Notes under the pieces: model-generated
What the model saw: only the letters and a program-made list of their open reading frames with translations
Database searches by the model: none
Told to the model about the DNA's origin: nothing
Part shown: piece after piece, positions 1-64,000 of the stretch
Layout: each line of letters begins with the position of its first letter
Position numbering within the stretch: the stretch's first letter is position 1
Translations under genes and position numbers: made by a program
Assembly: GCA_963707915.1 (NCBI GenBank)
Contig: OY970178.1
Location: 2,432,001 to 2,496,000, forward strand
Length of the DNA stretch: 64,000 nucleotides
From: Candidatus Eiseniibacteriota bacterium
GTDB lineage: Bacteria; Eisenbacteria; RBG-16-71-46
Direction of reading: 5' to 3'

Positions 1-2
1 AG

Positions 3-458
3 CAGGGCGTCGAGTACGCGCGTGAAGCAACGAACCGGATCGTGCGATACACCGGGGGCTACCCGTACTTCCTGCAGGAGTACGGGAAGCACGTGTGGAA
101 TCTCGCAGAGCGGTCACCCATCTCGCTGGACGACGTGGAACGGGCCCACATCGGCGTGAGAGCGCAACTGGACGAGAACTTCTTCCAGGTCCGCATCGGC
201 CGGACGACTGCAGCCGAACGCCGCTACGTCTCGGCAATGGCCAGTCTGGGTCGGGGCCCGTACAGGACGGGTGAGATCGCCGCAGAGCTCGGCACGGACT
301 CTCCGCGGGTGGCCCCGCTTCGAAACCAGTTGATCACGAAGGGGTTGGTCTACAGTCCATCGCACGGGATCACGGATTTTACCGTCCCGCAATTCGATGA
401 TTTTCTGCGGCGGTGCTATCCGTTCGAGCGAGAGCCGAGAGCCAGACCTCGCCGCTGA
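3..458 (+). CDS. ATP-binding protein (AAA ATPase family), C-terminal part, 5'-truncated by window edge
   Basis: Open frame from window start; YTGGYPYFLQEYG helical segment and C-terminal winged-helix-like segment (R..LI.KGLVYSP.HG...FTVP.F..FL) typical of this family. Confidence 0.7.
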   Translation, partial: QGVEYAREATNRIVRYTGGYPYFLQEYGKHVWNLAERSPISLDDVERAHIGVRAQLDENFFQVRIGRTTAAERRYVSAMASLGRGPYRTGEIAAELGTDSPRVAPLRNQLITKGLVYSPSHGITDFTVPQFDDFLRRCYPFEREPRARPRR

Positions 459-559
459 GCACCTCATCCGCCTGATCCGAGCCTCGGCGTCCCCGGCGGT
501 GATGGAACCCGCCTAGCCGTCCCGGCAGGACGTCGTCCACCGGACCACCGCACCGGCCC

Positions 560-1780
560 CTACCCCAGCCGGTCCCAGACGCGCTTCGCGCACTCCTTGG
601 CGCGCGCGGCGACCTCGCGCTCGTCCACGTTCACCAGCGTGCCGTTGTCGAGCACGATGTCGCCGCCCACCATCGCGCCCGAGACCGGCGCGCGCAGCAT
701 GCCCGACCAGAGGTGGTCGAGGAACGTGCGCTGGGTGAACTCGGTCGCCGGCTGGTAGTCCACCAGCAGCAGGTCGGCGGGCGAGCCCGGGGCGATCACG
801 CCGAGGCCCGCGCCGAAGTGCCCGCCGGCCCAGCGTGCGCCGTTCACGAACAACCGCTGGTAGTGCGCCTCGGCCGGGGCGCCGAACGCCAGGCGGTGGA
901 TCGGGTCGGGCAGCGGCGGCGCGTTCACGCCGGCATCCGTGCCCCACGCCACCTCGCCCTCGCGCACCAGCGCGGCGACCGAGCCGGCGCCGCACGCCGA
1001 GAGCGCGTCGCCGCGCTCGCGCAGCTCGCCGAGCAGGCCGCGCGGCGCGCTTTCCGCGTGCGCCCAGAGCGTGGGCAACGACCGCGTGCGCCAGCCGCCG
1101 TTCGAGCGCCAGCGCTCGGCGGGCGTCAGGTCGAGGGCCAGGTCCACGTGCACCCCCAGCCGGCCGCCCGCGACGTCGAGCGCCTCGCACACCATCGTGT
1201 CCACGCCCGCGAGCGTGCGCGCCTGCACGCCGATCAGCCCGCTCAGCCGGCCGTCGCGCCGCCGTCCCAGCTCGCTCGCGAAGCCGAGCGACTCCTCGAA
1301 GGCCGAGTGCCGCTCGACCGCGCTGTCCGATTCGCTCGCGCCGTAGCAGGTGGCCACGCGCACGCCCACGCGCGCGGCCGCCGCCACCACCTCGGAGAGC
1401 GAGAGGTCGGGGCAGGCGCCCGAGCGATGGAAGTCGCACACCGCGGTCACGCCGTGGCGCAGGCCCTCGACCAGCGCCGCGCTCACCGACCAGAAGACGT
1501 CCTCGGGCGAGAGCGTGCGGTCGTAGCGGCGCCACTCCGCGGGCGCGCGCAACCCGAGCCCCCGCGCGAGGTGGCGCGCCAGGTGGACGTGGGTGTTGAT
1601 GAAGCCCGGCATCAGCACGCGGCCGCGGGCGGGCCAGAGCGTCTCCTCGGGGTAGGCGGAGCCCAGCACCCCGAGCGGCCCGATCGCGGCGATGTGCGCG
1701 CCCACGACCCGCACCGCCGAGTCCTCGATCACGTCCGGCTGCGTCCCGCCCGTCACCACCGTGCACGGCCCGATCAGCAT
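560..1780 (-). CDS. Amidohydrolase family protein (SsnA/MtaD-like, partly degenerate)
   Basis: MPGFINTHVHL metal motif, GVTAVCDFH, G.IAPG..ADL C-terminal strand; GGAGG RBS upstream of ATG. Confidence 0.8.
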   Translation of the reverse strand: MLIGPCTVVTGGTQPDVIEDSAVRVVGAHIAAIGPLGVLGSAYPEETLWPARGRVLMPGFINTHVHLARHLARGLGLRAPAEWRRYDRTLSPEDVFWSVSAALVEGLRHGVTAVCDFHRSGACPDLSLSEVVAAAARVGVRVATCYGASESDSAVERHSAFEESLGFASELGRRRDGRLSGLIGVQARTLAGVDTMVCEALDVAGGRLGVHVDLALDLTPAERWRSNGGWRTRSLPTLWAHAESAPRGLLGELRERGDALSACGAGSVAALVREGEVAWGTDAGVNAPPLPDPIHRLAFGAPAEAHYQRLFVNGARWAGGHFGAGLGVIAPGSPADLLLVDYQPATEFTQRTFLDHLWSGMLRAPVSGAMVGGDIVLDNGTLVNVDEREVAARAKECAKRVWDRLG

Positions 1781-1798
1781 GTCAGCCTCCCGCCCGGC

Positions 1799-3166
1799 TC
1801 ATCCCTGAGCCCGGCCGATGCCCGCGCGCCGTCCCAGCTCGCGCGCCTCCGTGCGCGCCTCGCTGGCCACGCGGTCCGGCTCCAACGTCGTCCATGTCCC
1901 GGTGCGATAGAGGATGCGTCCCGCCACCATGGTGAGCCGCACGTCGGTGGCCCGGGCGGCGTGCACCAGCGTGGTGTAGGGATCGAGCGTCGCGTTCGGC
2001 GCCAGGTGGGGCGCCTCGTGGTCCACCACGATGACGTCCGCCTGCTTGCCGGCCTCGAGCGAGCCGGTCGTCGCGCCCAGTCCCAGCGCGCGCGCGCCCT
2101 CGCAGGTGGCCAGCGCCAGCACCTCGCGCGCGGCGAGATGTCCGCCGGGGTCCAGCGTGCGGGAGACCAGCGCCGCGAGGCTCAGCTCGTGGAAGGTGTC
2201 GAGGCGGTTGTCGCAGGCCGCCCCGTCCGAACCGATGCCGCGCCGCAGTCCCTCGTGGACCCAGCGCTTGACGTTGGCGAAGCCGGAGGCGAGCTTGAGG
2301 TTCGAGCCCGGGCAGTGGACCAGCGCGGCGTCGGCGCGCTCGAGCAGCGCCAGCTCCTCGTCGTCCAGCCACACGCCGTGCGCGCCGACGAACCGCTCCG
2401 ACAGCACGCCGCGCTTCGCGAAGTAGCGCGCCGCGCTGGTCGAGACCGCCGCCTGGACCTCGCGCCCCTCGGCCGGGCTCTCGGCCAGGTGGGTGTGGAC
2501 GAGCAGCCCGCGCTCGGCGCCGGCCGCGGCCACGCCGCGCCACAGCTCGTCGCTGCACGAGAGGATGAAACGCGGCGCCAGCGAGACCCGCAGTCGCCCG
2601 TCGGCCGCGCCGTCCCAGCGCCGGTGCAGCGAGAGCGCCGACTCGAGCGCCTGGGCCGCGTTCTCGCGCAGCCCCGGCGGCACGCCGGCGCCGCGGTCCA
2701 TGAGCGCCTTGCCGAAGATCGCACGGATGCCGCACTGCTCGAGCACCGCGGCGATCGCGTCGGTGTGGGCGACCGTGCCCATGTCGTTGATGCAGGTGAC
2801 GCCCCCCGCGATCAACTCGACCAGCCCGAGCCGCGCCGAGGCCGCGATCGAGACCTCGGTGTGCGCCGCCTCGAGCCGCCAGACGCTCTCGCGCAGCCAG
2901 GCCAGCGTGTCGCTCTGCTCGGCGAGGCCGCGGAACAGGGTCTGGCAGAGGTGCAGGTGCCCCTGGATCAGCCCCGGCAGGACGAAGGCGCCCGAAGCGT
3001 CCACCGATTCGTCGGCCCGGCCCCCGGGCAGACCGGCCAGCGCCGCGGGCACACCCTCACCGAGCGCGACGATGACGCCGTCGCGCACCAGCAGGTCGCC
3101 GCGGGCGATCGTGCCGGACGCGTCCATGCAGACGAGCGTGCCGGAATGGAAGAGGCAACTGCTCAG
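1799..3166 (-). CDS. Amidohydrolase, 5'-deoxyadenosine / MTA-SAH deaminase-like
   Basis: PGLIQGHLHL, HTHLAES, AHGVWL, HCPGSNLKLASG, GIGSDG motifs; probable CTG start 7 nt after AGGGAGG (alternative ATG at 3127). Confidence 0.85.
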   Translation of the reverse strand: MSSCLFHSGTLVCMDASGTIARGDLLVRDGVIVALGEGVPAALAGLPGGRADESVDASGAFVLPGLIQGHLHLCQTLFRGLAEQSDTLAWLRESVWRLEAAHTEVSIAASARLGLVELIAGGVTCINDMGTVAHTDAIAAVLEQCGIRAIFGKALMDRGAGVPPGLRENAAQALESALSLHRRWDGAADGRLRVSLAPRFILSCSDELWRGVAAAGAERGLLVHTHLAESPAEGREVQAAVSTSAARYFAKRGVLSERFVGAHGVWLDDEELALLERADAALVHCPGSNLKLASGFANVKRWVHEGLRRGIGSDGAACDNRLDTFHELSLAALVSRTLDPGGHLAAREVLALATCEGARALGLGATTGSLEAGKQADVIVVDHEAPHLAPNATLDPYTTLVHAARATDVRLTMVAGRILYRTGTWTTLEPDRVASEARTEARELGRRAGIGRAQG

Positions 3167-3436
3167 GCGGGCGCCTCCCTGCGATGGGCATGGGCTCCGA
3201 CATCCGTGCCGGAGAGCGGCCGAAGGATCCCGCGCGCCGGGGAGCGCCCGTGGTAAGGGGCGCCCAGCCCGGCGCGATCCACGCTCAGGACCTTCAGGCG
3301 TGAGATGACGTTGGCACTCGGGTGGGGACAAGTCAAGAGCGGGAATCGAAGCAAGGATCGGGCGGGGCCGGCAACGCCGGACGCCCGGCCGGGGTTCGCG
3401 CCGGGCGTCCGGGCCGACCCGGGGTCCGCCGGTTCG

Positions 3437-3838
3437 CTACACGCCGCTCCCGCAGGCCCGGCACTTGGTCGCTGCGGCCGGGACCGTCTCCTTGCAGAAC
3501 GGGCACTCCTTCGACGGCGGCGCGGGCGGCGCCGGGGCCGGCTTCAGCAGCGCCTTGGTGATGAGGAACACGACCAGGGCGATGATGACGAAGTCGATGA
3601 CGCTGCCGATGAAGGCACCGTAGGTGATCTGCGCGGCCGCGCTGCCGTCGGGCTTGCGGGTGAGCACGATGGCGGCTTCGCGCCAGGCGCCGCCGGGCAC
3701 CATCAACCCGATGATGGGCATGAGGATGTCGCTCACCAGCGAACTCACGACCTTGCCGACGGCCGCGCCGATGATCACGCCGACGGCCAGCGCCAGGGCG
3801 TTGGTCTTGAGCAGGAACTCCTTGAACTCCTTCAGCAT
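3437..3838 (-). CDS. mscL: Large-conductance mechanosensitive channel MscL with C-terminal zinc-ribbon
   Basis: MLKEFKEFL..NALALAVGVIIGAA..KVVSSLVSDILMP, YGAFI..VIDFVI; AAGGAGG RBS; CPFC...CRAC tail. Confidence 0.95.
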   Translation of the reverse strand: MLKEFKEFLLKTNALALAVGVIIGAAVGKVVSSLVSDILMPIIGLMVPGGAWREAAIVLTRKPDGSAAAQITYGAFIGSVIDFVIIALVVFLITKALLKPAPAPPAPPSKECPFCKETVPAAATKCRACGSGV

Positions 3839-4024
3839 GGCGACCTCCTTGGTCGAGAGGTGGCGGCGTCCGGTGCGTGGCGAGGTGGGGCGGCAGGCAC
3901 CGCCGTGGGTGCCGACCGGTCGGGGCAGCCTTCCCCTCCCGGCATCACCCACAGCCTAGCACGGGGGATGCGGGGTGCGGACGGTCCATCTTCTCCCGGT
4001 CCGCGGTTCGGGTGACCGGGAGCA

Positions 4025-4054
4025 CGAAGCGCCGCGGCGGACCGCGGCGCTTCG
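4025..4054 (-). terminator. GC-rich hairpin downstream of TWG-tail gene
   Basis: Perfect 13-bp stem CGAAGCGCCGCGG/CCGCGGCGCTTCG with 4-nt loop; no clear U tract. Confidence 0.55.
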
Positions 4055-4080
4055 CCTGGCGTGATGGTGCAGGACAAGTG

Positions 4081-4995
4081 CTATCGATAGATGGACTTGA
4101 GCGTCCCCCAGGTCGGGGTGGTGGCCGGGACGACCCTCATGTCGCTGGGGCAACGACCCGGGCCGATCAGGCCGCTGTTGAAGGCTCCCAGCGTCCAGGT
4201 CAACACCCGGGTCTCGCAGGGGGTGACCCGGCCGCCGCCGATGGGCGGCACGACCTGCGTACCGATGAGGGCGTCGGCACCGGTCACCGCGGCGGCCACG
4301 AACGGGGTCGGGAGGACACCGAGCTGCATGTTCAACCGGGTCGCGATCAACTGGTGGGCGAGCGATACGAGCCCGTTGCCCCGGGCCGGCTGGCGCAGGA
4401 TGGCGAGCAACTGCGCCTGCGTGTAGGTCACCGACCCCAGCGTGAGCGAGCTCACCCGGCTCCAGCTCTCGGGGTGGTTCTTCCAGTAGCCCTGGCTCAC
4501 CGTGCAGTCGGTGGTGGTGCGCGACGACGTGCCGCAGTGCAGGGTCGCCGAGTTGGCGCTCTCGCCGCGGTCCGGCCCGGCCACCGCGGCCCGCACCCGC
4601 ACGACGTACTCGGTGCCCTCGGTCAACTCGGCGGCGTCCAACGCCATCAGCCCGGTCTCGTCGAAGAGTCCGCCGATCACGACCTCGGCGGTCTGTCCGG
4701 GGGCGAGCTGGAAGCCCTCCGTCCCGGGCGTCGGATGCAGCGTCGGCACGCCGTTGAAGCTGGAGCCGCTGACCGGCGAGACCGGCCAGCCGCCGATCGC
4801 GCGGTAGCGGTCCGCGGGCAGCCATTCGACGACGAATCCCCCGGGCGCGCCGCTCGCACCGGCCTGCACCCGGATGGTGATGGAGGTGCGGTCGGCCGTG
4901 ACGACCGATGCGCCGGGCGCATCGAGCGGGACGCCGAAGACCGGCGCGGCGCCGAGCAGGAAGAGGATAATGACGATGAGGCCGGAAGACTTCAT
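4081..4995 (-). CDS. Secreted hypothetical protein with C-terminal TWG..K..YR tag
   Basis: Signal peptide MKSSGLIVIILFLLGAAPVFG; FN3-like N-part; CTVSQGYWKNH motif; ends VVPATTPTWGTLKSIYR. Confidence 0.8.
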   Translation of the reverse strand: MKSSGLIVIILFLLGAAPVFGVPLDAPGASVVTADRTSITIRVQAGASGAPGGFVVEWLPADRYRAIGGWPVSPVSGSSFNGVPTLHPTPGTEGFQLAPGQTAEVVIGGLFDETGLMALDAAELTEGTEYVVRVRAAVAGPDRGESANSATLHCGTSSRTTTDCTVSQGYWKNHPESWSRVSSLTLGSVTYTQAQLLAILRQPARGNGLVSLAHQLIATRLNMQLGVLPTPFVAAAVTGADALIGTQVVPPIGGGRVTPCETRVLTWTLGAFNSGLIGPGRCPSDMRVVPATTPTWGTLKSIYR

Positions 4996-5505
4996 GAGAT
5001 CCCTCGAGAGGTGGTTCGTGGTAGCGGCGGGAATCGCGGGCCCTGATTCCAGGCCGGGGAGCCTTCGCCCCCACCCAGGGCATCGCAATCGCCGCGCCAC
5101 GGAACCGGTCGCGTCCCGCCCGGCCGGCAAGCGGCGCCCGTTCCCGCCAACTCGCGTCGCCCCATGGCCCTGGGCCTGCGGACGAACGGCCGTCGGGAGT
5201 TTCGCCCGTCCGTCGTGCGGGGCGGGCCGGGGGTGCGACGGGTGAGACCACGGGGCGCGTGGGGGTTCTCGCCCGCGCGAGCCGCGAGCTCGAGCGCGCT
5301 CTCGATCGCGACGACCGCTACCCCGCCGGCAGTCGGCGACGCGCCCGCAGCGCGATCTTCATCCCCCGCTACAGTCTGTGCGCCCGACGACCGATACTCC
5401 GGAGCGACGGTCCCGCGCGGCACCCCGGCCTTCTTGTGGACCGGGGGCGACGTCCGTATCATCTGGCGCCCCGGGGACAGCTTCTCCACGAGCACCGGAG
5501 CCTGA

Positions 5506-7134
5506 ATGCCGCGCCCACCGCACATCGCCTACTTCTGCATGGAGTTCGGGCTGCACGAGTCGTTCCCCATCTACTCGGGGGGCCTCGGCATCCTGGCCGG
5601 CGACTTCATCAAGTCGGCTGCGGACCTCAAGTTGCCGGTGATCGGCGTCGGGCTGCTGTGGGAGCACGGGTACTCGCGGCAGCGCATCGGCCCCGACGGC
5701 CAGCCCCACGAGGAGTTCCCGCGCTACGACTACTCCTACCTGCGCGACACCGGCGTCCACGTGCGGGTCAACGTCCGCGGCACCGAGGTGCCCTGTAACG
5801 TGCTGATGACCACGCGTTTCGGGAACGTGCCGCTCTACCTGATCCAGCCCGCCCGCCTCGCGGACCGCTGGATCACGCACCGGCTCTACGAGGCCGGCAC
5901 CGACGTGCGCATCGCCCAGGAGATGCTGCTCGGCATCGGCGGGGCGCGCGCCCTCACCTGGCTCGGGATCCCGGTAGCGACCCACCACTTCAACGAGGGT
6001 CACGCCGTGTTCGCCGGGATCGAGATGATCGCCTCGCGCATGGAGGGCGGGCTCACCTTCCCCGACGCCTGGGCCGCCACGCGGCGCGAGATCGTCTTCA
6101 CCACGCACACCCCGGTGCAGGCCGGCAACGAGGAGCACTCGCTCAAGGACCTGCGCCGCCTGGGGGCCTGCCTGCAGCTCTCCGGCGCCGAGATGCGGGC
6201 CATCGGCGGCGACCCGTTCAACATGACGGTGGCCGGACTGCGGCTCTCGCGCCGGGCCAACGCGGTGGCCCAGCTGCACGGCGAGACCGCGCGCACGATG
6301 TGGAAGCACATCAACGACGCCGCGCCCATCGTCGCCGTCACGAACGGCGTGCACGCGCCCACCTGGCAGTCGCCGCTGGTGCGCGCGGCCGCCGGCGCCC
6401 CCGGACCGCTGTGGGACGCGCACGCCCTGCACCGCGGCGAACTGCTGTCCGAGATCGAGCGGCGCAAGGGCCTGCGGCTGGACCCCGAGGGGCTGATCAT
6501 CGGCTTCGCGCGCCGGGCGGCGGGCTACAAGCGCCCCGACCTCATCGTGCGGGACGAGAAGCGCCTCGCCGGCCTGCTGGCGCGCGGCGCGCACATCGTG
6601 CTGGCGGGCAAGTCGCACCCCGACGACAAGCTGGGCAAGGCCCTGATCGCGCGCCTGGTCTCGGCCGAGCGCGCCCATCCGGGACAGGTGGTCTATCTCG
6701 AGAACTACGACATGGCCCTGGGACGGATGCTCACGCGCGGTTGCGACGTGTGGCTCAACAACCCCATCCGGCCGCTCGAAGCCAGCGGCACCTCGGGCAT
6801 GAAGGCCGCGATGAACGGCGTGCTCAACCTCAGCATCCTCGACGGCTGGTGGCCCGAGGGCTGCGAGCACGGCGTGAACGGCTGGGCCATCGGCGACAGC
6901 CAGTCGGGCGACGACGCGCGGGACCTGGCCGCCCTCTACGAGGTCCTCGACGGCGAGGTGCTCCCGGCCTGGGCCGACCGTGGGCGCTGGGTCGCGATGA
7001 TGCAGGCCAGCATCACGATGGGCGTGGAGAAGTTCTCCTCGGACCGGATGTTGCGCGACTACTTCGCCGAGGTCTACCCCGCGGGCGAGACCCGGCCGGT
7101 CGAGATGCCCGGAGCCCCGGCCGCCAACCGCTGA
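5506..7134 (+). CDS. glgP: Alpha-glucan (glycogen/starch) phosphorylase, short form
   Basis: AYFCMEFGL..SFPIYSGGLGILAGD, HFNEGH, FTTHTP, GFARR..GYKR, PLP-Lys motif EASGTSGMKAAMNG. Confidence 0.93.
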   Translation: MPRPPHIAYFCMEFGLHESFPIYSGGLGILAGDFIKSAADLKLPVIGVGLLWEHGYSRQRIGPDGQPHEEFPRYDYSYLRDTGVHVRVNVRGTEVPCNVLMTTRFGNVPLYLIQPARLADRWITHRLYEAGTDVRIAQEMLLGIGGARALTWLGIPVATHHFNEGHAVFAGIEMIASRMEGGLTFPDAWAATRREIVFTTHTPVQAGNEEHSLKDLRRLGACLQLSGAEMRAIGGDPFNMTVAGLRLSRRANAVAQLHGETARTMWKHINDAAPIVAVTNGVHAPTWQSPLVRAAAGAPGPLWDAHALHRGELLSEIERRKGLRLDPEGLIIGFARRAAGYKRPDLIVRDEKRLAGLLARGAHIVLAGKSHPDDKLGKALIARLVSAERAHPGQVVYLENYDMALGRMLTRGCDVWLNNPIRPLEASGTSGMKAAMNGVLNLSILDGWWPEGCEHGVNGWAIGDSQSGDDARDLAALYEVLDGEVLPAWADRGRWVAMMQASITMGVEKFSSDRMLRDYFAEVYPAGETRPVEMPGAPAANR

Positions 7135-7150
7135 AGACGGCGGTCCGCCA

Positions 7151-7188
7151 GCGAAGCGGCCGGTCCCGTGCGGGGCCGGCCGCTTCGC
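7151..7188. terminator. Hairpin between convergent genes (bidirectional terminator candidate)
   Basis: GCGAAGCGGCCGGTCCC-GTGC-GGGGCCGGCCGCTTCGC, 17-bp stem with one G-U. Confidence 0.6.
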
Positions 7189-7228
7189 ATCCGTCGCGCC
7201 GGAGCCGCGGGGCACCGGGCCGCGACCG

Positions 7229-7750
7229 CTAGGCTCCGGGGGCGGGCTCCTCGCCGGGGCCCGGCGCCGCTTCCTCGGCCAGCACCGGGATGCGCGCCAG
7301 CGCGGCGATGTAGTCGTCGGGCAGCTTGTGCGCGCGCGCGCCCTTCAGCACGGCGTCCAGGTAGCGACGCGAGGGCGGCGAGGGATTGGCGGTGTGCGCG
7401 AGGTAGGCCATCGCCTTCACACGGCGCGGCACCGAACCGTCCTCGGGCTGCGTCAGCTCGACCCAGACCGGCCCGCGCTCGTAGAGGTTGTGCGGGTCCC
7501 CGGGGCCGCGGAAGCCCTCGTAGCCGTCCAGCGCGCGCACGTCGTCGTCGTTCAGCTCGTGCAGCATCCCCCAGACGTCGTTCCCGTGCGACAGCTGCAG
7601 GCTGGCGACACCACCACCCCACGAGGTCGAGAAGATCGGGAAGATCAGCTTGTGATCGTGCAGCACCGCCATCCCGATCACCTTGTGGGCCGGGCAGCGG
7701 GCGCGCAGCTGGTCGGGGTCCAGGTTCGACCCGAACGCGAAATAGAGCAT
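7229..7750 (-). CDS. Gamma-glutamylcyclotransferase family protein
   Basis: N-terminal YFAFGSNL motif, LDGYEG catalytic Glu, PPS..YL...L.GA..H.LP..YI; GGAGG RBS. Confidence 0.88.
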   Translation of the reverse strand: MLYFAFGSNLDPDQLRARCPAHKVIGMAVLHDHKLIFPIFSTSWGGGVASLQLSHGNDVWGMLHELNDDDVRALDGYEGFRGPGDPHNLYERGPVWVELTQPEDGSVPRRVKAMAYLAHTANPSPPSRRYLDAVLKGARAHKLPDDYIAALARIPVLAEEAAPGPGEEPAPGA

Positions 7751-7969
7751 CTGGCCTCCCAAATCACGAGCCCGGGGCGGAAGCCCCCGGGCGCTGGTCG
7801 AGCCCAGCATAGTGCATGGGGGGCCGCCGCGATATCGGATTGTTGGCCGGGCCGGCCGCCCGCGCCCGGTCCGGGTTTGTCGCGTCCCGGAGGCGCATCT
7901 ATCATCCAACCCTTCGACGGCCCGCCCCGCGTCCGGCCCGGACCCCGACACGAACCGGAGAGACCTGCC

Positions 7970-8698
7970 ATGGCAGTGGACTTCCTCGCTTTCGGCCCCC
8001 ACCCCGACGACGGCGAGATCGGCTGCGGGGCGGTGCTGCGCAAGATGAAGGCGCTCGGGCACACCACCGGCATCGTGGACATGACGACCGGCGACATGGG
8101 CTGGGGCACGGTCGAGGAGCGGCTGGCCGAGTGCGCCGCGGCGGCGGGGATCCTCCGGCTGGACGTGCGCGAGAACCTGGACCTGGGCGACAACCGCATC
8201 GAGGACACGTTCGAGAACCGCTGCGCGGTGGCGGCGAAGATCCGCCAGCACCGCCCGCAGATCGTCTTCGCGCCCTACTACAACCTGCCGATCGGTCGCG
8301 GCCTGGGGCACAACGACCACTACAAGACCGGGCAGATCGTGGCGAACGCCTACAACCTGGCGCACCTGCGCAAGGCGCCGATCGAGGGCACGCCCTACCA
8401 GGCGAAGGCCCTCTACTTCTATTTCCTCCCCCCCGGCACGCCGGCCACGTTCGTGGTGGACGTGAGCGACCACGTGGACGACTGGCTGCGGGCGCTGGAG
8501 TGCCACGTGAGCCAGTTCGCCAACCCCGACAAGCCGCGCCCCGCCGGGTTGCCGGCCCCGACCGACGCGTTCATGGCGTTCGCGCGCTACTGGGGCTGGC
8601 AGATCGGCGTGCGCTACGGGCAGGCGTTCCTCGCGACCGCGCCGCTGCGCGTCGGCGACCCGCTCGCGCTGGTGAAGGAAGTGGTCCCGCGGCCGTGA
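7970..8698 (+). CDS. PIG-L family deacetylase, BshB1-like
   Basis: AFGPHPDDGEIGCG, GIVDMT.G, H.DH (GHNDH), VVDVSD...W..AL.CH.SQF; GGAG RBS. Confidence 0.85.
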   Translation: MAVDFLAFGPHPDDGEIGCGAVLRKMKALGHTTGIVDMTTGDMGWGTVEERLAECAAAAGILRLDVRENLDLGDNRIEDTFENRCAVAAKIRQHRPQIVFAPYYNLPIGRGLGHNDHYKTGQIVANAYNLAHLRKAPIEGTPYQAKALYFYFLPPGTPATFVVDVSDHVDDWLRALECHVSQFANPDKPRPAGLPAPTDAFMAFARYWGWQIGVRYGQAFLATAPLRVGDPLALVKEVVPRP

Positions 8699-8715
8699 CC
8701 CGGCCGCGGTGTCCA

Positions 8716-8745
8716 TTGACGCTCGCGCGACATCGCGACTAAAGT
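8716..8745 (+). promoter_or_regulatory. Sigma70-like promoter for PBP gene
   Basis: TTGACG-18nt-TAAAGT, AT-rich island in GC-rich context. Confidence 0.45.
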
Positions 8746-8815
8746 GCTGCGGTCGCACGACCCGATACCAAGGATGGTCAGGGCACAGCGCCCCCCGGGG
8801 CGTTCAGGAGGTTCC

Positions 8816-9853
8816 ATGCAGTTGCGCGCCTTGCGCGCGTGGGGAGCGCTGCTCCTCGCCGCGCTGGTGGCGTGGCCGGCCACGATGGCCGTCGCCGCCA
8901 CCCACACCCACCGCAAGCCGACGAGCCGCGCCACCGCCACGCCCGCCGCGCACGTGGCGAAGAAGACCACGGCCCGGAGCCGGCTCGCCGCGCGCACGAA
9001 GACGCGCGCCGGCACGAAGAGCGCCGCCGCCGTGCGGCGCGCGAAGAACCGGCGGCACCGCCACGCGCCGGCCCCGCCGCGGGGCGGCGTGTACGCCCGC
9101 AACGCCCTGGTGATCGACCCCGCGACGGACGAGGTGCTGTTCGAGAAGCAGTCGTTGCAGACCGTGCCCATCGCCAGCCTGACCAAGCTGATGAGCGCGA
9201 TGGTGTTCCTCGAGCAGAAGCCGGACCTGCGGCGCATGGCCGAGGTGACGCGCGAGGAGATCCGCGGCGGCGGCCACACGCGGCTCTGGAATCGCGAGCG
9301 GGTGGCGCTCTACGACCTGCTGCACATGAGCCTGATGAACTCCGACAACGTGGCCACGCGCGTGCTGGCGCGCGAGTCCGGGCTGTCGCCGGAGGCGTTC
9401 GCGGCGCGCATGAACGGGAAGGCGCGGGAGATGGGGCTGGCCAACACGCGCTTCGCCGAGCCCACCGGGCTCGACGAGCGCAACGTCTCGACCGCGGTGG
9501 ACGTGGCGCGCCTGGTGCGGGCCGCGGCGGACCACTACCTGATCCGCGAGATCACGACCACGCCCGAATACGTGTTCCTGGGCGAGTACCCCGGGCGCCG
9601 GCACACCGTCGCGCGCACGCACCAGATCGTGAACACCAACCGGCTGCTGCGCAGCAACCGCTACGAGTTCTCGTGCAGCAAGACCGGCTTCATCAGCGAA
9701 TCCGGCTACTGCGTCGCCACCTGGGTGCGCGACCGGGGCCGCGACCTGATCGCGGTGGTGCTGGGCGCGCCGACCAACGCCACGCGCTTCGCCGACGTCG
9801 TGCGCCTGGTCCAGCGAACGCAGATCCCGAGCCTGGAATCGGCGCAACCGTAG
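8816..9853 (+). CDS. D-alanyl-D-alanine carboxy/endopeptidase, peptidase S11 (PBP7-like)
   Basis: Signal peptide, basic linker, PIASLTK (SxxK), SDN (SxN), KTG motifs; AGGAGG RBS. Confidence 0.9.
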   Translation: MQLRALRAWGALLLAALVAWPATMAVAATHTHRKPTSRATATPAAHVAKKTTARSRLAARTKTRAGTKSAAAVRRAKNRRHRHAPAPPRGGVYARNALVIDPATDEVLFEKQSLQTVPIASLTKLMSAMVFLEQKPDLRRMAEVTREEIRGGGHTRLWNRERVALYDLLHMSLMNSDNVATRVLARESGLSPEAFAARMNGKAREMGLANTRFAEPTGLDERNVSTAVDVARLVRAAADHYLIREITTTPEYVFLGEYPGRRHTVARTHQIVNTNRLLRSNRYEFSCSKTGFISESGYCVATWVRDRGRDLIAVVLGAPTNATRFADVVRLVQRTQIPSLESAQP

Positions 9854-9864
9854 CCCGCGCACCG

Positions 9865-10665
9865 ATGGCCGCCCGCGAGCACGTCACCGCCCTGCTGGTC
9901 GGCGTCGCGGCGGGCCTCGCGGGCGGCCTCTTCGGCGTCGGCGGCGGGATCCTGCTCGTGCCGCTGCTCACCGGCGTGCTCTGCCTGAGCCAGCACCAGG
10001 CGCACGGCACGTCCCTCGCCGCCATCGGCGCGACGGCGCTCGCCTCCTTGCTGGTCTACGGCACGCACGGCCACGTGGACTGGGGCACGGCGGCGCTGGT
10101 GGGGGCGGCCAGCATGCTCACGGCGCGCTACGGCGCGCGCCTGGCCGCGCGCACCTCGCGGCGGAACCTGCGACGCGCCTTCGCGCTCCTGCTCGTGTTC
10201 GTCGCGCTGCGCCTGCTGTGGAAGGCGCCCGCGGCCGCGGGTTCGCCGTTCCACGGCGTCGTGCCCGCGGTGGGCTTCGACCTGCTGCTGGGCGCTGCGA
10301 TCGGCCTGCTGGCCGGGTTCATGGGGGTCGGGGGCGGCCTGCTCGCCGTGCCCGCCTTCGCGCTCGTGCTCGGGATGACGCAGCAGACGGCCCAGGGCAC
10401 CTCGCTCGCCGTCATCCTGCTCACCGCCCCGGCGGGCGCCTTCGAACACCATCGCCACGGCAACGTGTCGCTGCGGCTGGTCCCCGCGCTCGCGCTGGGG
10501 GCCGCGGCCGGCGGCCCGGCCGCGTCGTGGCTGGCGCAGTGGCTGCCACAGGCCGTCCTGGCCCGGGCGTTCGCGGTGTTCCTGCTGGCGAACGTGGTTC
10601 ACCTGTGGGCCCGCGCGGGCCGGGGCGCCCCACCCCGTGCCGACCGCGAGGCGACGGCGGGCTGA
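9865..10665 (+). CDS. Sulfite exporter TauE/SafE family membrane protein
   Basis: Twice-repeated G..GVGGG...VP and A.GTSL motifs; about 8 TM segments. Confidence 0.88.
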   Translation: MAAREHVTALLVGVAAGLAGGLFGVGGGILLVPLLTGVLCLSQHQAHGTSLAAIGATALASLLVYGTHGHVDWGTAALVGAASMLTARYGARLAARTSRRNLRRAFALLLVFVALRLLWKAPAAAGSPFHGVVPAVGFDLLLGAAIGLLAGFMGVGGGLLAVPAFALVLGMTQQTAQGTSLAVILLTAPAGAFEHHRHGNVSLRLVPALALGAAAGGPAASWLAQWLPQAVLARAFAVFLLANVVHLWARAGRGAPPRADREATAG

Positions 10666-10769
10666 GTCCCCCCGAAGTCCTTGCCTCTTCGGTCGTTCCG
10701 GGCCGTCGGCCGAGGGCTTCCGCGACGCCTCGTTCCCGCGCCCCGCGAACGGCTCCTCGCTTTCGATGC

Positions 10770-10948
10770 GGTTCGAGCAAGCGGCGGCCGATACGTGGGG
10801 TAACGGCAGAGGGCTGCCCGTGACCCGGCGTGGGATCGAGTCCATGGCGGGAAGCGCAGCCGACGTCCGCCTTCGCGCGGATCCGGATCCGGACCAGGGA
10901 CAGGGTCCGCCCGGCACCACGTTCCACGAACGGCATGGAGGTCCCAGT
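10770..10948 (+). promoter_or_regulatory. Conserved 5' leader, copy C (diverged)
   Basis: Shares GGTTCGAGCA, GGGCTGCCCG, GAGTCCA, GCAGCC, GCGGAT, GGAC..CAGGGTCC blocks with leaders at 12026 and/or 17039. Confidence 0.55.
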
Positions 10949-11647
10949 ATGCGCAGGATGGTCTTCGCGCTCCTCGCGCTCGGCGTCTTCGCGGCTTCGG
11001 CGGCGTTCGCGGCGAGCGACGTCCGCATCAGCCAGGTCTTCGGCGGCAACAGCGCCACCAACTTCTACAACCAGGACTACGTGGAGTTGTACAACTCCAG
11101 CGGATCGGACGTGGACATCAGCGGCTGGGCGGTCGAGTACTCGTCCAGCGCCTCCACCGCGGTCTGGGGCGGCAGCGGCTCCACCTGGCAGACCTACTTC
11201 GTGTTCCCGGCCGGCGCGACGATCAAGGGCTGCGGGTACGTGCTCCTGGGCGGCGCCGAGACCGCCGGCGGCACGGCGATCCCCGCCGCGCTGGACTACG
11301 AGGTCGAGGGCGTCGGCTACATGAACCTCTCGACCAGCAGCGGCCGCGTGGGCCTGTTCAGCTCCTTCTACGCGGGCGCGGGTTGCGGCGCCGAGGGCGT
11401 CGTGCTGCTGGACAAGGTCGCGTACGGCACCGCGGCCTGCCCCGAGGGCACGGCTTCGGCCCCGGCGCCGTCGGGCGTCCTGGCGATCTTCCGCGGAGAC
11501 GGCGGTGCTCTCGACACCGATGAGAACTCGACCGACTTCGTCACCGGCACACCCGCGCCGCGCAACTCGACGTCGGCGACGAACGTGCTTTGCACCGTGC
11601 CGGCAATCCCCACCACGTGGGGCCAGCTCAAGAGTCGCTATCGGTAG
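10949..11647 (+). CDS. Secreted lamin-tail-domain (LTD) protein with TWG..K..YR tag
   Basis: Signal peptide; VRISQVFGG...DYVELYN..G..VDISGW.V.YSS LTD signature; DTDENSTDF..GTPAPRNS; ends TTWGQLKSRYR. Confidence 0.88.
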   Translation: MRRMVFALLALGVFAASAAFAASDVRISQVFGGNSATNFYNQDYVELYNSSGSDVDISGWAVEYSSSASTAVWGGSGSTWQTYFVFPAGATIKGCGYVLLGGAETAGGTAIPAALDYEVEGVGYMNLSTSSGRVGLFSSFYAGAGCGAEGVVLLDKVAYGTAACPEGTASAPAPSGVLAIFRGDGGALDTDENSTDFVTGTPAPRNSTSATNVLCTVPAIPTTWGQLKSRYR

Positions 11648-11670
11648 AGCCCCCGGGCTCAGGATGCTCG

Positions 11671-11699
11671 CGAGGCCCCGCCGGTCCGGCGGGGCCTCG
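11671..11699 (+). terminator. GC-rich hairpin
   Basis: CGAGGCCCCGCCGG-T-CCGGCGGGGCCTCG; same outer stem as 12935-12963. Confidence 0.6.
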
Positions 11700-11990
11700 T
11701 CGCTTGGCGGGCAGGGCCGGCAGCCGTTGCCCCGGGCCCGGTGCGGCCGGCCCGGTGCGGCCGGCCCGGCGTCGCGCCGCCGCGGCGGCGACCGCCGCAG
11801 GTCGTTCCGGCTCGGGCCTTTACGGCCGATCCTCCGATGAGCCTCGTGCCCCGCCGTGGGCCGGGCCGGGCCCGGGCAAGAGGCCCCAGCCGACGAACGA
11901 TGTAACAACGGGTTGGACGGCGACCGTGCGAAGTGCAACGGATTTCAGGGGTTCCGAGCCGTCACCCGCGAGTTCGGCAGGGCGTTACAC

Positions 11991-12019
11991 TTGAATTCCG
12001 CGCGACGTGATCCTATGAT
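11991..12019 (+). promoter_or_regulatory. Sigma70-like promoter
   Basis: TTGAAT-17nt-TATGAT; predicted TSS near 12026. Confidence 0.65.
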
Positions 12020-12025
12020 TATCCA

Positions 12026-12201
12026 GGTTCGAGCAGTGCAGCAAGGGTTGCTGAGATAGCAGCAGAAGGGGCCGCCCGTCCCCCGATACAGGCGCCAGTC
12101 CACCGTGGGAACCGCAGCCAGAGTCCACCTCCAGGCGGATAGGGACAAAGGTCAGGGTCCGCACGACACCGCAGTCCACGCACCACAGGGAGACCCACCC
12201 A
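12026..12201 (+). promoter_or_regulatory. Conserved structured 5' leader, copy A (candidate cis-regulatory RNA)
   Basis: Shares long exact blocks with 17039-17211 (TCCACCTCCAGGCGGATA, AAGGTCAGGGTCC, CACGCACCACAGGGAGACCC). Confidence 0.6.
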
Positions 12202-12915
12202 ATGCGTAAGCTGGTTATCGCTCTTCTCGCGCTCGGCGTCTTCGCGGCTTCTTCGGCGTTCGCGGCGAGCGACGTCCGCATCAGCCAGGTCTTCGGCGGC
12301 AACAGCGCCACCAACTATTACAACCAGGACTACATCGAGCTGTTCAACTCCAGCGGCGTGGACGTGGACATCAGCGGCTGGGCGGTCCAGTACTCGTCCA
12401 GCGCGGCCACCGCGGGCTGGGGCAGCAGCGGCGCCACCTATGCGACCTTCTTCGTGTTCCCGGCTGGCGCGAAGATCAAGGCCTGCTCGTACCTGCTCCT
12501 GGGCTGCGCCGAGACCACTGGTGCCACCAACACGATCCCGGTCGCGTTTGATTACGAAGTCCCGGGCGTTGGCTACCTGAACCTGTCGGCCACCACCGGC
12601 AAGGTGGGTCTGTTCAGCTCGCCGTACACGGCTACGGGAGTCTGCCCGGACGCGGTGGCGGTCCCCACGCTGCTGGACAAGGTGGCGTTTGGCACTGCCG
12701 GTTGCCCCGAGGGCGCTGCTTCCGCCCCGGCGCCGTCGGGCACGCTGGCGATCTTCCGCGCCAACGGCGGCATGCAGGACACCGATCAGAACGGTGCCGA
12801 CTTCACCACCGGCACGCCGGCTCCGCGCAATTCGCTGACGGCAATCAACCCGCTTTGCTCGCCCGTGCCGGCCGTGCCGACCACGTGGGGCAAGGTGAAG
12901 ACCATCTATCGGTAG
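12202..12915 (+). CDS. Secreted lamin-tail-domain protein with TWG..K..YR tag (tandem paralog of 10949-11647)
   Basis: Signal peptide, LTD signature, colinear with upstream paralog; ends TTWGKVKTIYR. Confidence 0.9.
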   Translation: MRKLVIALLALGVFAASSAFAASDVRISQVFGGNSATNYYNQDYIELFNSSGVDVDISGWAVQYSSSAATAGWGSSGATYATFFVFPAGAKIKACSYLLLGCAETTGATNTIPVAFDYEVPGVGYLNLSATTGKVGLFSSPYTATGVCPDAVAVPTLLDKVAFGTAGCPEGAASAPAPSGTLAIFRANGGMQDTDQNGADFTTGTPAPRNSLTAINPLCSPVPAVPTTWGKVKTIYR

Positions 12916-12928
12916 TTTTCGCACGGTA

Positions 12929-12970
12929 CCAACGCGAGGCCCCGCCCATCGGGCGGGGCCTCGACGTTGG
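12929..12970. terminator. Hairpin between convergent genes
   Basis: CCAACG-CGAGGCCCCGCCC-ATC-GGGCGGGGCCTCG-A-CGTTGG. Confidence 0.6.
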
Positions 12971-13015
12971 ATGGCCAGACGTTGTGGTGAGCTGGAACGC
13001 GCGCGGCCGTCGCCG

Positions 13016-15310
13016 TCAGGGCGCGAAGTGGAAGGGTCGGCCTGCTCTGTAACATGCGAGCTGCGCGGCGAAACGGCTGGCGGCCGCGGCGTCGCGCTCC
13101 GCGCGCGCCAGTTCGACGGCGCGCCTGCCTGCGCTGACCGCATCCCGGAATCGCCCCGCCTCCGCGTAGGCCGCCGCCAGCGTGCTGTAGAGCACCGCGA
13201 CCGGCGTCTTGCTGCGGTCCCGGGCCTGCTCGGCCATGCGGACGGCCTCGGCACCGTCTCGGCGCCGCGGGTCGGGGTGGGTCGCCCGGATCCAGGCGAT
13301 GTTGTTGAGTGCGTCCAGGTCGCTCGAATCCCTGCCCACCAGGACCCGGTATTCCGCGATCGCCTCCTCGACCCGGCCCGTGCGCGTGAGCGTGACCGCG
13401 AGCAGACGGCGATCTGCATCGTCCCTGGGCCGCAGCTTGACCACGCGCTTCAACGCGTCGGCGGCCTCGTTCAGCCGACCCTGCTGGCCGAGCGCGCCGG
13501 CCAGCTCCGTCAACGACCGCAGGTAGTCGGGATCGAGGCGCAGCGCGGCCTCGTACTCGGCGATGGCCTCGTCCACGCGGCCCAGCTTCATCAGCGTGCG
13601 CGCGATGTTGTGGTGGATGAGCGCGCTGTCGTCGGTCTTGAGGGCCAGCCGGAAGTGGGCCAGCGCCTCCTGGTAGTGCCCGCGCGCGGCCAGCGTGCTG
13701 CCGAGGTTCACGTGGACCTTAGCGATGTCCCGCGTCCGGAGCACCTCGCGCAGTTGCGCGATCGCCTCGTCCAGCCGGCCCAGCTTGGCCAGTGCGCCGG
13801 CAAGGTTCAGGCGGGCGTCGGCATAGCCCGGGGCCACCCGCAGCACGTCCTCGAAGTGCCGCATGGCCGGCTGGATGCGCCCGGCATCGAGCAACTCGCT
13901 GCCCAGACACTGGTTCGCCGTCGGGTTCGTGGGATCCAGTTCGAGCGTGTAAGTGAAGAGCGTGTGGTTGTCCTTCCACAGGGCGACCTGCCGCGCGGTG
14001 CCCACGGCGCCGGCCACGACCAGTGCGACGGCGGCGACGGCGGCGGCGATGCGCGCGGAGCGGCCGCGCGGCCAGACCTCGTCCACCGTCCAGACCGCGG
14101 CGATCATGAAACCGATGACCGTCAGGTAGGTGTAGCGGTCGGCGTAGGCCTGCATGCCCACCTGCACGAGCCCGATGACCGGCAGCAACATGCCCACGTA
14201 CCAGAGCCAGCCCACCGTGATGTGGGGGCGCGCCCGCCCCCACCACAGGGCCAGCGCGGTGGTGACCAGCAGGGCCGCGGCCGCCAGCATGCCACGGCCG
14301 CCGATGTCGAAGGTCATCTGGTGGAACGGCATCAGGTCGTGCGGCCAGAAGGTCAGCCCCAGGTAACGCCAGTAGGAGAGCGAAGCGTTGAGCACGCGGA
14401 AGCTCCACGACAGGTTCCCCTCGCCGACCACGGCCCCGGTCGCCCGCTGGACGAAGAACGTGGTCGTCGCCTGGGCCAGCACCAGCAGGAACATCGGCCA
14501 CTTCTCGGCGAGCAGGCCGGGCAGCCCGAGGACCGGCGCGCCGCAGGGGGCCCCGGCGGGACGCGCGCGCAGGGGCCAGCCCCGCAGCCGGCCCAGCGGC
14601 CAGATGTCCAGCAGCACGAGGACGAAGGGCAGCGTCACCAGCATGGGCTTGGACATCAGGCCGAGAGCGAGGAGGACCACGACCAGCGCGTAGCGTCCGC
14701 GCCCGGGGCGCTCCGCCCAGCGCGCGTAGGTCCACAGCACGAGCATGAAGAAGAAGCCGCTCAGGACGTCCTTGAGCTCCGAGATCCACGCCACGGATTC
14801 GACCCGCAGCGGGTGCACCGCGAACAGCGCGGCCACGAACAGGCTCTTCCACCAGGACCGCGTGAGCCGGCCCAGGGCCAGGGCCAGCAGCAGCGCGTTC
14901 AGGACGTGCAACACCAGATTCACCGCGTGGTGGGCCCCGGCCTCCAGGCCGAAGGCCTGCGCAGTGAGCATGTGGACCACGGAGGTGAGGGGATGGAAGT
15001 TCCCGCCGTGGGGCGAGTGCAGGATCCAGCGCAATCCGTCCAACGTGAGCCCATTGCTGATGTGCGGGTTCGCACTCACGTACTCGGGGTCGTCGTAGAG
15101 GATCCAGCCGCTGCGCAGCACCCCCGCGAACGCGGCGACGGTCACGCCGGCCAGCAGTGCCAGCGACGCCGGGCGCTGGAGCCGGGCCCAGAGGACCGCG
15201 GGCGTGACGGGCGCCGGGGCCGCGGCGGCCGGCGGGGACGGCGGGGCGACGGGGTCGGGCGCGGGGCTCGGGCCGGGGGAATGCGGGCGGGGTCTCCTCA
15301 CTCGCGGCAT
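13016..15310 (-). CDS. TMTC-like GT-C membrane glycosyltransferase with C-terminal TPR repeats
   Basis: WILYDDPEYV (DD motif), NFHPLT, HHAVNLVLH..N, LFAVHPLRVESVAWISE.KD, MSKPM.VTLP, ADRYTYL, then TPRs and ALNNIAWI.AT; start inferred. Confidence 0.85.
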   Translation of the reverse strand: MPRVRRPRPHSPGPSPAPDPVAPPSPPAAAAPAPVTPAVLWARLQRPASLALLAGVTVAAFAGVLRSGWILYDDPEYVSANPHISNGLTLDGLRWILHSPHGGNFHPLTSVVHMLTAQAFGLEAGAHHAVNLVLHVLNALLLALALGRLTRSWWKSLFVAALFAVHPLRVESVAWISELKDVLSGFFFMLVLWTYARWAERPGRGRYALVVVLLALGLMSKPMLVTLPFVLVLLDIWPLGRLRGWPLRARPAGAPCGAPVLGLPGLLAEKWPMFLLVLAQATTTFFVQRATGAVVGEGNLSWSFRVLNASLSYWRYLGLTFWPHDLMPFHQMTFDIGGRGMLAAAALLVTTALALWWGRARPHITVGWLWYVGMLLPVIGLVQVGMQAYADRYTYLTVIGFMIAAVWTVDEVWPRGRSARIAAAVAAVALVVAGAVGTARQVALWKDNHTLFTYTLELDPTNPTANQCLGSELLDAGRIQPAMRHFEDVLRVAPGYADARLNLAGALAKLGRLDEAIAQLREVLRTRDIAKVHVNLGSTLAARGHYQEALAHFRLALKTDDSALIHHNIARTLMKLGRVDEAIAEYEAALRLDPDYLRSLTELAGALGQQGRLNEAADALKRVVKLRPRDDADRRLLAVTLTRTGRVEEAIAEYRVLVGRDSSDLDALNNIAWIRATHPDPRRRDGAEAVRMAEQARDRSKTPVAVLYSTLAAAYAEAGRFRDAVSAGRRAVELARAERDAAAASRFAAQLACYRAGRPFHFAP

Positions 15311-15321
15311 CCTATGCGGAA

Positions 15322-16725
15322 TCATCCATCGACGGTAGTGGCGCCGGGCTTGGCCAGCGTCCGCATGGGGCGCACCGCGCGTCCGTCGCCGCTCGCGGGC
15401 GGGCGGCCGGAGACGAGCTGGTAGGCCGGGTCGAAGAGGATGACGGGCGGCCGCGTGCGGCGATCGATGCTGCGGTAGAGGGTGTCGAAGAAGACCGCCA
15501 CCTCGGCGGGATCGTCGCCGCGGCGGGGCAGCGGGACGCCCTCGAACGGATCGAACCCGTGGCGCCGGATGAAGCGCTCGCGCGGCAGCGGGTTCGTGAG
15601 GATCGTGGTGTTGATGACCTCGAGGTCGCGCTTCTCGCCCTGCAGCCACTGGTACACCCGCAGGCGCTGGTACCCGTCGTCGGGCCAGAAGACCATCCCG
15701 CTGTCCGACGGAATGGAGTTCCACCGCGCGCGCAGCACCGCGACCACGAGCAGCGCGAGCACCGGGAACAGGAAGGGATAGATGTCGTGGGCGAGCACGC
15801 GCTGTTCCTCGGGGTAGGGCGCGAAGCGGCCGAGCATGTACCGGTACATCGCCCCCGTGGCGTGCTGGTAGAAGTCCCGGACCGACGGGCCGAGGGTGGG
15901 CCAGTTCGCCGGACCATGGCCCTGCGCCCGGAAGTAGAGCAGGGCATAGCTCGAGAGCGGCACGAGGCTGGCGACCGGGCCGAGCCACACGAGCTCCGCC
16001 CGCAGGCGGCGCGCCTTCCACAGCGCCCACAGGAGGCCGAGCGACAGCGGAACGAAGACCCAGGCCGCGGTGACGTGGTGGGCGAGCCCGGCGCCGCAGA
16101 GGAGTCCCCAGAGCACCGCGCTCCAGCGCAGCCGGCCCGTGGACGCGCCCGCGCGAGAGTCGAGCCGGCGGACCAGCCCCACGAAGAAGAGGCACATCCC
16201 GCCCACCAGCGCGAGGTGCCAGCTATAGACCTCGCTGGCGGTGGTCACGTCGGTCCATGCGGGGTTGAGGGCGAAGAGCGGCAGCGGCAGCAGGCCGACC
16301 AGGAATCGCGCCCGCCGTCCGAGCGCGGCCTCGGGCGGGACGAGGCGCACCGCGAGCGCGTGCAGGAAGAACACCGTCACCCCGCCACCCAGCGCACTCC
16401 AGGCGCTCGCGGCATAGGCCCAGCCCGCACCGAGGGCGTGCATCGCGTGCACGAACCCGCCGCCCAGCAGGGTGTAGAGCGGGTAGCCGGTGGGATGGGC
16501 GATGCCGTCCAGGGCGAGGGCCAGGGTGAGCTCGCTCGAGTCGCCGTCGCCCGGAACGGCAGGGGCCAGCAGCAGGTAGACCGCCAGCGCCATGAGCGCG
16601 GGGAGCACGGACCAGAGGATCGGCAGGGCGCGGGCCGACCGGGATTCGGCCCCGGCGGCGCCGCGGTCCCGGGAAGGGTCTTCCCGGCTCGTCGGTCCGC
16701 GTTTCGATCCCACCGGTCTTGCCAT
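15322..16725 (-). CDS. DUF2723 / TMEM260-like membrane glycosyltransferase
   Basis: GDSSELT.....GIAHPTGYPLYTLLG, W..T.SEVY, GLAHH motifs; multiple TM helices. Confidence 0.8.
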   Translation of the reverse strand: MARPVGSKRGPTSREDPSRDRGAAGAESRSARALPILWSVLPALMALAVYLLLAPAVPGDGDSSELTLALALDGIAHPTGYPLYTLLGGGFVHAMHALGAGWAYAASAWSALGGGVTVFFLHALAVRLVPPEAALGRRARFLVGLLPLPLFALNPAWTDVTTASEVYSWHLALVGGMCLFFVGLVRRLDSRAGASTGRLRWSAVLWGLLCGAGLAHHVTAAWVFVPLSLGLLWALWKARRLRAELVWLGPVASLVPLSSYALLYFRAQGHGPANWPTLGPSVRDFYQHATGAMYRYMLGRFAPYPEEQRVLAHDIYPFLFPVLALLVVAVLRARWNSIPSDSGMVFWPDDGYQRLRVYQWLQGEKRDLEVINTTILTNPLPRERFIRRHGFDPFEGVPLPRRGDDPAEVAVFFDTLYRSIDRRTRPPVILFDPAYQLVSGRPPASGDGRAVRPMRTLAKPGATTVDG

Positions 16726-17003
16726 GACCGGGCATCCTATCTCACGCGCCCCGGCTGGCAAGCGGGCGAAGCGCGACGCGGCGCCGGGATGCCTGGCTCC
16801 GCCGCGGCCACCGCGGCCCATCCAGGCCCGGGCCGTCGCGGCGGCCCGGATGCCGGACGTCATGCACTTGCGGGCCGATCCCGGCCCGGGTGAAAACCCC
16901 CGATACCACCGCCCACGGGACAGCGAGCTGAACCGTTGGCGGCGTGGCGACGCGATCTTCGGGAGATCCCGCCCGGATCCGCGCGCCTTCCCCGGTTCTC
17001 TCC

Positions 17004-17032
17004 TTGTGTCGTGCGCACGGGTTCAATATGCT
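17004..17032 (+). promoter_or_regulatory. Sigma70-like promoter
   Basis: TTGTGT-17nt-TATGCT, at nearly the same distance from the ATG as the promoter at 11991. Confidence 0.55.
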
Positions 17033-17038
17033 TGTCGT

Positions 17039-17211
17039 GCTCCAACGTGCGCCGACGTCGGGAGGACAGTGCCAGCAGGGCTGCCCGTCCCCGGACGACG
17101 GGCGCGAGTCCACCGTGAGAACCGCAGCCCGACTCCACCTCCAGGCGGATACGGACGAAGGTCAGGGTCCCCACGACATCACGGTTCACGCACCACAGGG
17201 AGACCCCCAAC
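17039..17211 (+). promoter_or_regulatory. Conserved structured 5' leader, copy B
   Basis: Near-identical to 12070-12201; perfect stem GCCCGTC/GACGGGC at 17083-17103. Confidence 0.6.
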
Positions 17212-17943
17212 ATGCGCAGAATGGTTATCACTCTCCTCGCTCTCGGCGTTTTCGCGGCGTCGGCAGCCTCCGCTGCCACTTTCTGGAGTGAGACGTTCAG
17301 CTACGCGAACGGCGGACTCGTGGCCAACTCGGGCGGAAACTGGGTCGGGCACAGCACGAGCACGTCCACCACCTACATCGACATCCAGGTCGTCAACGGC
17401 GAAGCCGTGCTCATCGGTGCCAACGGCCAGGACGACAGCCGCAACTTCACCGCCCGGAGCGCCTCGGCGGCAACGTATGCCTGCTTCCAGATGAAGTTGA
17501 CGGGAACGGAGACCTCCGGCAGCTCCTACGTCACACACTTCAAGAACAACAGCACCGGGTTCGTGAGCCAGGTGTTCGTCTTCCCGACCGGCGCCACCAC
17601 GTTCAACATCGGCATCAACTCCACCTCCGCGGTCCCGACCGGTGCCTCCATCTGGCCGACCCCGCTCACCAAGGGCACCTTCTACACGATCGCCATCCGG
17701 TACAATGCGGCCACCGGCGTCTCGACGCTCTGGGTGGACCCGCAGAGCGAATCGAGCGCGAGCATCAACTCGACGACCACCACCATTGGCACCCTGATTT
17801 CCGGATTCGCGCTTCGCCAGGCCACCGGCGCCAGCACGACCTTCGACAACATCCAGGTCGGCGACGCCTTTGCCGATCTTTGCCCGGCAGTCGTGCCCAC
17901 CAACAGCAGCACCTGGGGCCAGCTGAAGTCCCTGTACCGGTAG
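17212..17943 (+). CDS. Secreted Ser/Thr-rich beta-sandwich-like protein with TWG..K..YR tag
   Basis: Signal peptide nearly identical to the LTD paralogs, unrelated mature domain (FWSETFSYANG...FDNIQVG); ends STWGQLKSLYR. Confidence 0.85.
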   Translation: MRRMVITLLALGVFAASAASAATFWSETFSYANGGLVANSGGNWVGHSTSTSTTYIDIQVVNGEAVLIGANGQDDSRNFTARSASAATYACFQMKLTGTETSGSSYVTHFKNNSTGFVSQVFVFPTGATTFNIGINSTSAVPTGASIWPTPLTKGTFYTIAIRYNAATGVSTLWVDPQSESSASINSTTTTIGTLISGFALRQATGASTTFDNIQVGDAFADLCPAVVPTNSSTWGQLKSLYR

Positions 17944-17974
17944 GTTTCGTCCGCGGGCGACCGCGTTCGCTTCA

Positions 17975-18008
17975 CACCAGGGCCCGGCTGCGAAGCCGGG
18001 CCCTGGTG
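17975..18008 (+). terminator. GC-rich hairpin with GNRA loop
   Basis: CACCAGGGCCCGGCT-GCGA-AGCCGGGCCCTGGTG, perfect 15-bp stem. Confidence 0.65.
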
Positions 18009-18167
18009 CTGGTGGGCGACTGGGTCCAGGTCGCCGCCGGGTGGTAGAATCGAGGCCGGATCCACGGATCCGCATCGTCTGCCACGGTCCCGATTGGCGG
18101 CCCGCCGCCCTGGCCCCGCCCTGCTGAGTCTCCCCGAAACTCGCTCCCGAAAGGCGGGCTGGACACC

Positions 18168-20921
18168 ATGAAGAAGTGGGCTGCTCCGTTCCTCGCGGCG
18201 GTACTCGTCCTCGCGGCGCTCCTGCCCTCGCCCGCGCAGTCGGCGATCATCATCTCCGAGCTGTGCGATCCGCTGAACAACTACCCCACCGACCGCTTCA
18301 TCGAGATCGCCAACGCCGGCACGGACACCGTGGACCTGGCGGGCTGGACGCTGGTCGCGCTGATGAACACCACCGGCACGCCCGGCTCGTTCACCTGGCC
18401 GCTCTCGGGCTCGATCGCCCCCGGCCAGGCCCTGGTCGCGAGCAGCACGACGCCGGTCACGGTCTTCCCGGTGACCTTCGCCGCTGCCGCGTGGTCGTCC
18501 AGCAATGCCCAGTGGAACGGCGCGATCGGCGACGGGGCGAAACTGGTGAACGCGAGCGCCGTGACGGTGGACTACGTCACCGTGCCCGGGACCGTCTTCT
18601 CGAACGCCACCATGGTCCGCAAGCCCAGCATCTACGCGGGCAACTCCGCTTACGTCGCCGCCGAGTGGACCGTGACCGCGGTCACGCTGGCCACCGATGC
18701 GAGCCCCGGCACGCACGTCCTGAACCCGCTGCCGCCGGGACCGTCCATCAAGCAGGTGGTCACCGACCCCCCGGTCCCGCTGGCCGGCGCGGGCGTGAAC
18801 GTGCAGGCCACCGTGACCGATTCCGCCGCGGCCATCACCTCGGTCGCGCTGCTGTGGGGGACCAGCCCCTCGTCGCTGTCCAACACCATCGCCATGCCGC
18901 TCCTCGCGGACAGCACCTATCGCACGACCACGCCGGTACCGGGACAGGCCGAGGGCGTGACCGTCTACTACAAGGTCCAGGCCAGTGATGCGTCGGTGAC
19001 CAAACTCTCCGAGCTGAAGAGCTACACGCTCGACTACGACCGGACCATCGCGCAGATCCAGGGCGGCGTCCCTACCTCGCCTTTCAACGGCCTCGGCGTC
19101 ATCACCCGCGGGGTCGTCACCGCGCGCTATCCCTCGTACCTGGTCGTGCAGGACGGCAGCGGGCCGTGGAGCGGCCTGTGGGTGCGCAGCAGCGCCACGC
19201 CCACGGTCGGCGACTCGGTCACCGTGCGCGGCCTGGTCACCGAGAGCGACGTCCAGGGCCTGGCCGGCACGACGCTGCTGACCAGCGGGATCGTGCTCGC
19301 CGCCTCCCCCGCGGCCACCTTCCCCGCGCCCGCCGTGGTCACCAGCGCCGTCGCGTCGTCGGAGGCCTACGAGGGCGTGCTGGTCAAGGTCGCGAGCGCG
19401 CCCTGCACGGACGTCTCGCTCGGCTCCGGGCAGTGGCTGGTGAACGACGGCAGCGGCGCCTGCCGGGTGGGCGCGCTGGGATACGCCTTCACGCCGATCC
19501 TCGGCACGGCCTACGACGTGACCGGCCCGGTCCTCTACAGCGGCGCCTTCGTGATCGAGCCGCGCGAAGCGGGCGACGTCGCCTGGGCGGCGGACCACGC
19601 CGCGCCCGTCGTGGTCGCGCTGTTCGAGGAGAGCGACTCGACCCTGCTCGTGACCTTCTCCGAGCCGCTCGAGCAGGCCAGCGCCGAGACCCCCACCCAC
19701 TACGCGGTCGGCGCTCACGTCGCGACCGCCGCGGTGCTCGACCTCGCGCACCCCGAGCAGGTCACGGTCACCGTGCCCGGGATCCCCGCCGGCTCGGTCA
19801 CCTTCTCCGCCACCGGCGTGGCCGACCTGTACGCCAACGCCACCAGCGGTGCGACCTGGGCCTTCAACTTCGTGGACACGCGCATCCCCGCGGGCTACTA
19901 CGACAGCGCGTTCGGGCTGCGCGGCACGGCGCTGCGCGCCGCGCTGCACGACATCATCAAGAACCACGCCTCGCAGAGCTACGACTACGCGCTGACCGCC
20001 TTCCAGACCACCGACGTCAAGCCCAACCGCAAGGTCTGGGACGTGTACTCGGACGTCCCGGGCGGCACGCCGCCCTACGAGTACGACTTCGGCGGGGGCA
20101 GCGGAGGCGGGACGGAGGGCGGCGGCTACAACCGGGAGCACTCCTGGCCGCAGTCCTGGTTCGGCGGCGCCCTGCCGATGTACTCCGACCTGTGGATCCT
20201 CTACCCGACCGACATCAAGGTGAACGAGTACCGCGCCAACTGGCCGTACGGCGACGTCTCGACCCCGACCATCACCTCGCTGAACGGCAGCATGCTCGGG
20301 CCATGCTCCGACGCCGGTTACTCCGGCACCGCGTTCGAGCCGATCGACGCCTTCAAGGGCGACCTGGCGCGCAGCCACTTCTACGTCGCCACGCGCTACT
20401 ACACCGAGGACGCCGGTTGGGCGACCAGCGAGGCCACCAGCGGCGCGGACCTGCTGCCGTGGGCGAACACCACGTACCTCGCCTGGCACGCGAACGACCC
20501 CGTGAGCCGCAAGGAGCAGTTGCGCAACGGCGCCATCTACGTGATCCAGAACAACCGCAACCCGTTCGTGGATCACCCGGAGTTCGCCGCGCGGCTGTTC
20601 GACTCGACTTCGACCGCGGCCGTGACCGACGTGCCGCGGCTGGCGTTCCGCCTGCACCAGAACGCGCCCAACCCGTTCCGTCCCTCGACCACCATCCGCT
20701 TCGACCTGCCCCAGCGTGCGGCGGTCAGCCTGCGCGTCTACGACGTCGCGGGCCGGCTGGTGCGTGAACTGGTGTCGGGGAACACGCTCGAGGCGGGCAC
20801 GCACTCGGTGGCCTGGAACGGGCGGGGCGAGTCCGGGCAGCGCGTCGGCGCCGGGCTCTACTTCTGCCGCCTGCAGGCCGGGGCGTTCAGCGCGACGCGG
20901 CGGATGGTGCTCGCCAACTGA
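18168..20921 (+). CDS. Secreted endonuclease I family nuclease (LTD + OB-fold + EndA/Bsn-like + FlgD-Ig C-terminal domain)
   Basis: Signal peptide, IIISE...FIEI.N LTD, TIAQIQG..GVVTA OB-fold, YNREHSWPQSWF, KGDLAR, QNNRNPFVDHPE, LHQNAPNPF.PST.I.F.L...VYDV.GRLVR...W.G....G.V.AG.YF CTD. Confidence 0.9.
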   Translation: MKKWAAPFLAAVLVLAALLPSPAQSAIIISELCDPLNNYPTDRFIEIANAGTDTVDLAGWTLVALMNTTGTPGSFTWPLSGSIAPGQALVASSTTPVTVFPVTFAAAAWSSSNAQWNGAIGDGAKLVNASAVTVDYVTVPGTVFSNATMVRKPSIYAGNSAYVAAEWTVTAVTLATDASPGTHVLNPLPPGPSIKQVVTDPPVPLAGAGVNVQATVTDSAAAITSVALLWGTSPSSLSNTIAMPLLADSTYRTTTPVPGQAEGVTVYYKVQASDASVTKLSELKSYTLDYDRTIAQIQGGVPTSPFNGLGVITRGVVTARYPSYLVVQDGSGPWSGLWVRSSATPTVGDSVTVRGLVTESDVQGLAGTTLLTSGIVLAASPAATFPAPAVVTSAVASSEAYEGVLVKVASAPCTDVSLGSGQWLVNDGSGACRVGALGYAFTPILGTAYDVTGPVLYSGAFVIEPREAGDVAWAADHAAPVVVALFEESDSTLLVTFSEPLEQASAETPTHYAVGAHVATAAVLDLAHPEQVTVTVPGIPAGSVTFSATGVADLYANATSGATWAFNFVDTRIPAGYYDSAFGLRGTALRAALHDIIKNHASQSYDYALTAFQTTDVKPNRKVWDVYSDVPGGTPPYEYDFGGGSGGGTEGGGYNREHSWPQSWFGGALPMYSDLWILYPTDIKVNEYRANWPYGDVSTPTITSLNGSMLGPCSDAGYSGTAFEPIDAFKGDLARSHFYVATRYYTEDAGWATSEATSGADLLPWANTTYLAWHANDPVSRKEQLRNGAIYVIQNNRNPFVDHPEFAARLFDSTSTAAVTDVPRLAFRLHQNAPNPFRPSTTIRFDLPQRAAVSLRVYDVAGRLVRELVSGNTLEAGTHSVAWNGRGESGQRVGAGLYFCRLQAGAFSATRRMVLAN

Positions 20922-21102
20922 CGCGAGCGGCGACCACGGTGTCTCGGGGCAGCCACTCCCGCGCGGGGGTGGCTGCCCGGTTGAATGCGGTCCGGCGCCG
21001 GAGGAGGCTGCGGGCAGGGAAGCCGCGGTCTGGCAGGCTGCGCGCTTCGCTGCCGTGCGCCAATCGAAATGCGGACGAAGTCGTGAAAGGAACGAGCCGG
21101 TA

Positions 21103-23709
21103 ATGAGAAGGTCTCGAAGACCCGCCGCCCCGGCGAGCAGCCCCACGCCCGCGGCGGCCCGCGGTCGGAGCGCATCTGCACCGGTCCCCACCACGCCGCC
21201 CGCCGTCGCGCCGCGCCGCGCCACGCTCCTCGCGGTGCTGGCGGTCGTCGCGGCGCTCGCGCTGACGCTGGCCTGGATCGGGTGGAAGGCGCTGCGCGAC
21301 CCCGACGTCTCCTTCCTGAGCGCGTCCCCGGGGGCCGAGTGGATCGTCTACCCGTCCCCGGCCAATCCGACCCTGCACCCGGCCACCGGCTGGGGCGCGG
21401 TGTTCGTGCGCTCGTTCCCGCTCGCCGACTTCCCACCGTCAGCGGAGTTGCGGATCCGGGCGTGCCGCCGGTTCCAGCTCACCGTCAACGGCCAGCCCGT
21501 GCTCCGGAGCGACGACGAGAGCTCGTGGAAGCGCGAGCGCCGCGTGGACGTCACCGGCCTGCTGCGCGCCGGAGAGAACCGGATCGAGGTCTTCGCCGCC
21601 AATCGCCTGGGCCCGCCCGCGCTCTGGCTGCGGCTGGTCCTGCCCGGCCAGACCATCGGCACCGACCCGCGCTGGGAGGCCTCGTGGGCGGGGGCGTCAT
21701 GGGTGCACGCGGCCCGGGCGGATGCCCGCGCGGGCTCCCGCTGGTTCACGCCGGACGGACCGCCCCGCTCTCCCGTGGACGCATTGCTGGCCCGCCGCGG
21801 GACCGTCGCGCTACTGGCCCTGCTCTCCGCCGCGATCGTCGCGCTCGGCGGCCTGTGGATCCGCAGGCAGCGTGAACGGACGGTCGGGGCGCTGTCCTCC
21901 CGTTGGGCTCCCTGGGTCGTGCTGGGGGTCGCGGCGGCCGCCTGGGCCGCCTTGTTCGTCAACGACGCCCGCTGGCTGAGCGTCGGGGCCGGGTTCGATG
22001 CGCAGGGGCACCTCGACTACATCCGGTACATCATCGAGCACCACTCGCTGCCGCCCGCCGACCAGGGCTGGCAGACGCACCAGCCGCCGCTCTACTACCT
22101 CATCGCGGCGCTGGTGCTCGGCGCCGCGGGGCTGACGGTCCCCGGGCCGGATGCGGCGGCCGTGCTCCGCGGGCTCGGACTGCTCTACGGCGTGGCCAAC
22201 CTCGTCCTGATCGGCGCCGCGCTGCGCCTCGTGTTCCCCGCGCACCCCCGGCGGCAGCTCCTCGGCCTGCTCGTCGCGACGTTCCTGCCGATGTCGCTCA
22301 CCCTCTACCAGCTCCCGACCAACGAGGTCCTGGCCGCCACGTTGTCGAGCGCGGTGCTGCTGGTGACGCTGCTGGCCTTGCGCAGCGACCTGCCGTCCTT
22401 CCGGCTCCACGCGCTGCTCGGGCTCTGCATGGGCCTGGCGCTCATGGCCAAGTTCTCCGCCCTCCTCGTGGTCTTCGTCGCGCTGGGCGTGCTCGCCGCG
22501 CGCCTGGTGGCTCGCCCGCGCCCGGTCGTGCTTCGCGGGCTGGTGGGACTCGGTCTCGTCGTGGGCCTCGCGATCGCGATTGCGGGGCGGCACTACGGCG
22601 CGACCTGGCTGCGTGCCATCGCGCCCCTGCTCGGGAGCTCAGACCCGAGCACGGGGCCACGGTGGTGGCAGGACCCGGGCTATCGAACGGCACACGACTT
22701 CCTGGTCTTCGGCCGGGCGTTCTCTGCTCCGTTCTACTCGGCCCTGACCGGGATCTGGGACGGGCTCTACACGACGCTCTGGGGCGACGGGTCATGCTCG
22801 GGCCAGGCTGTGTTCTGGACCGCGCCTCCCTGGTGCTCGGACCTCATGTCCGCGGGATACCTGCTGGCGACGATCCCCGCGCTGGCGATGGCGGTCGGCG
22901 CTGTCGTGTTCCTCGTCCGGTGGATCCGGCTTCCAAACCTTCGGGACACCGCCATCCTGGGCACGGCGTTCGCGGCCTTCGCGGCCGTCGTCTTCATGGC
23001 GCTCCAGGTGCCCTACTACGGGATGGTCAAGGCGTTCTACGGCGTGAGCGCGTTGCTGCCACTGTGCGTGTTCGCCGGCCTCGGCCTGGACCTCGCGATG
23101 GCGCGTGCCGGGCGGGCGGCGCCGCTGCTCATGGTCCTGCTCGGCACCTGGGCGCTGATGTCCTACGGGAGCCTTTGGCTCGGTGCCCGCTCTCCGCGGG
23201 CGCTCGCGTTCAGCGCCGAGTCCGCGTTCCTGGGAGGCGACGATCGCGCGGGGGCCCGCCTGCTGAAGCGAGCGATCGCGCAGGACCCGGCCGACTGGAA
23301 CGCCCGGAACCGACTGGCGCGATACATGGTCCGCCAGGGCGCGTCCCGGCAGGAGGTGCGGGCCTTGTTCGAGGCGGACCCCGGTCCCGGTCCCGACCTG
23401 ATGGTCCGGCACGCGGCCTTCGGCCAGATCGCCGTCGGGGACGGCGATCTCGATCGTGCGGTCGCGGAAGCCGGCAAGGCCATCGCGCTGAACCCCGACA
23501 TGCCGGAGGGCTACCTGCTGGAGGCGCAGGCCCGGGAAGCGCGCGCCGAGACGCAGAAGGCGATCGCGGCCTGGCGCGAGGTGCTGCGCATCGATCCCTT
23601 CAATTTCATGGCGCACCAGGCGCTGGGCCGGCTCCTCGCCCGCAGCGGAGCCCCCGACTCGGTGGTCCACCAGCGGTTCGCCGCGCGCCTCGGCGGAGAG
23701 TCCCGCTAG
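21103..23709 (+). CDS. GT-C membrane glycosyltransferase with N-terminal beta-sandwich domain and C-terminal TPRs
   Basis: L.IRAC..FQL.VNGQ...DVT.LL.AGEN.I.V sandwich (as in rhamnosidase N-domains); GFDAQGHLDYI..LP...GWQTHQPPLYY; GLAL.AKFS; many TM; TPRs. Confidence 0.7.
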   Translation: MRRSRRPAAPASSPTPAAARGRSASAPVPTTPPAVAPRRATLLAVLAVVAALALTLAWIGWKALRDPDVSFLSASPGAEWIVYPSPANPTLHPATGWGAVFVRSFPLADFPPSAELRIRACRRFQLTVNGQPVLRSDDESSWKRERRVDVTGLLRAGENRIEVFAANRLGPPALWLRLVLPGQTIGTDPRWEASWAGASWVHAARADARAGSRWFTPDGPPRSPVDALLARRGTVALLALLSAAIVALGGLWIRRQRERTVGALSSRWAPWVVLGVAAAAWAALFVNDARWLSVGAGFDAQGHLDYIRYIIEHHSLPPADQGWQTHQPPLYYLIAALVLGAAGLTVPGPDAAAVLRGLGLLYGVANLVLIGAALRLVFPAHPRRQLLGLLVATFLPMSLTLYQLPTNEVLAATLSSAVLLVTLLALRSDLPSFRLHALLGLCMGLALMAKFSALLVVFVALGVLAARLVARPRPVVLRGLVGLGLVVGLAIAIAGRHYGATWLRAIAPLLGSSDPSTGPRWWQDPGYRTAHDFLVFGRAFSAPFYSALTGIWDGLYTTLWGDGSCSGQAVFWTAPPWCSDLMSAGYLLATIPALAMAVGAVVFLVRWIRLPNLRDTAILGTAFAAFAAVVFMALQVPYYGMVKAFYGVSALLPLCVFAGLGLDLAMARAGRAAPLLMVLLGTWALMSYGSLWLGARSPRALAFSAESAFLGGDDRAGARLLKRAIAQDPADWNARNRLARYMVRQGASRQEVRALFEADPGPGPDLMVRHAAFGQIAVGDGDLDRAVAEAGKAIALNPDMPEGYLLEAQAREARAETQKAIAAWREVLRIDPFNFMAHQALGRLLARSGAPDSVVHQRFAARLGGESR

Positions 23710-23952
23710 GAGCCGGGCGGGATATTCGAGCAGAGGTCGATCTCTGCACGAGCGACCCAGGGCGATTCGAGAGCGTCGACCCTGCGGCGTCTGTGGCGGT
23801 CGGATCCTCTCCGCGAGCATCCCTCGGACGCGGTCCTGTCCGCCGATGATGGGCGAAGTCGCCACCCGCGTCCTCGGTCTGGACCGTTGCAGGCGGGCGC
23901 CGTCGAGGACATCGATGTTGGCCCGAGGGGCACCCGCGTCCCGGGTTCGAGG

Positions 23953-23981
23953 TGTAGCCAGTGTGCCCGGTCTGAACCACC
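23953..23981 (+). repeat. Stand-alone copy of the outer IS481 left-end repeat
   Basis: 23958-23981 identical to 25333-25356 (CCAGTGTGCCCGGTCTGAACCACC); 27/29 identity over the extended match. Confidence 0.85.
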
Positions 23982-25354
23982 TGAAGCAACCGGGGACATG
24001 GGTGACAGGACAGACCGGGCACATGGGTAACACATTCTAGCTTCCATAACGGCGGCGACGACGTCTGCTCAAGGCAGGATCAACGATGGGTTCGAGCCGC
24101 CCAAAGTGGCGGGGTCCGCGGTCGGTGGCCTGCTTGAGATCTAGCAGTCCGATCGGCACCCAGCCGAAGTGGACACGCCACCGGCCATCGTCGCAGGGCT
24201 CGAGTCCGACCCGTTCGCCGACGAGGCAGTTGCTCACGTACCACTGCGTGGTGCCGAAGGTGATCACGCCGTTGGGATAGGCCACCCGGGTCTCGAAGTG
24301 TCGCGGGTACTCTGGTTCGGGGAGCTCGCGCGGGTACGAGCGAAGCGATGGGCGGTAAAGCGCGGCCGGCACCTCCTGGCCGAGCGCCTCGTGCGGCCGC
24401 TCCTGGTTGTACTCCGTCTGGAAGCGATCGAACGCGCGTTGCTGGGCGCTGAAGCTCGAGCGCGGCGGTCTGGCGGTCTCGGCTTTCAAGGTGCGATGCA
24501 TGCGCTCGTGGCGCCCGTTCTGTTCGGGACGACCTGGCATGATGCGTTCGGGACGGATCCCGAGTCGGATCCACCAGACCGAGAGACGCGACAGTCCGCC
24601 CGGGGCGAGCGTCGAGAACGGCGGCCCGTTATCGGTGCGGATCGCCCTCGGCAAGCCGTATTCGGTGAAAGCGGACTCGAAGACGCGCCGGACATGCTGA
24701 GTGAGCGGACGACGCAGGGCGCGGCAGCGAAGGAGCAGGCGACTGTATCCATCGCTGATGGTCAGCGGATGACAGCGTTCACCCCGGCGACCCAGCGGGA
24801 AGTGGCCCTTGAAGTCGGCACACCAGACGGCGTTGGGTGCGTCGTACTGCCGCAGCCGGTCCCCGTACGGTGAGCTGCGCCGGACTCGCCGGCGCGGGCG
24901 AACCAGTCCGCTGCGCCTCAGGATGTCGCCGATCGTGCTGGCCGCCGGGAGCGCGACCGGCGGCCGTTCCCGCTTCAGCACCACCCGCACCTTGCGTGGT
25001 CCCCAACGCGGATGGCGACGTCGGATCGCGACGATCGCCTGCACGAGGTCGGCGGCGACGGCGTTGGGATGAGAGTGCGGCGCGCGTGAGATCTCCTCGA
25101 GGGCCGCGACCCCGTCGGCCTCATAACGACGGACCCACTTGTACCCCGTCTTCCGGCTGACCCCGAAGTCGTGGCACAAGTCGGAGAAGCTGGCCTCCGC
25201 CTGCAGGTAGGCGGCAATGAACTTCACTCGTTCAGACATCCAGTCGGTCCTCGCCCAGGGCATCGTGTGGTCCTCCTCGAACCACCCATGATGCCCGCGG
25301 GCTGTAACCCATGTCCCCGGTCTGATCTGTTACCAGTGTGCCCGGTCTGAACCA
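23982..25354 (-). mobile_element. IS481-family insertion sequence
   Basis: TG...CA ends; imperfect ~50-bp terminal inverted repeats (23982-24032, 25303-25354), each two tandem ~25-bp units with ACCGGG[G/C]ACA..GGT.ACA; CC on both flanks. Confidence 0.85.
24037..25263 (-). CDS. IS481-family DDE transposase
   Basis: MPW...R..F HTH (FGVSRKTGYKW..RY), HPRWG.RK, WCADFKG (D), IRTDNG.PF (D), QNGRHERMHRTLK (E), YN.ERPHEALG; GAGGAGG RBS. Confidence 0.95.
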   Translation of the reverse strand: MPWARTDWMSERVKFIAAYLQAEASFSDLCHDFGVSRKTGYKWVRRYEADGVAALEEISRAPHSHPNAVAADLVQAIVAIRRRHPRWGPRKVRVVLKRERPPVALPAASTIGDILRRSGLVRPRRRVRRSSPYGDRLRQYDAPNAVWCADFKGHFPLGRRGERCHPLTISDGYSRLLLRCRALRRPLTQHVRRVFESAFTEYGLPRAIRTDNGPPFSTLAPGGLSRLSVWWIRLGIRPERIMPGRPEQNGRHERMHRTLKAETARPPRSSFSAQQRAFDRFQTEYNQERPHEALGQEVPAALYRPSLRSYPRELPEPEYPRHFETRVAYPNGVITFGTTQWYVSNCLVGERVGLEPCDDGRWRVHFGWVPIGLLDLKQATDRGPRHFGRLEPIVDPALSRRRRRRYGS

Positions 25355-25588
25355 CCGATTTCACTTGACAGGTTTCGGCGCTTGCGGCGCGTCACGACCG
25401 CCGGGGCGTTCGCGCGGCTCGCGAAACGCCGCAGATCGGACGGAGAACGGAGCGCGGGCGCGGGCGCGAAACCGCTCTCCCGCGACGCCTCGTTGTGCGA
25501 CCTGCGGGGCGCTGCGAGGGCCGAAAACGGGCATGATATGAATGTGCTCGTTCGCCCCCGTGACCCGCCCCCGCGCGGAGTCACGTCG

Positions 25589-26797
25589 ATGAACCGTTAC
25601 GCGCTCTCCCACCTGTCCGACCAGGCGCTCCTGCGCGAACTGCGGACACTCGTCTCCCAGGACCGGGCGACGACGGCCCTGCTCGTCGCCCACCTCGGGG
25701 AGGTGGACGCCCGGCGGCTCTACGCCGAGGCCGGCTACCCCTCGATGTTCGCGTGGTGCGTCGAGCAGTTGGGCTTCTCGGAGGACAGTGCGTACCGCCG
25801 CATCCAGGTCGCGCGCACCGCCCGGCGCTTCCCCGCCATCCTCCCCTTGCTCGCCGACGGCCGCCTGAACCTCACCGCCGTGCTCCTCCTCGCTCCCTGC
25901 CTCACCGATGCGGGCGCCGCCGAACTGCTCGCCGCGGCCGTCGGCAGGTCCAAGGCCGAGATCGAGCAGGAGTTGGCCCGGCGCTTCCCCCGCACCGAAC
26001 TGCTCCCGCTCGTCACCGCGCAGCCCTCCGATACGCCGGAGCAGGTCGCCGATGTTCAGTGTGACGCGACTTTACTCGCTCCAGAGCGAGTAAAGTTGAG
26101 CACCACGCAACTCACGCGGGTCACGCCCCTCGCGCCGCAGCGCTTCGCCGTGCAGTTCACCATGGACCAGGAGACCCACGACGACCTGCTCTACGCCCAG
26201 GCCCTGCTGGGCCACGCCGTGCCCTCAGGCGATCCGGCCGCCGTGTTCGCCCGCGCCCTGAAGGTCCTGATTGCGCAGCTCGAGCAGCAGAAGTTCGCCA
26301 AGACCGACCGGCCCCGCCGCTGCCGCGCAAGCGACGACCCCCGCCACGTCCCTGCGGAGGTGAAGCGCGCGGTCTGGGAGCGCGATGGCGGCCGCTGCAC
26401 GTTCGTGAGCGCGGGCGGACATCGCTGCGAGGCACGCACGCGGCTGGAGTTCGACCACGTCGAGCCGGTGACATTGGGCGGCCGCGCGACGGTGCGGGGC
26501 CTGCGCCTGCGCTGCCGGGCGCACAACCAGTTCGAGGCCGAGCGCAGCTTCGGACGGGACTTCATGGAGGCGCGGCGCGGGGATGCACGGCGTAGGCCGG
26601 CGGCCAAGCGCGAGCTGGCTCCGCACCAGGCCGAGCTGGTGCCCTGGCTACGCTCGCTCGGGCTGCGGGCGGAGGAGGCGCGCGAGGTCGCGGAACGCTG
26701 CGAGGCCCCGCCCGACGCCCCGCTCGAGGAGCGCCTGCGCTGCGCGCTGAAGTGCTGCGGCGGCCCGCGCACGGCGGTCACGCGCCCGGCGGCGTGA
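25589..26797 (+). CDS. HNH endonuclease-domain protein with C-terminal RuvA-domain-III-like helix bundle
   Basis: LSD..LL..L..LV..DR..TA.L.AHLGEVD.RRLY...GY.SMF N-domain; RHVPA.VKRAVWERDGGRC..C....LEFDH..P...GG...LRC.AHN; LRSLG....EA...LEE.LR.ALK. Confidence 0.8.
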   Translation: MNRYALSHLSDQALLRELRTLVSQDRATTALLVAHLGEVDARRLYAEAGYPSMFAWCVEQLGFSEDSAYRRIQVARTARRFPAILPLLADGRLNLTAVLLLAPCLTDAGAAELLAAAVGRSKAEIEQELARRFPRTELLPLVTAQPSDTPEQVADVQCDATLLAPERVKLSTTQLTRVTPLAPQRFAVQFTMDQETHDDLLYAQALLGHAVPSGDPAAVFARALKVLIAQLEQQKFAKTDRPRRCRASDDPRHVPAEVKRAVWERDGGRCTFVSAGGHRCEARTRLEFDHVEPVTLGGRATVRGLRLRCRAHNQFEAERSFGRDFMEARRGDARRRPAAKRELAPHQAELVPWLRSLGLRAEEAREVAERCEAPPDAPLEERLRCALKCCGGPRTAVTRPAA

Positions 26798-27403
26798 GCC
26801 CGCACGCAGCCCGGCGGCACGGGAGCAGTGCTGCTCGCCCGACCCGAACCCCCGGATCGTACGCGACGCGGTTCAGTGAATCGGCCAGGCTGGCGTCCCG
26901 TTCGCGTCTTGAGCTGGAGGATGGCAGGCGAGAGGAGCGGGCACACGCCGCCGGAGCTGCGGACTCGTGGGGTGCCGGTCAACCCGGCGACCGGAGGCCC
27001 TGGACCTCTCGCCACCGAGCGCTTGGATGCGCTCGCTCCGGCACGGATGCCGCTCGCGTGCTCGGGGCGGTTTCCCGGCCGCCTCGCACACTCGCCACGC
27101 CTGCGGATGCCGCGCGCGGGTGGCCGGGGCCACGCTGCACGGCCGCAAACTGTGCACCTGCCGAGGCGGTCCGGCCCCAACCTTCCCGGCGCGAGCCCGG
27201 ACCGTGGCCGGGCCGGCCGCCGGTCACCATCGGGACCTGCCCATCCCACAACGCTTTAGACCGGCCGGACCGGCGGGGCATCACAACCATGGATCCCGGC
27301 AGACGGCTTGCATATCTCACGAGAGGGGACGGTCCTTTCCGACCAGGCCCCGGGCTTCCCTTCGGCCCGAGAGCACATCGCACCGCCCAGCGACGGAGGA
27401 GTC

Positions 27404-29239
<1,836 letters not shown>

Positions 29240-29324
29240 CGCCGGGCCGGGAACCAGGCGTCGGGCCCGGACCGCGGCCAGCGGCGCTCTAGGTGGCGGA
29301 CGGGACGACGGGTAGGATGGCGGC

Positions 29325-31484
29325 GTGAAACCCACGGTACGGGGTCCCGACCCACGGTCAGGTGCTTCCGCGTCCGGGATGGCCTCCACCGTTCCGCGCC
29401 GCCGGAAATGGCTTGCCGCCGGACTCGCCGTCCTCCTGGTGGCGGCACTGGTCTCGGCCGCGCACTGGCCGGTGCTGAGGGCGCAGGCCCTTTCGCTCGA
29501 CGACGACGCTTTCGTGACCTACAACCCGCTCGTCGGCCATCCCGGTTGGTCGTCGGTCGCGCGCTTCTTCCAGGAAGTGCTGCGCCCTTCCACGGTGAAG
29601 GGCTACTACCTGCCCCTTTCCATGACCTCCCTCATGGTGGACGTAGCCCTCGGCGGCCGGGCCGCCGATCTCACCGCCTTCCATCGCACGGCTCTCGTCT
29701 TGCACGCGCTCAATGCGGTACTGATCATGCTCATCCTCTACCGCCTCTTCGGCGCCATCGGTCCGGCAGCCATCGTCGCCCTTTTCTTCGGGTTGCATCC
29801 GCTCACCGTGGAACCGGTCGTCTGGATCGGCGAACGCAAGACCCTGCTGGCCACGTTCTTTGCCCTGGCATGCGTCCTGGCGTACCTCGAAGGTCTTCGC
29901 CGTGGCGGGCCCCTGTGGCGGACCGCTGCCTGGGCACTCTACGCGCTTGCGCTGCTGTCGAAGCCGACGGTGGTGATGCTTCCACTGCTGCTTCTGCTGC
30001 TGGACGCGTGGCCGCTGCGGCAGCTGCAATGGAGGACGGTGCGGGAGAAGTGGCCGTTCTTCCTTCTTTCTCTGGTCTCGGCCGCCATCACCCTCTTGTC
30101 GCACGAACGATCCGCCTCCATCAGGCCGATGGGCATGTCGGACTACCTGCAGTGGCCCGCGCAAGCGGGGTACCTGCTCGCGTTCTACCTCTCCAAGATC
30201 GTGTGGCCGGTGCAATTGACATCGGTCTACCCGCCACCCGATCCGTTCGGTCTCGCCAACCCAGTGGTCGCATTCGGCCTGGTGATCATCATCGCGCTCA
30301 CGACCATCCTCGTCCTGGTGGCACGGCGCGTGCCCGGACCGCTCGTGGGCTGGCTGTGGTTCGTCATCGCCATCATCCCGACGCTGGGCCTGGTGAAGTA
30401 CAGCTGGGTGATCGCTTCCGACAAGTACGTCTACTTCCCCGCGTTCGGATTCCTGATGGTGCTCTGTGCCGGGATCGGCGCGGTCTGGGACGGACGTCGT
30501 TCCTCCCGACTTGCGTCCCGGACCGTCCTGCTGATGTCTGCGGTGCTGCTCCTTGCCGCGGAGGCTCGCGGCGTGCGTGCGGCGCTTCGCCCATGGTCGA
30601 GCACCCTTGGGTTGTTTCATTACATGGAGAGCCTCGCACCGAAGTCACCCACGATCCAGAACTCGCTCGGCATCCTGATGATGCAAGCTTCGTCACCGGA
30701 CCAGGCCATCCCGCATTTCCGCCGAGCCGTGGAATACTCGGCCTATTTCCAGGAGGCTCGCTACAACCTGGGCCTCGCCCTGACCGCGAAGGGCGAGTCG
30801 GACGAGGCCATCCGGCAGCTTCGGTTGGCCTGCAGGCTCGTGCCTACCGATCCAGCGGCTGCCTATGGTCTGGGTGTGGCCCTGCGGCTCGCGGGCAGGA
30901 TCGACGAGGCTTCGCAGGAGTTCCAGCGGGCGCTCCAACTGGAGCCACGCAAGGTCGCGGCCTACGCACAAGTCGGCGACATGCTCGCGTTGGGTGGCCA
31001 CCTCGACGAGGCCTGTGACCAGTTCCGCCAGGCGATCGCGGTCGAACCGATGGACGCCGACCTGCGATTCAAGCTGGGAAGCGCCCTGGTGCTGACCAAT
31101 CGCCCGCAGGAGGCCGCCCGGGAACTGCGCGAAGCGGTGCGGCTCCGGGCCGACTGGGCCAAGGGCCTCAACGCGCTGGCCTGGCTGCTCGCCACCACCC
31201 CGGACCACGAATTGCGCGCGCCCGAGGAAGCTCTCCGCTTCGCCCAGAAGGCCTCGAGGCTGACCCGTGACCGGGACCCCGAGATCCTCGACACGGTCGC
31301 AGCCGCCCAGGCGGCGATGGGTCGCTTCGATGAAGCCACCGGGACCGCCCAGCGAGCCGTCGACCTGGCGACCGCAGCGCGCGCCAACGGGCTGGCACGC
31401 ATGATCCAGGACCGCCTGAGGCTCTACGAGCGGCGGACGGGCTACATCGAGGCGCCCGCACAGAGCTCCTTGCGGCCCCGGTAG
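29325..31484 (+). CDS. TMTC-like GT-C glycosyltransferase with TPR repeats
   Basis: SLDDDAFV, YYLPL, FHRT.L.LH..N, LHPL.VEPV.WI.ERK, SKP, SDKYVYFP, TPRs, LNALAWLLAT; start may be ATG 29379. Confidence 0.85.
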   Translation: MKPTVRGPDPRSGASASGMASTVPRRRKWLAAGLAVLLVAALVSAAHWPVLRAQALSLDDDAFVTYNPLVGHPGWSSVARFFQEVLRPSTVKGYYLPLSMTSLMVDVALGGRAADLTAFHRTALVLHALNAVLIMLILYRLFGAIGPAAIVALFFGLHPLTVEPVVWIGERKTLLATFFALACVLAYLEGLRRGGPLWRTAAWALYALALLSKPTVVMLPLLLLLLDAWPLRQLQWRTVREKWPFFLLSLVSAAITLLSHERSASIRPMGMSDYLQWPAQAGYLLAFYLSKIVWPVQLTSVYPPPDPFGLANPVVAFGLVIIIALTTILVLVARRVPGPLVGWLWFVIAIIPTLGLVKYSWVIASDKYVYFPAFGFLMVLCAGIGAVWDGRRSSRLASRTVLLMSAVLLLAAEARGVRAALRPWSSTLGLFHYMESLAPKSPTIQNSLGILMMQASSPDQAIPHFRRAVEYSAYFQEARYNLGLALTAKGESDEAIRQLRLACRLVPTDPAAAYGLGVALRLAGRIDEASQEFQRALQLEPRKVAAYAQVGDMLALGGHLDEACDQFRQAIAVEPMDADLRFKLGSALVLTNRPQEAARELREAVRLRADWAKGLNALAWLLATTPDHELRAPEEALRFAQKASRLTRDRDPEILDTVAAAQAAMGRFDEATGTAQRAVDLATAARANGLARMIQDRLRLYERRTGYIEAPAQSSLRPR

Positions 31485-31577
31485 GGACCGCGGGGAGATT
31501 CTTCGTCCCGGCCGGGCCCGGTGGTAGCCGGACACCGGACCAGGGGAGCAGCGGGGAGGGCTGCGCCCCTTCGCCCG

Positions 31578-32792
31578 CTACCGTCCGCCGCCCTTCGCCC
31601 CCGGCCCGGCGTAGTGCTCGCGCAGGCGGCGCGCGGCCTCGACCACGTCCTCCTTGCGCGTCGCGAGCGAGAGGCGGACGCGTTCGGGGAACGGACCGAA
31701 GGCGGTGCCCGGCAGCACCGCGACGCCCAGCTCGAGCCACTCGCGCACCAGGTCCCAGGTCGTGCGCCGCTCGAGCGCGCCCGAGACGTCGGCGAAGACG
31801 TAGAACGCCCCGTCCGGCTTCGGTGCGCGGATGGCGTTCAGGCCCTCGAGCCCGGCCAGGAGCGCGTCGCGCCGCGCCTGGTAGGCCTTGCGCATCGCGT
31901 CCACCGGCGCGTGCGGGCCCCGCAGCGCGGCGAGCCCGGCGATCTGCACCGCCGGGAACACCCCGTACGTGGTGAGCGCGCAGAGCGTCGGGCCCAGCAC
32001 CGGGCGCAGCGCCGGCGGCGAGACCACGTAGCCGAGGCGCCAGCCGGTCATGGCGTAGGTCTTGGAGAACGAGTAGACGCTGACGGTGCGCGCGGACATG
32101 CCGGACAGCGTCGCGATGCTCACGTGGGCGGCCCGGTCGAACAGGACGCTCTCGTAGGACTCGTCGCTCACCACCCACAGGTCGTGTTCGCGCGCCACCT
32201 CGGCGATCGCCTCGAGCTGCTCGAGCGTGAGCACCGCGCCGGTCGGGTTGTTGGGGGTGTTGAGGTAGATGCCGCGGGTCTCGGGCCGCAGGCTGGTGCG
32301 CAGCCGCGTGGCGAGTCCCTCGGGCGCGAGGCTGTCGTCCATGAGGTCGAGGTACGCCGGCACCGCGCGCCAGCGCGCGCCCTCGACCAGTCCGATCATG
32401 CGCGGAAGCATCATCCAGTAGGGCGAGAGCAGCAGGATCTCGTCGCCGGGCGAGAGCAGCGCCTGGAAGACCAACGACAGCGCGTGCGTCGCGCCCACGG
32501 TGATGACCACGTCCTCGGGGTGGCAGGAGATGCCGTTCTCGAGCGAGAGCTTCTCCGCCAGCGCCACGCGCAACGGCAGCACGCCGCCGGGATTGGCGTA
32601 GTGGGTCTCGCCCGCGCGCGTGGCGGCGGCGAGCGCCTCGACGATGTGGGGCGGCGTCTCGAAGTCGGGCTCGCCGCGCTCCAGGTGCAGGATGTGCTGC
32701 CCGGCGGCCTCGCGCACGGCTGCGGCGGCCATCACCTGGGCCAGGTCGGAAGGCGTGCGGAACACCTCGCGGTCGGCGACGAGCCGGGGCAT
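31578..32792 (-). CDS. PLP-dependent aminotransferase class I/II (AspC-like)
   Basis: GEPDF.TP, NTPNNPTG, SDESY, SFSKTYAMTGWRLGY, GAFY.F, PG.AFG....RLS. Confidence 0.92.
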   Translation of the reverse strand: MPRLVADREVFRTPSDLAQVMAAAAVREAAGQHILHLERGEPDFETPPHIVEALAAATRAGETHYANPGGVLPLRVALAEKLSLENGISCHPEDVVITVGATHALSLVFQALLSPGDEILLLSPYWMMLPRMIGLVEGARWRAVPAYLDLMDDSLAPEGLATRLRTSLRPETRGIYLNTPNNPTGAVLTLEQLEAIAEVAREHDLWVVSDESYESVLFDRAAHVSIATLSGMSARTVSVYSFSKTYAMTGWRLGYVVSPPALRPVLGPTLCALTTYGVFPAVQIAGLAALRGPHAPVDAMRKAYQARRDALLAGLEGLNAIRAPKPDGAFYVFADVSGALERRTTWDLVREWLELGVAVLPGTAFGPFPERVRLSLATRKEDVVEAARRLREHYAGPGAKGGGR

Positions 32793-32951
32793 GGGGCCAT
32801 TCCTCCGGGGGGAGCGCAAGTGGAGAACGGCGAGAATCTTAGCACGGGCGGCGCCCGGCGCCGCCGGGAACCCGCCGGGCCCGGCGGCGGCACACGCTTT
32901 GCCTTTCCCGGGCGTCCTCTATCGACTGGCACCCTCCGGAGGGAATCACCC

Positions 32952-34313
32952 GTGTCCAAGTTCGACCTGCGCGACATCTCGGACCGTCTGACCGGGTCCC
33001 GGGACACCGAGGCCCTGGTCTACGAGTTCCTGGGCTATCTGCAAGCGGTACAACCGGATTGGCGCGCCTCGCTGGCGTTCTACGAGGTCAGCCGGGACGC
33101 CCTGGTCAGCGTCTACCACCGGGCGGGCCAGCGACTCGTCCGCCGGGACATCAACCTGCCGGTGGACGAGTTGCCCGCCCGGCTCGTGCGGAAGTTCTTC
33201 CACCCCAGTGCATTTTTCAATCCCGCCGAGCGCCGCAGCCTGCTGACCCACGTCTTCGGCAGCTCGCCGGCCTACGAACCCGACCCGCTCGAGGCCCCCG
33301 GATTGACCACCCTGACCGCCACCGATTTCTGGCACGCCTGCGTCTGCCTGCCGATGGCCGACGCCGAGGACGTGCTCGCGCTGCTGGTGATCGTGAGCGA
33401 GAAGCGCGGCGCCTTCGGCGGCAAGGCGGTCGCCGACCTCATCCCGGTCAAGAGCATGGCCGCGCTCGCGCTGTCCCAGCACCTCCACCGCGCGGGGCGC
33501 ACGCGCTCGACCGACCCGGCCGTGCCCGCGTCCGCCGCCGAGTTCCAGGACCGCATCCAGCAACTGCACGCGCGCAGCGAGAAGCTCGAGGCGGAGAACC
33601 AGACCAAGGCCCAGCAGCTCGAGGCGCTGACGCAGGAGATCGAGCATCTCGACAAGAGCTCGACCCAGTACCAGCAGGAACTGGACCGCGTGAAGACCGC
33701 GCTGTTCGCGCTCGAGGAACAGGCGGGGGCCGCGACCGAGCACCTGACCGACGCCTACTCCGAGCTGAACTCGACGCGCGCCACGGCCGCCGAGCTGAAG
33801 CGCACCGTGGGCTTCATGAAGGAGGTCTTCGAGCTGCTCTCGCAGGAGCACGACCCGGCCGCCCTGCCCGACACGCTGGTCCAGTGGCTCTGCGAGCAGT
33901 TCCAGATCGAGCGCTGCAGCATGATGCTGCTCGACGCGCAGAAGGAGACGCTCTCCATCGCCGCCCAGCGCGGCATCGACCCGAACGTGGCGGGCAAGGC
34001 GAAGATGCGGGTGGGGCAGGGCATCGCCGGCTGGGTCGCGCACAACCGCAAGCCGCTGTTCGTGCGGGTGCGCGACGAGGCCGATCCGGCGCCGCACACC
34101 GACCAGGACGCCTACAACTCGGATTCGTTCATCTGCGTGCCGGTCACCCACAACAGCCAGGTGTGCGGCGTGCTCAACCTGAGCAACAAGCGGGACGGCG
34201 AGGCCTTCGACGAGTTCGACCTCGACCGCGCGATGCTGGCGGGCTCGATCATCGCCATGACGCTGGCCAGCCAGGAGCAGGTGCGCCGCGCGGCCAGCAC
34301 GACCTGGGCCTAG
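32952..34313 (+). CDS. GAF-like / coiled-coil / GAF domain protein
   Basis: GTG start after GGAGGG; central Q/E-rich coiled coil; C-terminal GAF (ERCSMML.D, VGQGIAGWVA, SFICVP....V.GVLNL.NK..G..F...D). Confidence 0.8.
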   Translation: MSKFDLRDISDRLTGSRDTEALVYEFLGYLQAVQPDWRASLAFYEVSRDALVSVYHRAGQRLVRRDINLPVDELPARLVRKFFHPSAFFNPAERRSLLTHVFGSSPAYEPDPLEAPGLTTLTATDFWHACVCLPMADAEDVLALLVIVSEKRGAFGGKAVADLIPVKSMAALALSQHLHRAGRTRSTDPAVPASAAEFQDRIQQLHARSEKLEAENQTKAQQLEALTQEIEHLDKSSTQYQQELDRVKTALFALEEQAGAATEHLTDAYSELNSTRATAAELKRTVGFMKEVFELLSQEHDPAALPDTLVQWLCEQFQIERCSMMLLDAQKETLSIAAQRGIDPNVAGKAKMRVGQGIAGWVAHNRKPLFVRVRDEADPAPHTDQDAYNSDSFICVPVTHNSQVCGVLNLSNKRDGEAFDEFDLDRAMLAGSIIAMTLASQEQVRRAASTTWA

Positions 34314-34409
34314 ACCCCCGCTCGCTCCCGCGGCAAGACCGCGGCCCGGCGCCATCCTGGTGCCGGGCCGCGTCGTTCGGGACGGGCTGGGTGCGCGCGA
34401 ATCCCTTCT

Positions 34410-34955
34410 CTACATGGCCTTCCGACCCGAGATCACGACGGCGTCGAGCTTGCTGATGGTCACCGTCATGTCGGTGACCGCGGTGGTGATGTTGACCTGG
34501 TCCAGGACCACTCTCAACTGGAGTTCCTTCCGCGTGAACAGCCGGGCCACGTCCGGGCCGCCGTCGGTGGTGACATCGACGATCGCGGGCTGCCCCGCGG
34601 CGAACGTCACGGGCACGTCCATGACCGGAGTGGTCGATGAGGTGCCCACCTCGCTCAGGTAGAGCTTGAACCGGCCGGAACCGGCACCGCTCACGACGGT
34701 CACGCTGCCGCCCAGCGAGAGCGTGACGGACTTGACCTCGGCCGCCTTGTCCAGCCCTTCGATCAGGTTGATGGGCATGTCCAGGATCGGCACCTGGCCC
34801 TCGACCCCGACCGCCGGCACGGACGGCACGTTGATGACCCGCTGCGCGGCGTCGAGGTAGCTCAACACGTCGACCTTGAGCACCAGGTTGTGGTCGCCGC
34901 AGCCGGCCAGGGCCAGCGCGGCCACCGCGATGACGACGAAAACACGCGTGCGCAT
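34410..34955 (-). CDS. Hypothetical lipoprotein
   Basis: Lipobox LAGC after hydrophobic stretch; AGGAGG RBS; beta-rich. Confidence 0.75.
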   Translation of the reverse strand: MRTRVFVVIAVAALALAGCGDHNLVLKVDVLSYLDAAQRVINVPSVPAVGVEGQVPILDMPINLIEGLDKAAEVKSVTLSLGGSVTVVSGAGSGRFKLYLSEVGTSSTTPVMDVPVTFAAGQPAIVDVTTDGGPDVARLFTRKELQLRVVLDQVNITTAVTDMTVTISKLDAVVISGRKAM

Positions 34956-34963
34956 GGCTCCTC

Positions 34964-36265
34964 CTAGCGGTAGAACGCGAGCCCGGCCCCGAGCTCGAGG
35001 CCGCGTTCACGCGAGAGATTGCGACTGTTGCTGGCGACGGCGAGGTCCACGCCGAAGTTGCCGAGGCGCAGCCCGGTCCCCACGGAATACTGGATCAGTT
35101 CGTTCGCGTCGAGGCACGTGCCGGCCCGCAGCGCGATGCCCTTGCTCAGCCACGTCTCGGCGCCCAGGTGCCCCGTCGTCTCGTGGACGCCGCGCACGAC
35201 GTCGCCCGCGACCAGGAAGCGCCCCAGGCGCACCGCGGCGTTCGCCACCGCGGTGGTGGGCACCGTGCTCGTCCGGGAGACGTCCGGCGTCTTGACCTCG
35301 TCCTCGTCGTTCCGGGACACCGTCTTCTCCGTGGTCCAGTCGAAGGTCGTGCCGATGTCGTTGACGCCCAGGCCGACCTCGGCGCCCCCGGCCATCCAGA
35401 CCGCGCCCAGGTCGAGGCCACGGCCCATGCCGCCGCCCTCGGGGCCGGTGGTGTAGGTCGTGCTCTCGTAGTTGGCGTCCAGCGCCGCCGCGAACAGCGT
35501 GTCGCCGGTGGTGAAGGCCACCGAGTTCTCCACGCTCGCGTAGGCGAGGCCGCGCATCAGCTTCACGCGCGCGCCGGCGTAGAGCCCCATGCCCTTGCCG
35601 CGGGGATCGCCCACCTGCATCAGCGGCGCGGCCCAGCCCAGGTGCACGCCGGCCGCGGCCTGCCCCACGCCCTGGTCGCGCATCTCGTAGGCGGTGTGGG
35701 GGCGGAACTCCTCGCCGTTGATCGCGCCGCGCAGGTTGTCGTTGAAGGAGAGCTCGTTGTCGTAGTGGACCAGCGGAGCGGCGGAGAGGAAGAAGCGCTT
35801 GACGCCGAAGCCCAGCGCCGGGCCGTTGACGACCGCGCCCGTCCGGCTCTCGTCCTTGGGCAGGACGTTCCGCACCTCGCCCAGGTCCACCGCGAGGTGG
35901 TCCTTGCCGATCTCGATCGTGATGTCGTTGCCCGGCACGGCGGGCGGGGAGAGCTGCAGGTTCCAGGGCGGGTTGTAGAGCAGGTTCGCCAGCTCGTAGA
36001 CGTTGAAGTCGGCGTTGTCGGGATCGAATTCGGGCGGGTCGGCGAGGAGCTGGACCACGCCGATCGGCAGCGGCAGCACGCTGCACGAGTTGGGGGCCCT
36101 CGGAACGGCCCGGTAGGCCACGTTCGCCCCCGAGCTGCCGGCTCCGCCGCCGGCCAGAATCACACCGCCCATGGCCATGCGCCTTGCGCTGAAGGTCTGG
36201 GCTTCGGCCACCCCACCACCCAACAGGGCGACCAGCAGGAAGAGCGGCAACACACGACGGAACAT
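34964..36265 (-). CDS. Putative outer-membrane beta-barrel protein
   Basis: Signal peptide, SARRMAMGG N-terminus, G.GLDLGA, alternating strands, C-terminal ELGAGLAFYR; AAGGAG RBS. Confidence 0.65.
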   Translation of the reverse strand: MFRRVLPLFLLVALLGGGVAEAQTFSARRMAMGGVILAGGGAGSSGANVAYRAVPRAPNSCSVLPLPIGVVQLLADPPEFDPDNADFNVYELANLLYNPPWNLQLSPPAVPGNDITIEIGKDHLAVDLGEVRNVLPKDESRTGAVVNGPALGFGVKRFFLSAAPLVHYDNELSFNDNLRGAINGEEFRPHTAYEMRDQGVGQAAAGVHLGWAAPLMQVGDPRGKGMGLYAGARVKLMRGLAYASVENSVAFTTGDTLFAAALDANYESTTYTTGPEGGGMGRGLDLGAVWMAGGAEVGLGVNDIGTTFDWTTEKTVSRNDEDEVKTPDVSRTSTVPTTAVANAAVRLGRFLVAGDVVRGVHETTGHLGAETWLSKGIALRAGTCLDANELIQYSVGTGLRLGNFGVDLAVASNSRNLSRERGLELGAGLAFYR

Positions 36266-36411
36266 GCGCTTGAACTCCTTGGATAGGGTGGTCCCGGGGC
36301 CAATCCAGCGTTCAACCGGCAGCGGAGACAGCAAGGACCAGTCCAACGCGCAGGAGCCTCCGCCGCCCCGCGGCACGGGCGGACTGCCGGGCCGCGCCCG
36401 GCCGGTCCAGG

Positions 36412-36918
36412 CTAGTGCCGTCCGAAATGGTCCTTCAGCGCCTGGCGGTGCGCGGCGAACGCGATCGCCTTCGGGAGGCGGGCGCGCGGGAACCACCGGG
36501 CCTCCAGCGCGTCGTCGCCCGCGCGCAGCCGCCCGCCCGCACGCTCGGCGGAGTAGAGGATGAGCACGGCGCGGGCGCGCGGATCGTCCATGCCGGCGTA
36601 GACCCCGAAGAGACCGGTGAGCCGGACCACCAGGCCGGTCTCCTCTTCGACCTCGCGCACCGCGCAGTGCTCCGGGGTCTCGCCGGATTCCATGAAGCCC
36701 GCCGGCAGGCACCACGCCCCGGCGCGCGGCGCGTACCTGCGCTTCACCATGAGCACCTCGCCCGCGCGCTCGAGGATCACGCCCGCCGCGGGCACCGGGT
36801 TGTGGTAGTGGACCCAGCCGCACAGCGGGCAGGTCGGGCGCGCGTGGCCGTGGTCGTCGAGCTTCTCGAGCGGGGTGGCACAGCACGGGCAGTAGCGGAA
36901 CGGCAGGCGCTTCGGCAT
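36412..36918 (-). CDS. NUDIX hydrolase with N-terminal zinc ribbon
   Basis: YCPCC...CPLCG..HY.NP; Nudix box GFMESGETPEHCAVREVEEETGL. Confidence 0.92.
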   Translation of the reverse strand: MPKRLPFRYCPCCATPLEKLDDHGHARPTCPLCGWVHYHNPVPAAGVILERAGEVLMVKRRYAPRAGAWCLPAGFMESGETPEHCAVREVEEETGLVVRLTGLFGVYAGMDDPRARAVLILYSAERAGGRLRAGDDALEARWFPRARLPKAIAFAAHRQALKDHFGRH

Positions 36919-37124
36919 GGGAGGACGACACTACGCGCCGCCCGACGCTCCCCGCAACCAAGGAAGAAGACCCGGCCGCTGTTCTGGCCGGGTCCCTCCG
37001 GCGCAACCGGTTCGGGACGTCGCGCTGCACCTTCCCGCTCGATCAGACACCCCGTCTGACGCCTTCTCGAGGATGCGGGTCGGATCGATCGTCCTTCCGT
37101 GTCGCGCTCGCTGTTCGGCGCCGG

Positions 37125-38249
37125 CTAGTCCTTGCCGGCGTCCTGCCGCGGTTCGTCGAGCCGCTGCCGCAGCTCTTCCAACCGCTCCTTCAGTTGGTCC
37201 AGCTCGTGTCGCAGATCGCTGCGGTCCGTCCCCCGCAGGATGATCCGCTTCTGGACCCCGGGGCGGTCCCCGAGCTCATCTCCGAAGACCCGGATGCTGG
37301 TTGGCTCGGTCCTCTCGAGTTCCGCCTCGATGGTGCGCGGCGTGCCGTGACGAACGACCCGCAGCGCGACCCTGCCATCCTTACCCCGCAAGGCGGCCAC
37401 GAGGTCCGTCCCTTCCGCCACGGTCTCCTGGTCGACCCCGGTGACGACATCTCCCGCCTCGAGGCCGGCCCGTGCGGCCGGGGTGTCCTTCAGGACCTCG
37501 AGCACCAGCACCCCCTTGCCATCCTTGAGCCCGAAGTATTCACCCAGCTTGGGGTTGAGCGATTCGATGCGCACCCCGAGCCGCCCGCGGGGCGCCATGC
37601 CCATGGCGCCGAGGGCGCCCCCCGAAAGGTCGAGTCCCTGGAGCCCTTCGAGCCCCTTGAGCTCGTCGAGCTTCTCGAGATCCTTCAGGCCGTCGGGGCC
37701 GCGGACGACGATCCGCTTCACGCGCCGCTGTCCGTCCGGCGACGGGAGCGCGTGCCCGTGCGGGTTCACCAGCACGTGCGGAGATTCGGGGGCTTCGGGC
37801 GCTTCGGGCGCTTCGGGCGCCTCGGGGGCCTCGGGGGCCTCGGGCGCTTCCTCGCGGTACCTCTCCTCGTCGGGGCGGGCGGCCGGCCACACCGAGACGA
37901 TGCGCCGCTCGCCGTCGCGGAAGACCTCGACCGACAGGCTCCGGCCCACCCGGCCCGCGCGGACGATCTCCTGCAGCCGGGCGGGCGAATCCACCGTGCG
38001 CGAGTCGACGCGCACGATCACGTCGCCCTGCCGCAGTCCGGCCCGGTCCGCGGGACCGTCCGCGACGACGCGGCTCAGGAGCACGCCGCCGTCCCCCCGG
38101 TAGCCCAGCCCCTCGCGCAGCTCGGGCGTGAGCTGCTGCATGTAGACTCCCAGCCACGGGGTCTGCTCGACAGCGGCGCGGGCGTGATCCGCTCCCGCGA
38201 GCCCGACGACGAGCAGCAACCCCGTGATCAGCGCGGTGTTCTTTCGCAT
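37125..38249 (-). CDS. Exported tandem-PDZ domain protein
   Basis: Signal peptide; two PDZ domains (WLGV...GPA.RAGL..GDVI; RLGV...TPA.RAGL.AGDVV); C-terminal coiled coil; no protease domain. Confidence 0.85.
   Translation of the reverse strand: MRKNTALITGLLLVVGLAGADHARAAVEQTPWLGVYMQQLTPELREGLGYRGDGGVLLSRVVADGPADRAGLRQGDVIVRVDSRTVDSPARLQEIVRAGRVGRSLSVEVFRDGERRIVSVWPAARPDEERYREEAPEAPEAPEAPEAPEAPEAPESPHVLVNPHGHALPSPDGQRRVKRIVVRGPDGLKDLEKLDELKGLEGLQGLDLSGGALGAMGMAPRGRLGVRIESLNPKLGEYFGLKDGKGVLVLEVLKDTPAARAGLEAGDVVTGVDQETVAEGTDLVAALRGKDGRVALRVVRHGTPRTIEAELERTEPTSIRVFGDELGDRPGVQKRIILRGTDRSDLRHELDQLKERLEELRQRLDEPRQDAGKD
37785..37850 (-). repeat. 9-bp coding tandem repeat (EAP)x7
   Basis: EAPEAPEAPEAPEAPEAPEAP linker between the PDZ domains. 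Confidence 0.9.
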
Positions 38250-38459
38250 GGCTTTCCTCCTGTGCTAGCGTCCCAGCCCGGACGACCCGATAGCCCGCGC
38301 CTGCGAGCGCGATCGTCCCGGCATCGGCGGGGTCGTTCGACCGGCCGCCTGTTCGGCGCGTCGGCAGGTCGGACGACCGCTGTCACCCAGTCTGACACGG
38401 CGAACCGGCGAATCGTTGCCAATACCCTCCCACCGCGGATTCTCCCGCGCCCCGACGCG

Positions 38460-39875
38460 ATGAAGGTCAATGAAGTGTTAGAACTCGACGTCGCGGACGT
38501 CGTGCTGGGCGGAAAGGCCCTCGCCCGGCACGAGGGCCGCGCCGTGTTCGTCGACCGCGGCCTGCCCGGCGACCGCGTGCGGGCGCGCGTGACCCGCGTC
38601 AAGCGCGCGTGGGCCGAGGCGCGGCTCGAGCACGTCGTGTCGTCGTCGGCGCCGCGGGTCGACGCCGCGTGCCCGCATTTCGTCTCGGGAGTCTGCGGCG
38701 GCTGCCGCTTCCAGGACCTGCGCTACGAGGAGCAACTCGCCCTCAAGGAGCGCCAGGTGCGCGAGACCCTCGTGCACCTCGGCGGCATCCCCGCGCCGCG
38801 GGTGCGGCCCATCCACCCCGCGCCCGCGACCCGCGGCTACCGCAACAAGATGGAGTTCAGCTTCGCCCCCGCCGCCGACGGGACCGCCGTGCTCGGCTTG
38901 CACGAGCGCGGCACCTTCGAGGGCGTCTTCGCGCTCGAGACCTGCATCCTGCCCAGCGCGCTGACGCTCGAGGTCGTGCGCCTGACGCAGCGCTTCGCGC
39001 GCGAGCACCGCTGGCGCGCCTACCATCCGCGGCGCCACGACGGCGTGGTGCGCTACCTCACCGTGCGGCACCTCCCGCACACCGGGCAGTGCGGCGTGCA
39101 CCTGGTCGCCGCGTCGGAGGACGTGCCCGGTCTCGCGGAGTGGGCGCGGCAGGTGGCCGCGCTCTCGGACGAGGTGCGCACCGTGACGCTGCTGCTCAAC
39201 CGCTCGCGCTCGAACGTCGCGTTCGGCGAGGAGGAACGCGCGCTGAGCGGCGAGGGCGCGATCGTCGAGCGGCTGCTCGGGCTCGAGTTCGAGGCCACCG
39301 CCAGCACCTTCCTGCAGACCAACAGCCGCCAGGCCGAGGCGCTCTACGCCGCCGCCGTCGAGGCCGCCGCGCCCCGGCCGCACGAGACCGTGCTCGACCT
39401 GTACTGCGGCACCGGCACGCTCACGCTGCTGATGGCGCGCGCCGCCGGCGCCGCCGTGGGCGTCGAGTCGGTGGGCGAGGCGATCGAGCGGGCGCGCCGC
39501 AACGCGCGCCGCAACGGCGTCGGCAACGCGCACTTCTTCACCGGCGAGGCGCGCCCCGTGATGCGCGAGTGGGCGCGCGGCGACCGCCCCGCGCCCTGGT
39601 CGGCGGAGAGCGCGGCGACGCGCGCCGCCGGCACGCCCGGGCCGCACGTCGTGGTGGTGGATCCGCCGCGCGCCGGGCTGCACCCGCGCGTCGTCTTCCG
39701 CGTCGCCGAGCTGGCGCCCGAGCGCATCGTCTACGTCTCGTGCAATCCCGCCACGCTGGCGCGCGACCTCAAGGACTTCGCCCAGTACGGCTGGAGCCTG
39801 GCCGAGGCCACGCCCTTCGACATGTTCCCGCACACCCCGCACATCGAGTGCGTGGCGCGGCTGGTGAAGGGGTAG
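38460..39875 (+). CDS. rlmD: 23S rRNA (uracil-5)-methyltransferase RlmD/RlmCD family
   Basis: TRAM domain, CPHF..CGGC, YRNKMEF, FLQTN, LDLYCGTG, DPPRAG, YVSCNPATLARD, DMFPHTPHIE. Confidence 0.93.
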   Translation: MKVNEVLELDVADVVLGGKALARHEGRAVFVDRGLPGDRVRARVTRVKRAWAEARLEHVVSSSAPRVDAACPHFVSGVCGGCRFQDLRYEEQLALKERQVRETLVHLGGIPAPRVRPIHPAPATRGYRNKMEFSFAPAADGTAVLGLHERGTFEGVFALETCILPSALTLEVVRLTQRFAREHRWRAYHPRRHDGVVRYLTVRHLPHTGQCGVHLVAASEDVPGLAEWARQVAALSDEVRTVTLLLNRSRSNVAFGEEERALSGEGAIVERLLGLEFEATASTFLQTNSRQAEALYAAAVEAAAPRPHETVLDLYCGTGTLTLLMARAAGAAVGVESVGEAIERARRNARRNGVGNAHFFTGEARPVMREWARGDRPAPWSAESAATRAAGTPGPHVVVVDPPRAGLHPRVVFRVAELAPERIVYVSCNPATLARDLKDFAQYGWSLAEATPFDMFPHTPHIECVARLVKG

Positions 39876-40062
39876 GCGGGGGGCCTTCCCGGGCACGCAC
39901 CACCGGGTCCCCGGGCTTCGAGCCGGGGATGGATGGCTTCGTTCGCGGATCCGAGTTGCGGCCCGGTCTCGAGTCGCGGCGTCCACGGACCGCCGACCGG
40001 CCGTGATCGAACGGCGGGTCGTGCCATCCACCCCGGTGACCGGCGATCGGGCCCCGCTTCGG

Positions 40063-40290
40063 TCAGGCTGCCGACTTGCTCCTCAGCGAATGGCTGATCT
40101 CCCGCAGGAGCAGCGCGATCACGAAGAGCAGGCCGATCGCCGCGAGCTCGAGCAGCCGGCCGGCTGCGATGGAGTTCCGCAGGACGGTCTGGCCCGTCAG
40201 GTTCGCGAGCTTCTCCCACACGGCGAAGCCCGCCAGGACGAAGGACACGACGAACAGGATCCGGCAGATCAGGCTCCCGAGCGTCTTCAT
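40063..40290 (-). CDS. Small two-TM membrane protein
   Basis: 75 aa, two hydrophobic helices, AGGAGG RBS. Confidence 0.7.
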   Translation of the reverse strand: MKTLGSLICRILFVVSFVLAGFAVWEKLANLTGQTVLRNSIAAGRLLELAAIGLLFVIALLLREISHSLRSKSAA

Positions 40291-40301
40291 GACGGCACCT
40301 C

Positions 40302-40601
40302 CTACTTCCGGTTGATCGCGTGGGCGTTGAGGATCTCGTGGGAGCGCAGGCTGACGACCGCGTACCGGACGGTGCCGTCGGTCCCCTGGAACCAGAGCTG
40401 CGCGAGATCCGGGTACTCGGCCACGCTCGAGACCGAGACCAGGTTGCCCCACTCCGCCGGCACGCTGGCGCGGGACGCCAGCACCTCGCTGGGGATCCCG
40501 CCCGGGGCCTGTGTCGGAGTCGAGATCTTGGCGCACGACACGACGGACAGGGCCACGATCACGAGGACGAGGGTCCCCGCGACACGGACACGACCTGACA
40601 T
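40302..40601 (-). CDS. Small hypothetical lipoprotein
   Basis: AAGGAGGAG RBS; lipobox-like VVSC; P.EWG.LVSV...LWF...DGT. Confidence 0.7.
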   Translation of the reverse strand: MSGRVRVAGTLVLVIVALSVVSCAKISTPTQAPGGIPSEVLASRASVPAEWGNLVSVSSVAEYPDLAQLWFQGTDGTVRYAVVSLRSHEILNAHAINRK

Positions 40602-40928
40602 CGCACTCCTCCTTTCGCGAGCGAATGCATCCCGCTCCGCCGCGGGCCGATCGGGCCCGGGCGCCGGGACAAGGAGGAGTCGGTCGAGGATGCGAAGGAA
40701 CGCGAGATCCCTTGCCCTGGGAACGTCGGTGCCCTCTACCGGAGGCGCGGCGCAGCGAGATCGCATGGGCCCCGCGCGGCCCCCTCGAGGGCCGCCGGGC
40801 GCACGGCATGCGCAGGGCCATGCTAGCCACGGGGGATGGCCGCGTCCACCGAAATCGCCCGGGCCCCTTCGGCCATCGTGATGCGCCCCGGCGGGCCTGC
40901 CGTCGCGCCGGAGCGGCCCCGGCCCGCG

Positions 40929-41228
40929 TCAGCCCAGCTTCGACTCCACGCTGCGGACCTTGTCCTCGAGCGTCTGGTCGCGGTCGGTGCGCGTGCCCAC
41001 CTGGAGGGTGGTCGTGACGCGCGGCGCGCCCATCGCGTGCAGCGTCTCGTGGCAGCGCCGGAGCGCGGCGAAGACCACGTCCCACTCGCCCTCGACGTTC
41101 GTGCCGTTGGCGTGCAGCTGCGGGCGCAGGCCGGCCTCGGCGAGGATCCGCTCGCAGGCGGCGACGTAGGGCGACAGCGACACGCCGACCCCGAGCGGCA
41201 CGACCGTGAGACCGGCCAGGACCTTCAT
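40929..41228 (-). CDS. Thiamine-binding protein family (MTH1187/UPF0045)
   Basis: VVPLG.GVSLSPYVA, LHANGTNVEGEWD.V, GAPRV.T.L..GTRTD...T.EDKV.SV. Confidence 0.9.
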   Translation of the reverse strand: MKVLAGLTVVPLGVGVSLSPYVAACERILAEAGLRPQLHANGTNVEGEWDVVFAALRRCHETLHAMGAPRVTTTLQVGTRTDRDQTLEDKVRSVESKLG

Positions 41229-41244
41229 GACCCTCCCGTCCGCA

Positions 41245-43200
41245 TCAGCGCAGCCGCACCAGCCGCTGCGAGAGCACGCGGTCCTCGGCCACGAGCCGCA
41301 CGAAGTAGAGCCCCGCGGGCGCCGTGCCCTGCCCGGTGCGCCCGTCCCACGTCGCCGTGTGGCGGCCGGCCGGGAACACGCCGTCGGCCAGCACCGCGAC
41401 CTCGCGACCCTGCAGGTCGAGGATGCTGACCCGCGCGCCGGCCTCGCGCGGCAGGACGAAGCCAATCCGCCCCGTGCCCCGCATCGGGCTGGGACGCACC
41501 GGGTCGAGCGCCAGCGCCACGGCCCGCCCGGCCGCCGGGCCGTTCGCGTCCTTCACGTCCAGGACGAAAGCCCGCACGTCGGGGTTCAGGTCGAGCGTGA
41601 TGTTCCCGCCGGATTCCACGATGTTCGTCGCGGAGACCACTCCGGCGCAGTCGTTGGCGGTGTAGTAGGAACTGGTGTTCGGCACGGTCGCGGGAGTGAA
41701 CGACGCGACCCCGGTCGCGCTCGAGTAGAAATCCGTCCAGCCGCCGCCGTTGGCGTTCAGCTCGAGCTGGTAGAGCCCGTCCGCCTGTTCCACCGAGATC
41801 CCGTACCATCGCTCGCCGTTCGACGGGTTGGCGGGCAGCGTGTCGCAATCGCAGTTCCGCTGGCCCCGGTAGACGCCGCCGCTCACGCACTCCGCCTCGT
41901 TCGGCCGCCAGAAGCTGCGCGCCAGGACGTTCTCGTCCACGTGGTAGATGCACAGGCCGTGGGCGTTCGCGCCCATGCGCGAGAACCCCGCGTCGTAGCC
42001 GATCTGCTGGCGGTTCTCGAACAGCCAGTACTCCATCCCGCCCGACCCGGGCTGGACCACCTTGACGATCGCCCCGGGGCCGGTGGTCTCGCTGGGCGGG
42101 ATCGTGACGCCGGCCGCGAAGGTGGCCACCTCGATCGGCGTGACGAAGCCGAGGTAGGCCATGCCCCACGCACTGGGCTGGGCGGGGGAGTTGCCCGCGC
42201 AATCGGGATAGACGTTGGGCGTCCGGCTCCAGCTGCCGCCCGCCATCAGGCTGAAGTAGCCGGTGCCGGCGGATTCGTAGCCGTAGTCGTACTCGTCGGG
42301 AAGCCCCAGCACGTGGCCGAACTCGTGGGCGTAGACCCCGACCGTGGGAAGCAGCGGGCCGGAGACCGGGCTGCTGTTCTCGCCCAGCGTGTTCCCGCCG
42401 GCTTCCGGCTCCATCGAGTAGCCATCGACCCGGACGCCGTCCACGAAGAGCGGTGGCGGCGTGTTGCCGAATCCGTCGTCGCCGGCGATGCCCCAGGCGT
42501 GCGACCAGATCAGGTCGCCGCCGCCACTCCACTCCGCGCCGGAGCCGGCGTGCACGACGAAGAGGTTCTGCACCACGCCCCCGACCGCGTACTGGGAGAA
42601 GTCCACGGTGGGATCCGCCGCGATCACCGCGTCCATGACCAGGCGCTGGACGTTGCGCGGGTAGGGACCGAAGCCGTTGTCGTGCGTGCCGTCGTGCTCG
42701 CAGTAGTAGGTGTAGATGTTCGGCGCGGTCAGCCAGCCGGTCGCGCTCGGCAGGTTCAGCGTCACCACGTCCACGGTGCCGTGGGAGACGGTGTTGTAGA
42801 AGTTCTTCAGCGTGCGCGTCGTCGTGGTGTCGGCCCCGCCGCGGAGGTAGTTGTCGCGGAACAGCATGCTGTCCCAGATCGTGGAGCGGAACCGGGTCGC
42901 GGGCCCGCCCGGGGCGGCGTCCGCGAACTGCACCAGCAGCACGAGCGCCTTCACGCTGGTGGCGGCGAGCGCGGCGGGGCGCGCGAGCCGGTTGATGCGC
43001 AGGCCGGGCCGGCCGGCGAAGCGGGCTTCCGCGCTGGAGCGCGGCACCTGGCGGCCCATCGCCTCGTAGGACTGGACGATCTCCGGGTCGAGCGGCATGA
43101 GGTCGGGCGCGGCGTCCGGCCGGGCGGACGAGCGGCCCGGGGCCGCGCACGCGAGCACGAGACCGAGGAGCAGGAACGAGGCGAGGTGGCGGGGCTTCAT
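41245..43200 (-). CDS. M6-family (immune inhibitor A-like) metalloprotease with FlgD-Ig-like C-terminal domain
   Basis: Signal peptide, LVLLVQF.D, VHAG.G.E, IWSH, AHEFGHVLGLPDEY, SLMA.GSW, EYWLFENRQ, IYHVDE; CTD I.DLQGREV..L...G.H...WDG......AGLYF. Confidence 0.9.
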   Translation of the reverse strand: MKPRHLASFLLLGLVLACAAPGRSSARPDAAPDLMPLDPEIVQSYEAMGRQVPRSSAEARFAGRPGLRINRLARPAALAATSVKALVLLVQFADAAPGGPATRFRSTIWDSMLFRDNYLRGGADTTTTRTLKNFYNTVSHGTVDVVTLNLPSATGWLTAPNIYTYYCEHDGTHDNGFGPYPRNVQRLVMDAVIAADPTVDFSQYAVGGVVQNLFVVHAGSGAEWSGGGDLIWSHAWGIAGDDGFGNTPPPLFVDGVRVDGYSMEPEAGGNTLGENSSPVSGPLLPTVGVYAHEFGHVLGLPDEYDYGYESAGTGYFSLMAGGSWSRTPNVYPDCAGNSPAQPSAWGMAYLGFVTPIEVATFAAGVTIPPSETTGPGAIVKVVQPGSGGMEYWLFENRQQIGYDAGFSRMGANAHGLCIYHVDENVLARSFWRPNEAECVSGGVYRGQRNCDCDTLPANPSNGERWYGISVEQADGLYQLELNANGGGWTDFYSSATGVASFTPATVPNTSSYYTANDCAGVVSATNIVESGGNITLDLNPDVRAFVLDVKDANGPAAGRAVALALDPVRPSPMRGTGRIGFVLPREAGARVSILDLQGREVAVLADGVFPAGRHTATWDGRTGQGTAPAGLYFVRLVAEDRVLSQRLVRLR

Positions 43201-43327
43201 CGGCTGCCTGCTTTCGCGGATCGAGGGTGTCGGGACGGGCGGGCGGACGGGCGTCCCCATGATTCTCCCGCTTCCGGCAGACGCGTTCAAATCCCCGCGG
43301 AAACGGGCCGCGGGGCGCGGCGGCGGC

Positions 43328-45505
43328 TCACCGGCGGGCGGGCAGGGGCCCGGGGACGCGGGTGGAATCCACCCACGCGCGGCCGCGCTCGAACGATGCG
43401 AGCCGGCCGCGGATGGCGGCGGCCAGCGTGTCGTTCCCGGCGCGCTGCGCCAGCTCCAGCGCCCGGCGCGCGGTGGCGACCGCCGCGCCGGTCCGCCCGG
43501 CCGCCGCCTGCGCCGCGGCCTGCGTGTCGAGCAGACCCGGATCGGCGCCGCCGCCGGCCTGCAGAGCCCGCCCGGCCAGCCGCTCGGCCTCCCGGCCGTC
43601 GCGCAGCGCGGGATCCGGGCTGGTCGCCAGGAGCCACGCCAGGCCGTTGAGCGCCTCGCCACTCGCGGGTCGTTGTCGGATGACGCGGCGCAGGTGCTCC
43701 ATCGCCTCGGCGTCGTGGCCGGGCTGCGTGAGCAGGGCCGAGGCGAACAGCAGGTTCAGGTCCGCGTCGTCGGGGGTCGCCGCCGTGGCCTGGCGCAACA
43801 GGCCGAGCCCCTCTTCGGCACGGCCCCGGAGCAGGACGATCACGCCGAGTTGGCGCAGCGCGAACCCGCGGCTGTCGCCCCGGCTCTGCACCGCGCGGCG
43901 GAACAGGGCCTCGGCCTCCTCGAGCCCTCCCTGCCCCTGGACGGCGAGACCCAGGCCGACGAGCGCGTCCTGGTTCATCGGTTGCCGGTCGAGGACCCGT
44001 CGGAACTGGCGGATGGCCTCGTCGATCTGCCCTTCCCGCGCCAGCACCAGGCCGAGATTGATGCGGGAACGGAGGTAGTTCGAGTCCAGCTCGACCGCCC
44101 GGCGCAGGTGCCGGATCGCCTCGACGCGCTGCGAATCCGCGTCGAACGCGTTCCCCAGGACCTGTTCGACCACGACGTTCTCGCCGGTGACGCGCCGGGC
44201 GTGGGTGAACAGCGTGCGCGTGTCCCGCCACAGCGCCACCTGCCGCGCCGTCGCCACGCCGAGCGCCGCCAGCGCGACCACCACCCCCGCCACCGCCACC
44301 CGCCGCGCCCGCGCGTGCCCGGCCAGCCCGTCCGACACCCCCCACACCCCCGCCACCAGCAGCCCGATCCCCGGCAGGTAGGTGTAACGGTCGGCGTGAG
44401 CCTGCATCCCGACCTGCACCAGCCCCAGCACCGGCACCAGCATCCCCACGTACCACAGCCACCCCACCGCCAGGTACGGCCGCTCGCCCCGCCAGCGCAG
44501 CGCCAGCGCCGTCACCACCGCCAGCCCCACCGCCGCCGCCCCCACCGCCCACGGATCCACCGTCACCCGCAGCGGGTAGAACGCCGCCAGCCCCGCCGGC
44601 CACAGCGTCGCGCCCGCGTAGCGCCAGATCGACAGCAGCGCGTTGCCCGCCCGCGCCCCCGCGCCCACCGTCTCCAGCGCCGCCACCGCCCCGCTCTGCC
44701 GCTGCACCACGAAGGTCACCACCGCCGCCGCCGCCGCCAGCGCGAACAGCGGCCACTTCTCCGCCATCAGCCCCGCCAGCGGCCGCGCCCCCACCCCGCC
44801 CGCCCCGCACCACCCGCCCCGCAGCCGCCCCAGCGGCCACACGTCCACCAGCACCAGCACGCACGGCACCGTCACCAGCATCGGCTTCGACATCAGTCCC
44901 AGCCCCAGCGCCACCACCACCAGCGCGTAGCGCCCCGCGCCCGGCCGCGCCGCCCAGCGCGCGTAGCTCCACAACACCAGCAGGAAGAACAGCCCGCTCA
45001 ACACGTCCTTGCGCTCCGCCACCCACGCCACCGACTCGACCCGCAGCGGGTGCAGCCCGAACAGCGCCCCCACCAGCAGGCTGCGCCACCACGCCCCGCT
45101 CAGCCGCTGCAGCACCACCACCAGCAGCAGCACGTTCACCAGGTGCAGCGCCAGGCTCACCGCGTGGTGCCCCGCCGGCGCCAGCCCGAACAGTTGCACG
45201 TCGACCAGGTGCGACAGCGAGGTCAGCGGGTGCCAGTTGCCGCCGTGCGGCTGCCGCAGGAACCACTCCAGCCCGCGCGCCGTCAGACCGCCCGTGACGT
45301 ACGGGTTCTGCGTCACGTAGGCCGGGTCGTCGACCAAGACCCAGCCGTTGCGCAGCACCCCGGCGAACGCCGCCAGCACCGCCGCCCCCAGCAGCCCCAG
45401 CGAGAGCGCGCGGACCCGCGGCCCCGGCGGCGCGCCGGGCGGCGCGGGGGCGGCGTCCCCTGCGGCGGGCGGGCGGGCGGCGGGCCGCCGGTCAGCGCGT
45501 CGCAA
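43328..45505 (-). CDS. TMTC-like GT-C glycosyltransferase with TPR repeats (paralog of 13016-15310)
   Basis: WVLVDDPAYV, NWHPLT, HPLRVESVAWVAERKD, MSKPMLVT, ADRYTYL, TPRs, LNGLAWLLAT. Confidence 0.85.
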   Translation of the reverse strand: MRRADRRPAARPPAAGDAAPAPPGAPPGPRVRALSLGLLGAAVLAAFAGVLRNGWVLVDDPAYVTQNPYVTGGLTARGLEWFLRQPHGGNWHPLTSLSHLVDVQLFGLAPAGHHAVSLALHLVNVLLLVVVLQRLSGAWWRSLLVGALFGLHPLRVESVAWVAERKDVLSGLFFLLVLWSYARWAARPGAGRYALVVVALGLGLMSKPMLVTVPCVLVLVDVWPLGRLRGGWCGAGGVGARPLAGLMAEKWPLFALAAAAAVVTFVVQRQSGAVAALETVGAGARAGNALLSIWRYAGATLWPAGLAAFYPLRVTVDPWAVGAAAVGLAVVTALALRWRGERPYLAVGWLWYVGMLVPVLGLVQVGMQAHADRYTYLPGIGLLVAGVWGVSDGLAGHARARRVAVAGVVVALAALGVATARQVALWRDTRTLFTHARRVTGENVVVEQVLGNAFDADSQRVEAIRHLRRAVELDSNYLRSRINLGLVLAREGQIDEAIRQFRRVLDRQPMNQDALVGLGLAVQGQGGLEEAEALFRRAVQSRGDSRGFALRQLGVIVLLRGRAEEGLGLLRQATAATPDDADLNLLFASALLTQPGHDAEAMEHLRRVIRQRPASGEALNGLAWLLATSPDPALRDGREAERLAGRALQAGGGADPGLLDTQAAAQAAAGRTGAAVATARRALELAQRAGNDTLAAAIRGRLASFERGRAWVDSTRVPGPLPARR

Positions 45506-45989
45506 GCGGCACGCGCACGACGATCCGGTCTCCGACGCGCGCGATCAACGCGGAGAACGACTCGGTCGAGACCCGGCGCAGCGGCAGCACCTTCCCCCCG
45601 GCCGGGGTCACGTCCACGACCAGCGGCGCGGTCGTGTCGGCCGGCACCTCGAAGCAGGCGGTCAGGTCCGCGCGCCCGTCACCGTCCAGGTCCACCTCGT
45701 CCGAGACCTGCGCGGGGAGCGCGCGCACCGGCTCCCACGCCAGCTGCACGTAGGGCGCGGGCCGCGCCAGCAGGGCCCGCGAGCGGACCGGCCCGTTCAC
45801 GACGATGCGGTAGCCGCCCCGTTCGATGGTCCGGACCGCCGCGCCGCCCGAATAGACCGGGTCCACCTCGACGCCGGTGGCGGCGACCACGCCCTGGAAC
45901 AGCGGGAAGAGCACGAAGGGCATCACCAGCATGGCCACCACGGTCAGGACCGCGCCGGTGTATCCGAGGGCCGCCCGGAGTCGCGCCAT
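45492..45989 (-). CDS. Hypothetical membrane-anchored protein
   Basis: N-terminal TM; DLDGDGRAD Ca-binding-like loop; tightly packed between flanking genes. Confidence 0.7.
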   Translation of the reverse strand: MARLRAALGYTGAVLTVVAMLVMPFVLFPLFQGVVAATGVEVDPVYSGGAAVRTIERGGYRIVVNGPVRSRALLARPAPYVQLAWEPVRALPAQVSDEVDLDGDGRADLTACFEVPADTTAPLVVDVTPAGGKVLPLRRVSTESFSALIARVGDRIVVRVPLATR

Positions 45990-45990
45990 G

Positions 45991-47163
45991 TCAGTGTGCG
46001 AGCTGGAGCAGCTTCGTCAGCGTGCCGGCGATGATGCTGCCGCCGAACAGGATGGCGAAGGCCCACGCGGGGAACAGGTAGAGCAGCCGCGCGGTCTCCG
46101 GCGCGGCGGTGAGCGGCGTGCCCTTGATGTGCCAGCGTGCGGCGCCCTTCGGGCACGCGTCGACGCAGGCGCCGCACTTCATGCAGGACATGCCGGCGCG
46201 GCCCTTCGCGACCGACCCCGCGTCCAGCACCAGCGTCGGGCAGGCGCGGCGGCAGGTGACGCAGTCGGTGCACGCCGTCCGGTCCATGCGGATCTCGAAG
46301 ACGCTGAGCCGGTTCGAGAGCGCCTGGAACGGGCCGAACGGGCAGAAGAAGGCGCACTGGGTGCGGAGCCTGGTCAGGAACGGGAGCACCAGGACCAGGC
46401 CGGCGAACAGCGAGCCGAAGATGCCGGCCTGCAGCGCGGTCTGGGCCGAGCGCACCTCGGGATACTCGGTGACCGCCTTGAACGGGCAGAGCCAGGCGCA
46501 GTAGACCGCCTCGTAGGTCGCGGCCGAGAGCAGCACCACGGCCGCGAGCACCGCCCACGGCGCCGCGCGCCAGCGCGGGTCCACGTTGCGGATGCGCGGC
46601 TTCCTCGCCAGCGCGGCGCTGCCCTCCTCGATGCCGCCGAAGAAGCAGCCGTAGGCGCACCAGCCCTTGCCCAGCACCAGCGTGGCCGAGAGCCACAGGG
46701 CGATCATCGGCGCCACCGCGTGCGGGTTCGCGGCGGTCGGCAGGATCGAGCCCGGGAAGATGATGGTCTTCGAGAGCGCCGCGGGCACGATCATCATCGG
46801 GATGGCGAGGAAGCAGAACGGCGTGTTGCCGCCGATCATCTGCGCGACCGAGATGGACATGGAGCCGCGCACGGCGATCAGGTCCCAGACGAATCCGACC
46901 GGAAAGAGCAGGCCGAGCGTGACGAAGAAGACGCGCCGCCAGCGGTGGGTCTCCCCGGTGCGCAGCATCAGGAAGAACAGCCCGGTCATGAAGAGGAAGG
47001 TCAGCAGCGCCGCCAGTTGCGGGGCCGGCCCGGGCAACTGGAGCGAGCGCGAGAACAGGAGCAGGCCCCAGAGCGCGATCGGCAGCGTCAGCAGCAGGGA
47101 CCTGCCGATCGAGCGGCCCGCGGCCCCCGGCGCGGCGGCGCCGGGGGGGATCGTGCCAGGCAT
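45991..47163 (-). CDS. 4Fe-4S binding membrane protein (NapH/MauN-like polyferredoxin)
   Basis: WCAYGCFFG, YCAWLCPF, CAFFCPFG, CTDCVTCRRACP, CMKCGACVDACP; AGGAGGAG RBS. Confidence 0.88.
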   Translation of the reverse strand: MPGTIPPGAAAPGAAGRSIGRSLLLTLPIALWGLLLFSRSLQLPGPAPQLAALLTFLFMTGLFFLMLRTGETHRWRRVFFVTLGLLFPVGFVWDLIAVRGSMSISVAQMIGGNTPFCFLAIPMMIVPAALSKTIIFPGSILPTAANPHAVAPMIALWLSATLVLGKGWCAYGCFFGGIEEGSAALARKPRIRNVDPRWRAAPWAVLAAVVLLSAATYEAVYCAWLCPFKAVTEYPEVRSAQTALQAGIFGSLFAGLVLVLPFLTRLRTQCAFFCPFGPFQALSNRLSVFEIRMDRTACTDCVTCRRACPTLVLDAGSVAKGRAGMSCMKCGACVDACPKGAARWHIKGTPLTAAPETARLLYLFPAWAFAILFGGSIIAGTLTKLLQLAH

Positions 47164-47325
47164 GGAAGCGCGCTCCTCCTGGTGGGACGGTGGCGAGACG
47201 GCATCATACGGCGCGACCCGCCCGGGCGTGAAGCCGGCGGGGCGCCGCGCCGCCGCGCGTCGCGGGCCGCTCGCACCTGGGGTGCGCCCGTGCGGCCCGC
47301 CCGCCGGCTGTGATAGGCTTGCTCC

Positions 47326-48153
47326 ATGCCACGTCACTTGCGGGCCCACCACGCGCTCCGCGCGGCCCTCGTCGCGGCCCTGGCGGCGCTCCTGGCCGTG
47401 TCCGCCCCGTCGCGCGCCGGCGCCCAGCCCACCACGACCGATGGAGACAGGCTCGAGAGCCTCTCGAAGCTGCGCGGCTACGTCGTCGACGAGGGCACCT
47501 TCATCATCTCCCAGTTCGGGCAGCCGGTGCGGGCCGAGGACTTCGCCATCGAGCGGCAGCCCGACACGCTCTTCGTGCGGGCCGCCAGCATCCAGTCGCT
47601 CCCCGGGGAGGAGCCCTCGCCCCCGGACAAGGTCATGGTCCTCATGGTCGGGCCGCTCGACTTCGCCATGGGAAGCTACTGGTCGCAGCACTCGGTGGGC
47701 CCCGACACGCTTCGGCGCGGCGTCGACGTCACGGCCGGCGACACGGTCATGACGGTCTGGCGCGAGATCAACCGGTCCGGGACCGGCACGAGGGTGGTGC
47801 AGCCGCCCGGGCGCATGTACATCCTCGATCCGCCGCTCTTCACCGTGTTCAACTACCTCGGGTGGACCCTGAACGGGAAGGTCTGCGACCGGCGACCGAT
47901 CAATTTCTTCGTCCTCGGGGAGCGGGACTCGGTGGTGGAGGCCACGGTCACCGACGTCGGCAACGAGACCATCCGCTGGGGCGGCCGGCCGGTGCTGGCG
48001 CGCAAGCTCGTCATCGCCGACCAGCGGACGTCCTTCACCGGCTGGTACTCGCCCGAGGACGGCCGCATGTTCCGGCTCGAGCAGGCCCGGGACAGCATCC
48101 GCGTGGAGCGCAAGGCGCCGCCGCTCAAGCGCCAGCCGCCGCGCAAGCGGTAG
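47326..48153 (+). CDS. Exported hypothetical protein
   Basis: Signal peptide ending AGA-Q, beta-rich, codon usage typical of the genome. Confidence 0.7.
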   Translation: MPRHLRAHHALRAALVAALAALLAVSAPSRAGAQPTTTDGDRLESLSKLRGYVVDEGTFIISQFGQPVRAEDFAIERQPDTLFVRAASIQSLPGEEPSPPDKVMVLMVGPLDFAMGSYWSQHSVGPDTLRRGVDVTAGDTVMTVWREINRSGTGTRVVQPPGRMYILDPPLFTVFNYLGWTLNGKVCDRRPINFFVLGERDSVVEATVTDVGNETIRWGGRPVLARKLVIADQRTSFTGWYSPEDGRMFRLEQARDSIRVERKAPPLKRQPPRKR

Positions 48154-48177
48154 CCGCAGCGCGGAGCCGCGGACCGG

Positions 48178-49683
48178 CTACACCCCGGCGGCCCGCCGCG
48201 CCAGCCACTCCAGCAGCAATCGCACGCCGTAGCCGGTGGGGCCGCGTCGTTCGTGCGGCCGGTCCGCGGGCGCCCAGGCCGTGCCGGCGATGTCGAGGTG
48301 CGCCCAGCGCAGGTGTCCGGCGAAGTGCTTGAGGAAACGCGCCGCGACGCAGGCGCCACCGTCGCGGGTCGACGCCGCGTTGACCAGGTCGGCCGTGTCG
48401 CTCTCGAGGTCCTTCTCGTACTCGTCCCACAGGGGCATGCGCCACAACCGCTCGCCGGCCACCTCGCCCGCCGCGAGCAACTCGGCGGCCAGGCCGTCGT
48501 CGGCGGTGAACAGTCCCGCCACGTAGGGGCCCAGCGCGATCCCGATCGCCCCGGTCAGCGTCGCGAGATCCACGACCGTCGCGCCCTCGTAGCGCCTCGC
48601 GTAGACCAGCGCGTCGGCCAGCAGCAGCCTCCCCTCGGCGTCGGTGTTGGTGATCTCGACGAAGGTGCCGTTCATCGCGCGCAGCACGTCGCCGGGCTTG
48701 AGCGCCCGTCCGCCGGGCATGTTCTCGGCCGCGGCGACGAGCCCGACGATGCGCAGCGGCAGCGGCTCCGCGGGCAGGGCCGCGAACAACCCGAGCACGG
48801 CGGCGGCGCCGGCCATGTCGGACTTCATCTCGTGCAGGCCCTCGCGCGGCTTGAGCGAGATGCCGCCCGAGTCGAAGGTCACGCCCTTGCCCACCACGAC
48901 GACCGTGGGCGGCCGCTTGCCGCGCGACGCCCTCGCCCCGCGTTCGAGCACGATGAAGCGCGGCGGGTGCGCGCTGCCGCGCCCCACGCCCAGGATGCCG
49001 TTCATGCCGAGGCGCTCCATCGCGGGCACGTCGAGCACCTCGAGCTTCGCCCCCGCGGCGTGCGCCACCTCCTTCGCGCGGTCCGCCAGCCGCTCCGGGG
49101 TGAGGTCGCTGCCCGGCGTGCAGGTCAGGTCGCGCGCCAGCACCGCGCCCCGGGCCCAACGCGCGCCGCGCTCGACCGCCGCCGCGAGCAGCGCCGCACG
49201 CTCCTTGCCGGGCTCGATCACCTCGACCCGCTTGAGCGCCGGGGCCCCGGGCCGGGTCCGGTAGGCGGTGAAGCGCCAGGGCCCCAGCACGGCGCCCTCG
49301 GCGGTGGCCTGCGCGGCCGCGGCCGGATCGAGCCGGTCCGCGCCGAGCGCGGGGAGCACGACGGTGCCGGCGCGCGACTCGCGGGCCTTGCGCACCGCGG
49401 CCGCGGCGGCGAGCCGGACGCGCTGGAGCGAGAACCCGGTCCGCGGTCCGAGCCCCACGACCAGGACGCACCGGGCCTTGAGGCCCTTCGGGTAGAGCAC
49501 CGCGATCTCGGCGTGCGCCCCGCCGAAGTCGCGGCGGGCGATCAGGGCCGCGAGGGCGCCGTGGGTCACGCGGTCCACTTCCGCCGCGGCGCCGGCGAGC
49601 TTCCGCTCGCCCTTGAGGAGGCCGACGACCAGCGCCCCGGCCGGGCGTTGCACGAGGTTCCCGCAGCGGAAGACGACGTCCAT
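48178..49683 (-). CDS. pepA: Leucyl aminopeptidase (M17)
   Basis: VGKGVTFDSGG, MKSDMAGAA, AENM, NTDAEGRL.LAD, D.ATLTGA, WAHLDIAG. Confidence 0.95.
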   Translation of the reverse strand: MDVVFRCGNLVQRPAGALVVGLLKGERKLAGAAAEVDRVTHGALAALIARRDFGGAHAEIAVLYPKGLKARCVLVVGLGPRTGFSLQRVRLAAAAAVRKARESRAGTVVLPALGADRLDPAAAAQATAEGAVLGPWRFTAYRTRPGAPALKRVEVIEPGKERAALLAAAVERGARWARGAVLARDLTCTPGSDLTPERLADRAKEVAHAAGAKLEVLDVPAMERLGMNGILGVGRGSAHPPRFIVLERGARASRGKRPPTVVVVGKGVTFDSGGISLKPREGLHEMKSDMAGAAAVLGLFAALPAEPLPLRIVGLVAAAENMPGGRALKPGDVLRAMNGTFVEITNTDAEGRLLLADALVYARRYEGATVVDLATLTGAIGIALGPYVAGLFTADDGLAAELLAAGEVAGERLWRMPLWDEYEKDLESDTADLVNAASTRDGGACVAARFLKHFAGHLRWAHLDIAGTAWAPADRPHERRGPTGYGVRLLLEWLARRAAGV

Positions 49684-50009
49684 GAGACGGCCCTCATCGG
49701 ATGGGGCGGAGCGGCGGCGGACCGCGGCAGACTAGCGGATGCGGAGCGGTTCCCCAACAGGCACTTACGCGGCTTTCGCCCGCGCGCGCCGGGGGCCTCG
49801 CACCACCCGCGCGCGCGACGCATCCAACCGGGAGCGCCGGAGCGCTTGCGTCGCTTGAGGGCCCGCTGCATCCTGTGGCCGGACGGCCCGGATCCGTGAT
49901 CCGGGCGAGCGTGCCCGTGGCGCACCAGGGACCGGATGCGGAGATGCACACCCGCCGGCGGGCAAACGAGCCCCGAAGGGAATCCGGGGCGACACCAAGG
50001 AGAGACGAC

Positions 50010-50795
50010 ATGCGACTTCGTCCGTGGATCATCCTCAGCCTGGCCGTCGTGATGGCTGCTTCCGTCGCCGGCTGCGGCGCCAAGAAGGACGCGCAGACCA
50101 CGATGGCCGACAGCACGGCCTTCGCGACCAACCCGACGGAACAGGGCCAGGGCGGCCTCGCCCCGCAGGGACAGGTCCCGCCGCCCGAGCCGGTGGCGGA
50201 GCCCCGGGCGGAGACGCCCAGGAAGTCCCCGGCACCGGCGCCGAAGGCCGCGGCGCCCAGGCCGGCCGCCTCGCCCGCACCGAACCCCGGCCTCACCGTG
50301 CCCGCGGGCACGGCCATCACCATCACCGTCAGCACGCCGATCTCCTCGGAGACCGCGCAGGTCGGTGACACGTGGAGCGGCGTGGTGAAGGACAACGTCG
50401 TCGTCGGCGACAAGACCGTGATCCCGTCGGGCAGCACCGTCAGCGGGACGGTGAGCGCGGTGAAGTCCGCCGCCAAGGGCGACCGCGCCATGCTCGACCT
50501 GGCCATCGGCTCGATGACCGTCGAAGGCGCGGGCTACCAGGCGCATGCCACCACCCAGGCGATCGAGGCCGGCTCCACGCGCGCGCGCAACCTCGGCGCC
50601 ATCGCGGGCGGCGCGGGCGCCGGAGCGCTCATCGGCGGAGCGATCGGCGGCAAGAAGGGCGCCGTGATCGGCGGACTGCTCGGCGGAGCGGGCGCCGGCA
50701 CCGCGGTGGCGAAGTCGAAGGGCTACCAGGTGGTGCTCAAGGAGGGCACGGAGCTCACCTTCTCGACCAGCGACCCGGTGAACATCAAGCGCTGA
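50010..50795 (+). CDS. Lipoprotein with Pro-rich linker and glycine-zipper
   Basis: Lipobox VAGC; TVPAGT.I...ISS..A.VGD; GAIAGGAGAGALIGGAIGGKKGA; AAGGAG RBS. Confidence 0.8.
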   Translation: MRLRPWIILSLAVVMAASVAGCGAKKDAQTTMADSTAFATNPTEQGQGGLAPQGQVPPPEPVAEPRAETPRKSPAPAPKAAAPRPAASPAPNPGLTVPAGTAITITVSTPISSETAQVGDTWSGVVKDNVVVGDKTVIPSGSTVSGTVSAVKSAAKGDRAMLDLAIGSMTVEGAGYQAHATTQAIEAGSTRARNLGAIAGGAGAGALIGGAIGGKKGAVIGGLLGGAGAGTAVAKSKGYQVVLKEGTELTFSTSDPVNIKR

Positions 50796-50822
50796 TCCGC
50801 AGGACGCCGGCGCACCACGACG

Positions 50823-50849
50823 CGGCCCCGGGGCATCGCCCCGGGGCCG
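50823..50849 (+). terminator. GC-rich hairpin
   Basis: CGGCCCCGGGGC-ATC-GCCCCGGGGCCG. Confidence 0.55.
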
Positions 50850-51114
50850 TTGCCGTCCCCGCCGACGCGGCGCATCGAGCGGGCCGCGCGCCCGCGGGTC
50901 GCTCGATGCGCTGTCCCGGACCGGTACCCGCCGTGGCGAACGGTGGCCCGCCGGGTACACCCCGGATCGCGGGCCGGATGGCCCGGCGTTGGGGCCCTTG
51001 GGGTTCGCCGCTCGCGGCGCGTGGCACGCGGACTGCTGGGTTCACCGACCGGGTGCGGTCTCCCCCTGGTCGGTTCACCGCCGCGGCCGCCGGGCCGGGC
51101 ACAACGGAGGATCC

Positions 51115-52086
51115 ATGCGAAACAGAATCCTGCTGGCAGCGTCCCTGCTCGCGGCCGTCGGCCTGTTCGCCGGCTGCGGGAAGAACACCGTGAACTCCCC
51201 CGTCGCGAAGACCGACGCGCCCTCGCTCGACCAGGCCGAGGTCGCGGCCGTGGTCGCGATGGCGCCCGAGGTGGTCGAGGACGGGCAGTTCGAGAGCACC
51301 GACGTCACCACCATGGACTCGGGCACGGGCACCCCGGGGGCGCTCGCCGCGATCAGCCCGCTGCGCTTCTGGCGCGTCATCACCGACTCGGAGCGCCGCT
51401 GCGAGTTCGCCTTCGCCGACCCCGACTCGAACGGGCGGCCCACGACCGCCGTGGTCACGGTCTACAAGGCGCTCGCCGGGCGCTTCAACATTCTGACCGG
51501 CGTGCCGGGCGGCGACAGCACGGCCTTCGACTCGTCGCTCAGCGTCGTCCGCAAGCCGCTGGCCGACCGCTGGGTGCGCCGCATCCTGCTCCAGCGCGTC
51601 CCCGCCGCCGACTCCGCCGGCCGCGTGTGGCGCGTGGTGGCGACCTCCGGGGCGAGGGTCACCTCGCGCGACGCGACGACCCGGATCGCGAGCCTGCGCG
51701 TCCAGGCCGCGGGGACGGACACCACGATCGCCGAACCGCTGGGCTTCTTCCACCTGCGCCGCATCCTGAAGCTCGAGCCCGGCACCCCGGTCACGCTCAC
51801 CGTGACCACGCTGAAGAACGACGACGTCGTCGTGCTGTGCCGCTTCGGGCACCGGTTCCGTTTCCGCAACAACGGCGACAACACCTACACCGCGACCTGG
51901 CTGGTGCCGGACCTGCGCGCGGGGAACGGGCCGCAGCCGGGCCCGGGCCGCCCGCCCATCTTCCACTTCGGCGTGAACGCGCTCTCGCACGGGACGCTGT
52001 TCGACGACCAGGCGCCGTACGATTCGCAGGCCTGGCTGCTGCCCGTGATCCTCGCGCCCGACCAGGTCCCGGACGCGCTGCCCTAG
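51115..52086 (+). CDS. Hypothetical lipoprotein
   Basis: GGAGG RBS, lipobox FAGC. Confidence 0.75.
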   Translation: MRNRILLAASLLAAVGLFAGCGKNTVNSPVAKTDAPSLDQAEVAAVVAMAPEVVEDGQFESTDVTTMDSGTGTPGALAAISPLRFWRVITDSERRCEFAFADPDSNGRPTTAVVTVYKALAGRFNILTGVPGGDSTAFDSSLSVVRKPLADRWVRRILLQRVPAADSAGRVWRVVATSGARVTSRDATTRIASLRVQAAGTDTTIAEPLGFFHLRRILKLEPGTPVTLTVTTLKNDDVVVLCRFGHRFRFRNNGDNTYTATWLVPDLRAGNGPQPGPGRPPIFHFGVNALSHGTLFDDQAPYDSQAWLLPVILAPDQVPDALP

Positions 52087-52113
52087 GCTTCGCACGGGAC
52101 GACCATCAACGAA

Positions 52114-52143
52114 CCGGTCCGGCCCCCTCGGGGACCGGACCGG
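52114..52143. terminator. Hairpin between convergent genes
   Basis: CCGGTCCGG-CCCCC-TC-GGGGA-CCGGACCGG. Confidence 0.5.
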
Positions 52144-52185
52144 CGCACGATCGCGGGGGATCCGGCACGCGGCCGCACCGCCCCC

Positions 52186-52731
52186 CTAGTTCTCCTCCTC
52201 CTGCTCGTCGTCCACGCCGTCGTCCACCTCTTCCGGCTCCAGCTCGTCGCTCACGCGCCCCTGGCGGAAGATCTCGGCCCACTCCTCGATCTCCTTCTTG
52301 GAGAGCGCGACCGGCTGCGCGGGATTCTTCGGCGACACCGGTCCCATCACGCTCGCCAGGAACAGGTCCGAGAGCGAGACGTCGGCGCCCATGGCGCGCG
52401 CATGGCGCGCGACCTCGAGGTCGGAGGTCACCACGGTGATCCGGTCGATCCGCCTCATCTGCTCCTCGACCAGTCCGCGGATCACGTCGTCGGCCGACTT
52501 CGGCGGGCGCGAGTAACGGACCTCGACGCGGCCCTGGCGCTCCTCCGAACTGATGCCCTCGGCGCCGTCGAAGACCACGAGGAACTTCGCGTCGCCCGAG
52601 CCCACCGCCCACGAGAGCAGGTTCACGAGCTTCTCGCGGGCCTGGCGCAGCGTGCGATCCGGCCCGGGCCGCAGGGCCGCCGAGCGGTGGATGAGGTTGT
52701 AGCCGTCCACGATGATGAGGCGGTCACCCAT
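52186..52731 (-). CDS. NYN domain protein (YacP/Rae1-like PIN ribonuclease)
   Basis: IIVDGYNLI, VVFDG, SADDVI, VVTSD; acidic tail. Confidence 0.88.
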   Translation of the reverse strand: MGDRLIIVDGYNLIHRSAALRPGPDRTLRQAREKLVNLLSWAVGSGDAKFLVVFDGAEGISSEERQGRVEVRYSRPPKSADDVIRGLVEEQMRRIDRITVVTSDLEVARHARAMGADVSLSDLFLASVMGPVSPKNPAQPVALSKKEIEEWAEIFRQGRVSDELEPEEVDDGVDDEQEEEN

Positions 52732-52789
52732 GGTGAGCTCCGGGAAGATGGCGGTCGGGGGATCGGGCCCGGAGTATAGCGCAGAGCGG

Positions 52790-53434
52790 CTACGCCGCGG
52801 TCTGGCCGTCGGCGAACGGGTGCCGCGCCACGAGTTGAGCCACCACGCCGCGTGCCTCCAGCGGGTCGAGCGCGACGCCGAAGCGCACCGGCCGGCTCGC
52901 GTAGGTGAAGCAGATGCCCGGCCCGCCGATCCCGATGGCCCGCAGCACCGTCTTCGCCTGCTCCGCCGGCACGGCCTGGGTCCCGCCGTTCACCGGTGCG
53001 CCATGGGCCACCGGCGCCGCCGTGAGTGGCGGGATCGGCTGCGCGCGGAGGTTGCGGATCCGGTCGAGCTCGTAGGCCCGCGTCGGCCCCAGCCCGAACG
53101 CCTCGCGCTGGATGGTGAGCGCGTCCGGACGCAATCGCACGCGCTCGTGGCCGACCAGCATCCACAGGCAGACGGAGAGCGCCGCGGTGCCACCAAAGGT
53201 CCAGAACGCGAGCCAGACGGCGAGGAACGCCTTCGCCGGGGCGGGCGCGGGCGAGAGGAGCTGCCGCAGCGCGAACGCCTCGCCGGTCGCCCAGCCTGCC
53301 AGCCACAACCCCAGGAAGACGATCATCGGCCAGACGCGCGGGGCCGGGATGACGAACTCCAGCCCCTCGGCGCTGTCGTTCACGACCGCGCGCGGCGCGG
53401 GGGTTCCGCCGTAGTCCGCGAGTCCCACACCCAT
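52790..53434 (-). CDS. Hypothetical membrane protein
   Basis: Two Trp-rich TM helices (FLGLWLAGW; FLAVWLAFWTFGG) then soluble domain; 2 nt downstream of preceding gene. Confidence 0.7.
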   Translation of the reverse strand: MGVGLADYGGTPAPRAVVNDSAEGLEFVIPAPRVWPMIVFLGLWLAGWATGEAFALRQLLSPAPAPAKAFLAVWLAFWTFGGTAALSVCLWMLVGHERVRLRPDALTIQREAFGLGPTRAYELDRIRNLRAQPIPPLTAAPVAHGAPVNGGTQAVPAEQAKTVLRAIGIGGPGICFTYASRPVRFGVALDPLEARGVVAQLVARHPFADGQTAA

Positions 53435-53436
53435 CG

Positions 53437-54672
53437 CTACTCCCCGCCCGACGCCGTGTGGCGGATGGTCCCGTTGTCCCCCACGGCCCAGCCGCGCCGC
53501 GCGTCGAGGAAGAACACGGCCCGCAGGCGGAACGGGCTGTTCGAGACCTGCGGAGTCCAGGAGGCGCCGGCGTCGGAGGTGCGCAGCACGGCGCCCGTGG
53601 TGTTCACGCCCACCGCGAATCCGGTCAGCGTGTCCACCAGGCACACGCCTTCGAGCTGGTAGAGGCTCCCCGCGTTGCCGAGCTCCCACGCGACGGAATC
53701 CGGCGTGGCCGAGGTGCGCAGCACCACGCCCATCTCGCCGACCGCCACGGCCCGCTCCGCGTCGAGACGCCACAGACCCTTGAGCGGCTGCGAGGTGAGA
53801 TAGGGCGCCGTGAACCACGTGACACCGCGATCGTGCGTGCCCAGGACGATGCCGTTGTCGCCGACCGCCCAGCCGTCCTTCGTGCCGGAGAAGCCGACGC
53901 TGTTGATCGTCATGCCGCCGCGCAGGGTCCGCCGCCAGTTCAGCCCGCGGTCGACGGTCGACAGGATCAGGCCGCCCGCACCCACGACCCAGCCGGTGTC
54001 GCGGCTGGCGAAGGTGACGGACGTCAGGTTCTCGCTGCTGGCCACGCTGGTGACCTGCGTCCAGGTCGCGCCGGAGTCCAGCGTGTGAAGCACGGTGCCG
54101 GCGTGTCCCACGGCCCAGCCCTCCAGGGCGCTGGTGAACCAGACTCCGCGCAACGTGACGGTGGTCGGCACGCGACGCGTCCAGGTGGCGCCGGCGTCGG
54201 TGGTCGAGAGCACGACTCCGCCGCTGCCGACGGCCCAGCCGAGCCGTCCGGCGCCGTCGAAGTAGACACCGTAGAGGTCCTCGGCGGCATTGCTCGTCTG
54301 CAGCAGCCAGCCCGGCGCCGTGGGATAGACCAGCACCGTGGCGGTGTCGGCCTTGCCGCCGCCCGAGACGACGAGCAGCGCACTGCCCTCCCCGACCGCG
54401 GTCACACCGCCGGTCGAGGTGACGGTGAACACGCCCCGGTTGTTCGAGGCCCAGTCGAGCGGGCCGGTGTAGGGGACGCCGTCGGTGCCCACGGCCACGG
54501 CCGTGAACTGGCTGGCCTGGCCCACGTTGAGCGTGTCGGCGTGGACGGAAAGGACCAGGGACCGGAGCGGCGGGACGACGGGGGTCGTGACCGGTTTCGT
54601 CGCCTTCCCGCAGCCTGCCAGCAGGACCAGCAGGCCGAGGAACAGCGTCAGACGCTTGAGGGTCGGTTTCAT
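53437..54672 (-). CDS. Lipoprotein with Ig-like (Big_2) domain and YCF48/BNR beta-propeller repeats
   Basis: Lipobox LAGC; W.S.N..V.TV...G.VTAVG.G; repeated GWAVG..G..L.T.D.G.TW. Confidence 0.85.
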   Translation of the reverse strand: MKPTLKRLTLFLGLLVLLAGCGKATKPVTTPVVPPLRSLVLSVHADTLNVGQASQFTAVAVGTDGVPYTGPLDWASNNRGVFTVTSTGGVTAVGEGSALLVVSGGGKADTATVLVYPTAPGWLLQTSNAAEDLYGVYFDGAGRLGWAVGSGGVVLSTTDAGATWTRRVPTTVTLRGVWFTSALEGWAVGHAGTVLHTLDSGATWTQVTSVASSENLTSVTFASRDTGWVVGAGGLILSTVDRGLNWRRTLRGGMTINSVGFSGTKDGWAVGDNGIVLGTHDRGVTWFTAPYLTSQPLKGLWRLDAERAVAVGEMGVVLRTSATPDSVAWELGNAGSLYQLEGVCLVDTLTGFAVGVNTTGAVLRTSDAGASWTPQVSNSPFRLRAVFFLDARRGWAVGDNGTIRHTASGGE

Positions 54673-54996
54673 GGCTCGCTTGGGGTTCGGGTGACGCGGG
54701 GCGAGCGGACGTGCCGCCGCCGGGACCAACCGATGGGGTGCAATTCCAGGGCCGGATGTCCCCGTTGCAGGCACGCAGGTTAGCACGGTCCGACGATGCA
54801 GGATGCGGGAGGGCGGTCCAGTTTCTGCGCGGTCCGGCTCCGACTTGTCCGGCGCCCGGCCGCCGGCGGGCGGCCGACCGGGCCCCGGCGCGCGGCCCCG
54901 GGCGCCGGTCTTGAGCCGCGGGCGGGGTTCTTCTAGTCTGGCCATCCACGCTGCACCGCGCCCCACCGGGACCGCGGCCCACCCTGGAGACCCTCG

Positions 54997-55947
54997 ATGC
55001 TCGAAGTCCGCGACATCGTCAAGACCTTCGATGGCCGTGCGGCCGTCAACCGCGTGTCGTTCGAGGTCCGGCCCGGCGAGATCTTCGCCCTGCTGGGGCC
55101 CAACGGCGCCGGCAAGACCACGCTCATCCGCATGATCACCGACATCCTCAAGCCCGACTCGGGCGAGATCGTCCTCGACGGCAGCCGCGTCGGCGGCGAC
55201 TCGCGGCGGCAGATCGCCTACCTGCCCGAGGAGCGCGGACTGTACCGGCGCGTCTCGCCGATCGACGTGCTGGTCTACTACGGGCAGCTCAAGGGCCTCT
55301 CCCCGCACGCGGCGCACGCGGCCGGGCTCGCGCTGCTCGCTCGGATGGAACTCGCCGACTGGGCCACGAAGCAGGTCCAGGCCCTGTCGAAGGGCATGCA
55401 GCAGAAGGTGCAGTTCTGCACCGCGCTGATCGGGGACCCCCGGCTGCTGATCCTCGACGAGCCCTTCACCGGCCTCGACCCGCTCAACACGCAGCTCTTC
55501 GAGGAGATCCTCGCCGAGCGCCGGGCGGCGGGCAGCACGGTGCTGCTCTCGACCCACCAGATGAACAAGGTCGAGGAGCTGTGCGACCGCGCGCTGATGA
55601 TCAACCGCGGGCACATGGTGCTCTACGGCTCGGTGCGCGACTTCCGCCGCCAGTACGCGGACCACGCCGTGATGGTGCGCTGCGACCGGCGACCGGACGC
55701 GGTGGCCGGGGTCCACGCCGTCACCCCGGTGAACGGCGAGTGGAAGCTGATGCTCGAGCCTTCCGCCAGCCCGCAGTCGGTGCTGCAGGCACTGGTGGCG
55801 TCCGGACTGGGGATCGAGTCGTTCGCGATCGCGAACCTGCCGCTCGAGGACGTCTTCGTGAAGGTCGTGCGCGAGGGTCTCGGCCTCGACCACGGACAGA
55901 GCGGGCCGCTGCTGCCGGACGAGCCCGCGAAGGGGGCCGCACGATGA
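54997..55947 (+). CDS. ABC transporter ATP-binding protein
   Basis: GPNGAGKT, LSKGMQQK, LILDEPF, STH. Confidence 0.93.
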   Translation: MLEVRDIVKTFDGRAAVNRVSFEVRPGEIFALLGPNGAGKTTLIRMITDILKPDSGEIVLDGSRVGGDSRRQIAYLPEERGLYRRVSPIDVLVYYGQLKGLSPHAAHAAGLALLARMELADWATKQVQALSKGMQQKVQFCTALIGDPRLLILDEPFTGLDPLNTQLFEEILAERRAAGSTVLLSTHQMNKVEELCDRALMINRGHMVLYGSVRDFRRQYADHAVMVRCDRRPDAVAGVHAVTPVNGEWKLMLEPSASPQSVLQALVASGLGIESFAIANLPLEDVFVKVVREGLGLDHGQSGPLLPDEPAKGAAR

Positions 55948-57233
55948 ACTTCTCCTGGAGACGCGCGTGGATCGTGGCACGGCGCGAGTTCCTCACCACC
56001 GTGAAGCGCAAGGCCTTCCTCTTCACCCTGATCGCGGTTCCGCTCTACTTCGGCGGCGTCATGACGCTGGCGAGCCGCGGCTCGATGTCGGTGCGCCGCG
56101 ACTCGATGCGGGCCTTCACGCGGCTGGGCGTGGTGGACTCCTCGGGGCTGCTCGCCGGCGCGGCGCGCGAGATCACGACCCGCATGGCGCCGGACCCGGA
56201 GTCCGCTCCCGGGACGCTGGAGACCTACCGCACCGCGGTCGTGTTCTACCCGGACCAGGCGGGCCTCGAGCAGGCCCTGCGCTCCGGCGCGATCGCCCAG
56301 GGCCTGACGGTCTCGGCGGACTACCTCGCCAGCGGCGTGACCCGGCGCTACGCCCGCTCGACCGGCACCTTCGGCTCGACCTCCTCGGTGCGCCCGATCG
56401 AGCGCTGGCTCGCGCGGAGCCTGCTCGCCGGCCACGCCGACTCCCTGCGCATCGAGCGCGCCACGCGGCCCGCGGGCGGCATGGACCTCTACACGCTCGG
56501 CAAGGACGACCGCTTCAAGGTCCGCGACGAACGCCGCGAGATGCTGGAGTTCATGGTGCCGTTCATGGTCTCGATCCTGCTGGGCGTGTGCATCATGACC
56601 GGCGGCCAGTACCTGCTGCAGGGCGTCAGCGAGGAGAAGGAGTCCCGCATCCTCGAGTCGCTGCTCTGCACGCTCTCGCCCGAGGACCTGCTGGCCGGGA
56701 AGTTGGTCGGCCTGGGCGGGGTCGGCTTCGCGCTGGTGGCCGTCTGGATGGGGGTGGGATTCGTGGTGAGCGCGCCGATGCTGGCGACGGCGCAGTTCCC
56801 GCTGTCGCCGGGACTGCTGGCGCTCGCGGTGGCGTACTTCATCCTCGGCTACGTGTTCTTCGCCAGCATCATGACGGGCATCGGGGCGGTCACCAACAAC
56901 ATGCGCGAGGCCCAGCAGTTCTCGATGATGTTCTCGTTCGCGAACCTGGTGCCCATCATCGTGCTGACCCAGATCCTCTCGAAGCCGGACGGCGCGCTCG
57001 CCGTGACGCTCTCGATGCTCCCGTTCACCGCCGCCACCGCCATGATGCTGCGGCTCGGCACGCCCTCGTCCGCCGTGCCGGCCTGGCAGATCGCCCTCTC
57101 GCTCGCGCTGCTCGGGCTCTCGGGCTGGCTGGTGCTGCGTGGCGCGGCCCGGGTGTTCCGCATCGGGCTGCTGATGACCGGCAAGACGCCGAACCTCCCG
57201 GAGATCCTGCGCTGGGCGCGCGCCGGCAAGTGA
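55944..57233 (+). CDS. ABC-2 type transporter permease (NatB-like)
   Basis: VARREF...VK.K.F, V.EEKESRILE.LL, L.GK..G; ATGA overlap with the ATPase gene. Confidence 0.9.
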   Translation: MNFSWRRAWIVARREFLTTVKRKAFLFTLIAVPLYFGGVMTLASRGSMSVRRDSMRAFTRLGVVDSSGLLAGAAREITTRMAPDPESAPGTLETYRTAVVFYPDQAGLEQALRSGAIAQGLTVSADYLASGVTRRYARSTGTFGSTSSVRPIERWLARSLLAGHADSLRIERATRPAGGMDLYTLGKDDRFKVRDERREMLEFMVPFMVSILLGVCIMTGGQYLLQGVSEEKESRILESLLCTLSPEDLLAGKLVGLGGVGFALVAVWMGVGFVVSAPMLATAQFPLSPGLLALAVAYFILGYVFFASIMTGIGAVTNNMREAQQFSMMFSFANLVPIIVLTQILSKPDGALAVTLSMLPFTAATAMMLRLGTPSSAVPAWQIALSLALLGLSGWLVLRGAARVFRIGLLMTGKTPNLPEILRWARAGK

Positions 57234-58714
57234 CCGCAGCGCCCCCGGCGGCCCCGGCCCTGCCCCGCTGGCGGGTGTTCCCCGCGCTGGCGCTGGGCAC
57301 GGTCATGGCGGTGCTCGACATCAGCGTGGTCAACATCGCGCTGCCCACGCTGTCGCGCACGTTCGGCGTGCCGCTCACGTCGATCGAGTGGGTGGTGCTC
57401 GCCTACGTGCTCACGATCAGCGGACTGCTGCTCACCATGGGCCGGCTCGCGGACTTCGTGGGCCGCCGCCGCGTCTACGGCGCCGGGCTGACGCTGTTCA
57501 TGCTGGCCTCGGCGCTGTGCGCGGCCGCGCCTTCGGCCAACCTGCTGGTGGCCGCGCGGGCGCTGCAGGGCCTCGGCGCCGCCATGATGTCCGCCAACAG
57601 CACCGCGCTGCTCATCGCCGCCTTCGGGCCCGAGGAACGCGGGCGCGCGCTCGGCGCCTTCGGCGCGATGGTGGGCGTGGGGCTGGCGCTCGGCCCGCCG
57701 CTCGGCGGCATCCTGGTCGGGCACTTCTCGTGGCGCTGGATCTTCCTCATCAACCTGCCGGTCGGGCTCTTCGCCCAATGGCAGCTCTGGACGATGGTGC
57801 CGGGCGATCCCCCGGGCCGCCGCGAGAGCCTGAGCCTCGCGGCCGCCGCGCTCTGGTGCGGCGCGCTGGTGGCGGTGACGCTCGCGCTCTCGCGGGGCCC
57901 CGCGCACGGCTGGGGCGACACGGGCGTGTGGCCGCTCTTCGTGCTGGCCGTCGTGCTGCTGGCGCTGTTCGCCCGGGACGAGGCGCGCGCGCGGCACCCG
58001 CTGCTGCCGCTCGACCTGCTGCGCGGGCCGCTCGGGATCGCGACCACGCTGACGCTGGTCGTGAACGGGCTCTCGATCAGCGTCGGCTTCCACCTGCCGC
58101 TGTACCTCGAGGAGGTGCTGCGCTTCGACGCTGCCCGGAGCGGGCGCTGGCTCGCGGTGCTGCCGCTGCTCGCGCTCGTCCTGGCGCCGCTCGCCGGGCG
58201 CTGGTCCGATCGCATCGGGACGCGGGCGCTGTCGGTCGCCGGCATGCTGCTCGCCGCCGCGGGCTTCGCGGTGATGTCGCAGGTCGGCACGACCCCGCAT
58301 CCCGGCCACATCCTCGGCGGGATGGCGTTGATCGGCGCCGGCATCGGCATCTTCACGGTGCCCAACTCGAGCGCCGCGATGGGCAGCGTGCCGCCCGAGC
58401 GGCTGGGCCTGGCTTCGGGGCTGCAGGCGACCATGCGCAACCTCGGCATCGCCTCGGGCGCGGCGGCGATGGCCGCGATCGTGGCTTCGCGCTTCGCCGC
58501 GCACGGCGGCGGGACGCTGGCGGCGGCCGCGCACGGTGGGGCAACGCACCCACTGGCCTTCGCGCTGGCCACCCGCGACGCCTACCTGGTCATGGCGGCC
58601 GTCGCGGTGGCCGCGGCGGCGCTGTCCCTGCGGCAGGCGGGCGGGGCGCGGCAGGGCCCGGGGGCACGGCTCCAGCGCCACGATTTGTCCTTGGCGCCAC
58701 GGGCGGATCGCTGA
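57230..58714 (+). CDS. MFS efflux transporter, DHA2 (EmrB/QacA) family
   Basis: MAVLDISVVNIALP, GRLAD..GRRR, ARALQGLG, GPPLGG.L...SWRWIFLINLP; GTGA overlap. Confidence 0.9.
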   Translation: MTAAPPAAPALPRWRVFPALALGTVMAVLDISVVNIALPTLSRTFGVPLTSIEWVVLAYVLTISGLLLTMGRLADFVGRRRVYGAGLTLFMLASALCAAAPSANLLVAARALQGLGAAMMSANSTALLIAAFGPEERGRALGAFGAMVGVGLALGPPLGGILVGHFSWRWIFLINLPVGLFAQWQLWTMVPGDPPGRRESLSLAAAALWCGALVAVTLALSRGPAHGWGDTGVWPLFVLAVVLLALFARDEARARHPLLPLDLLRGPLGIATTLTLVVNGLSISVGFHLPLYLEEVLRFDAARSGRWLAVLPLLALVLAPLAGRWSDRIGTRALSVAGMLLAAAGFAVMSQVGTTPHPGHILGGMALIGAGIGIFTVPNSSAAMGSVPPERLGLASGLQATMRNLGIASGAAAMAAIVASRFAAHGGGTLAAAAHGGATHPLAFALATRDAYLVMAAVAVAAAALSLRQAGGARQGPGARLQRHDLSLAPRADR

Positions 58715-59014
58715 GACAATCATGGGAGTGCTCTGAGGATCCGGGTCTCCACCGGCCCGCCACCCGCGTTTGGCAGACGCGGGAGGCCGGACCTGGGTCC
58801 GGTCCTTCGGGGCGAGTTCGGAGGCCACCCCGGGCAGTAAAGACGGGTCCGCACGACCCCTGCCCCGCGGCGGCGCGGAAGCAGCGATGCGCGGCGATCA
58901 AGCGTCGCCACCCTGCGTCCCTCCTGAACGGCACGGGCGGCTGCCCGCCCGCGAGCAGACGGGATCGCCCGGGTGTCTCCCGGGCGATTTTCGTCGCGGG
59001 GCGGGTCGCTCCCG

Positions 59015-59632
59015 TCAGGGTCGGCGCGTGGAGCGCTCGAGGAGCCCCGCGAGCAGCGCGAGCGCGACACCGGGCGCGGGCGGACGCCCGGTGCGGACCG
59101 TGCAGGGTCCCGCGACGGCATTGAGCAGGACCAGCGGCAGGCGATCGCCGGCGCGGAGCGGCGCGGGCACGGACGGCAGCGCCGAGCGCACCGCGGCCTC
59201 GGCCACCGAGGCCACGCGCGGACGGTCGTCCGGCGCGCAGACGAAGCGCGCCCCGTCCCAGCCGAGCACGGCGGCCACGCAACTCTCGTAGATCTCGTCC
59301 CCGTCCGACGAGGTGAGCAGCGTGGCCACCCCCGGCCGGCGCATGCCGTCGTACGGGCTCGGCGGGGCCGGCTTGGGGAACCCGCCGCGGCCCGCGGCGA
59401 ACGGCGAGACCGCGAAACGCACCGGCAGGCCGTCGGCGAGCCGCGAGCCGGCGCGCCGCTCGGCCCGCAGCTCACCGCCCGTCACGGTGACGGCGTAGAT
59501 GCCGGGCCGGGCCTCGCGCGCGAAGCGGGCGAACGCGGCCCGTCCCGCCGCGCCTTCCGGCGCGAGCCGGTCGACGTGGAAGTCGTGGAGCACCACGCCT
59601 GCGCCGGTCACCCGCAGGGTGGTGTACGTCAT
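59015..59632 (-). CDS. Short aminotransferase class IV-like protein (PabC-like)
   Basis: YTTLRV..G.VLH..H..RL N-terminus, FPK, LL...G.EI.E; ATGA-coupled to pabB. Confidence 0.55.
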   Translation of the reverse strand: MTYTTLRVTGAGVVLHDFHVDRLAPEGAAGRAAFARFAREARPGIYAVTVTGGELRAERRAGSRLADGLPVRFAVSPFAAGRGGFPKPAPPSPYDGMRRPGVATLLTSSDGDEIYESCVAAVLGWDGARFVCAPDDRPRVASVAEAAVRSALPSVPAPLRAGDRLPLVLLNAVAGPCTVRTGRPPAPGVALALLAGLLERSTRRP

Positions 59633-60612
59633 CGCAGCGCCCCCAGCTTCACGTGCAGCTCCTCGCGCTCCCGGCCCGGGTTCGAGTCGTGGACGATGCC
59701 GCCGCCGACCCCGTAGACCCAGCCCGCGGCGTCGCGGACGGCGGTGCGGATCAGCAGGCTGGCGGTCGTCCGCCCGTCCGCCGTGAAGCCGAGCGCGCCG
59801 CAGTACGCGCCGCGCGGCGACGGCTCGAGCCGCCCGATCATCGCCCGGGCCGCCCGCTTCGGCGCGCCGGTGACGGAGCCGCCCGGGTGCAGCGCGTCGA
59901 GCGCGTCGAGCGCGGTCACGCCGGGCAGCAGCTCGCCCCCGACGTCGCTCACCGTCTGCGTCGCGTAGGGCAGGTGGACGAAGCGGCGCTCGTCGCTCAC
60001 CACGACGCTGCGCGGCCGGCACAGGGGCGTGAGATCGTGGCGCACCAGGTCGGTGATCATCGCCAGCTCGGCCCGGTCCTTGTCGCTGGCGGCCAGCGTC
60101 CCGGCGCCCTCCGGGCGCGCCGTGCCCTTCATCGGCTCCGAGCGGATCCGCCCGCCACCGGTCTCGAAGAGCAGCTCCGGCGAGGCCGAGACGAACTCCG
60201 CGCCGCCGGGCAGCCGCACCCACGCCGCGAAGCGCGGCAGGCCGCGGGCCGCCATCCGCGCCAGCAGCGCCGCACCCGGCACCGGCGCCAGCCGCGCACG
60301 GACCGTGAGGCACACCTGGTAGACGTCGCCCGCGGCGATGGCCTCGCGGATCTCCTCCACGGCCGCGGCGTGCCCGGTGGCGTCGAGCCGCGGCTCGAGC
60401 GTGGCGGGCGGCGGCAGCTCGAGCTCGTCCACCGAACGAAGGTCTCCGTCGAGGAGCACGGCGTCGCGGCCGCGGCCCTCGTAGGGCGCGAAGAAGAGCC
60501 GCGGCGCGCGCGGCGCGGCGCGCAGGCCGGTGAGCAGCACGGCTTCGCCCGCGCCGAAGCCCGGTCCCAGGAACGCGAACGCCGGCAGCGCATCGAGGTC
60601 CGCGAGCCTCAC
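59629..60612 (-). CDS. pabB: Aminodeoxychorismate/anthranilate synthase component I family (short)
   Basis: IAAGDVYQV, SASPELL, EPMKGT, KDRAELAMITDLVRHDL, PGGSVTGAPK, RG.YCG, GGGIV.DS. Confidence 0.8.
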   Translation of the reverse strand: MRLADLDALPAFAFLGPGFGAGEAVLLTGLRAAPRAPRLFFAPYEGRGRDAVLLDGDLRSVDELELPPPATLEPRLDATGHAAAVEEIREAIAAGDVYQVCLTVRARLAPVPGAALLARMAARGLPRFAAWVRLPGGAEFVSASPELLFETGGGRIRSEPMKGTARPEGAGTLAASDKDRAELAMITDLVRHDLTPLCRPRSVVVSDERRFVHLPYATQTVSDVGGELLPGVTALDALDALHPGGSVTGAPKRAARAMIGRLEPSPRGAYCGALGFTADGRTTASLLIRTAVRDAAGWVYGVGGGIVHDSNPGREREELHVKLGALR

Positions 60613-61172
60613 GCGAGCCCCCGGAAGAACGCCTCGATCATCGCCGCGCCGCGGGGGGTCGCGTACGAGTCCGGGTGGAACTGCAGGCCGGCCATCGGCA
60701 GCTCCTCGTGCTCCACCGCCATGACGACGGCGTCCTCGCTGGTCGCGACCACGCGCAGCGGGCGGGCGACGTCCGCGAGGGCCAGCGAGTGGTAGCGCAT
60801 CACCGCCTGGGGGCCGGCGAACGCGGCGAACAGGCGCGCGCCCGCGAAGGTCGCCACCGACGGCTTCCCGTGCCGGGGCGGCGTGCGCACCAGGCGGGCC
60901 CCGAAGGCCAGGCCGATGGCCTGGTGCCCGAGGCAGATGCCGAGCGTGGGGAGCCGCCGCGCGGCCGCCGCGCGGGCCACGGCGACGAGCCCGGCGCGCT
61001 CCGGGTCGGTCGGGCCCGGACCGATGACCAGCGCGTCCGCGGCCGCCAGCAGGTCCGGGCGCGCCGCGACCTCGCGCCCGGGGACGACCGTCACCTCGTC
61101 CCGCCGGCACGGCAGCCGGTCGATCACGTTCCACGAGAAGGAATCCTCGTTCTCCAGGAAGAGCACGCGCAT
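60609..61172 (-). CDS. pabA: Glutamine amidotransferase component II (PabA/TrpG)
   Basis: ENEDSFSWN, IGPGP, LGICLGHQ, HGK, MRYHSL, GLQFHPDS. Confidence 0.85.
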   Translation of the reverse strand: MRVLFLENEDSFSWNVIDRLPCRRDEVTVVPGREVAARPDLLAAADALVIGPGPTDPERAGLVAVARAAAARRLPTLGICLGHQAIGLAFGARLVRTPPRHGKPSVATFAGARLFAAFAGPQAVMRYHSLALADVARPLRVVATSEDAVVMAVEHEELPMAGLQFHPDSYATPRGAAMIEAFFRGLA

Positions 61173-61292
61173 GGGACTGCAGGGAAGCGCAAGCGCGGGC
61201 CGGGCACAAGCCCGCGGACGCGCCCGGCCCGCCGATCCCCCCCCGCGGCGGCGCTTGCGCCCCCGTGCGCGACCCCGCACAATCGCGCCGCG

Positions 61293-63002
61293 ATGCGTTC
61301 CCTGCGACTCGGCCTGGCCCAGCTCAACCCGACGGTCGGCGACCTCGACGGCAACTTCGAGCGGATCGTCGCCGCCGTCGGGCGCGCCCGCGCCCTCGGG
61401 GTGGAGGTGCTGGCCTTCCCCGAGCTGGCGATCACCGGGTATCCGCCCGAGGACCTGCTGCTCAACCCCTCGTTCGTCGAGCGCGCGGTCCGGCGCACGC
61501 GCGACCTCGTCCCCCACTCGGCGGGCATGACCCTGGTGGTGGGCACGGTGGAGCGCGAGGCGGAACTGTTCGACGCGGCCGCGGTGCTTCACGACGGCCG
61601 CTGGGCGGGCAGCTATCGAAAGCACCACCTGCCCAACTACGGCGTCTTCGACGAGAAGCGCTACTTCACGCCGGGTCGCGGGAACGCGGTGTTCGTGCGT
61701 GACGGCGTGACGCTCGGCGTGAGCATCTGCGAGGACATCTGGTTCCCCGGCGATCCGATCGAGGAGCAGGCGGCGTGCGGCGCCGAGTTGCTGCTCAACC
61801 TGTCGGCCTCGCCGTACCATGCGGGCAAGGCCGGCGAGCGCCGCGGCATGCTGGGCACGCGCGCCACCGACTACCGGGCGATCGTCGCCTACGTGAACCT
61901 GGTGGGCGGGCAGGACGAGGTGCTCCACGACGGCGCGAGCATGGTCCTCGGGCCCCGGGGCGAGTCGTTGGCCGAGGGCGCGATGTTCGCGGAGGACCTG
62001 GTCGTCGTCGACCTCGACCTCGACGCGGTGTCGGCCGCCCGGCGCGGCGCTTCGCCGCCGCGGGAACGGGGGAACGCGGGGCCGGCGCGCATCGGGCTGG
62101 CGGCGTGCACGGGGACCGCGAAACCGGCGCTGGCCGCGCCCCCGGTCCCCGCGGCCCGCGCGCCCGAGGCCGAGGTCTACGACGCGCTGGTCCTCGCCAC
62201 ACGCGACTACGTGCGCAAGAACGGGTTCGACACGGTCGCGCTCGGACTCTCCGGGGGCATCGACTCGGCGCTCTGCGCCTGCATCGCCGCCGACGCGCTC
62301 GGACCGCGGCAGGTGGTGGGCGTGAGCATGCCCGGCCCGTACAGCGCGGGGATCTCGCGCGAGGACGCCGAGGCGCTGTGCCGCGCGCTCGGGCTGCGCT
62401 TCTACGCGATCCCGATCGGGGACGTCTTCGAGTCGTACGGCCGCGCGCTGGCGCCGGCCTTCGCGGGCCGCGCGCGCGACGTCACCGAGGAGAACCTGCA
62501 GGCGCGCATCCGCGGGAACCTGCTGATGGCGCTGTCGAACAAGTACGGCTGGCTGGTGCTCACGACCGGCAACAAGAGCGAGACCTCGGTGGGCTACAGC
62601 ACGCTCTACGGCGACACGGCGGGCGGCTTCGCGGTGCTGAAGGACGTCTACAAGACCATGGTCTACCGGCTCGCGCGGCACCGCAACGGGCGCTCCGCCG
62701 CGATCCCGGAGCGCACGCTCACGCGCCCGCCCACGGCGGAGCTCCGGCCGGACCAGCTGGACCAGGACACGCTGCCGCCCTACGAGGTGCTCGACGCGAT
62801 CCTCGAGGGCTACGTCGAGGAGGACCGCTCGGCGGCCGAACTGGTCGCGGCCGGCCACGACGAGGCGACCGTGCGCCGCGTGATGCGCATGGTGGACGCG
62901 TCCGAGTACAAGCGCCGCCAGAGCCCGCCGGGCGTGAAGATCACGCCGCGCGCCTTCGGCCGCGACCGCCGCCTGCCGATCACCAACCGCTGGCGGGGGT
63001 AG
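61293..63002 (+). CDS. nadE: Glutamine-dependent NAD+ synthetase
   Basis: AQLNPTVGD, FPEL, KHHLPNYGVFDEKRYF, ICEDIW, GLSGGIDS, EENLQARIRG, TGNKSE, YSTLYGD, SEYKRRQ. Confidence 0.95.
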   Translation: MRSLRLGLAQLNPTVGDLDGNFERIVAAVGRARALGVEVLAFPELAITGYPPEDLLLNPSFVERAVRRTRDLVPHSAGMTLVVGTVEREAELFDAAAVLHDGRWAGSYRKHHLPNYGVFDEKRYFTPGRGNAVFVRDGVTLGVSICEDIWFPGDPIEEQAACGAELLLNLSASPYHAGKAGERRGMLGTRATDYRAIVAYVNLVGGQDEVLHDGASMVLGPRGESLAEGAMFAEDLVVVDLDLDAVSAARRGASPPRERGNAGPARIGLAACTGTAKPALAAPPVPAARAPEAEVYDALVLATRDYVRKNGFDTVALGLSGGIDSALCACIAADALGPRQVVGVSMPGPYSAGISREDAEALCRALGLRFYAIPIGDVFESYGRALAPAFAGRARDVTEENLQARIRGNLLMALSNKYGWLVLTTGNKSETSVGYSTLYGDTAGGFAVLKDVYKTMVYRLARHRNGRSAAIPERTLTRPPTAELRPDQLDQDTLPPYEVLDAILEGYVEEDRSAAELVAAGHDEATVRRVMRMVDASEYKRRQSPPGVKITPRAFGRDRRLPITNRWRG

Positions 63003-63029
63003 GGCGCCGCCGGCGGGTCCCTCCCGGGA

Positions 63030-63572
63030 CTACTTCGCGGCGTCGATCACCGCGACCAGCGCGCCGCCGGTGAGGACGAACGAGTAGGAGCCGCTCTTGC
63101 CCAGGGCGTAGAGCGTGAAGACGCCGTCGCCCTTGATCTGCTCGACCAGCGCGGCCTTGCCCCCCAGGAAGAGCGCGGCCGACTGGTCCCAGCCGACCTG
63201 CTTCGACTCGCCGGCCGCGAGGTGGAGCGGGCCCCAGATCTTCACCGCGGTCGGATCGATGGCCAGGGTGGCCGCGTCCGCGTGTTCGGTGAGCCCCGGC
63301 GTCATCCACACTTCCACGTCCATCGCCGCGCCGGTGTTGGCGAACCGGCCGAGGATGGCGACGTCGGCGAGGTCCTTGAGCTCGGACTTGTGGTCCTTGT
63401 ACGCGCTCACGGTGTTCAGGTCCACGTCCATGTGCTGCATGGCCGTCTGGCTGATCGAGAGCGGCGACGGCAGGTCGTGGGAGACGACGAACTGGCCGGA
63501 GACGAGGAGGCAGCCGGCGGCGGACAGCGCGGCCAGCGCGAGGGTCGGGATGGTCCAGCGAAGGCTTCTCAT
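63030..63572 (-). CDS. Hypothetical lipoprotein
   Basis: AAGGAGG RBS, lipobox AAGC, beta-rich. Confidence 0.75.
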   Translation of the reverse strand: MRSLRWTIPTLALAALSAAGCLLVSGQFVVSHDLPSPLSISQTAMQHMDVDLNTVSAYKDHKSELKDLADVAILGRFANTGAAMDVEVWMTPGLTEHADAATLAIDPTAVKIWGPLHLAAGESKQVGWDQSAALFLGGKAALVEQIKGDGVFTLYALGKSGSYSFVLTGGALVAVIDAAK

Positions 63573-63585
63573 GGCAGGCCCCTCC

Positions 63586-64000
63586 TTACGGCAGGCTCAG
63601 GAAATGGTAGGACGCGCCGGCCGTCACGTTGACGAACTTCCGCGAGGTCTCACCCAGCGAGATCATGTTCAGCTCCCCGCGCACGTCCACGTCGAGCTTG
63701 GGGATGGCCGAGAAACCCAGGCCGAAACCGAAGTTGTAGCCCGTCTTGGTCAGGTCGTCCGCCGCCGTCCGGGTGAGCTTGTGCGAGCCGATGCCGACGA
63801 ACGGGTAGAAGCGCACCGGGCCGCCCGTCGCCAGCAGCGCGTTCACGCCGTAGGCGGTGATCTTCCCGCCGTCGCGCGTGTAGGTCAGACCGCCGAACGT
63901 CTCCTCGACGTCGCCGAGCGAGCTGGTGGCCCAGTAGGGCTCGACCTTCAGCAGGGGCAGCACGCTCACCGGCAGGCGCACGCCGTAGACCATGCCCTGC
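63586..64000 (-). CDS. Outer-membrane beta-barrel protein (OmpA-like barrel), 5'-truncated by window edge
   Basis: Alternating strands: FYPFVGIG, GYNFGFGLGF, DVRGE, NVTAGASYHF. Confidence 0.7.
   Translation of the reverse strand, partial: QGMVYGVRLPVSVLPLLKVEPYWATSSLGDVEETFGGLTYTRDGGKITAYGVNALLATGGPVRFYPFVGIGSHKLTRTAADDLTKTGYNFGFGLGFSAIPKLDVDVRGELNMISLGETSRKFVNVTAGASYHFLSLP

Follow-up and report, generated by a model that had tools for sequence, protein, structure and literature searches.

In sorting signals of the LPXTG, PEP-CTERM and MYXO-CTERM kind, a short motif close to the C-terminal end comes before a transmembrane helix and a basic cluster. The TWG tail described here resembles them in being a short near-C-terminal motif on exported proteins, but the proteins bearing it have neither the helix nor the basic cluster, and end 10 residues past the T/S of the motif. 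A second point of comparison is the type A C-terminal domain (CTD) used in type IX secretion (T9SS-A; TIGR04183/PF18962; FlgD_ig PF13860), which goes with SprA, PorV and PorU and with which the tail shares several features: a Sec signal peptide on unrelated passengers that also carry a portable address at the C-terminus; presence in the same genome; and passenger domains common to both endings. The differences are equally clear: the tail has about 10 conserved residues and is predicted as a helix, whereas the CTD is a β-sheet domain of at least about 40 residues, with even the short versions being 40–51-residue β-sheets (PMC11969387); the TWG passengers are small and in other cells the tail is used N-terminally; and its presence follows a barrel operon, not SprA. 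T9SS type B, in turn, offers the precedent of one cell using an additional class of signal that has a reader to itself, namely dedicated PorP/SprF shuttles (PMC12618676). In contrast, the TWG tail has as its candidate reader a 28-strand barrel together with NTF2-like lipoproteins, and the tail genes have no consistently neighboring shuttle.

The window, i.e., the whole stretch of 64,000 nucleotides that was analyzed, comes from a genome hereinafter termed G000 and codes for four such proteins, each with a basic/hydrophobic N-terminus. On the minus strand lies a gene for a 304-aa signal-peptide protein (4081–4995), a paralogue of the product of G000 1260574–1261500, with its tail core at 4084–4113, 10 codons before the stop. 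On the plus strand are two signal-peptide proteins with a lamin-tail domain (LTD), of 232 aa (10949–11647; tail core 11615–11644) and 237 aa (12202–12915; tail core 12883–12912), and a protein of 243 aa that has a signal peptide and belongs to no named family (17212–17943; tail core 17911–17940). The first-pass annotation had read the endings of these four frames, at 4081 (minus strand), 11647, 12915 and 17943, as a candidate C-terminal sorting signal on three unrelated mature types; the endings are as it quoted them, and the three types stand as the 4081 product (no Pfam family over the cut-off), the two lamin-tail-domain paralogues and the 17212 product (likewise none). None of the four matches TIGR04183, PF18962 or PF13860 at its C-terminus. 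Its further claim that the neighboring nuclease and M6 protease carry a T9SS-A-like domain also proved correct: the nuclease gene (18168–20921, plus strand) combines LTD and endonuclease I with a T9SS-A/FlgD C-terminal domain (Endonuclease_1, LTD and FlgD_ig/TIGR04183), the M6 peptidase gene (41245–43200, minus strand) ends in a FlgD-Ig/T9SS-A-like domain (Peptidase_M6 and FlgD_ig), and both are without a TWG tail. The three plus-strand tail genes further share a 5' leader and signal-peptide codons (plus strand; 10810–11020, 12060–12273 and 17075–17283, all left edges approximate), the last of these preceding an unrelated mature domain, as if the genes came from one cassette. This would suit the notion that the tail is a passively copied cassette end, or a folding element of one family, without function on most passengers.

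Genome-wide, however, a C-terminal [TS]WGx[LIV]KxxYR or a near variant ends 28 small proteins of 178–382 aa; these unrelated passengers fall into 20 sequence groups, which counts against that notion. Of the 29 matches to a loose motif in a six-frame scan of the genome, 27 lie exactly 10 residues before the stop, one at 11 and one internally, in agreement with the earlier statement that no transmembrane helix follows the motif. In the 2863 called genes, all 26 occurrences of the core motif are terminal and none is internal, against 3% of positions being equally near an end; this near-exclusive terminal placement in both scans indicates that the tail is not a product of chance. Two matches without a full gene (G000 452548, 15 aa; G000 1817927, 81 aa), a chance match (L082) and a duplicate (L373, the same gene as L363) were left out of the counts. 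An N-terminal Sec signal peptide is present in 27/28 tail proteins versus 562/2665 genes, as judged by a heuristic in which starts were picked partly by hydrophobicity. The conserved portion amounts to 10 residues plus a low-complexity linker; the W-G and the K are invariant and the length to the stop is exact. Other parts of the originally proposed signal fared less well: the upstream Cys is missing from many tails (present in 18/28 in G000 and 75/130 elsewhere) and VP is found in 12/28 ([VT]P in 18/28), so that both are optional and were rejected as parts of the signal, whereas the terminal YR is common (25/28) without being universal. Pfam models searched against the 28 proteins, and NCBIfam models against 130 tails, gave no model for the tail, and its profile had no match among solved structures. 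Literature searches found no publication on it, though supplements and tables in subscription journals could hold one.

The description of the tail as amphipathic holds to a modest degree, its helical hydrophobic moment being 0.50 as against 0.40 for shuffles (SD 0.18). Together with the Trp/Lys/Tyr/Arg composition, this raises the alternative of a receptor-free amphipathic helix that binds membrane or LPS and thereby holds exported proteins on the envelope. We consider this very unlikely: the moment is just slightly above that of shuffles, and an invariant W-G and K at an exact distance from the stop fit a protein pocket.

A more substantial alternative is that the tail is a minimal T9SS signal, with one of four PorV/PorQ-family paralogues as its reader and SprA as its export route. 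G000 does code for SprA, a PorU over the cut-off and four PorV/PorQ-family barrels (a GldM search of G000 gave no match, the control search being silent too); identical passenger domains are found with either a TWG tail or a T9SS-A ending; and the type B shuttles (PMC12618676) furnish a precedent for a dedicated reader. The tail linkers read P-[VT]-[PASG]-[VTA]-[ER], with Pro commonest just after the would-be PorU cut; the PorU cleavage consensus in Prevotella linkers is PT/GI (PMC11969387). Against the T9SS alternative, CTD linkers reach 2.49 under the profile of the tail linkers, higher than random body windows (1.26) but no higher than their own shuffles (2.58, SD 0.31). None of the 78 CTD matches in G000 has [TS]WG in the preceding 40 residues or the first 30 of the domain, so that placement of the TWG before a T9SS domain is rejected for this genome. 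The size of even the short CTDs noted above also speaks against a minimal signal of this length, and we regard this alternative as unlikely. The passengers differ in size too: tail proteins span 178–382 aa in G000 and 156–480 aa in 63 others, while T9SS-A proteins have a median of 688 aa, with 58/76 exceeding 500; this may just reflect single-domain proteins.

The tail genes are dispersed. Within three genes to each side of them, no barrel or shuttle recurs consistently and no common partner came up, so that a machine gene adjacent to them was rejected. The candidate machine came to light because a relaxed search caught the tail of one of its own subunits, the lipoprotein LP2. Outside the window, at G000:C1:355448-359021 on the minus strand, a conserved operon that is single-copy whatever the number of tails codes for a barrel and two NTF2-like lipoproteins, LP1 and LP2. 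The barrel is modeled as an outer-membrane protein of 28 predicted strands with no plug domain of its own. In LptD–LptE and MtrB–MtrA a large barrel is filled by a partner protein; the present operon resembles these in joining a large barrel to lipoprotein or protein partners, but differs in the 28 predicted strands, the NTF2-like partners and the want of a family match. The barrel and 22 relatives, searched against Pfam and NCBIfam, matched neither LptD nor any other family, and the best Foldseek match of the barrel was MtrB (TM 0.42, 8% identity). Its identification as LptD was rejected, G000 having a separate LptD (PF19838 matches G000:C1:3275715). The lipoproteins have no Pfam family, and the tail, the barrel and the lipoproteins match no family model searched.

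What ties this operon to the tail is the terminus of the lipoproteins themselves. At the end of LP1, W-x-x-W-x-D is followed by a short linker and then by a T/S-W/F-G-type motif (loosely in 22/25; in 15/25 as [TS][WF]G), and the LP1 of Zixibacteria-labelled genomes ends in SW[AG]x[FL]KxxYR-like sequences, i.e., the cargo tail itself. In LP2, [TS][WF]G occurs within the last 30 residues of 103/120 relatives; in many other lineages LP2 stops at W-x-x-W-x-D, without the tail. The predicted LP2 model is NTF2-like, with three helices and a curved sheet, and superposes on the NTF2-like/SnoaL-like structures 3rob, 3b8l and 3ef8 (Z 13–14; for 3rob, VIA Z 13.7, rmsd 2.5, 123 aligned), several alignments reaching tail residues 231–235; LP1 and LP2 depart from that fold's known members in being lipoproteins encoded with an outer-membrane barrel. 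The segment of LP2 homologous to the tail is modeled as a helix packed back on the domain (pLDDT 85–94), after a disordered linker (pLDDT 46–62). Covariation links two tail–core column pairs, with z values of 6.3 and 5.3, the best core pairs reaching 6.6 (216 rows, Neff 129), though subfamily structure may inflate these values. Both the monomer model and the covariation deal with the tail that LP2 itself carries, and not with cargo in trans. A tail native to LP1 and LP2 lends something to the view of it as a folding element; the claim that it is no element of one fold needs qualifying for the NTF2-like lipoproteins, of which it is a native terminal element.

The profiling that the first-pass annotation had suggested for a cognate translocon points to the same operon. 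In the phylum of genome G152, sampled by 41 Zixibacteria-labelled genomes, LP1 is present in 12, the barrel in the same 12, and a signal-peptide protein of about 130–145 aa ending in TWGKIKALF[KR] again in the same 12. SprA is present in all 41, and in 29 of these the conserved tail protein is missing, which weighs against a signal read by the T9SS; the tracking of the operon is equally at odds with a receptor-free helix. The tail of this protein is invariant while its body is 33–72% identical. Against the folding or cassette view stand this invariance on a diverging body and the occurrence of the tail in three phyla and a tiny-genome order; the view is, to our mind, highly improbable. On a RecA tree (leaving out G198, which has no RecA match), barrel, LP1 and tail presence requires four state changes, three forced by starred branches, and the gene after ksgA was not the barrel in 5/5 negative Zixibacteria-labelled genomes checked. 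In G152 itself, a single TWG..YR frame lies at the end of a contig, but the operon searches gave no match. The YR-biased tail profile A6, from which L088 was kept out as an LP2, hit 2/41 of the Zixibacteria genomes, overlooking both the LP1 tail and the cargo that ends in LF; total counts of the loose tail pattern stood at control level, and the signal emerged from reading individual matches. In the phylum of the window's own genome, the tail pattern occurs in 143/151 genomes (reversed control 0) and the barrel in 142/151 (116, plus 26 of the other 35), including 6/8 genomes without the strict tail pattern; in the phylum of G153, the tail is found in 41/41 and LP1 in 40/41. The joint gain and loss of the peptide and the barrel genes in a related phylum makes it likely that the tail is the docking tag of an uncatalogued export route, one separate from the T9SS. 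The sole conserved cargo found in Zixibacteria could, nevertheless, be a fourth subunit instead of a substrate.

A different use of the tail is seen in the tiny-genome order of G155, where it is present in 17/21 genomes. In 9/31 proteins read from this order, it sits directly behind the signal peptide, on wall hydrolases (M23, C39-like, CHAP/NlpC). The proposed restriction to C-termini, which fits G000 (26 terminal, none internal), does not extend to these cells. This N-terminal use speaks against a T9SS signal; taken with the native place of the tail in NTF2-like lipoproteins, it makes the tail look like a docking peptide instead of a strictly C-terminal cleaved signal. G155, the one genome examined for the order, has no barrel, LP2 or SprA match, and therefore the tail there cannot serve the cell's own barrel. 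Such retention would be compatible with the receptor-free helix. It also favors docking or anchoring only, in which binding of the tail to NTF2-like lipoproteins keeps proteins on the envelope, at its periplasmic or surface side, the barrel having another job; use of the peptide at either end, the single invariant partner of the Zixibacteria operon and the constant single copy of the operon all agree with this. Yet some passengers have domain types typical of surface proteins, also seen with T9SS-A domains, and these need some exit route; the size ceiling of about 480 aa among the proteins read and the barrel's lack of its own plug likewise tell against docking only, which we deem rather unlikely.

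Hence, our preferred reading, tentative and somewhat short of an even chance, is that the tail docks small Sec-exported proteins on the lipoprotein–barrel complex, which likely exports them independently of the T9SS. That barrel, LP1 and LP2 form the partner complex of the tail is probable; granted this, passage of the cargo across the barrel is a good deal more probable than its alternative. Briefly, the tail is a portable ten-residue peptide that recurs at the LP1 terminus (and, in this family, the LP2 terminus). By means of it, small proteins exported by Sec may dock on the complex, the cargo tail taking the site of LP2's own tail in trans, with the tail-less LP2 of other lineages presenting an open site. 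The lipoproteins would gate the predicted 28-stranded pore, through which the cargo might pass, to be held or released at the surface. The original idea of a portable tag with a dedicated reader, used where relatives have a T9SS-A domain, thus survives in the 20 groups, the shared passengers and the candidate barrel complex, though not in the Cys and VP as defining features. A bolder version, doubtful though worth stating, is an undescribed secretion system of FCB-related bacteria in which two NTF2-like lipoproteins form the gate of a plug-less 28-stranded barrel, small folded cargo displaces the gate's terminal helix with its own copy, and Kerfeldbacteria-like tiny-genome cells reuse the tag ahead of M23, C39-like and CHAP/NlpC hydrolases to direct these onto or through the gate of a host.

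If the link between tail and operon holds, three uncultured phyla own a second route of protein export or docking beside the T9SS, and its signal of ten residues looks like a copy of part of one of the machine's own subunits; the tail would gain a reader; the orphan 28-strand barrel would be given a function; and both hosts and a delivery route would be predicted for the wall hydrolases of tiny-genome bacteria. As a lead only, LP1 look-alikes cluster in Rhodothermota, Ignavibacteriota and Bacteroidota. These groups include cultured members, and the idea may therefore be testable in them.

The TWG tail, a ten-residue peptide of the form [TS]WGx[LIV]KxxYR or a close variant, exists as a conserved ending of small signal-peptide proteins in this genome (G000; 3.62 Mb, 72% GC, a single contig). 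The C-terminal ends of the four window proteins (the window spans G000:C1:2432001-2496000) read as the first-pass annotation had quoted them, and a six-frame search with the loose motif [TS]WG-x(1,2)-[LVIM]K recovered 29 matches genome-wide, 27 of them exactly 10 residues before the stop, one at 11 and one internal. A position matrix added two further tails; once two frames lacking a full gene were excluded, 28 tail proteins remained, which are 178-382 aa long and fall into 20 groups by BLAST. Their passengers comprise a CBM20, three lamin-tail domains, two NHL propellers and one cohesin, together with weak dockerin and reeler matches, the remaining proteins having no clear family. A signal-peptide heuristic is positive in 27 of the 28 as against 562 of 2665 genes, a rate that is optimistic because starts were chosen in part by hydrophobicity. 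The Cys and VP originally counted as parts of the signal turned out to be optional (18/28 and 12/28, respectively). No Pfam or NCBIfam model matches the tail, a comparison with solved structures gave no match, and it is not a signal of the LPXTG/PEP-CTERM type. A degenerate tail, with F replacing W, ends the gene at G000:C1:267794-268486 (+), which the strict motif misses. A tandem pair of tail genes at G000:C1:2665358-2666847 (locus L018) has C-terminal sequences that recur paired in several other genomes (loci L044, L049, L083, L098, L114 and L115); judged by sequence, these pairs may be conserved core cargo.

The exact tail pattern followed by a stop codon is present in 143 of the 151 genomes of the same phylum, with none for the reversed control, and in all 41 genomes of a second phylum, labelled Latescibacteria, which we infer to be Krumholzibacteriota. 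An all-species pattern scan yielded at least 132 stretches, with Eisenbacteria and some Krumholzibacteriia, Latescibacteria, Zixibacteria and Kerfeldbacteria among the matches listed. At loci with wide flanks, 63 of 72 closed frames combine a hydrophobic N-terminus with a length of 156-480 aa.

In an order of tiny genomes (0.6-1.3 Mb; that of G155, labelled Kerfeldbacteria), the motif occurs in 17 of 21 members; such cells are presumed to be host-dwelling and devoid of an outer membrane. Among 31 distinct proteins read there, it is C-terminal in 22 and lies just after the signal peptide in nine, where it precedes M23 (3), C39-like (3) or CHAP/NlpC (1) domains (loci L358, L363, L364, L369, L370, L372, L374 and L179) or a region of no family (2). 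Nine of the 20 C-terminal-tail proteins tested match tail proteins of G000, and a search of one genome of the order (G155) for the barrel, LP2 and SprA found no match. Given the N-terminal copies, the peptide need not always have a free C-terminus. This fits a site on the surface of another cell and argues against the peptide being purely an export signal that is cleaved off.

A relaxed tail search led to LP2, a lipoprotein whose C-terminus is a variant of TWG (G000:C1:355448-356242). Its gene is the last of a minus-strand operon that also encodes another lipoprotein, LP1 (356239-356883), and a 705-aa predicted barrel protein (356904-359021). No family model matches any of the three. The barrel model (pLDDT 88, pTM 0.70) has 28 strands, hand-counted from its secondary structure; its N-terminal part is small and helical, and a plug is absent. 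The closest structural match is MtrB (TM 0.42). It was detected in 142 of 151 genomes of its phylum, often immediately behind ksgA. LptD was rejected as its identity, a separate gene being LptD in G000. Convergent with the operon is a 504-aa outer-membrane protein (G000:C1:353779-355293, +) with a PopA-family porin match below cut-off.

The LP2 model is NTF2-like (Z 13.7), with the tail at pLDDT 85-94 after a disordered linker; several structural alignments reach residues 231-235, and two pairs that each join a tail and a core position covary (z 6.3 and 5.3). Taken together, these features suggest that the predicted tail packs on its own NTF2-like domain. That the tail is a lipid-binding helix we regard as quite improbable. 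The motif is retained in 103 of 120 close LP2 relatives and, in relaxed form, in 80 of 148 more distant ones. In LP1 the motif comes right after the final strand: of 25 aligned rows, 22 carry it loosely and 15 in its strict form. In Zixibacteria-labelled genomes LP1 ends SW[AG]x[FL]KxxYR-like, then stop, and LP2 is mostly tail-less there and in the second phylum. LP2-type genes are tandemly expanded in L180:1189-2082 (genome G153 of the second phylum), L182, L192 and L203, and G153 has one frame of repeated NTF2-like domains with the TWG motif in between. As leads only, family-less Atlas clusters resemble the barrel (commonest taxa Cloacimonadota and Bacteroidota) and an LP1 relative (Rhodothermota, Ignavibacteriota and Bacteroidota).

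Among 41 Zixibacteria-labelled genomes, whose completeness is not given, LP1 occurs in 12 and the barrel in the identical 12. In these, a loose pattern has one further place, TWGKIKALF, the end of a small signal-peptide protein found in the same 12 genomes and in none of the 29 others, where two weak matches sit in longer proteins. Ten aligned copies have 33-72% identity to the first and an invariant tail. That the TWG tail has no function is the least probable reading of all. Two weak matches to the domain of this protein, one each in a positive and a negative genome, have T9SS-A-cargo-like ends. The gene behind ksgA is not the barrel in 5 of 5 operon-negative genomes checked. G152 alone departs from this, with a TWG..YR frame at the end of a contig and no operon match. 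A RecA tree, quickly made for 40 of the genomes, gives four state changes, three forced by starred branches; the pattern may reflect one gain and several losses, and related genomes are not independent. The putative tail-operon link is based on the sequence the two have in common and on a single clean test of co-occurrence.

G000 also has a T9SS, with SprA, PorU above cut-off, four PorV/PorQ-family barrels and 78 matches to the type A C-terminal domain (CTD; TIGR04183), 72 above cut-off; a GldM search found no match, its control being equally silent. The PorV/PorQ-family genes begin at G000:C1:21121, 1033965, 3072987 and 475702, three near large proteins and T9SS-like cargo and the fourth directly behind PorU. 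The same passengers occur with either ending: the window's lamin-tail tail proteins match one 1103-aa CTD protein, and three of the five proteins in one tail group match a protein of 709 aa whose end is CTD-like. The NTF2-like domain, too, exists without the TWG tail, in a protein with a CTD-like end (P0234). The tail might be a minimal T9SS signal, which we consider unlikely. It acts much as a T9SS-type address does, but neither model matching nor fold places it in that class. [TS]WG stands neither directly before nor at the start of any of the 78 CTD matches, the fit between the tail linker and CTD linkers does not exceed that of shuffles, median length is 247 for tail proteins versus 688 for CTD proteins, and SprA is present in all 41 Zixibacteria-labelled genomes. 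According to PMC11969387, short T9SS signals are still beta-sheets of 40-51 residues, and according to PMC12618676 type B signals have shuttles of their own.

We tentatively favor a mechanism in which the tail docks small exported proteins on the barrel-lipoprotein complex, which would export them. The tail would be a copy of LP1's terminal helix. The protein, bearing an observed signal peptide, would leave the cytoplasm by Sec and fold; its tail would then likely occupy a site on an NTF2-like lipoprotein, as predicted only for LP2's own tail, and the wide plug-less barrel would pass the cargo and hold or release it. Passage is suggested by the size ceiling, the passenger types and the co-occurrence; docking without transport is a less probable, if real, possibility. 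A search of largely open-access literature found no description of the tail or the operon.

Within the window, three tail genes have in common a 5' leader of ~140 nt and signal-peptide codons (10810-11020, 12060-12273 and 17075-17283, +; 82% mean column identity over 261 aligned nt), including the gene at 17212, whose mature domain is unrelated; this could possibly be a regulatory RNA or an expression cassette with a swapped passenger. The window further encodes an IS481-like transposase (24037-25263, -), a 433-aa DUF5723/TraF_2-like protein with a 181-aa lipoprotein-like gene (34410-36265, -) and a small exported-protein pair at its end (63030-64000, -); the lipoprotein-like genes scanned had no family match. 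Amid the exported-protein genes lie several membrane proteins, at least one rich in TPR repeats (13016-16608, 21235-23709, 29379-31484 and 43328-45505), which we presume to resemble protein glycosyltransferases. Elsewhere in the genome, RecA matches in two pieces inside one 817-aa frame (G000:C1:3398745-3400784), suggesting an intein-like insertion.

Follow-up and report, generated by a model that had tools for sequence, protein, structure and literature searches.

A lineage-restricted, predicted structured 5′ untranslated region precedes genes for TWG-tagged secreted proteins in Candidatus Eisenbacteria

Three genes of an uncultured soil bacterium of the Candidatus Eisenbacteria are preceded by similar leaders of about 175 nt, which by prediction are untranslated. 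The question raised by this locus is whether the leaders act as a regulatory RNA, and of which kind. A sequence-only reading of the analyzed window, a stretch of 64,000 nt, had proposed a riboswitch or a protein-binding leader that co-regulates secreted proteins. To our knowledge, no member of Candidatus Eisenbacteria has been cultured, and the control of gene expression in the group is undescribed; a literature search found no work connecting Eisenbacteria with a riboswitch.

All features described here lie on the forward (+) strand of the window. Leader A (predicted 5′ UTR, 12020–12201) was matched by the covariance model (CM) R1 at 12019–12207 with 164.6 bits and leader B (predicted 5′ UTR, 17033–17211) at 17032–17217 with 159.5 bits. 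Leader C (10763–10948), previously described as a diverged copy, is one: the CM R1 match at 10763–10954 reached 100.7 bits, and blastn aligned it to B with 70.7% identity over 133 nt and to A with 67.9% over 137 nt, compared with 87.6% over 129 nt (E 1e-39) between A and B. Five exact blocks that had been quoted as common to A and B were found in both, where they had been placed, when the sequence was re-read. A 23-nt block pattern matched A and B only (0 expected by chance), and an 18-nt degenerate pattern matched A, B and C (0.08 expected). A blastn search of the whole 3.62-Mb genome returned A, B and C as the only copies, the next matches having E ≥ 0.011. All three copies are located within 6.5 kb. 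The slot directly 3′ of the TauE gene is occupied by C here, and most relatives keep their copy in that slot.

Gene A (12202–12915) encodes a 237-aa secreted lamin-tail-domain (LTD) protein, gene C (10949–11647) a 232-aa LTD protein and gene B (17212–17943) a 243-aa secreted protein without a Pfam family. All three proteins terminate in a TWG tag, and the genes are co-localized beside a secreted LTD-endonuclease. The mature proteins of A and B had been regarded as unrelated. This is correct, the two sharing 25% global identity; A and C are LTD paralogs whose mature parts are 70% identical in amino acids. The three genes read as monocistronic units, each closed by a hairpin that was read from the sequence: a GC-rich terminator-like hairpin behind A (12936–12962, GAGGCCCCGCCC-AUCG-GGGCGGGGCCUC), a terminator-like hairpin with a nearly identical stem behind C (11672–11698) and a terminator-like 15-bp hairpin behind B (17975–18008). 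The hairpin behind A was not listed in the terminator scan because it has no U-run. The gene association extends beyond this genome. All 29 CM matches, and in addition the locus L058, lie directly 5′ of ORFs of 230–266 aa with an MRK signal peptide, and the TWG tag is found at the end of 17 of the 18 complete ORFs behind leader matches. An RNA-level constraint reaching into the signal-peptide codons was considered and rejected, with a synonymous codon identity of 0.56 there versus 0.64 in the mature part; these values also do not indicate a recent conversion of the whole 5′ module.

Both A and B had been reported to follow sigma70-like promoters with a 17-nt spacing at about the same distance from the ATG. 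We confirmed this for A (TTGAAT-17-TATGAT, 11991–12019, motif scan) and for B (TTGTGT-17-TATGCT, 17004–17032, sequence and regular expression), where the -10 boxes end 182 nt and 179 nt 5′ of the ATG, respectively. In the region 10600–18200, two promoter-like sites were found versus 0.2 expected. Among homologous loci, a TTGnnn-16..18-TAnnnT promoter was present in 23 of 25 (background 0.0019 per scanned window), and in 22 of the 23 loci having one the promoter box ends 1–3 nt from the model start. The same regular expression revealed no recognizable promoter box for leader C. Judged by the promoter position, transcription of A would start at approximately 12026–12028.

The sequence-only reading had recognized no known RNA consensus, and the Rfam search agreed. 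With Rfam 15, no family reached its gathering score anywhere in the window. At E ≤ 5 a single chance match to mir-219 was obtained in 10500–17500, outside the leaders, and at E ≤ 1 no match was obtained in 14 homologous loci. The leader is a putative new structured 5′ UTR family without a catalogued RNA match. Its distribution is narrow. The CM found the leader in eight of eight genomes of the genus and in 14 of 102 genomes of the order; sorted by family, it was present in 13 of 88 genomes of its own family and in none of 13 genomes of two sister families. A phylum-wide sample contained the leader in 11 of 151 genomes, all of one family, and in 0 of 91 genomes across 16 other families. Metagenome contigs chosen by motif all matched the CM (12/12). 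A model without the Shine-Dalgarno (SD) site and the ATG (R2) recovered the same loci and added one true diverged member (G110, L058). Further R2 matches, namely G024 (E 7.7e-4) and most of those at E 0.004–0.05, were rejected, as they are not located 5′ of such genes. Among loci with orthologous B-type genes, 5 of 26 carried this leader; those of sister genera have leaders that cannot be aligned with it, similar in length and different in sequence.

It had been pointed out together with the original proposal that the leaders might have diverged simply by neutral decay after duplication. Comparison with the DNA 5′ of the promoter indicated conservation beyond neutral decay: for 45 of 49 gene pairs of the same type and 54 of 56 of different type, the leader was more similar than the sequence 5′ of the promoter, and the DNA just 5′ of the promoter was at the random baseline of approximately 51%. 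For A and its counterpart in G005, identities were 83% in the leader, 58% in the mature CDS and 64% upstream. The mean over same-type pairs was 62% for the leader and 62% for coding DNA, and for the paralogs A and C identity is lower in the leader (64%) than in the coding sequence (79%). Leader similarity tracks species, not gene type (62.0% versus 62.4%).

The supported layout of the RNA from 5′ to 3′ consists of a hairpin H1, a hairpin P1 with a possible pseudoknot, a long variable hairpin P2, and a CA-rich tract with a strong SD. When 10 sequences were aligned with MAFFT blind to structure, 90.4% of the cells could pair, versus 27–48% with slid partners, and 11 of 38 pairs showed a two-sided change. 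The CM alignment of 28 distinct sequences, which is biased toward the structure of the model, gave 87.5% paired cells versus 31–43% with slid partners, and two-sided changes at 23 of 38 pairs. RNAalifold on a structure-blind alignment of 26 sequences recovered H1 and P1.

H1 had been overlooked, and the list of stems given previously was incomplete in this respect. In A it spans 12047–12063 (GUUGCU/AGCAGC, loop GAGAU), starting about 20 nt 3′ of the putative transcription start and not at the very 5′ end. Relatives contain the sequence GGGUUGC-CNGNGA-GCAAC, and all five pairs show two-sided changes in some sequences of the CM alignment. H1 is altered in A and not recognizable in B and C; leader B has another sequence at this position. 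The apex of H1, GCCAGAGAGC, resembles UCCAGAGAGG, the binding loop motif of PyrR (Rfam RF00515). Unlike the PyrR loop, the H1 loop varies as CNGNGA and matches no Rfam family, and pyrimidine genes are absent nearby. An H1-like hairpin with the loop CNGNGA was rejected as a general mark of TWG genes, since none of 22 own TWG genes has it. It occurs in 4 of 21 B-type leaders not matched by R1, which are mutually related (background 0.14 per kb).

The GGGG-CC junction and P1 together occupy 12068–12093 in A (GCCCGU, loop CCCCCGAU, ACAGGC), and P1 is found at 17083–17103 in B and at 10817–10834 in C. This stem, already part of the earlier proposal, proved to be well supported, with 95% of the cells paired and a compensatory GCUCGU/ACGAGC in G005. 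The GGGG junction and the pyrimidine-rich start of the P1 loop may pair as an H-type pseudoknot. The pairing is compatible in 91% of the cells and is sterically feasible; since a two-sided change occurs at one pair only, we treat it as a candidate. Bases that are near-invariant across six genera and the metagenome sequences are the GGG of the junction, C61/C63 of the P1 loop and the CNGNGA of the H1 loop.

P2 extends over 12104–12165 in A (base CGUG/CACG, apex near CCUCCAGGCGG), over 17114–17175 in B and, as a segment, over 10842–10917 in C. A stem described before as P3 forms its apical part, and together with the CGUG/CACG base it makes up one long hairpin. A further stem, P4 (GGAC/GTCC around a purine loop), is unsupported because covariation pairs its GGAC with an upstream GUCC. 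The helices of P2 are rich in two-sided changes; at one pair, for example, 11 sequences have UA and 10 have CG. Among 27 distinct sequences the P2 segment keeps a length of 59–76 nt, although it cannot be aligned from one genus to another. Fold z-scores of P2 in the own copies were -1.67 (A), -0.24 (B) and -0.32 (C), not above shuffled sequence, and only 8 of 20 homologous P2 segments had z ≤ -2.2. Behind P2, leader A continues with the CA-rich tract, the SD GGGAG (12188–12192) and a C-rich spacer (together 12166–12201) up to the ATG at 12202; the SD of B is located at 17198–17202. Three further pairings were rejected. A closing helix GGGCC/GGUCC around P1–P2 is limited to the genus, shows no two-sided change and is 73–80% paired in the wider set. 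A start-codon helix CGCA/UGCG is invariant or broken, again without two-sided change, and is reduced to 3 bp in several genera. Pairing of the 5′ segment with downstream sequence has a different best partner in each lineage.

How such an RNA could act was approached by searching for known regulatory features. The scan of 10600–18200 found no intrinsic terminator in the leaders, and the genome has a single NusG-family gene; both results argue against attenuation or antitermination. Processive antitermination (RfaH/ops, UpxY, LoaP, EAR) was rejected in view of this single gene and of the strong hairpin after each of C, A and B. An upstream ORF or leader-peptide attenuator was rejected by inspection: the loops contain indels of 1–2 nt, P2 is unalignable and no frame is conserved. 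No consistent anti-SD partner was found, the best partner of the SD varying by sequence. The upstream fold is predicted neither to hide nor clearly to expose the SD/AUG region, with an unpaired probability of 0.51 in the native context versus 0.48 with shuffled upstream sequence. ACA-R-GGA is the core of the CsrA SELEX consensus. The genome contains one CsrA gene and most copies have ACA-R-GGA at the SD, a likeness to CsrA/RsmA leaders. In contrast to these, a second conserved GGA in a hairpin loop was not seen in the leaders, the H1 loop being CGGAGA in few sequences only, and a GGA belongs to any strong SD.

Based on these observations, we favor the reading that the leaders form a lineage-restricted structured 5′ UTR family that controls stability or translation after initiation of transcription and probably docks a trans-acting factor, and we assign it a probability of about 0.55. 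The missing terminator, the missing consistent anti-SD, the shallow conservation and the different leaders of sister genera point to a new 5′ UTR family and make a riboswitch less likely. Each copy would have a sigma70-type promoter of its own and form the first part of a short monocistronic mRNA. This mRNA would end in a GC-rich 3′ hairpin and code for a small secreted protein that carries an MRK signal peptide and, at its C-terminus, the TWG tag. The RNA would fold into H1, followed by the very conserved P1, whose loop may pair with GGGG, the P2 hairpin of about 65 nt, and an unpaired CA-rich tract with SD and AUG. Acting after transcription start, it would probably provide a common stability and translation set-point for differing cargo genes. 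The near-invariant loop and junction bases probably dock a shared trans-acting factor, possibly a CsrA-like protein or another RNA binder, rather than forming a small-molecule pocket. Counting against this reading are the unexceptional fold stability of P2 in the own copies, the state of H1 in A, B and C, the stronger divergence of the leader than of the coding sequence between A and C, a mean leader identity no higher than that of coding DNA, and the lack of a second conserved GGA loop. The protein-binding option of the original proposal is compatible with this reading, and its description of a genuine conserved, structured leader 3′ of a promoter on unrelated proteins stands.

Structured 5′ UTRs are known as stabilizers of mRNAs for abundant envelope or secreted proteins, such as E. 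coli ompA, the S-layer leaders and the STAB-SD of B. thuringiensis cry3A. The Eisenbacteria leaders are similar to these: a hairpin leader of approximately 130–200 nt is combined with a strong SD, the gene behind it is monocistronic and followed by a hairpin, and the product is exported. The proposed action after transcription start would also be shared. A purely passive high-expression cassette, in which the fold protects the mRNA and insulates the ribosome binding site without any regulator or signal, would be in line with the strong promoter, SD and 3′ hairpins of the monocistronic units, with sister-genus leaders that resemble each other in length and not in sequence, with the free sequence but retained length and hairpin shape of P2, and with an SD accessibility that shuffling of the upstream sequence hardly alters. 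We nevertheless consider it unlikely, as it leaves the near-invariant loop and junction bases unexplained. Moreover, H1 does not sit at the presumed 5′ end. A classical 5′ stabilizer requires a hairpin at the extreme 5′ end, which weighs against the favored reading as well: unlike in ompA, the first hairpin would lie about 20 nt from the presumed 5′ end, and the cross-genus conservation of loop and junction bases is a further difference. High expression is not indicated by codon usage, but the low codon adaptation values of A (0.64) and B (0.61) are uninformative in this genome, since ribosomal-protein genes (0.69–0.85 versus a mean of 0.745) do not stand out.

The riboswitch part of the original proposal was not supported. 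It would mean that H1, the pseudoknotted P1 and P2 together form an aptamer for a metabolite or ion and that the ligand alters translation. Covarying stems with near-invariant loop and junction bases, a feasible H-type pseudoknot, the absence of a known family and the position in cis before co-localized genes beside a secreted nuclease would all fit. A compact pseudoknot in the 5′ UTR would recall the H-type riboswitches (preQ1-I/II, SAM-II, guanidine-III): the 5′ G-run could form a 4-bp stem with the loop of a 6-bp hairpin, and the loop lengths would allow it. In contrast to these riboswitches, the candidate pseudoknot is separated from the downstream SD by about 110 nt that include a 65-nt hairpin, and Rfam match, expression platform, wide taxonomic range and metabolic genes are lacking. 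The genes code for secreted structural or binding proteins, not for metabolic enzymes or transporters, and orthologs in sister genera use other leaders. Neither a terminator nor a consistent anti-SD was found, nor does the 5′ segment have a consistent alternative partner; predicted SD accessibility is unaffected, the leader is confined to one family, and two of the three own copies have a degenerate H1. We therefore regard a riboswitch as quite improbable.

A reading at the DNA level, in which H1 and P1 are palindromic operators of a dimeric transcription factor and the RNA fold is incidental, is very unlikely. The inverted repeats GTTGC-N6-GCAAC and GCCCGT-N7-ACGGGC have conserved spacers and are located around positions +22 to +70, and since both hairpins are palindromes in the DNA, a symmetric change like GCTCGT/ACGAGC in G005 agrees with operator half-sites as much as with paired RNA and cannot separate the two. 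However, the two-sided changes of P2 make sense only for RNA of the sense strand, as does its excess of G-U over A-C pairs (29 versus 10), which favors a sense-strand RNA. Some G-U pairs also occur in H1 (5 versus 2) and P1 (4 versus 1), and the conserved CA-rich tract and SD context are features of an RNA. Least probable is a functionless remnant of a duplicated or converted promoter–leader–signal-peptide module, as might be suggested by the clustered copies, the similarity by species instead of gene type and the decaying, promoterless C, because conservation across genera and metagenome contigs is seen in the leader but not in the DNA upstream of the promoter, which is at baseline, and because compensatory changes keep the helices.

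For the biology of these bacteria, the preferred 5′ UTR family offers a clean element with a defined promoter, three helices with compensatory change and invariant loop bases, consistently linked to a single class of exported proteins near an extracellular nuclease. As a long shot, H1, the pseudoknot and P2 could act together as the sensing domain of a new class of regulatory RNA, responding to a ligand or a dedicated protein, with a regulon of TWG-tagged surface proteins. The proteins switched on would then be the LTD and jelly-roll-like TWG proteins that flank the secreted LTD-endonuclease, and capture of extracellular DNA would be coupled to an intracellular signal in Eisenbacteria. If the leader is a mere stabilizer, it would be a compact natural insulator and ribosome binding site module that works with unrelated coding sequences. 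If a partner of the leader, be it a protein or a ligand, were found, it would offer a first entry point into how the TWG-tagged secretome is regulated.

The three leaders are real, as the sequence-only reading had claimed. All sequence blocks quoted there were present in leader A (12020-12201, upstream of the ATG at 12202) and in leader B (17033-17211, upstream of the ATG at 17212). A 23-nt block pattern was found in A and B only (0 expected), and an 18-nt degenerate pattern matched A, B and C (10763-10948; 0.08 expected). Blastn of the whole 3.62-Mb genome (72% G+C) detected these three copies only, the next matches having E ≥ 0.011. Identity was 87.6% over 129 nt between A and B, 70.7% between B and C, and 67.9% between A and C. 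The products of genes A and C are paralogs with a lamin-tail domain (LTD). Protein B is unrelated to A and has no Pfam family; its nearest protein-atlas clusters are commonest in Candidatus Eiseniibacteriota. Common to all three proteins is the C-terminal TWGxxKxxYR tail (TWG tag). Since a W[GSA]x[LVIM][KR]xx[YFW][RKH] tail closes 27 ORFs in the whole genome, only three of some 27 genes with the tag carry the leader. A long GC-rich hairpin lies 3' of each of genes C, A and B, and the genes therefore look monocistronic. The hairpin stem GAGGCCCCGCC...GGCGGGGCCUC is nearly identical after gene C (11672-11698) and gene A (12936-12962). In these two genes, therefore, the variable mature part sits between two constant modules, one made of promoter, leader and signal peptide on the 5' side and one made of TWG tag and hairpin on the 3' side. 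A short tandem repeat with a GGCCCGGTGCGGCC-like unit occupies about 11733-11771, in the spacer that separates gene C from promoter A.

We class the leader as a new RNA family within a known kind. The sequence-only reading had recognised no known riboswitch consensus, and Rfam 15 likewise gave no match to the leaders. With gathering scores, no match was obtained in the whole window. At E ≤ 5, the sole match in 10500-17500 was a chance mir-219 lying elsewhere than the leaders, and 14 homologous loci gave none at E ≤ 1. A literature search returned no paper naming 'Eisenbacteria' together with 'riboswitch'. Blastn with leader A matched all seven other genomes of the genus (one match being the signal-peptide part only), and none of 29 genomes from the family's other genera or of 24 from outside the family. 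A covariance model (CM) of 186 positions, built from 10 sequences, detected one to three copies in each of the eight genomes of the genus. In the order, 14 of 102 genomes were positive, all of one family (13/88 in that family, six genera), and none of 13 genomes in the two sister families. In an even sample of the phylum, 11 of 151 genomes were positive, again only in that family (10/59); the 91 genomes sampled from 16 other families had no match. A single motif scan of metagenome contigs yielded 12 loci, all of which matched the CM. A second model, restricted to hairpin H1, the GGGG junction and hairpin P1 without Shine-Dalgarno sequence (SD) or ATG, recovered the same loci and one diverged member (genome G110). 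One of its matches at E 7.7e-4 and most weaker ones were not upstream of MRK-type signal-peptide genes.

All 29 CM matches and the G110 copy extend to the ATG that opens an ORF starting MRK, MRR or MKR, followed by a hydrophobic signal segment; for G110, the MKR start and the TWG-tagged frame were read from the sequence. The ORFs of the 12 metagenome loci were visible at their N-termini only. The TWG tag closes 17 of the 18 ORFs seen in full. The exception, G004b (leader at L012:48-236), encodes a 258-aa LTD-like protein whose end lacks the tag.

Three structural elements, H1, P1 and P2, are supported. H1 reads GGGUUGC-CNGNGA-GCAAC, with two-sided changes at 5/5 pairs in some sequences. P1 (GCCCGU-loop-ACGGGC) hardly varies; genome G005 has a compensatory GCUCGU/ACGAGC, and a few G-U variants occur. 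P2 is a single long irregular hairpin, kept to 59-76 nt in length in 27 distinct sequences and unalignable in sequence between genera. Within alignable groups, its helices show many two-sided changes; at one pair UA occurs in 11 sequences and CG in 10, at another AU in 14, GC in 7 and UA in 2. When 10 sequences were aligned by MAFFT without regard to structure, 90.4% of cells paired, compared with 27-48% after the partners were slid, and two-sided changes affected 11 of 38 pairs (2-8 in the slid controls). The CM alignment of 28 distinct sequences, which is biased towards the model's own structure, gave 87.5% paired cells (31-43% in slid controls) and two-sided changes at 23 of 38 pairs. When all 26 distinct sequences were aligned blind to structure, RNAalifold kept only H1 and P1, because P2 is not alignable by sequence. 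For the three copies in the window, the stability of P2 did not exceed that of shuffled sequence (z = -1.67, -0.24, -0.32), and z ≤ -2.2 was reached in only 8 of 20 homologs. The stem P4 of the sequence-only reading was replaced, as its GGAC pairs with an upstream GUCC instead. A candidate H-type pseudoknot would join the GGGG before P1 to the pyrimidine-rich first part of the P1 loop. This pairing is sterically plausible and 91% of cells are compatible; a two-sided change was seen at one pair only, and the pseudoknot is therefore proposed tentatively.

A less probable reading is that the folded leader is a purely passive stabiliser. Its loop and junction bases are near-invariant, which suggests a shared trans-acting partner. 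CsrA is encoded by one gene in the genome, and most SD regions read ACA-R-GGA, the core of the CsrA consensus; no second conserved GGA loop for CsrA was seen in the leader.

A second rival, of low probability, is that H1 and P1 are DNA-level operators. In P2, G-U pairs outnumber A-C pairs (29 vs 10), and this excess favours sense-strand RNA. A TTGnnn-(16-18)-TAnnnT box was found in 23 of 25 distinct loci (background 0.0019 per window). In 22 of the 23 its end falls 1-3 nt or less from the start of the model; at the exception, L033, the model start is misaligned. The promoter of A was also recovered by a consensus scan, and C and genome G077 have no such box at that place. The position of the box suggests that transcription starts upstream of all helices.

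That the leaders are neutral remnants is likewise a rival of low probability. Over the full set of same-type pairs, leader and coding DNA have the same mean similarity (62% each), and between paralogs A and C the leader is more diverged than the gene (64% vs 79%); both values count against conservation beyond neutral. DNA upstream of the promoter is at the aligner's random baseline (about 51%), compared with a leader average of 62%, and the leader scored above this upstream DNA in 45 of the 49 gene pairs of the same type and in 54 of the 56 of different type. In close species it lies far above the mature coding part (83% vs 58% for A and G005), and its similarity is independent of gene type (62.0% vs 62.4%). 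Synonymous sites of the signal-peptide codons show no particular conservation (0.56 vs 0.64 in the mature part); thus RNA-level constraint ends near the start codon.

The sequence-only reading had proposed a structured cis-element, either a riboswitch or a protein-binding leader. It is partly supported: the structured element is borne out, and the riboswitch is the less likely option. A riboswitch aptamer is expected to persist across distances such as the spread of B-type genes in the family. These genes occur in 27 of 89 genomes, and this leader at only 5 of 26 other loci; the remainder have promoters and leaders of similar length and different sequence. Some of these share a hairpin acgggCCGAGAcccgt and a 3' tract GCAUC...CAGCAC...AAGGAG. 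The hairpin lies 50-90 nt before the ATG in this second leader kind, found in other genera (L075, L082, L084, L097); its loop has the CNGNGA form of H1 and its stem resembles P1 with strands swapped. The evidence also argues against a transcription attenuator and NusG-paralog antitermination, as the leaders contain no terminator-like site, NusG is encoded by a single gene and the units look monocistronic. Across the sequences, neither the SD nor the 5' segment of the leader had a consistent pairing partner. The predicted unpaired probability of SD to AUG was 0.51 with native and 0.48 with shuffled upstream sequence (native higher in 18/26), suggesting that upstream sequence alters accessibility little.

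Behind the leader, no fewer than three mutually unrelated kinds of mature part occur, namely LTD, B type and one further type. At 17 of 26 loci a gene of the TauE/SafE family precedes the leader-gene, as it does copy C in the window. In this slot the mature type differs by species while the leader is the same (L014, L015, L017, L018, L019, L024, L025, L028, L029, L058, the last being the G110 copy, and seven metagenome loci), reflecting either differential loss of tandem paralogs or cargo exchange between constant ends. In G004 and G005, the leader-gene is followed by a homolog of the 917-aa secreted nuclease at 18168-20921 (+), in which domain matches identify an LTD, an Endonuclease I domain and a FlgD-Ig-like domain at the C-terminus. 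The locus looks devoted to extracellular DNA. An 817-aa ORF at 12971-15424 (+), without Pfam family and of unusually low GC3 (0.73), adjoins the leader-gene in G005 too. About 6 kb further downstream than gene B there is a transposase of IS481 type, with rve, HTH and LZ_Tnp_IS481 domains (24037-25263, -). For the leader itself we infer post-transcriptional control. A folded 5' domain of H1, P1, with or without the pseudoknot, and P2 would give way to an unpaired, CA-rich landing tract that leads to a strong SD, and the folded leader would give unrelated cargo genes the same post-transcriptional set-point.
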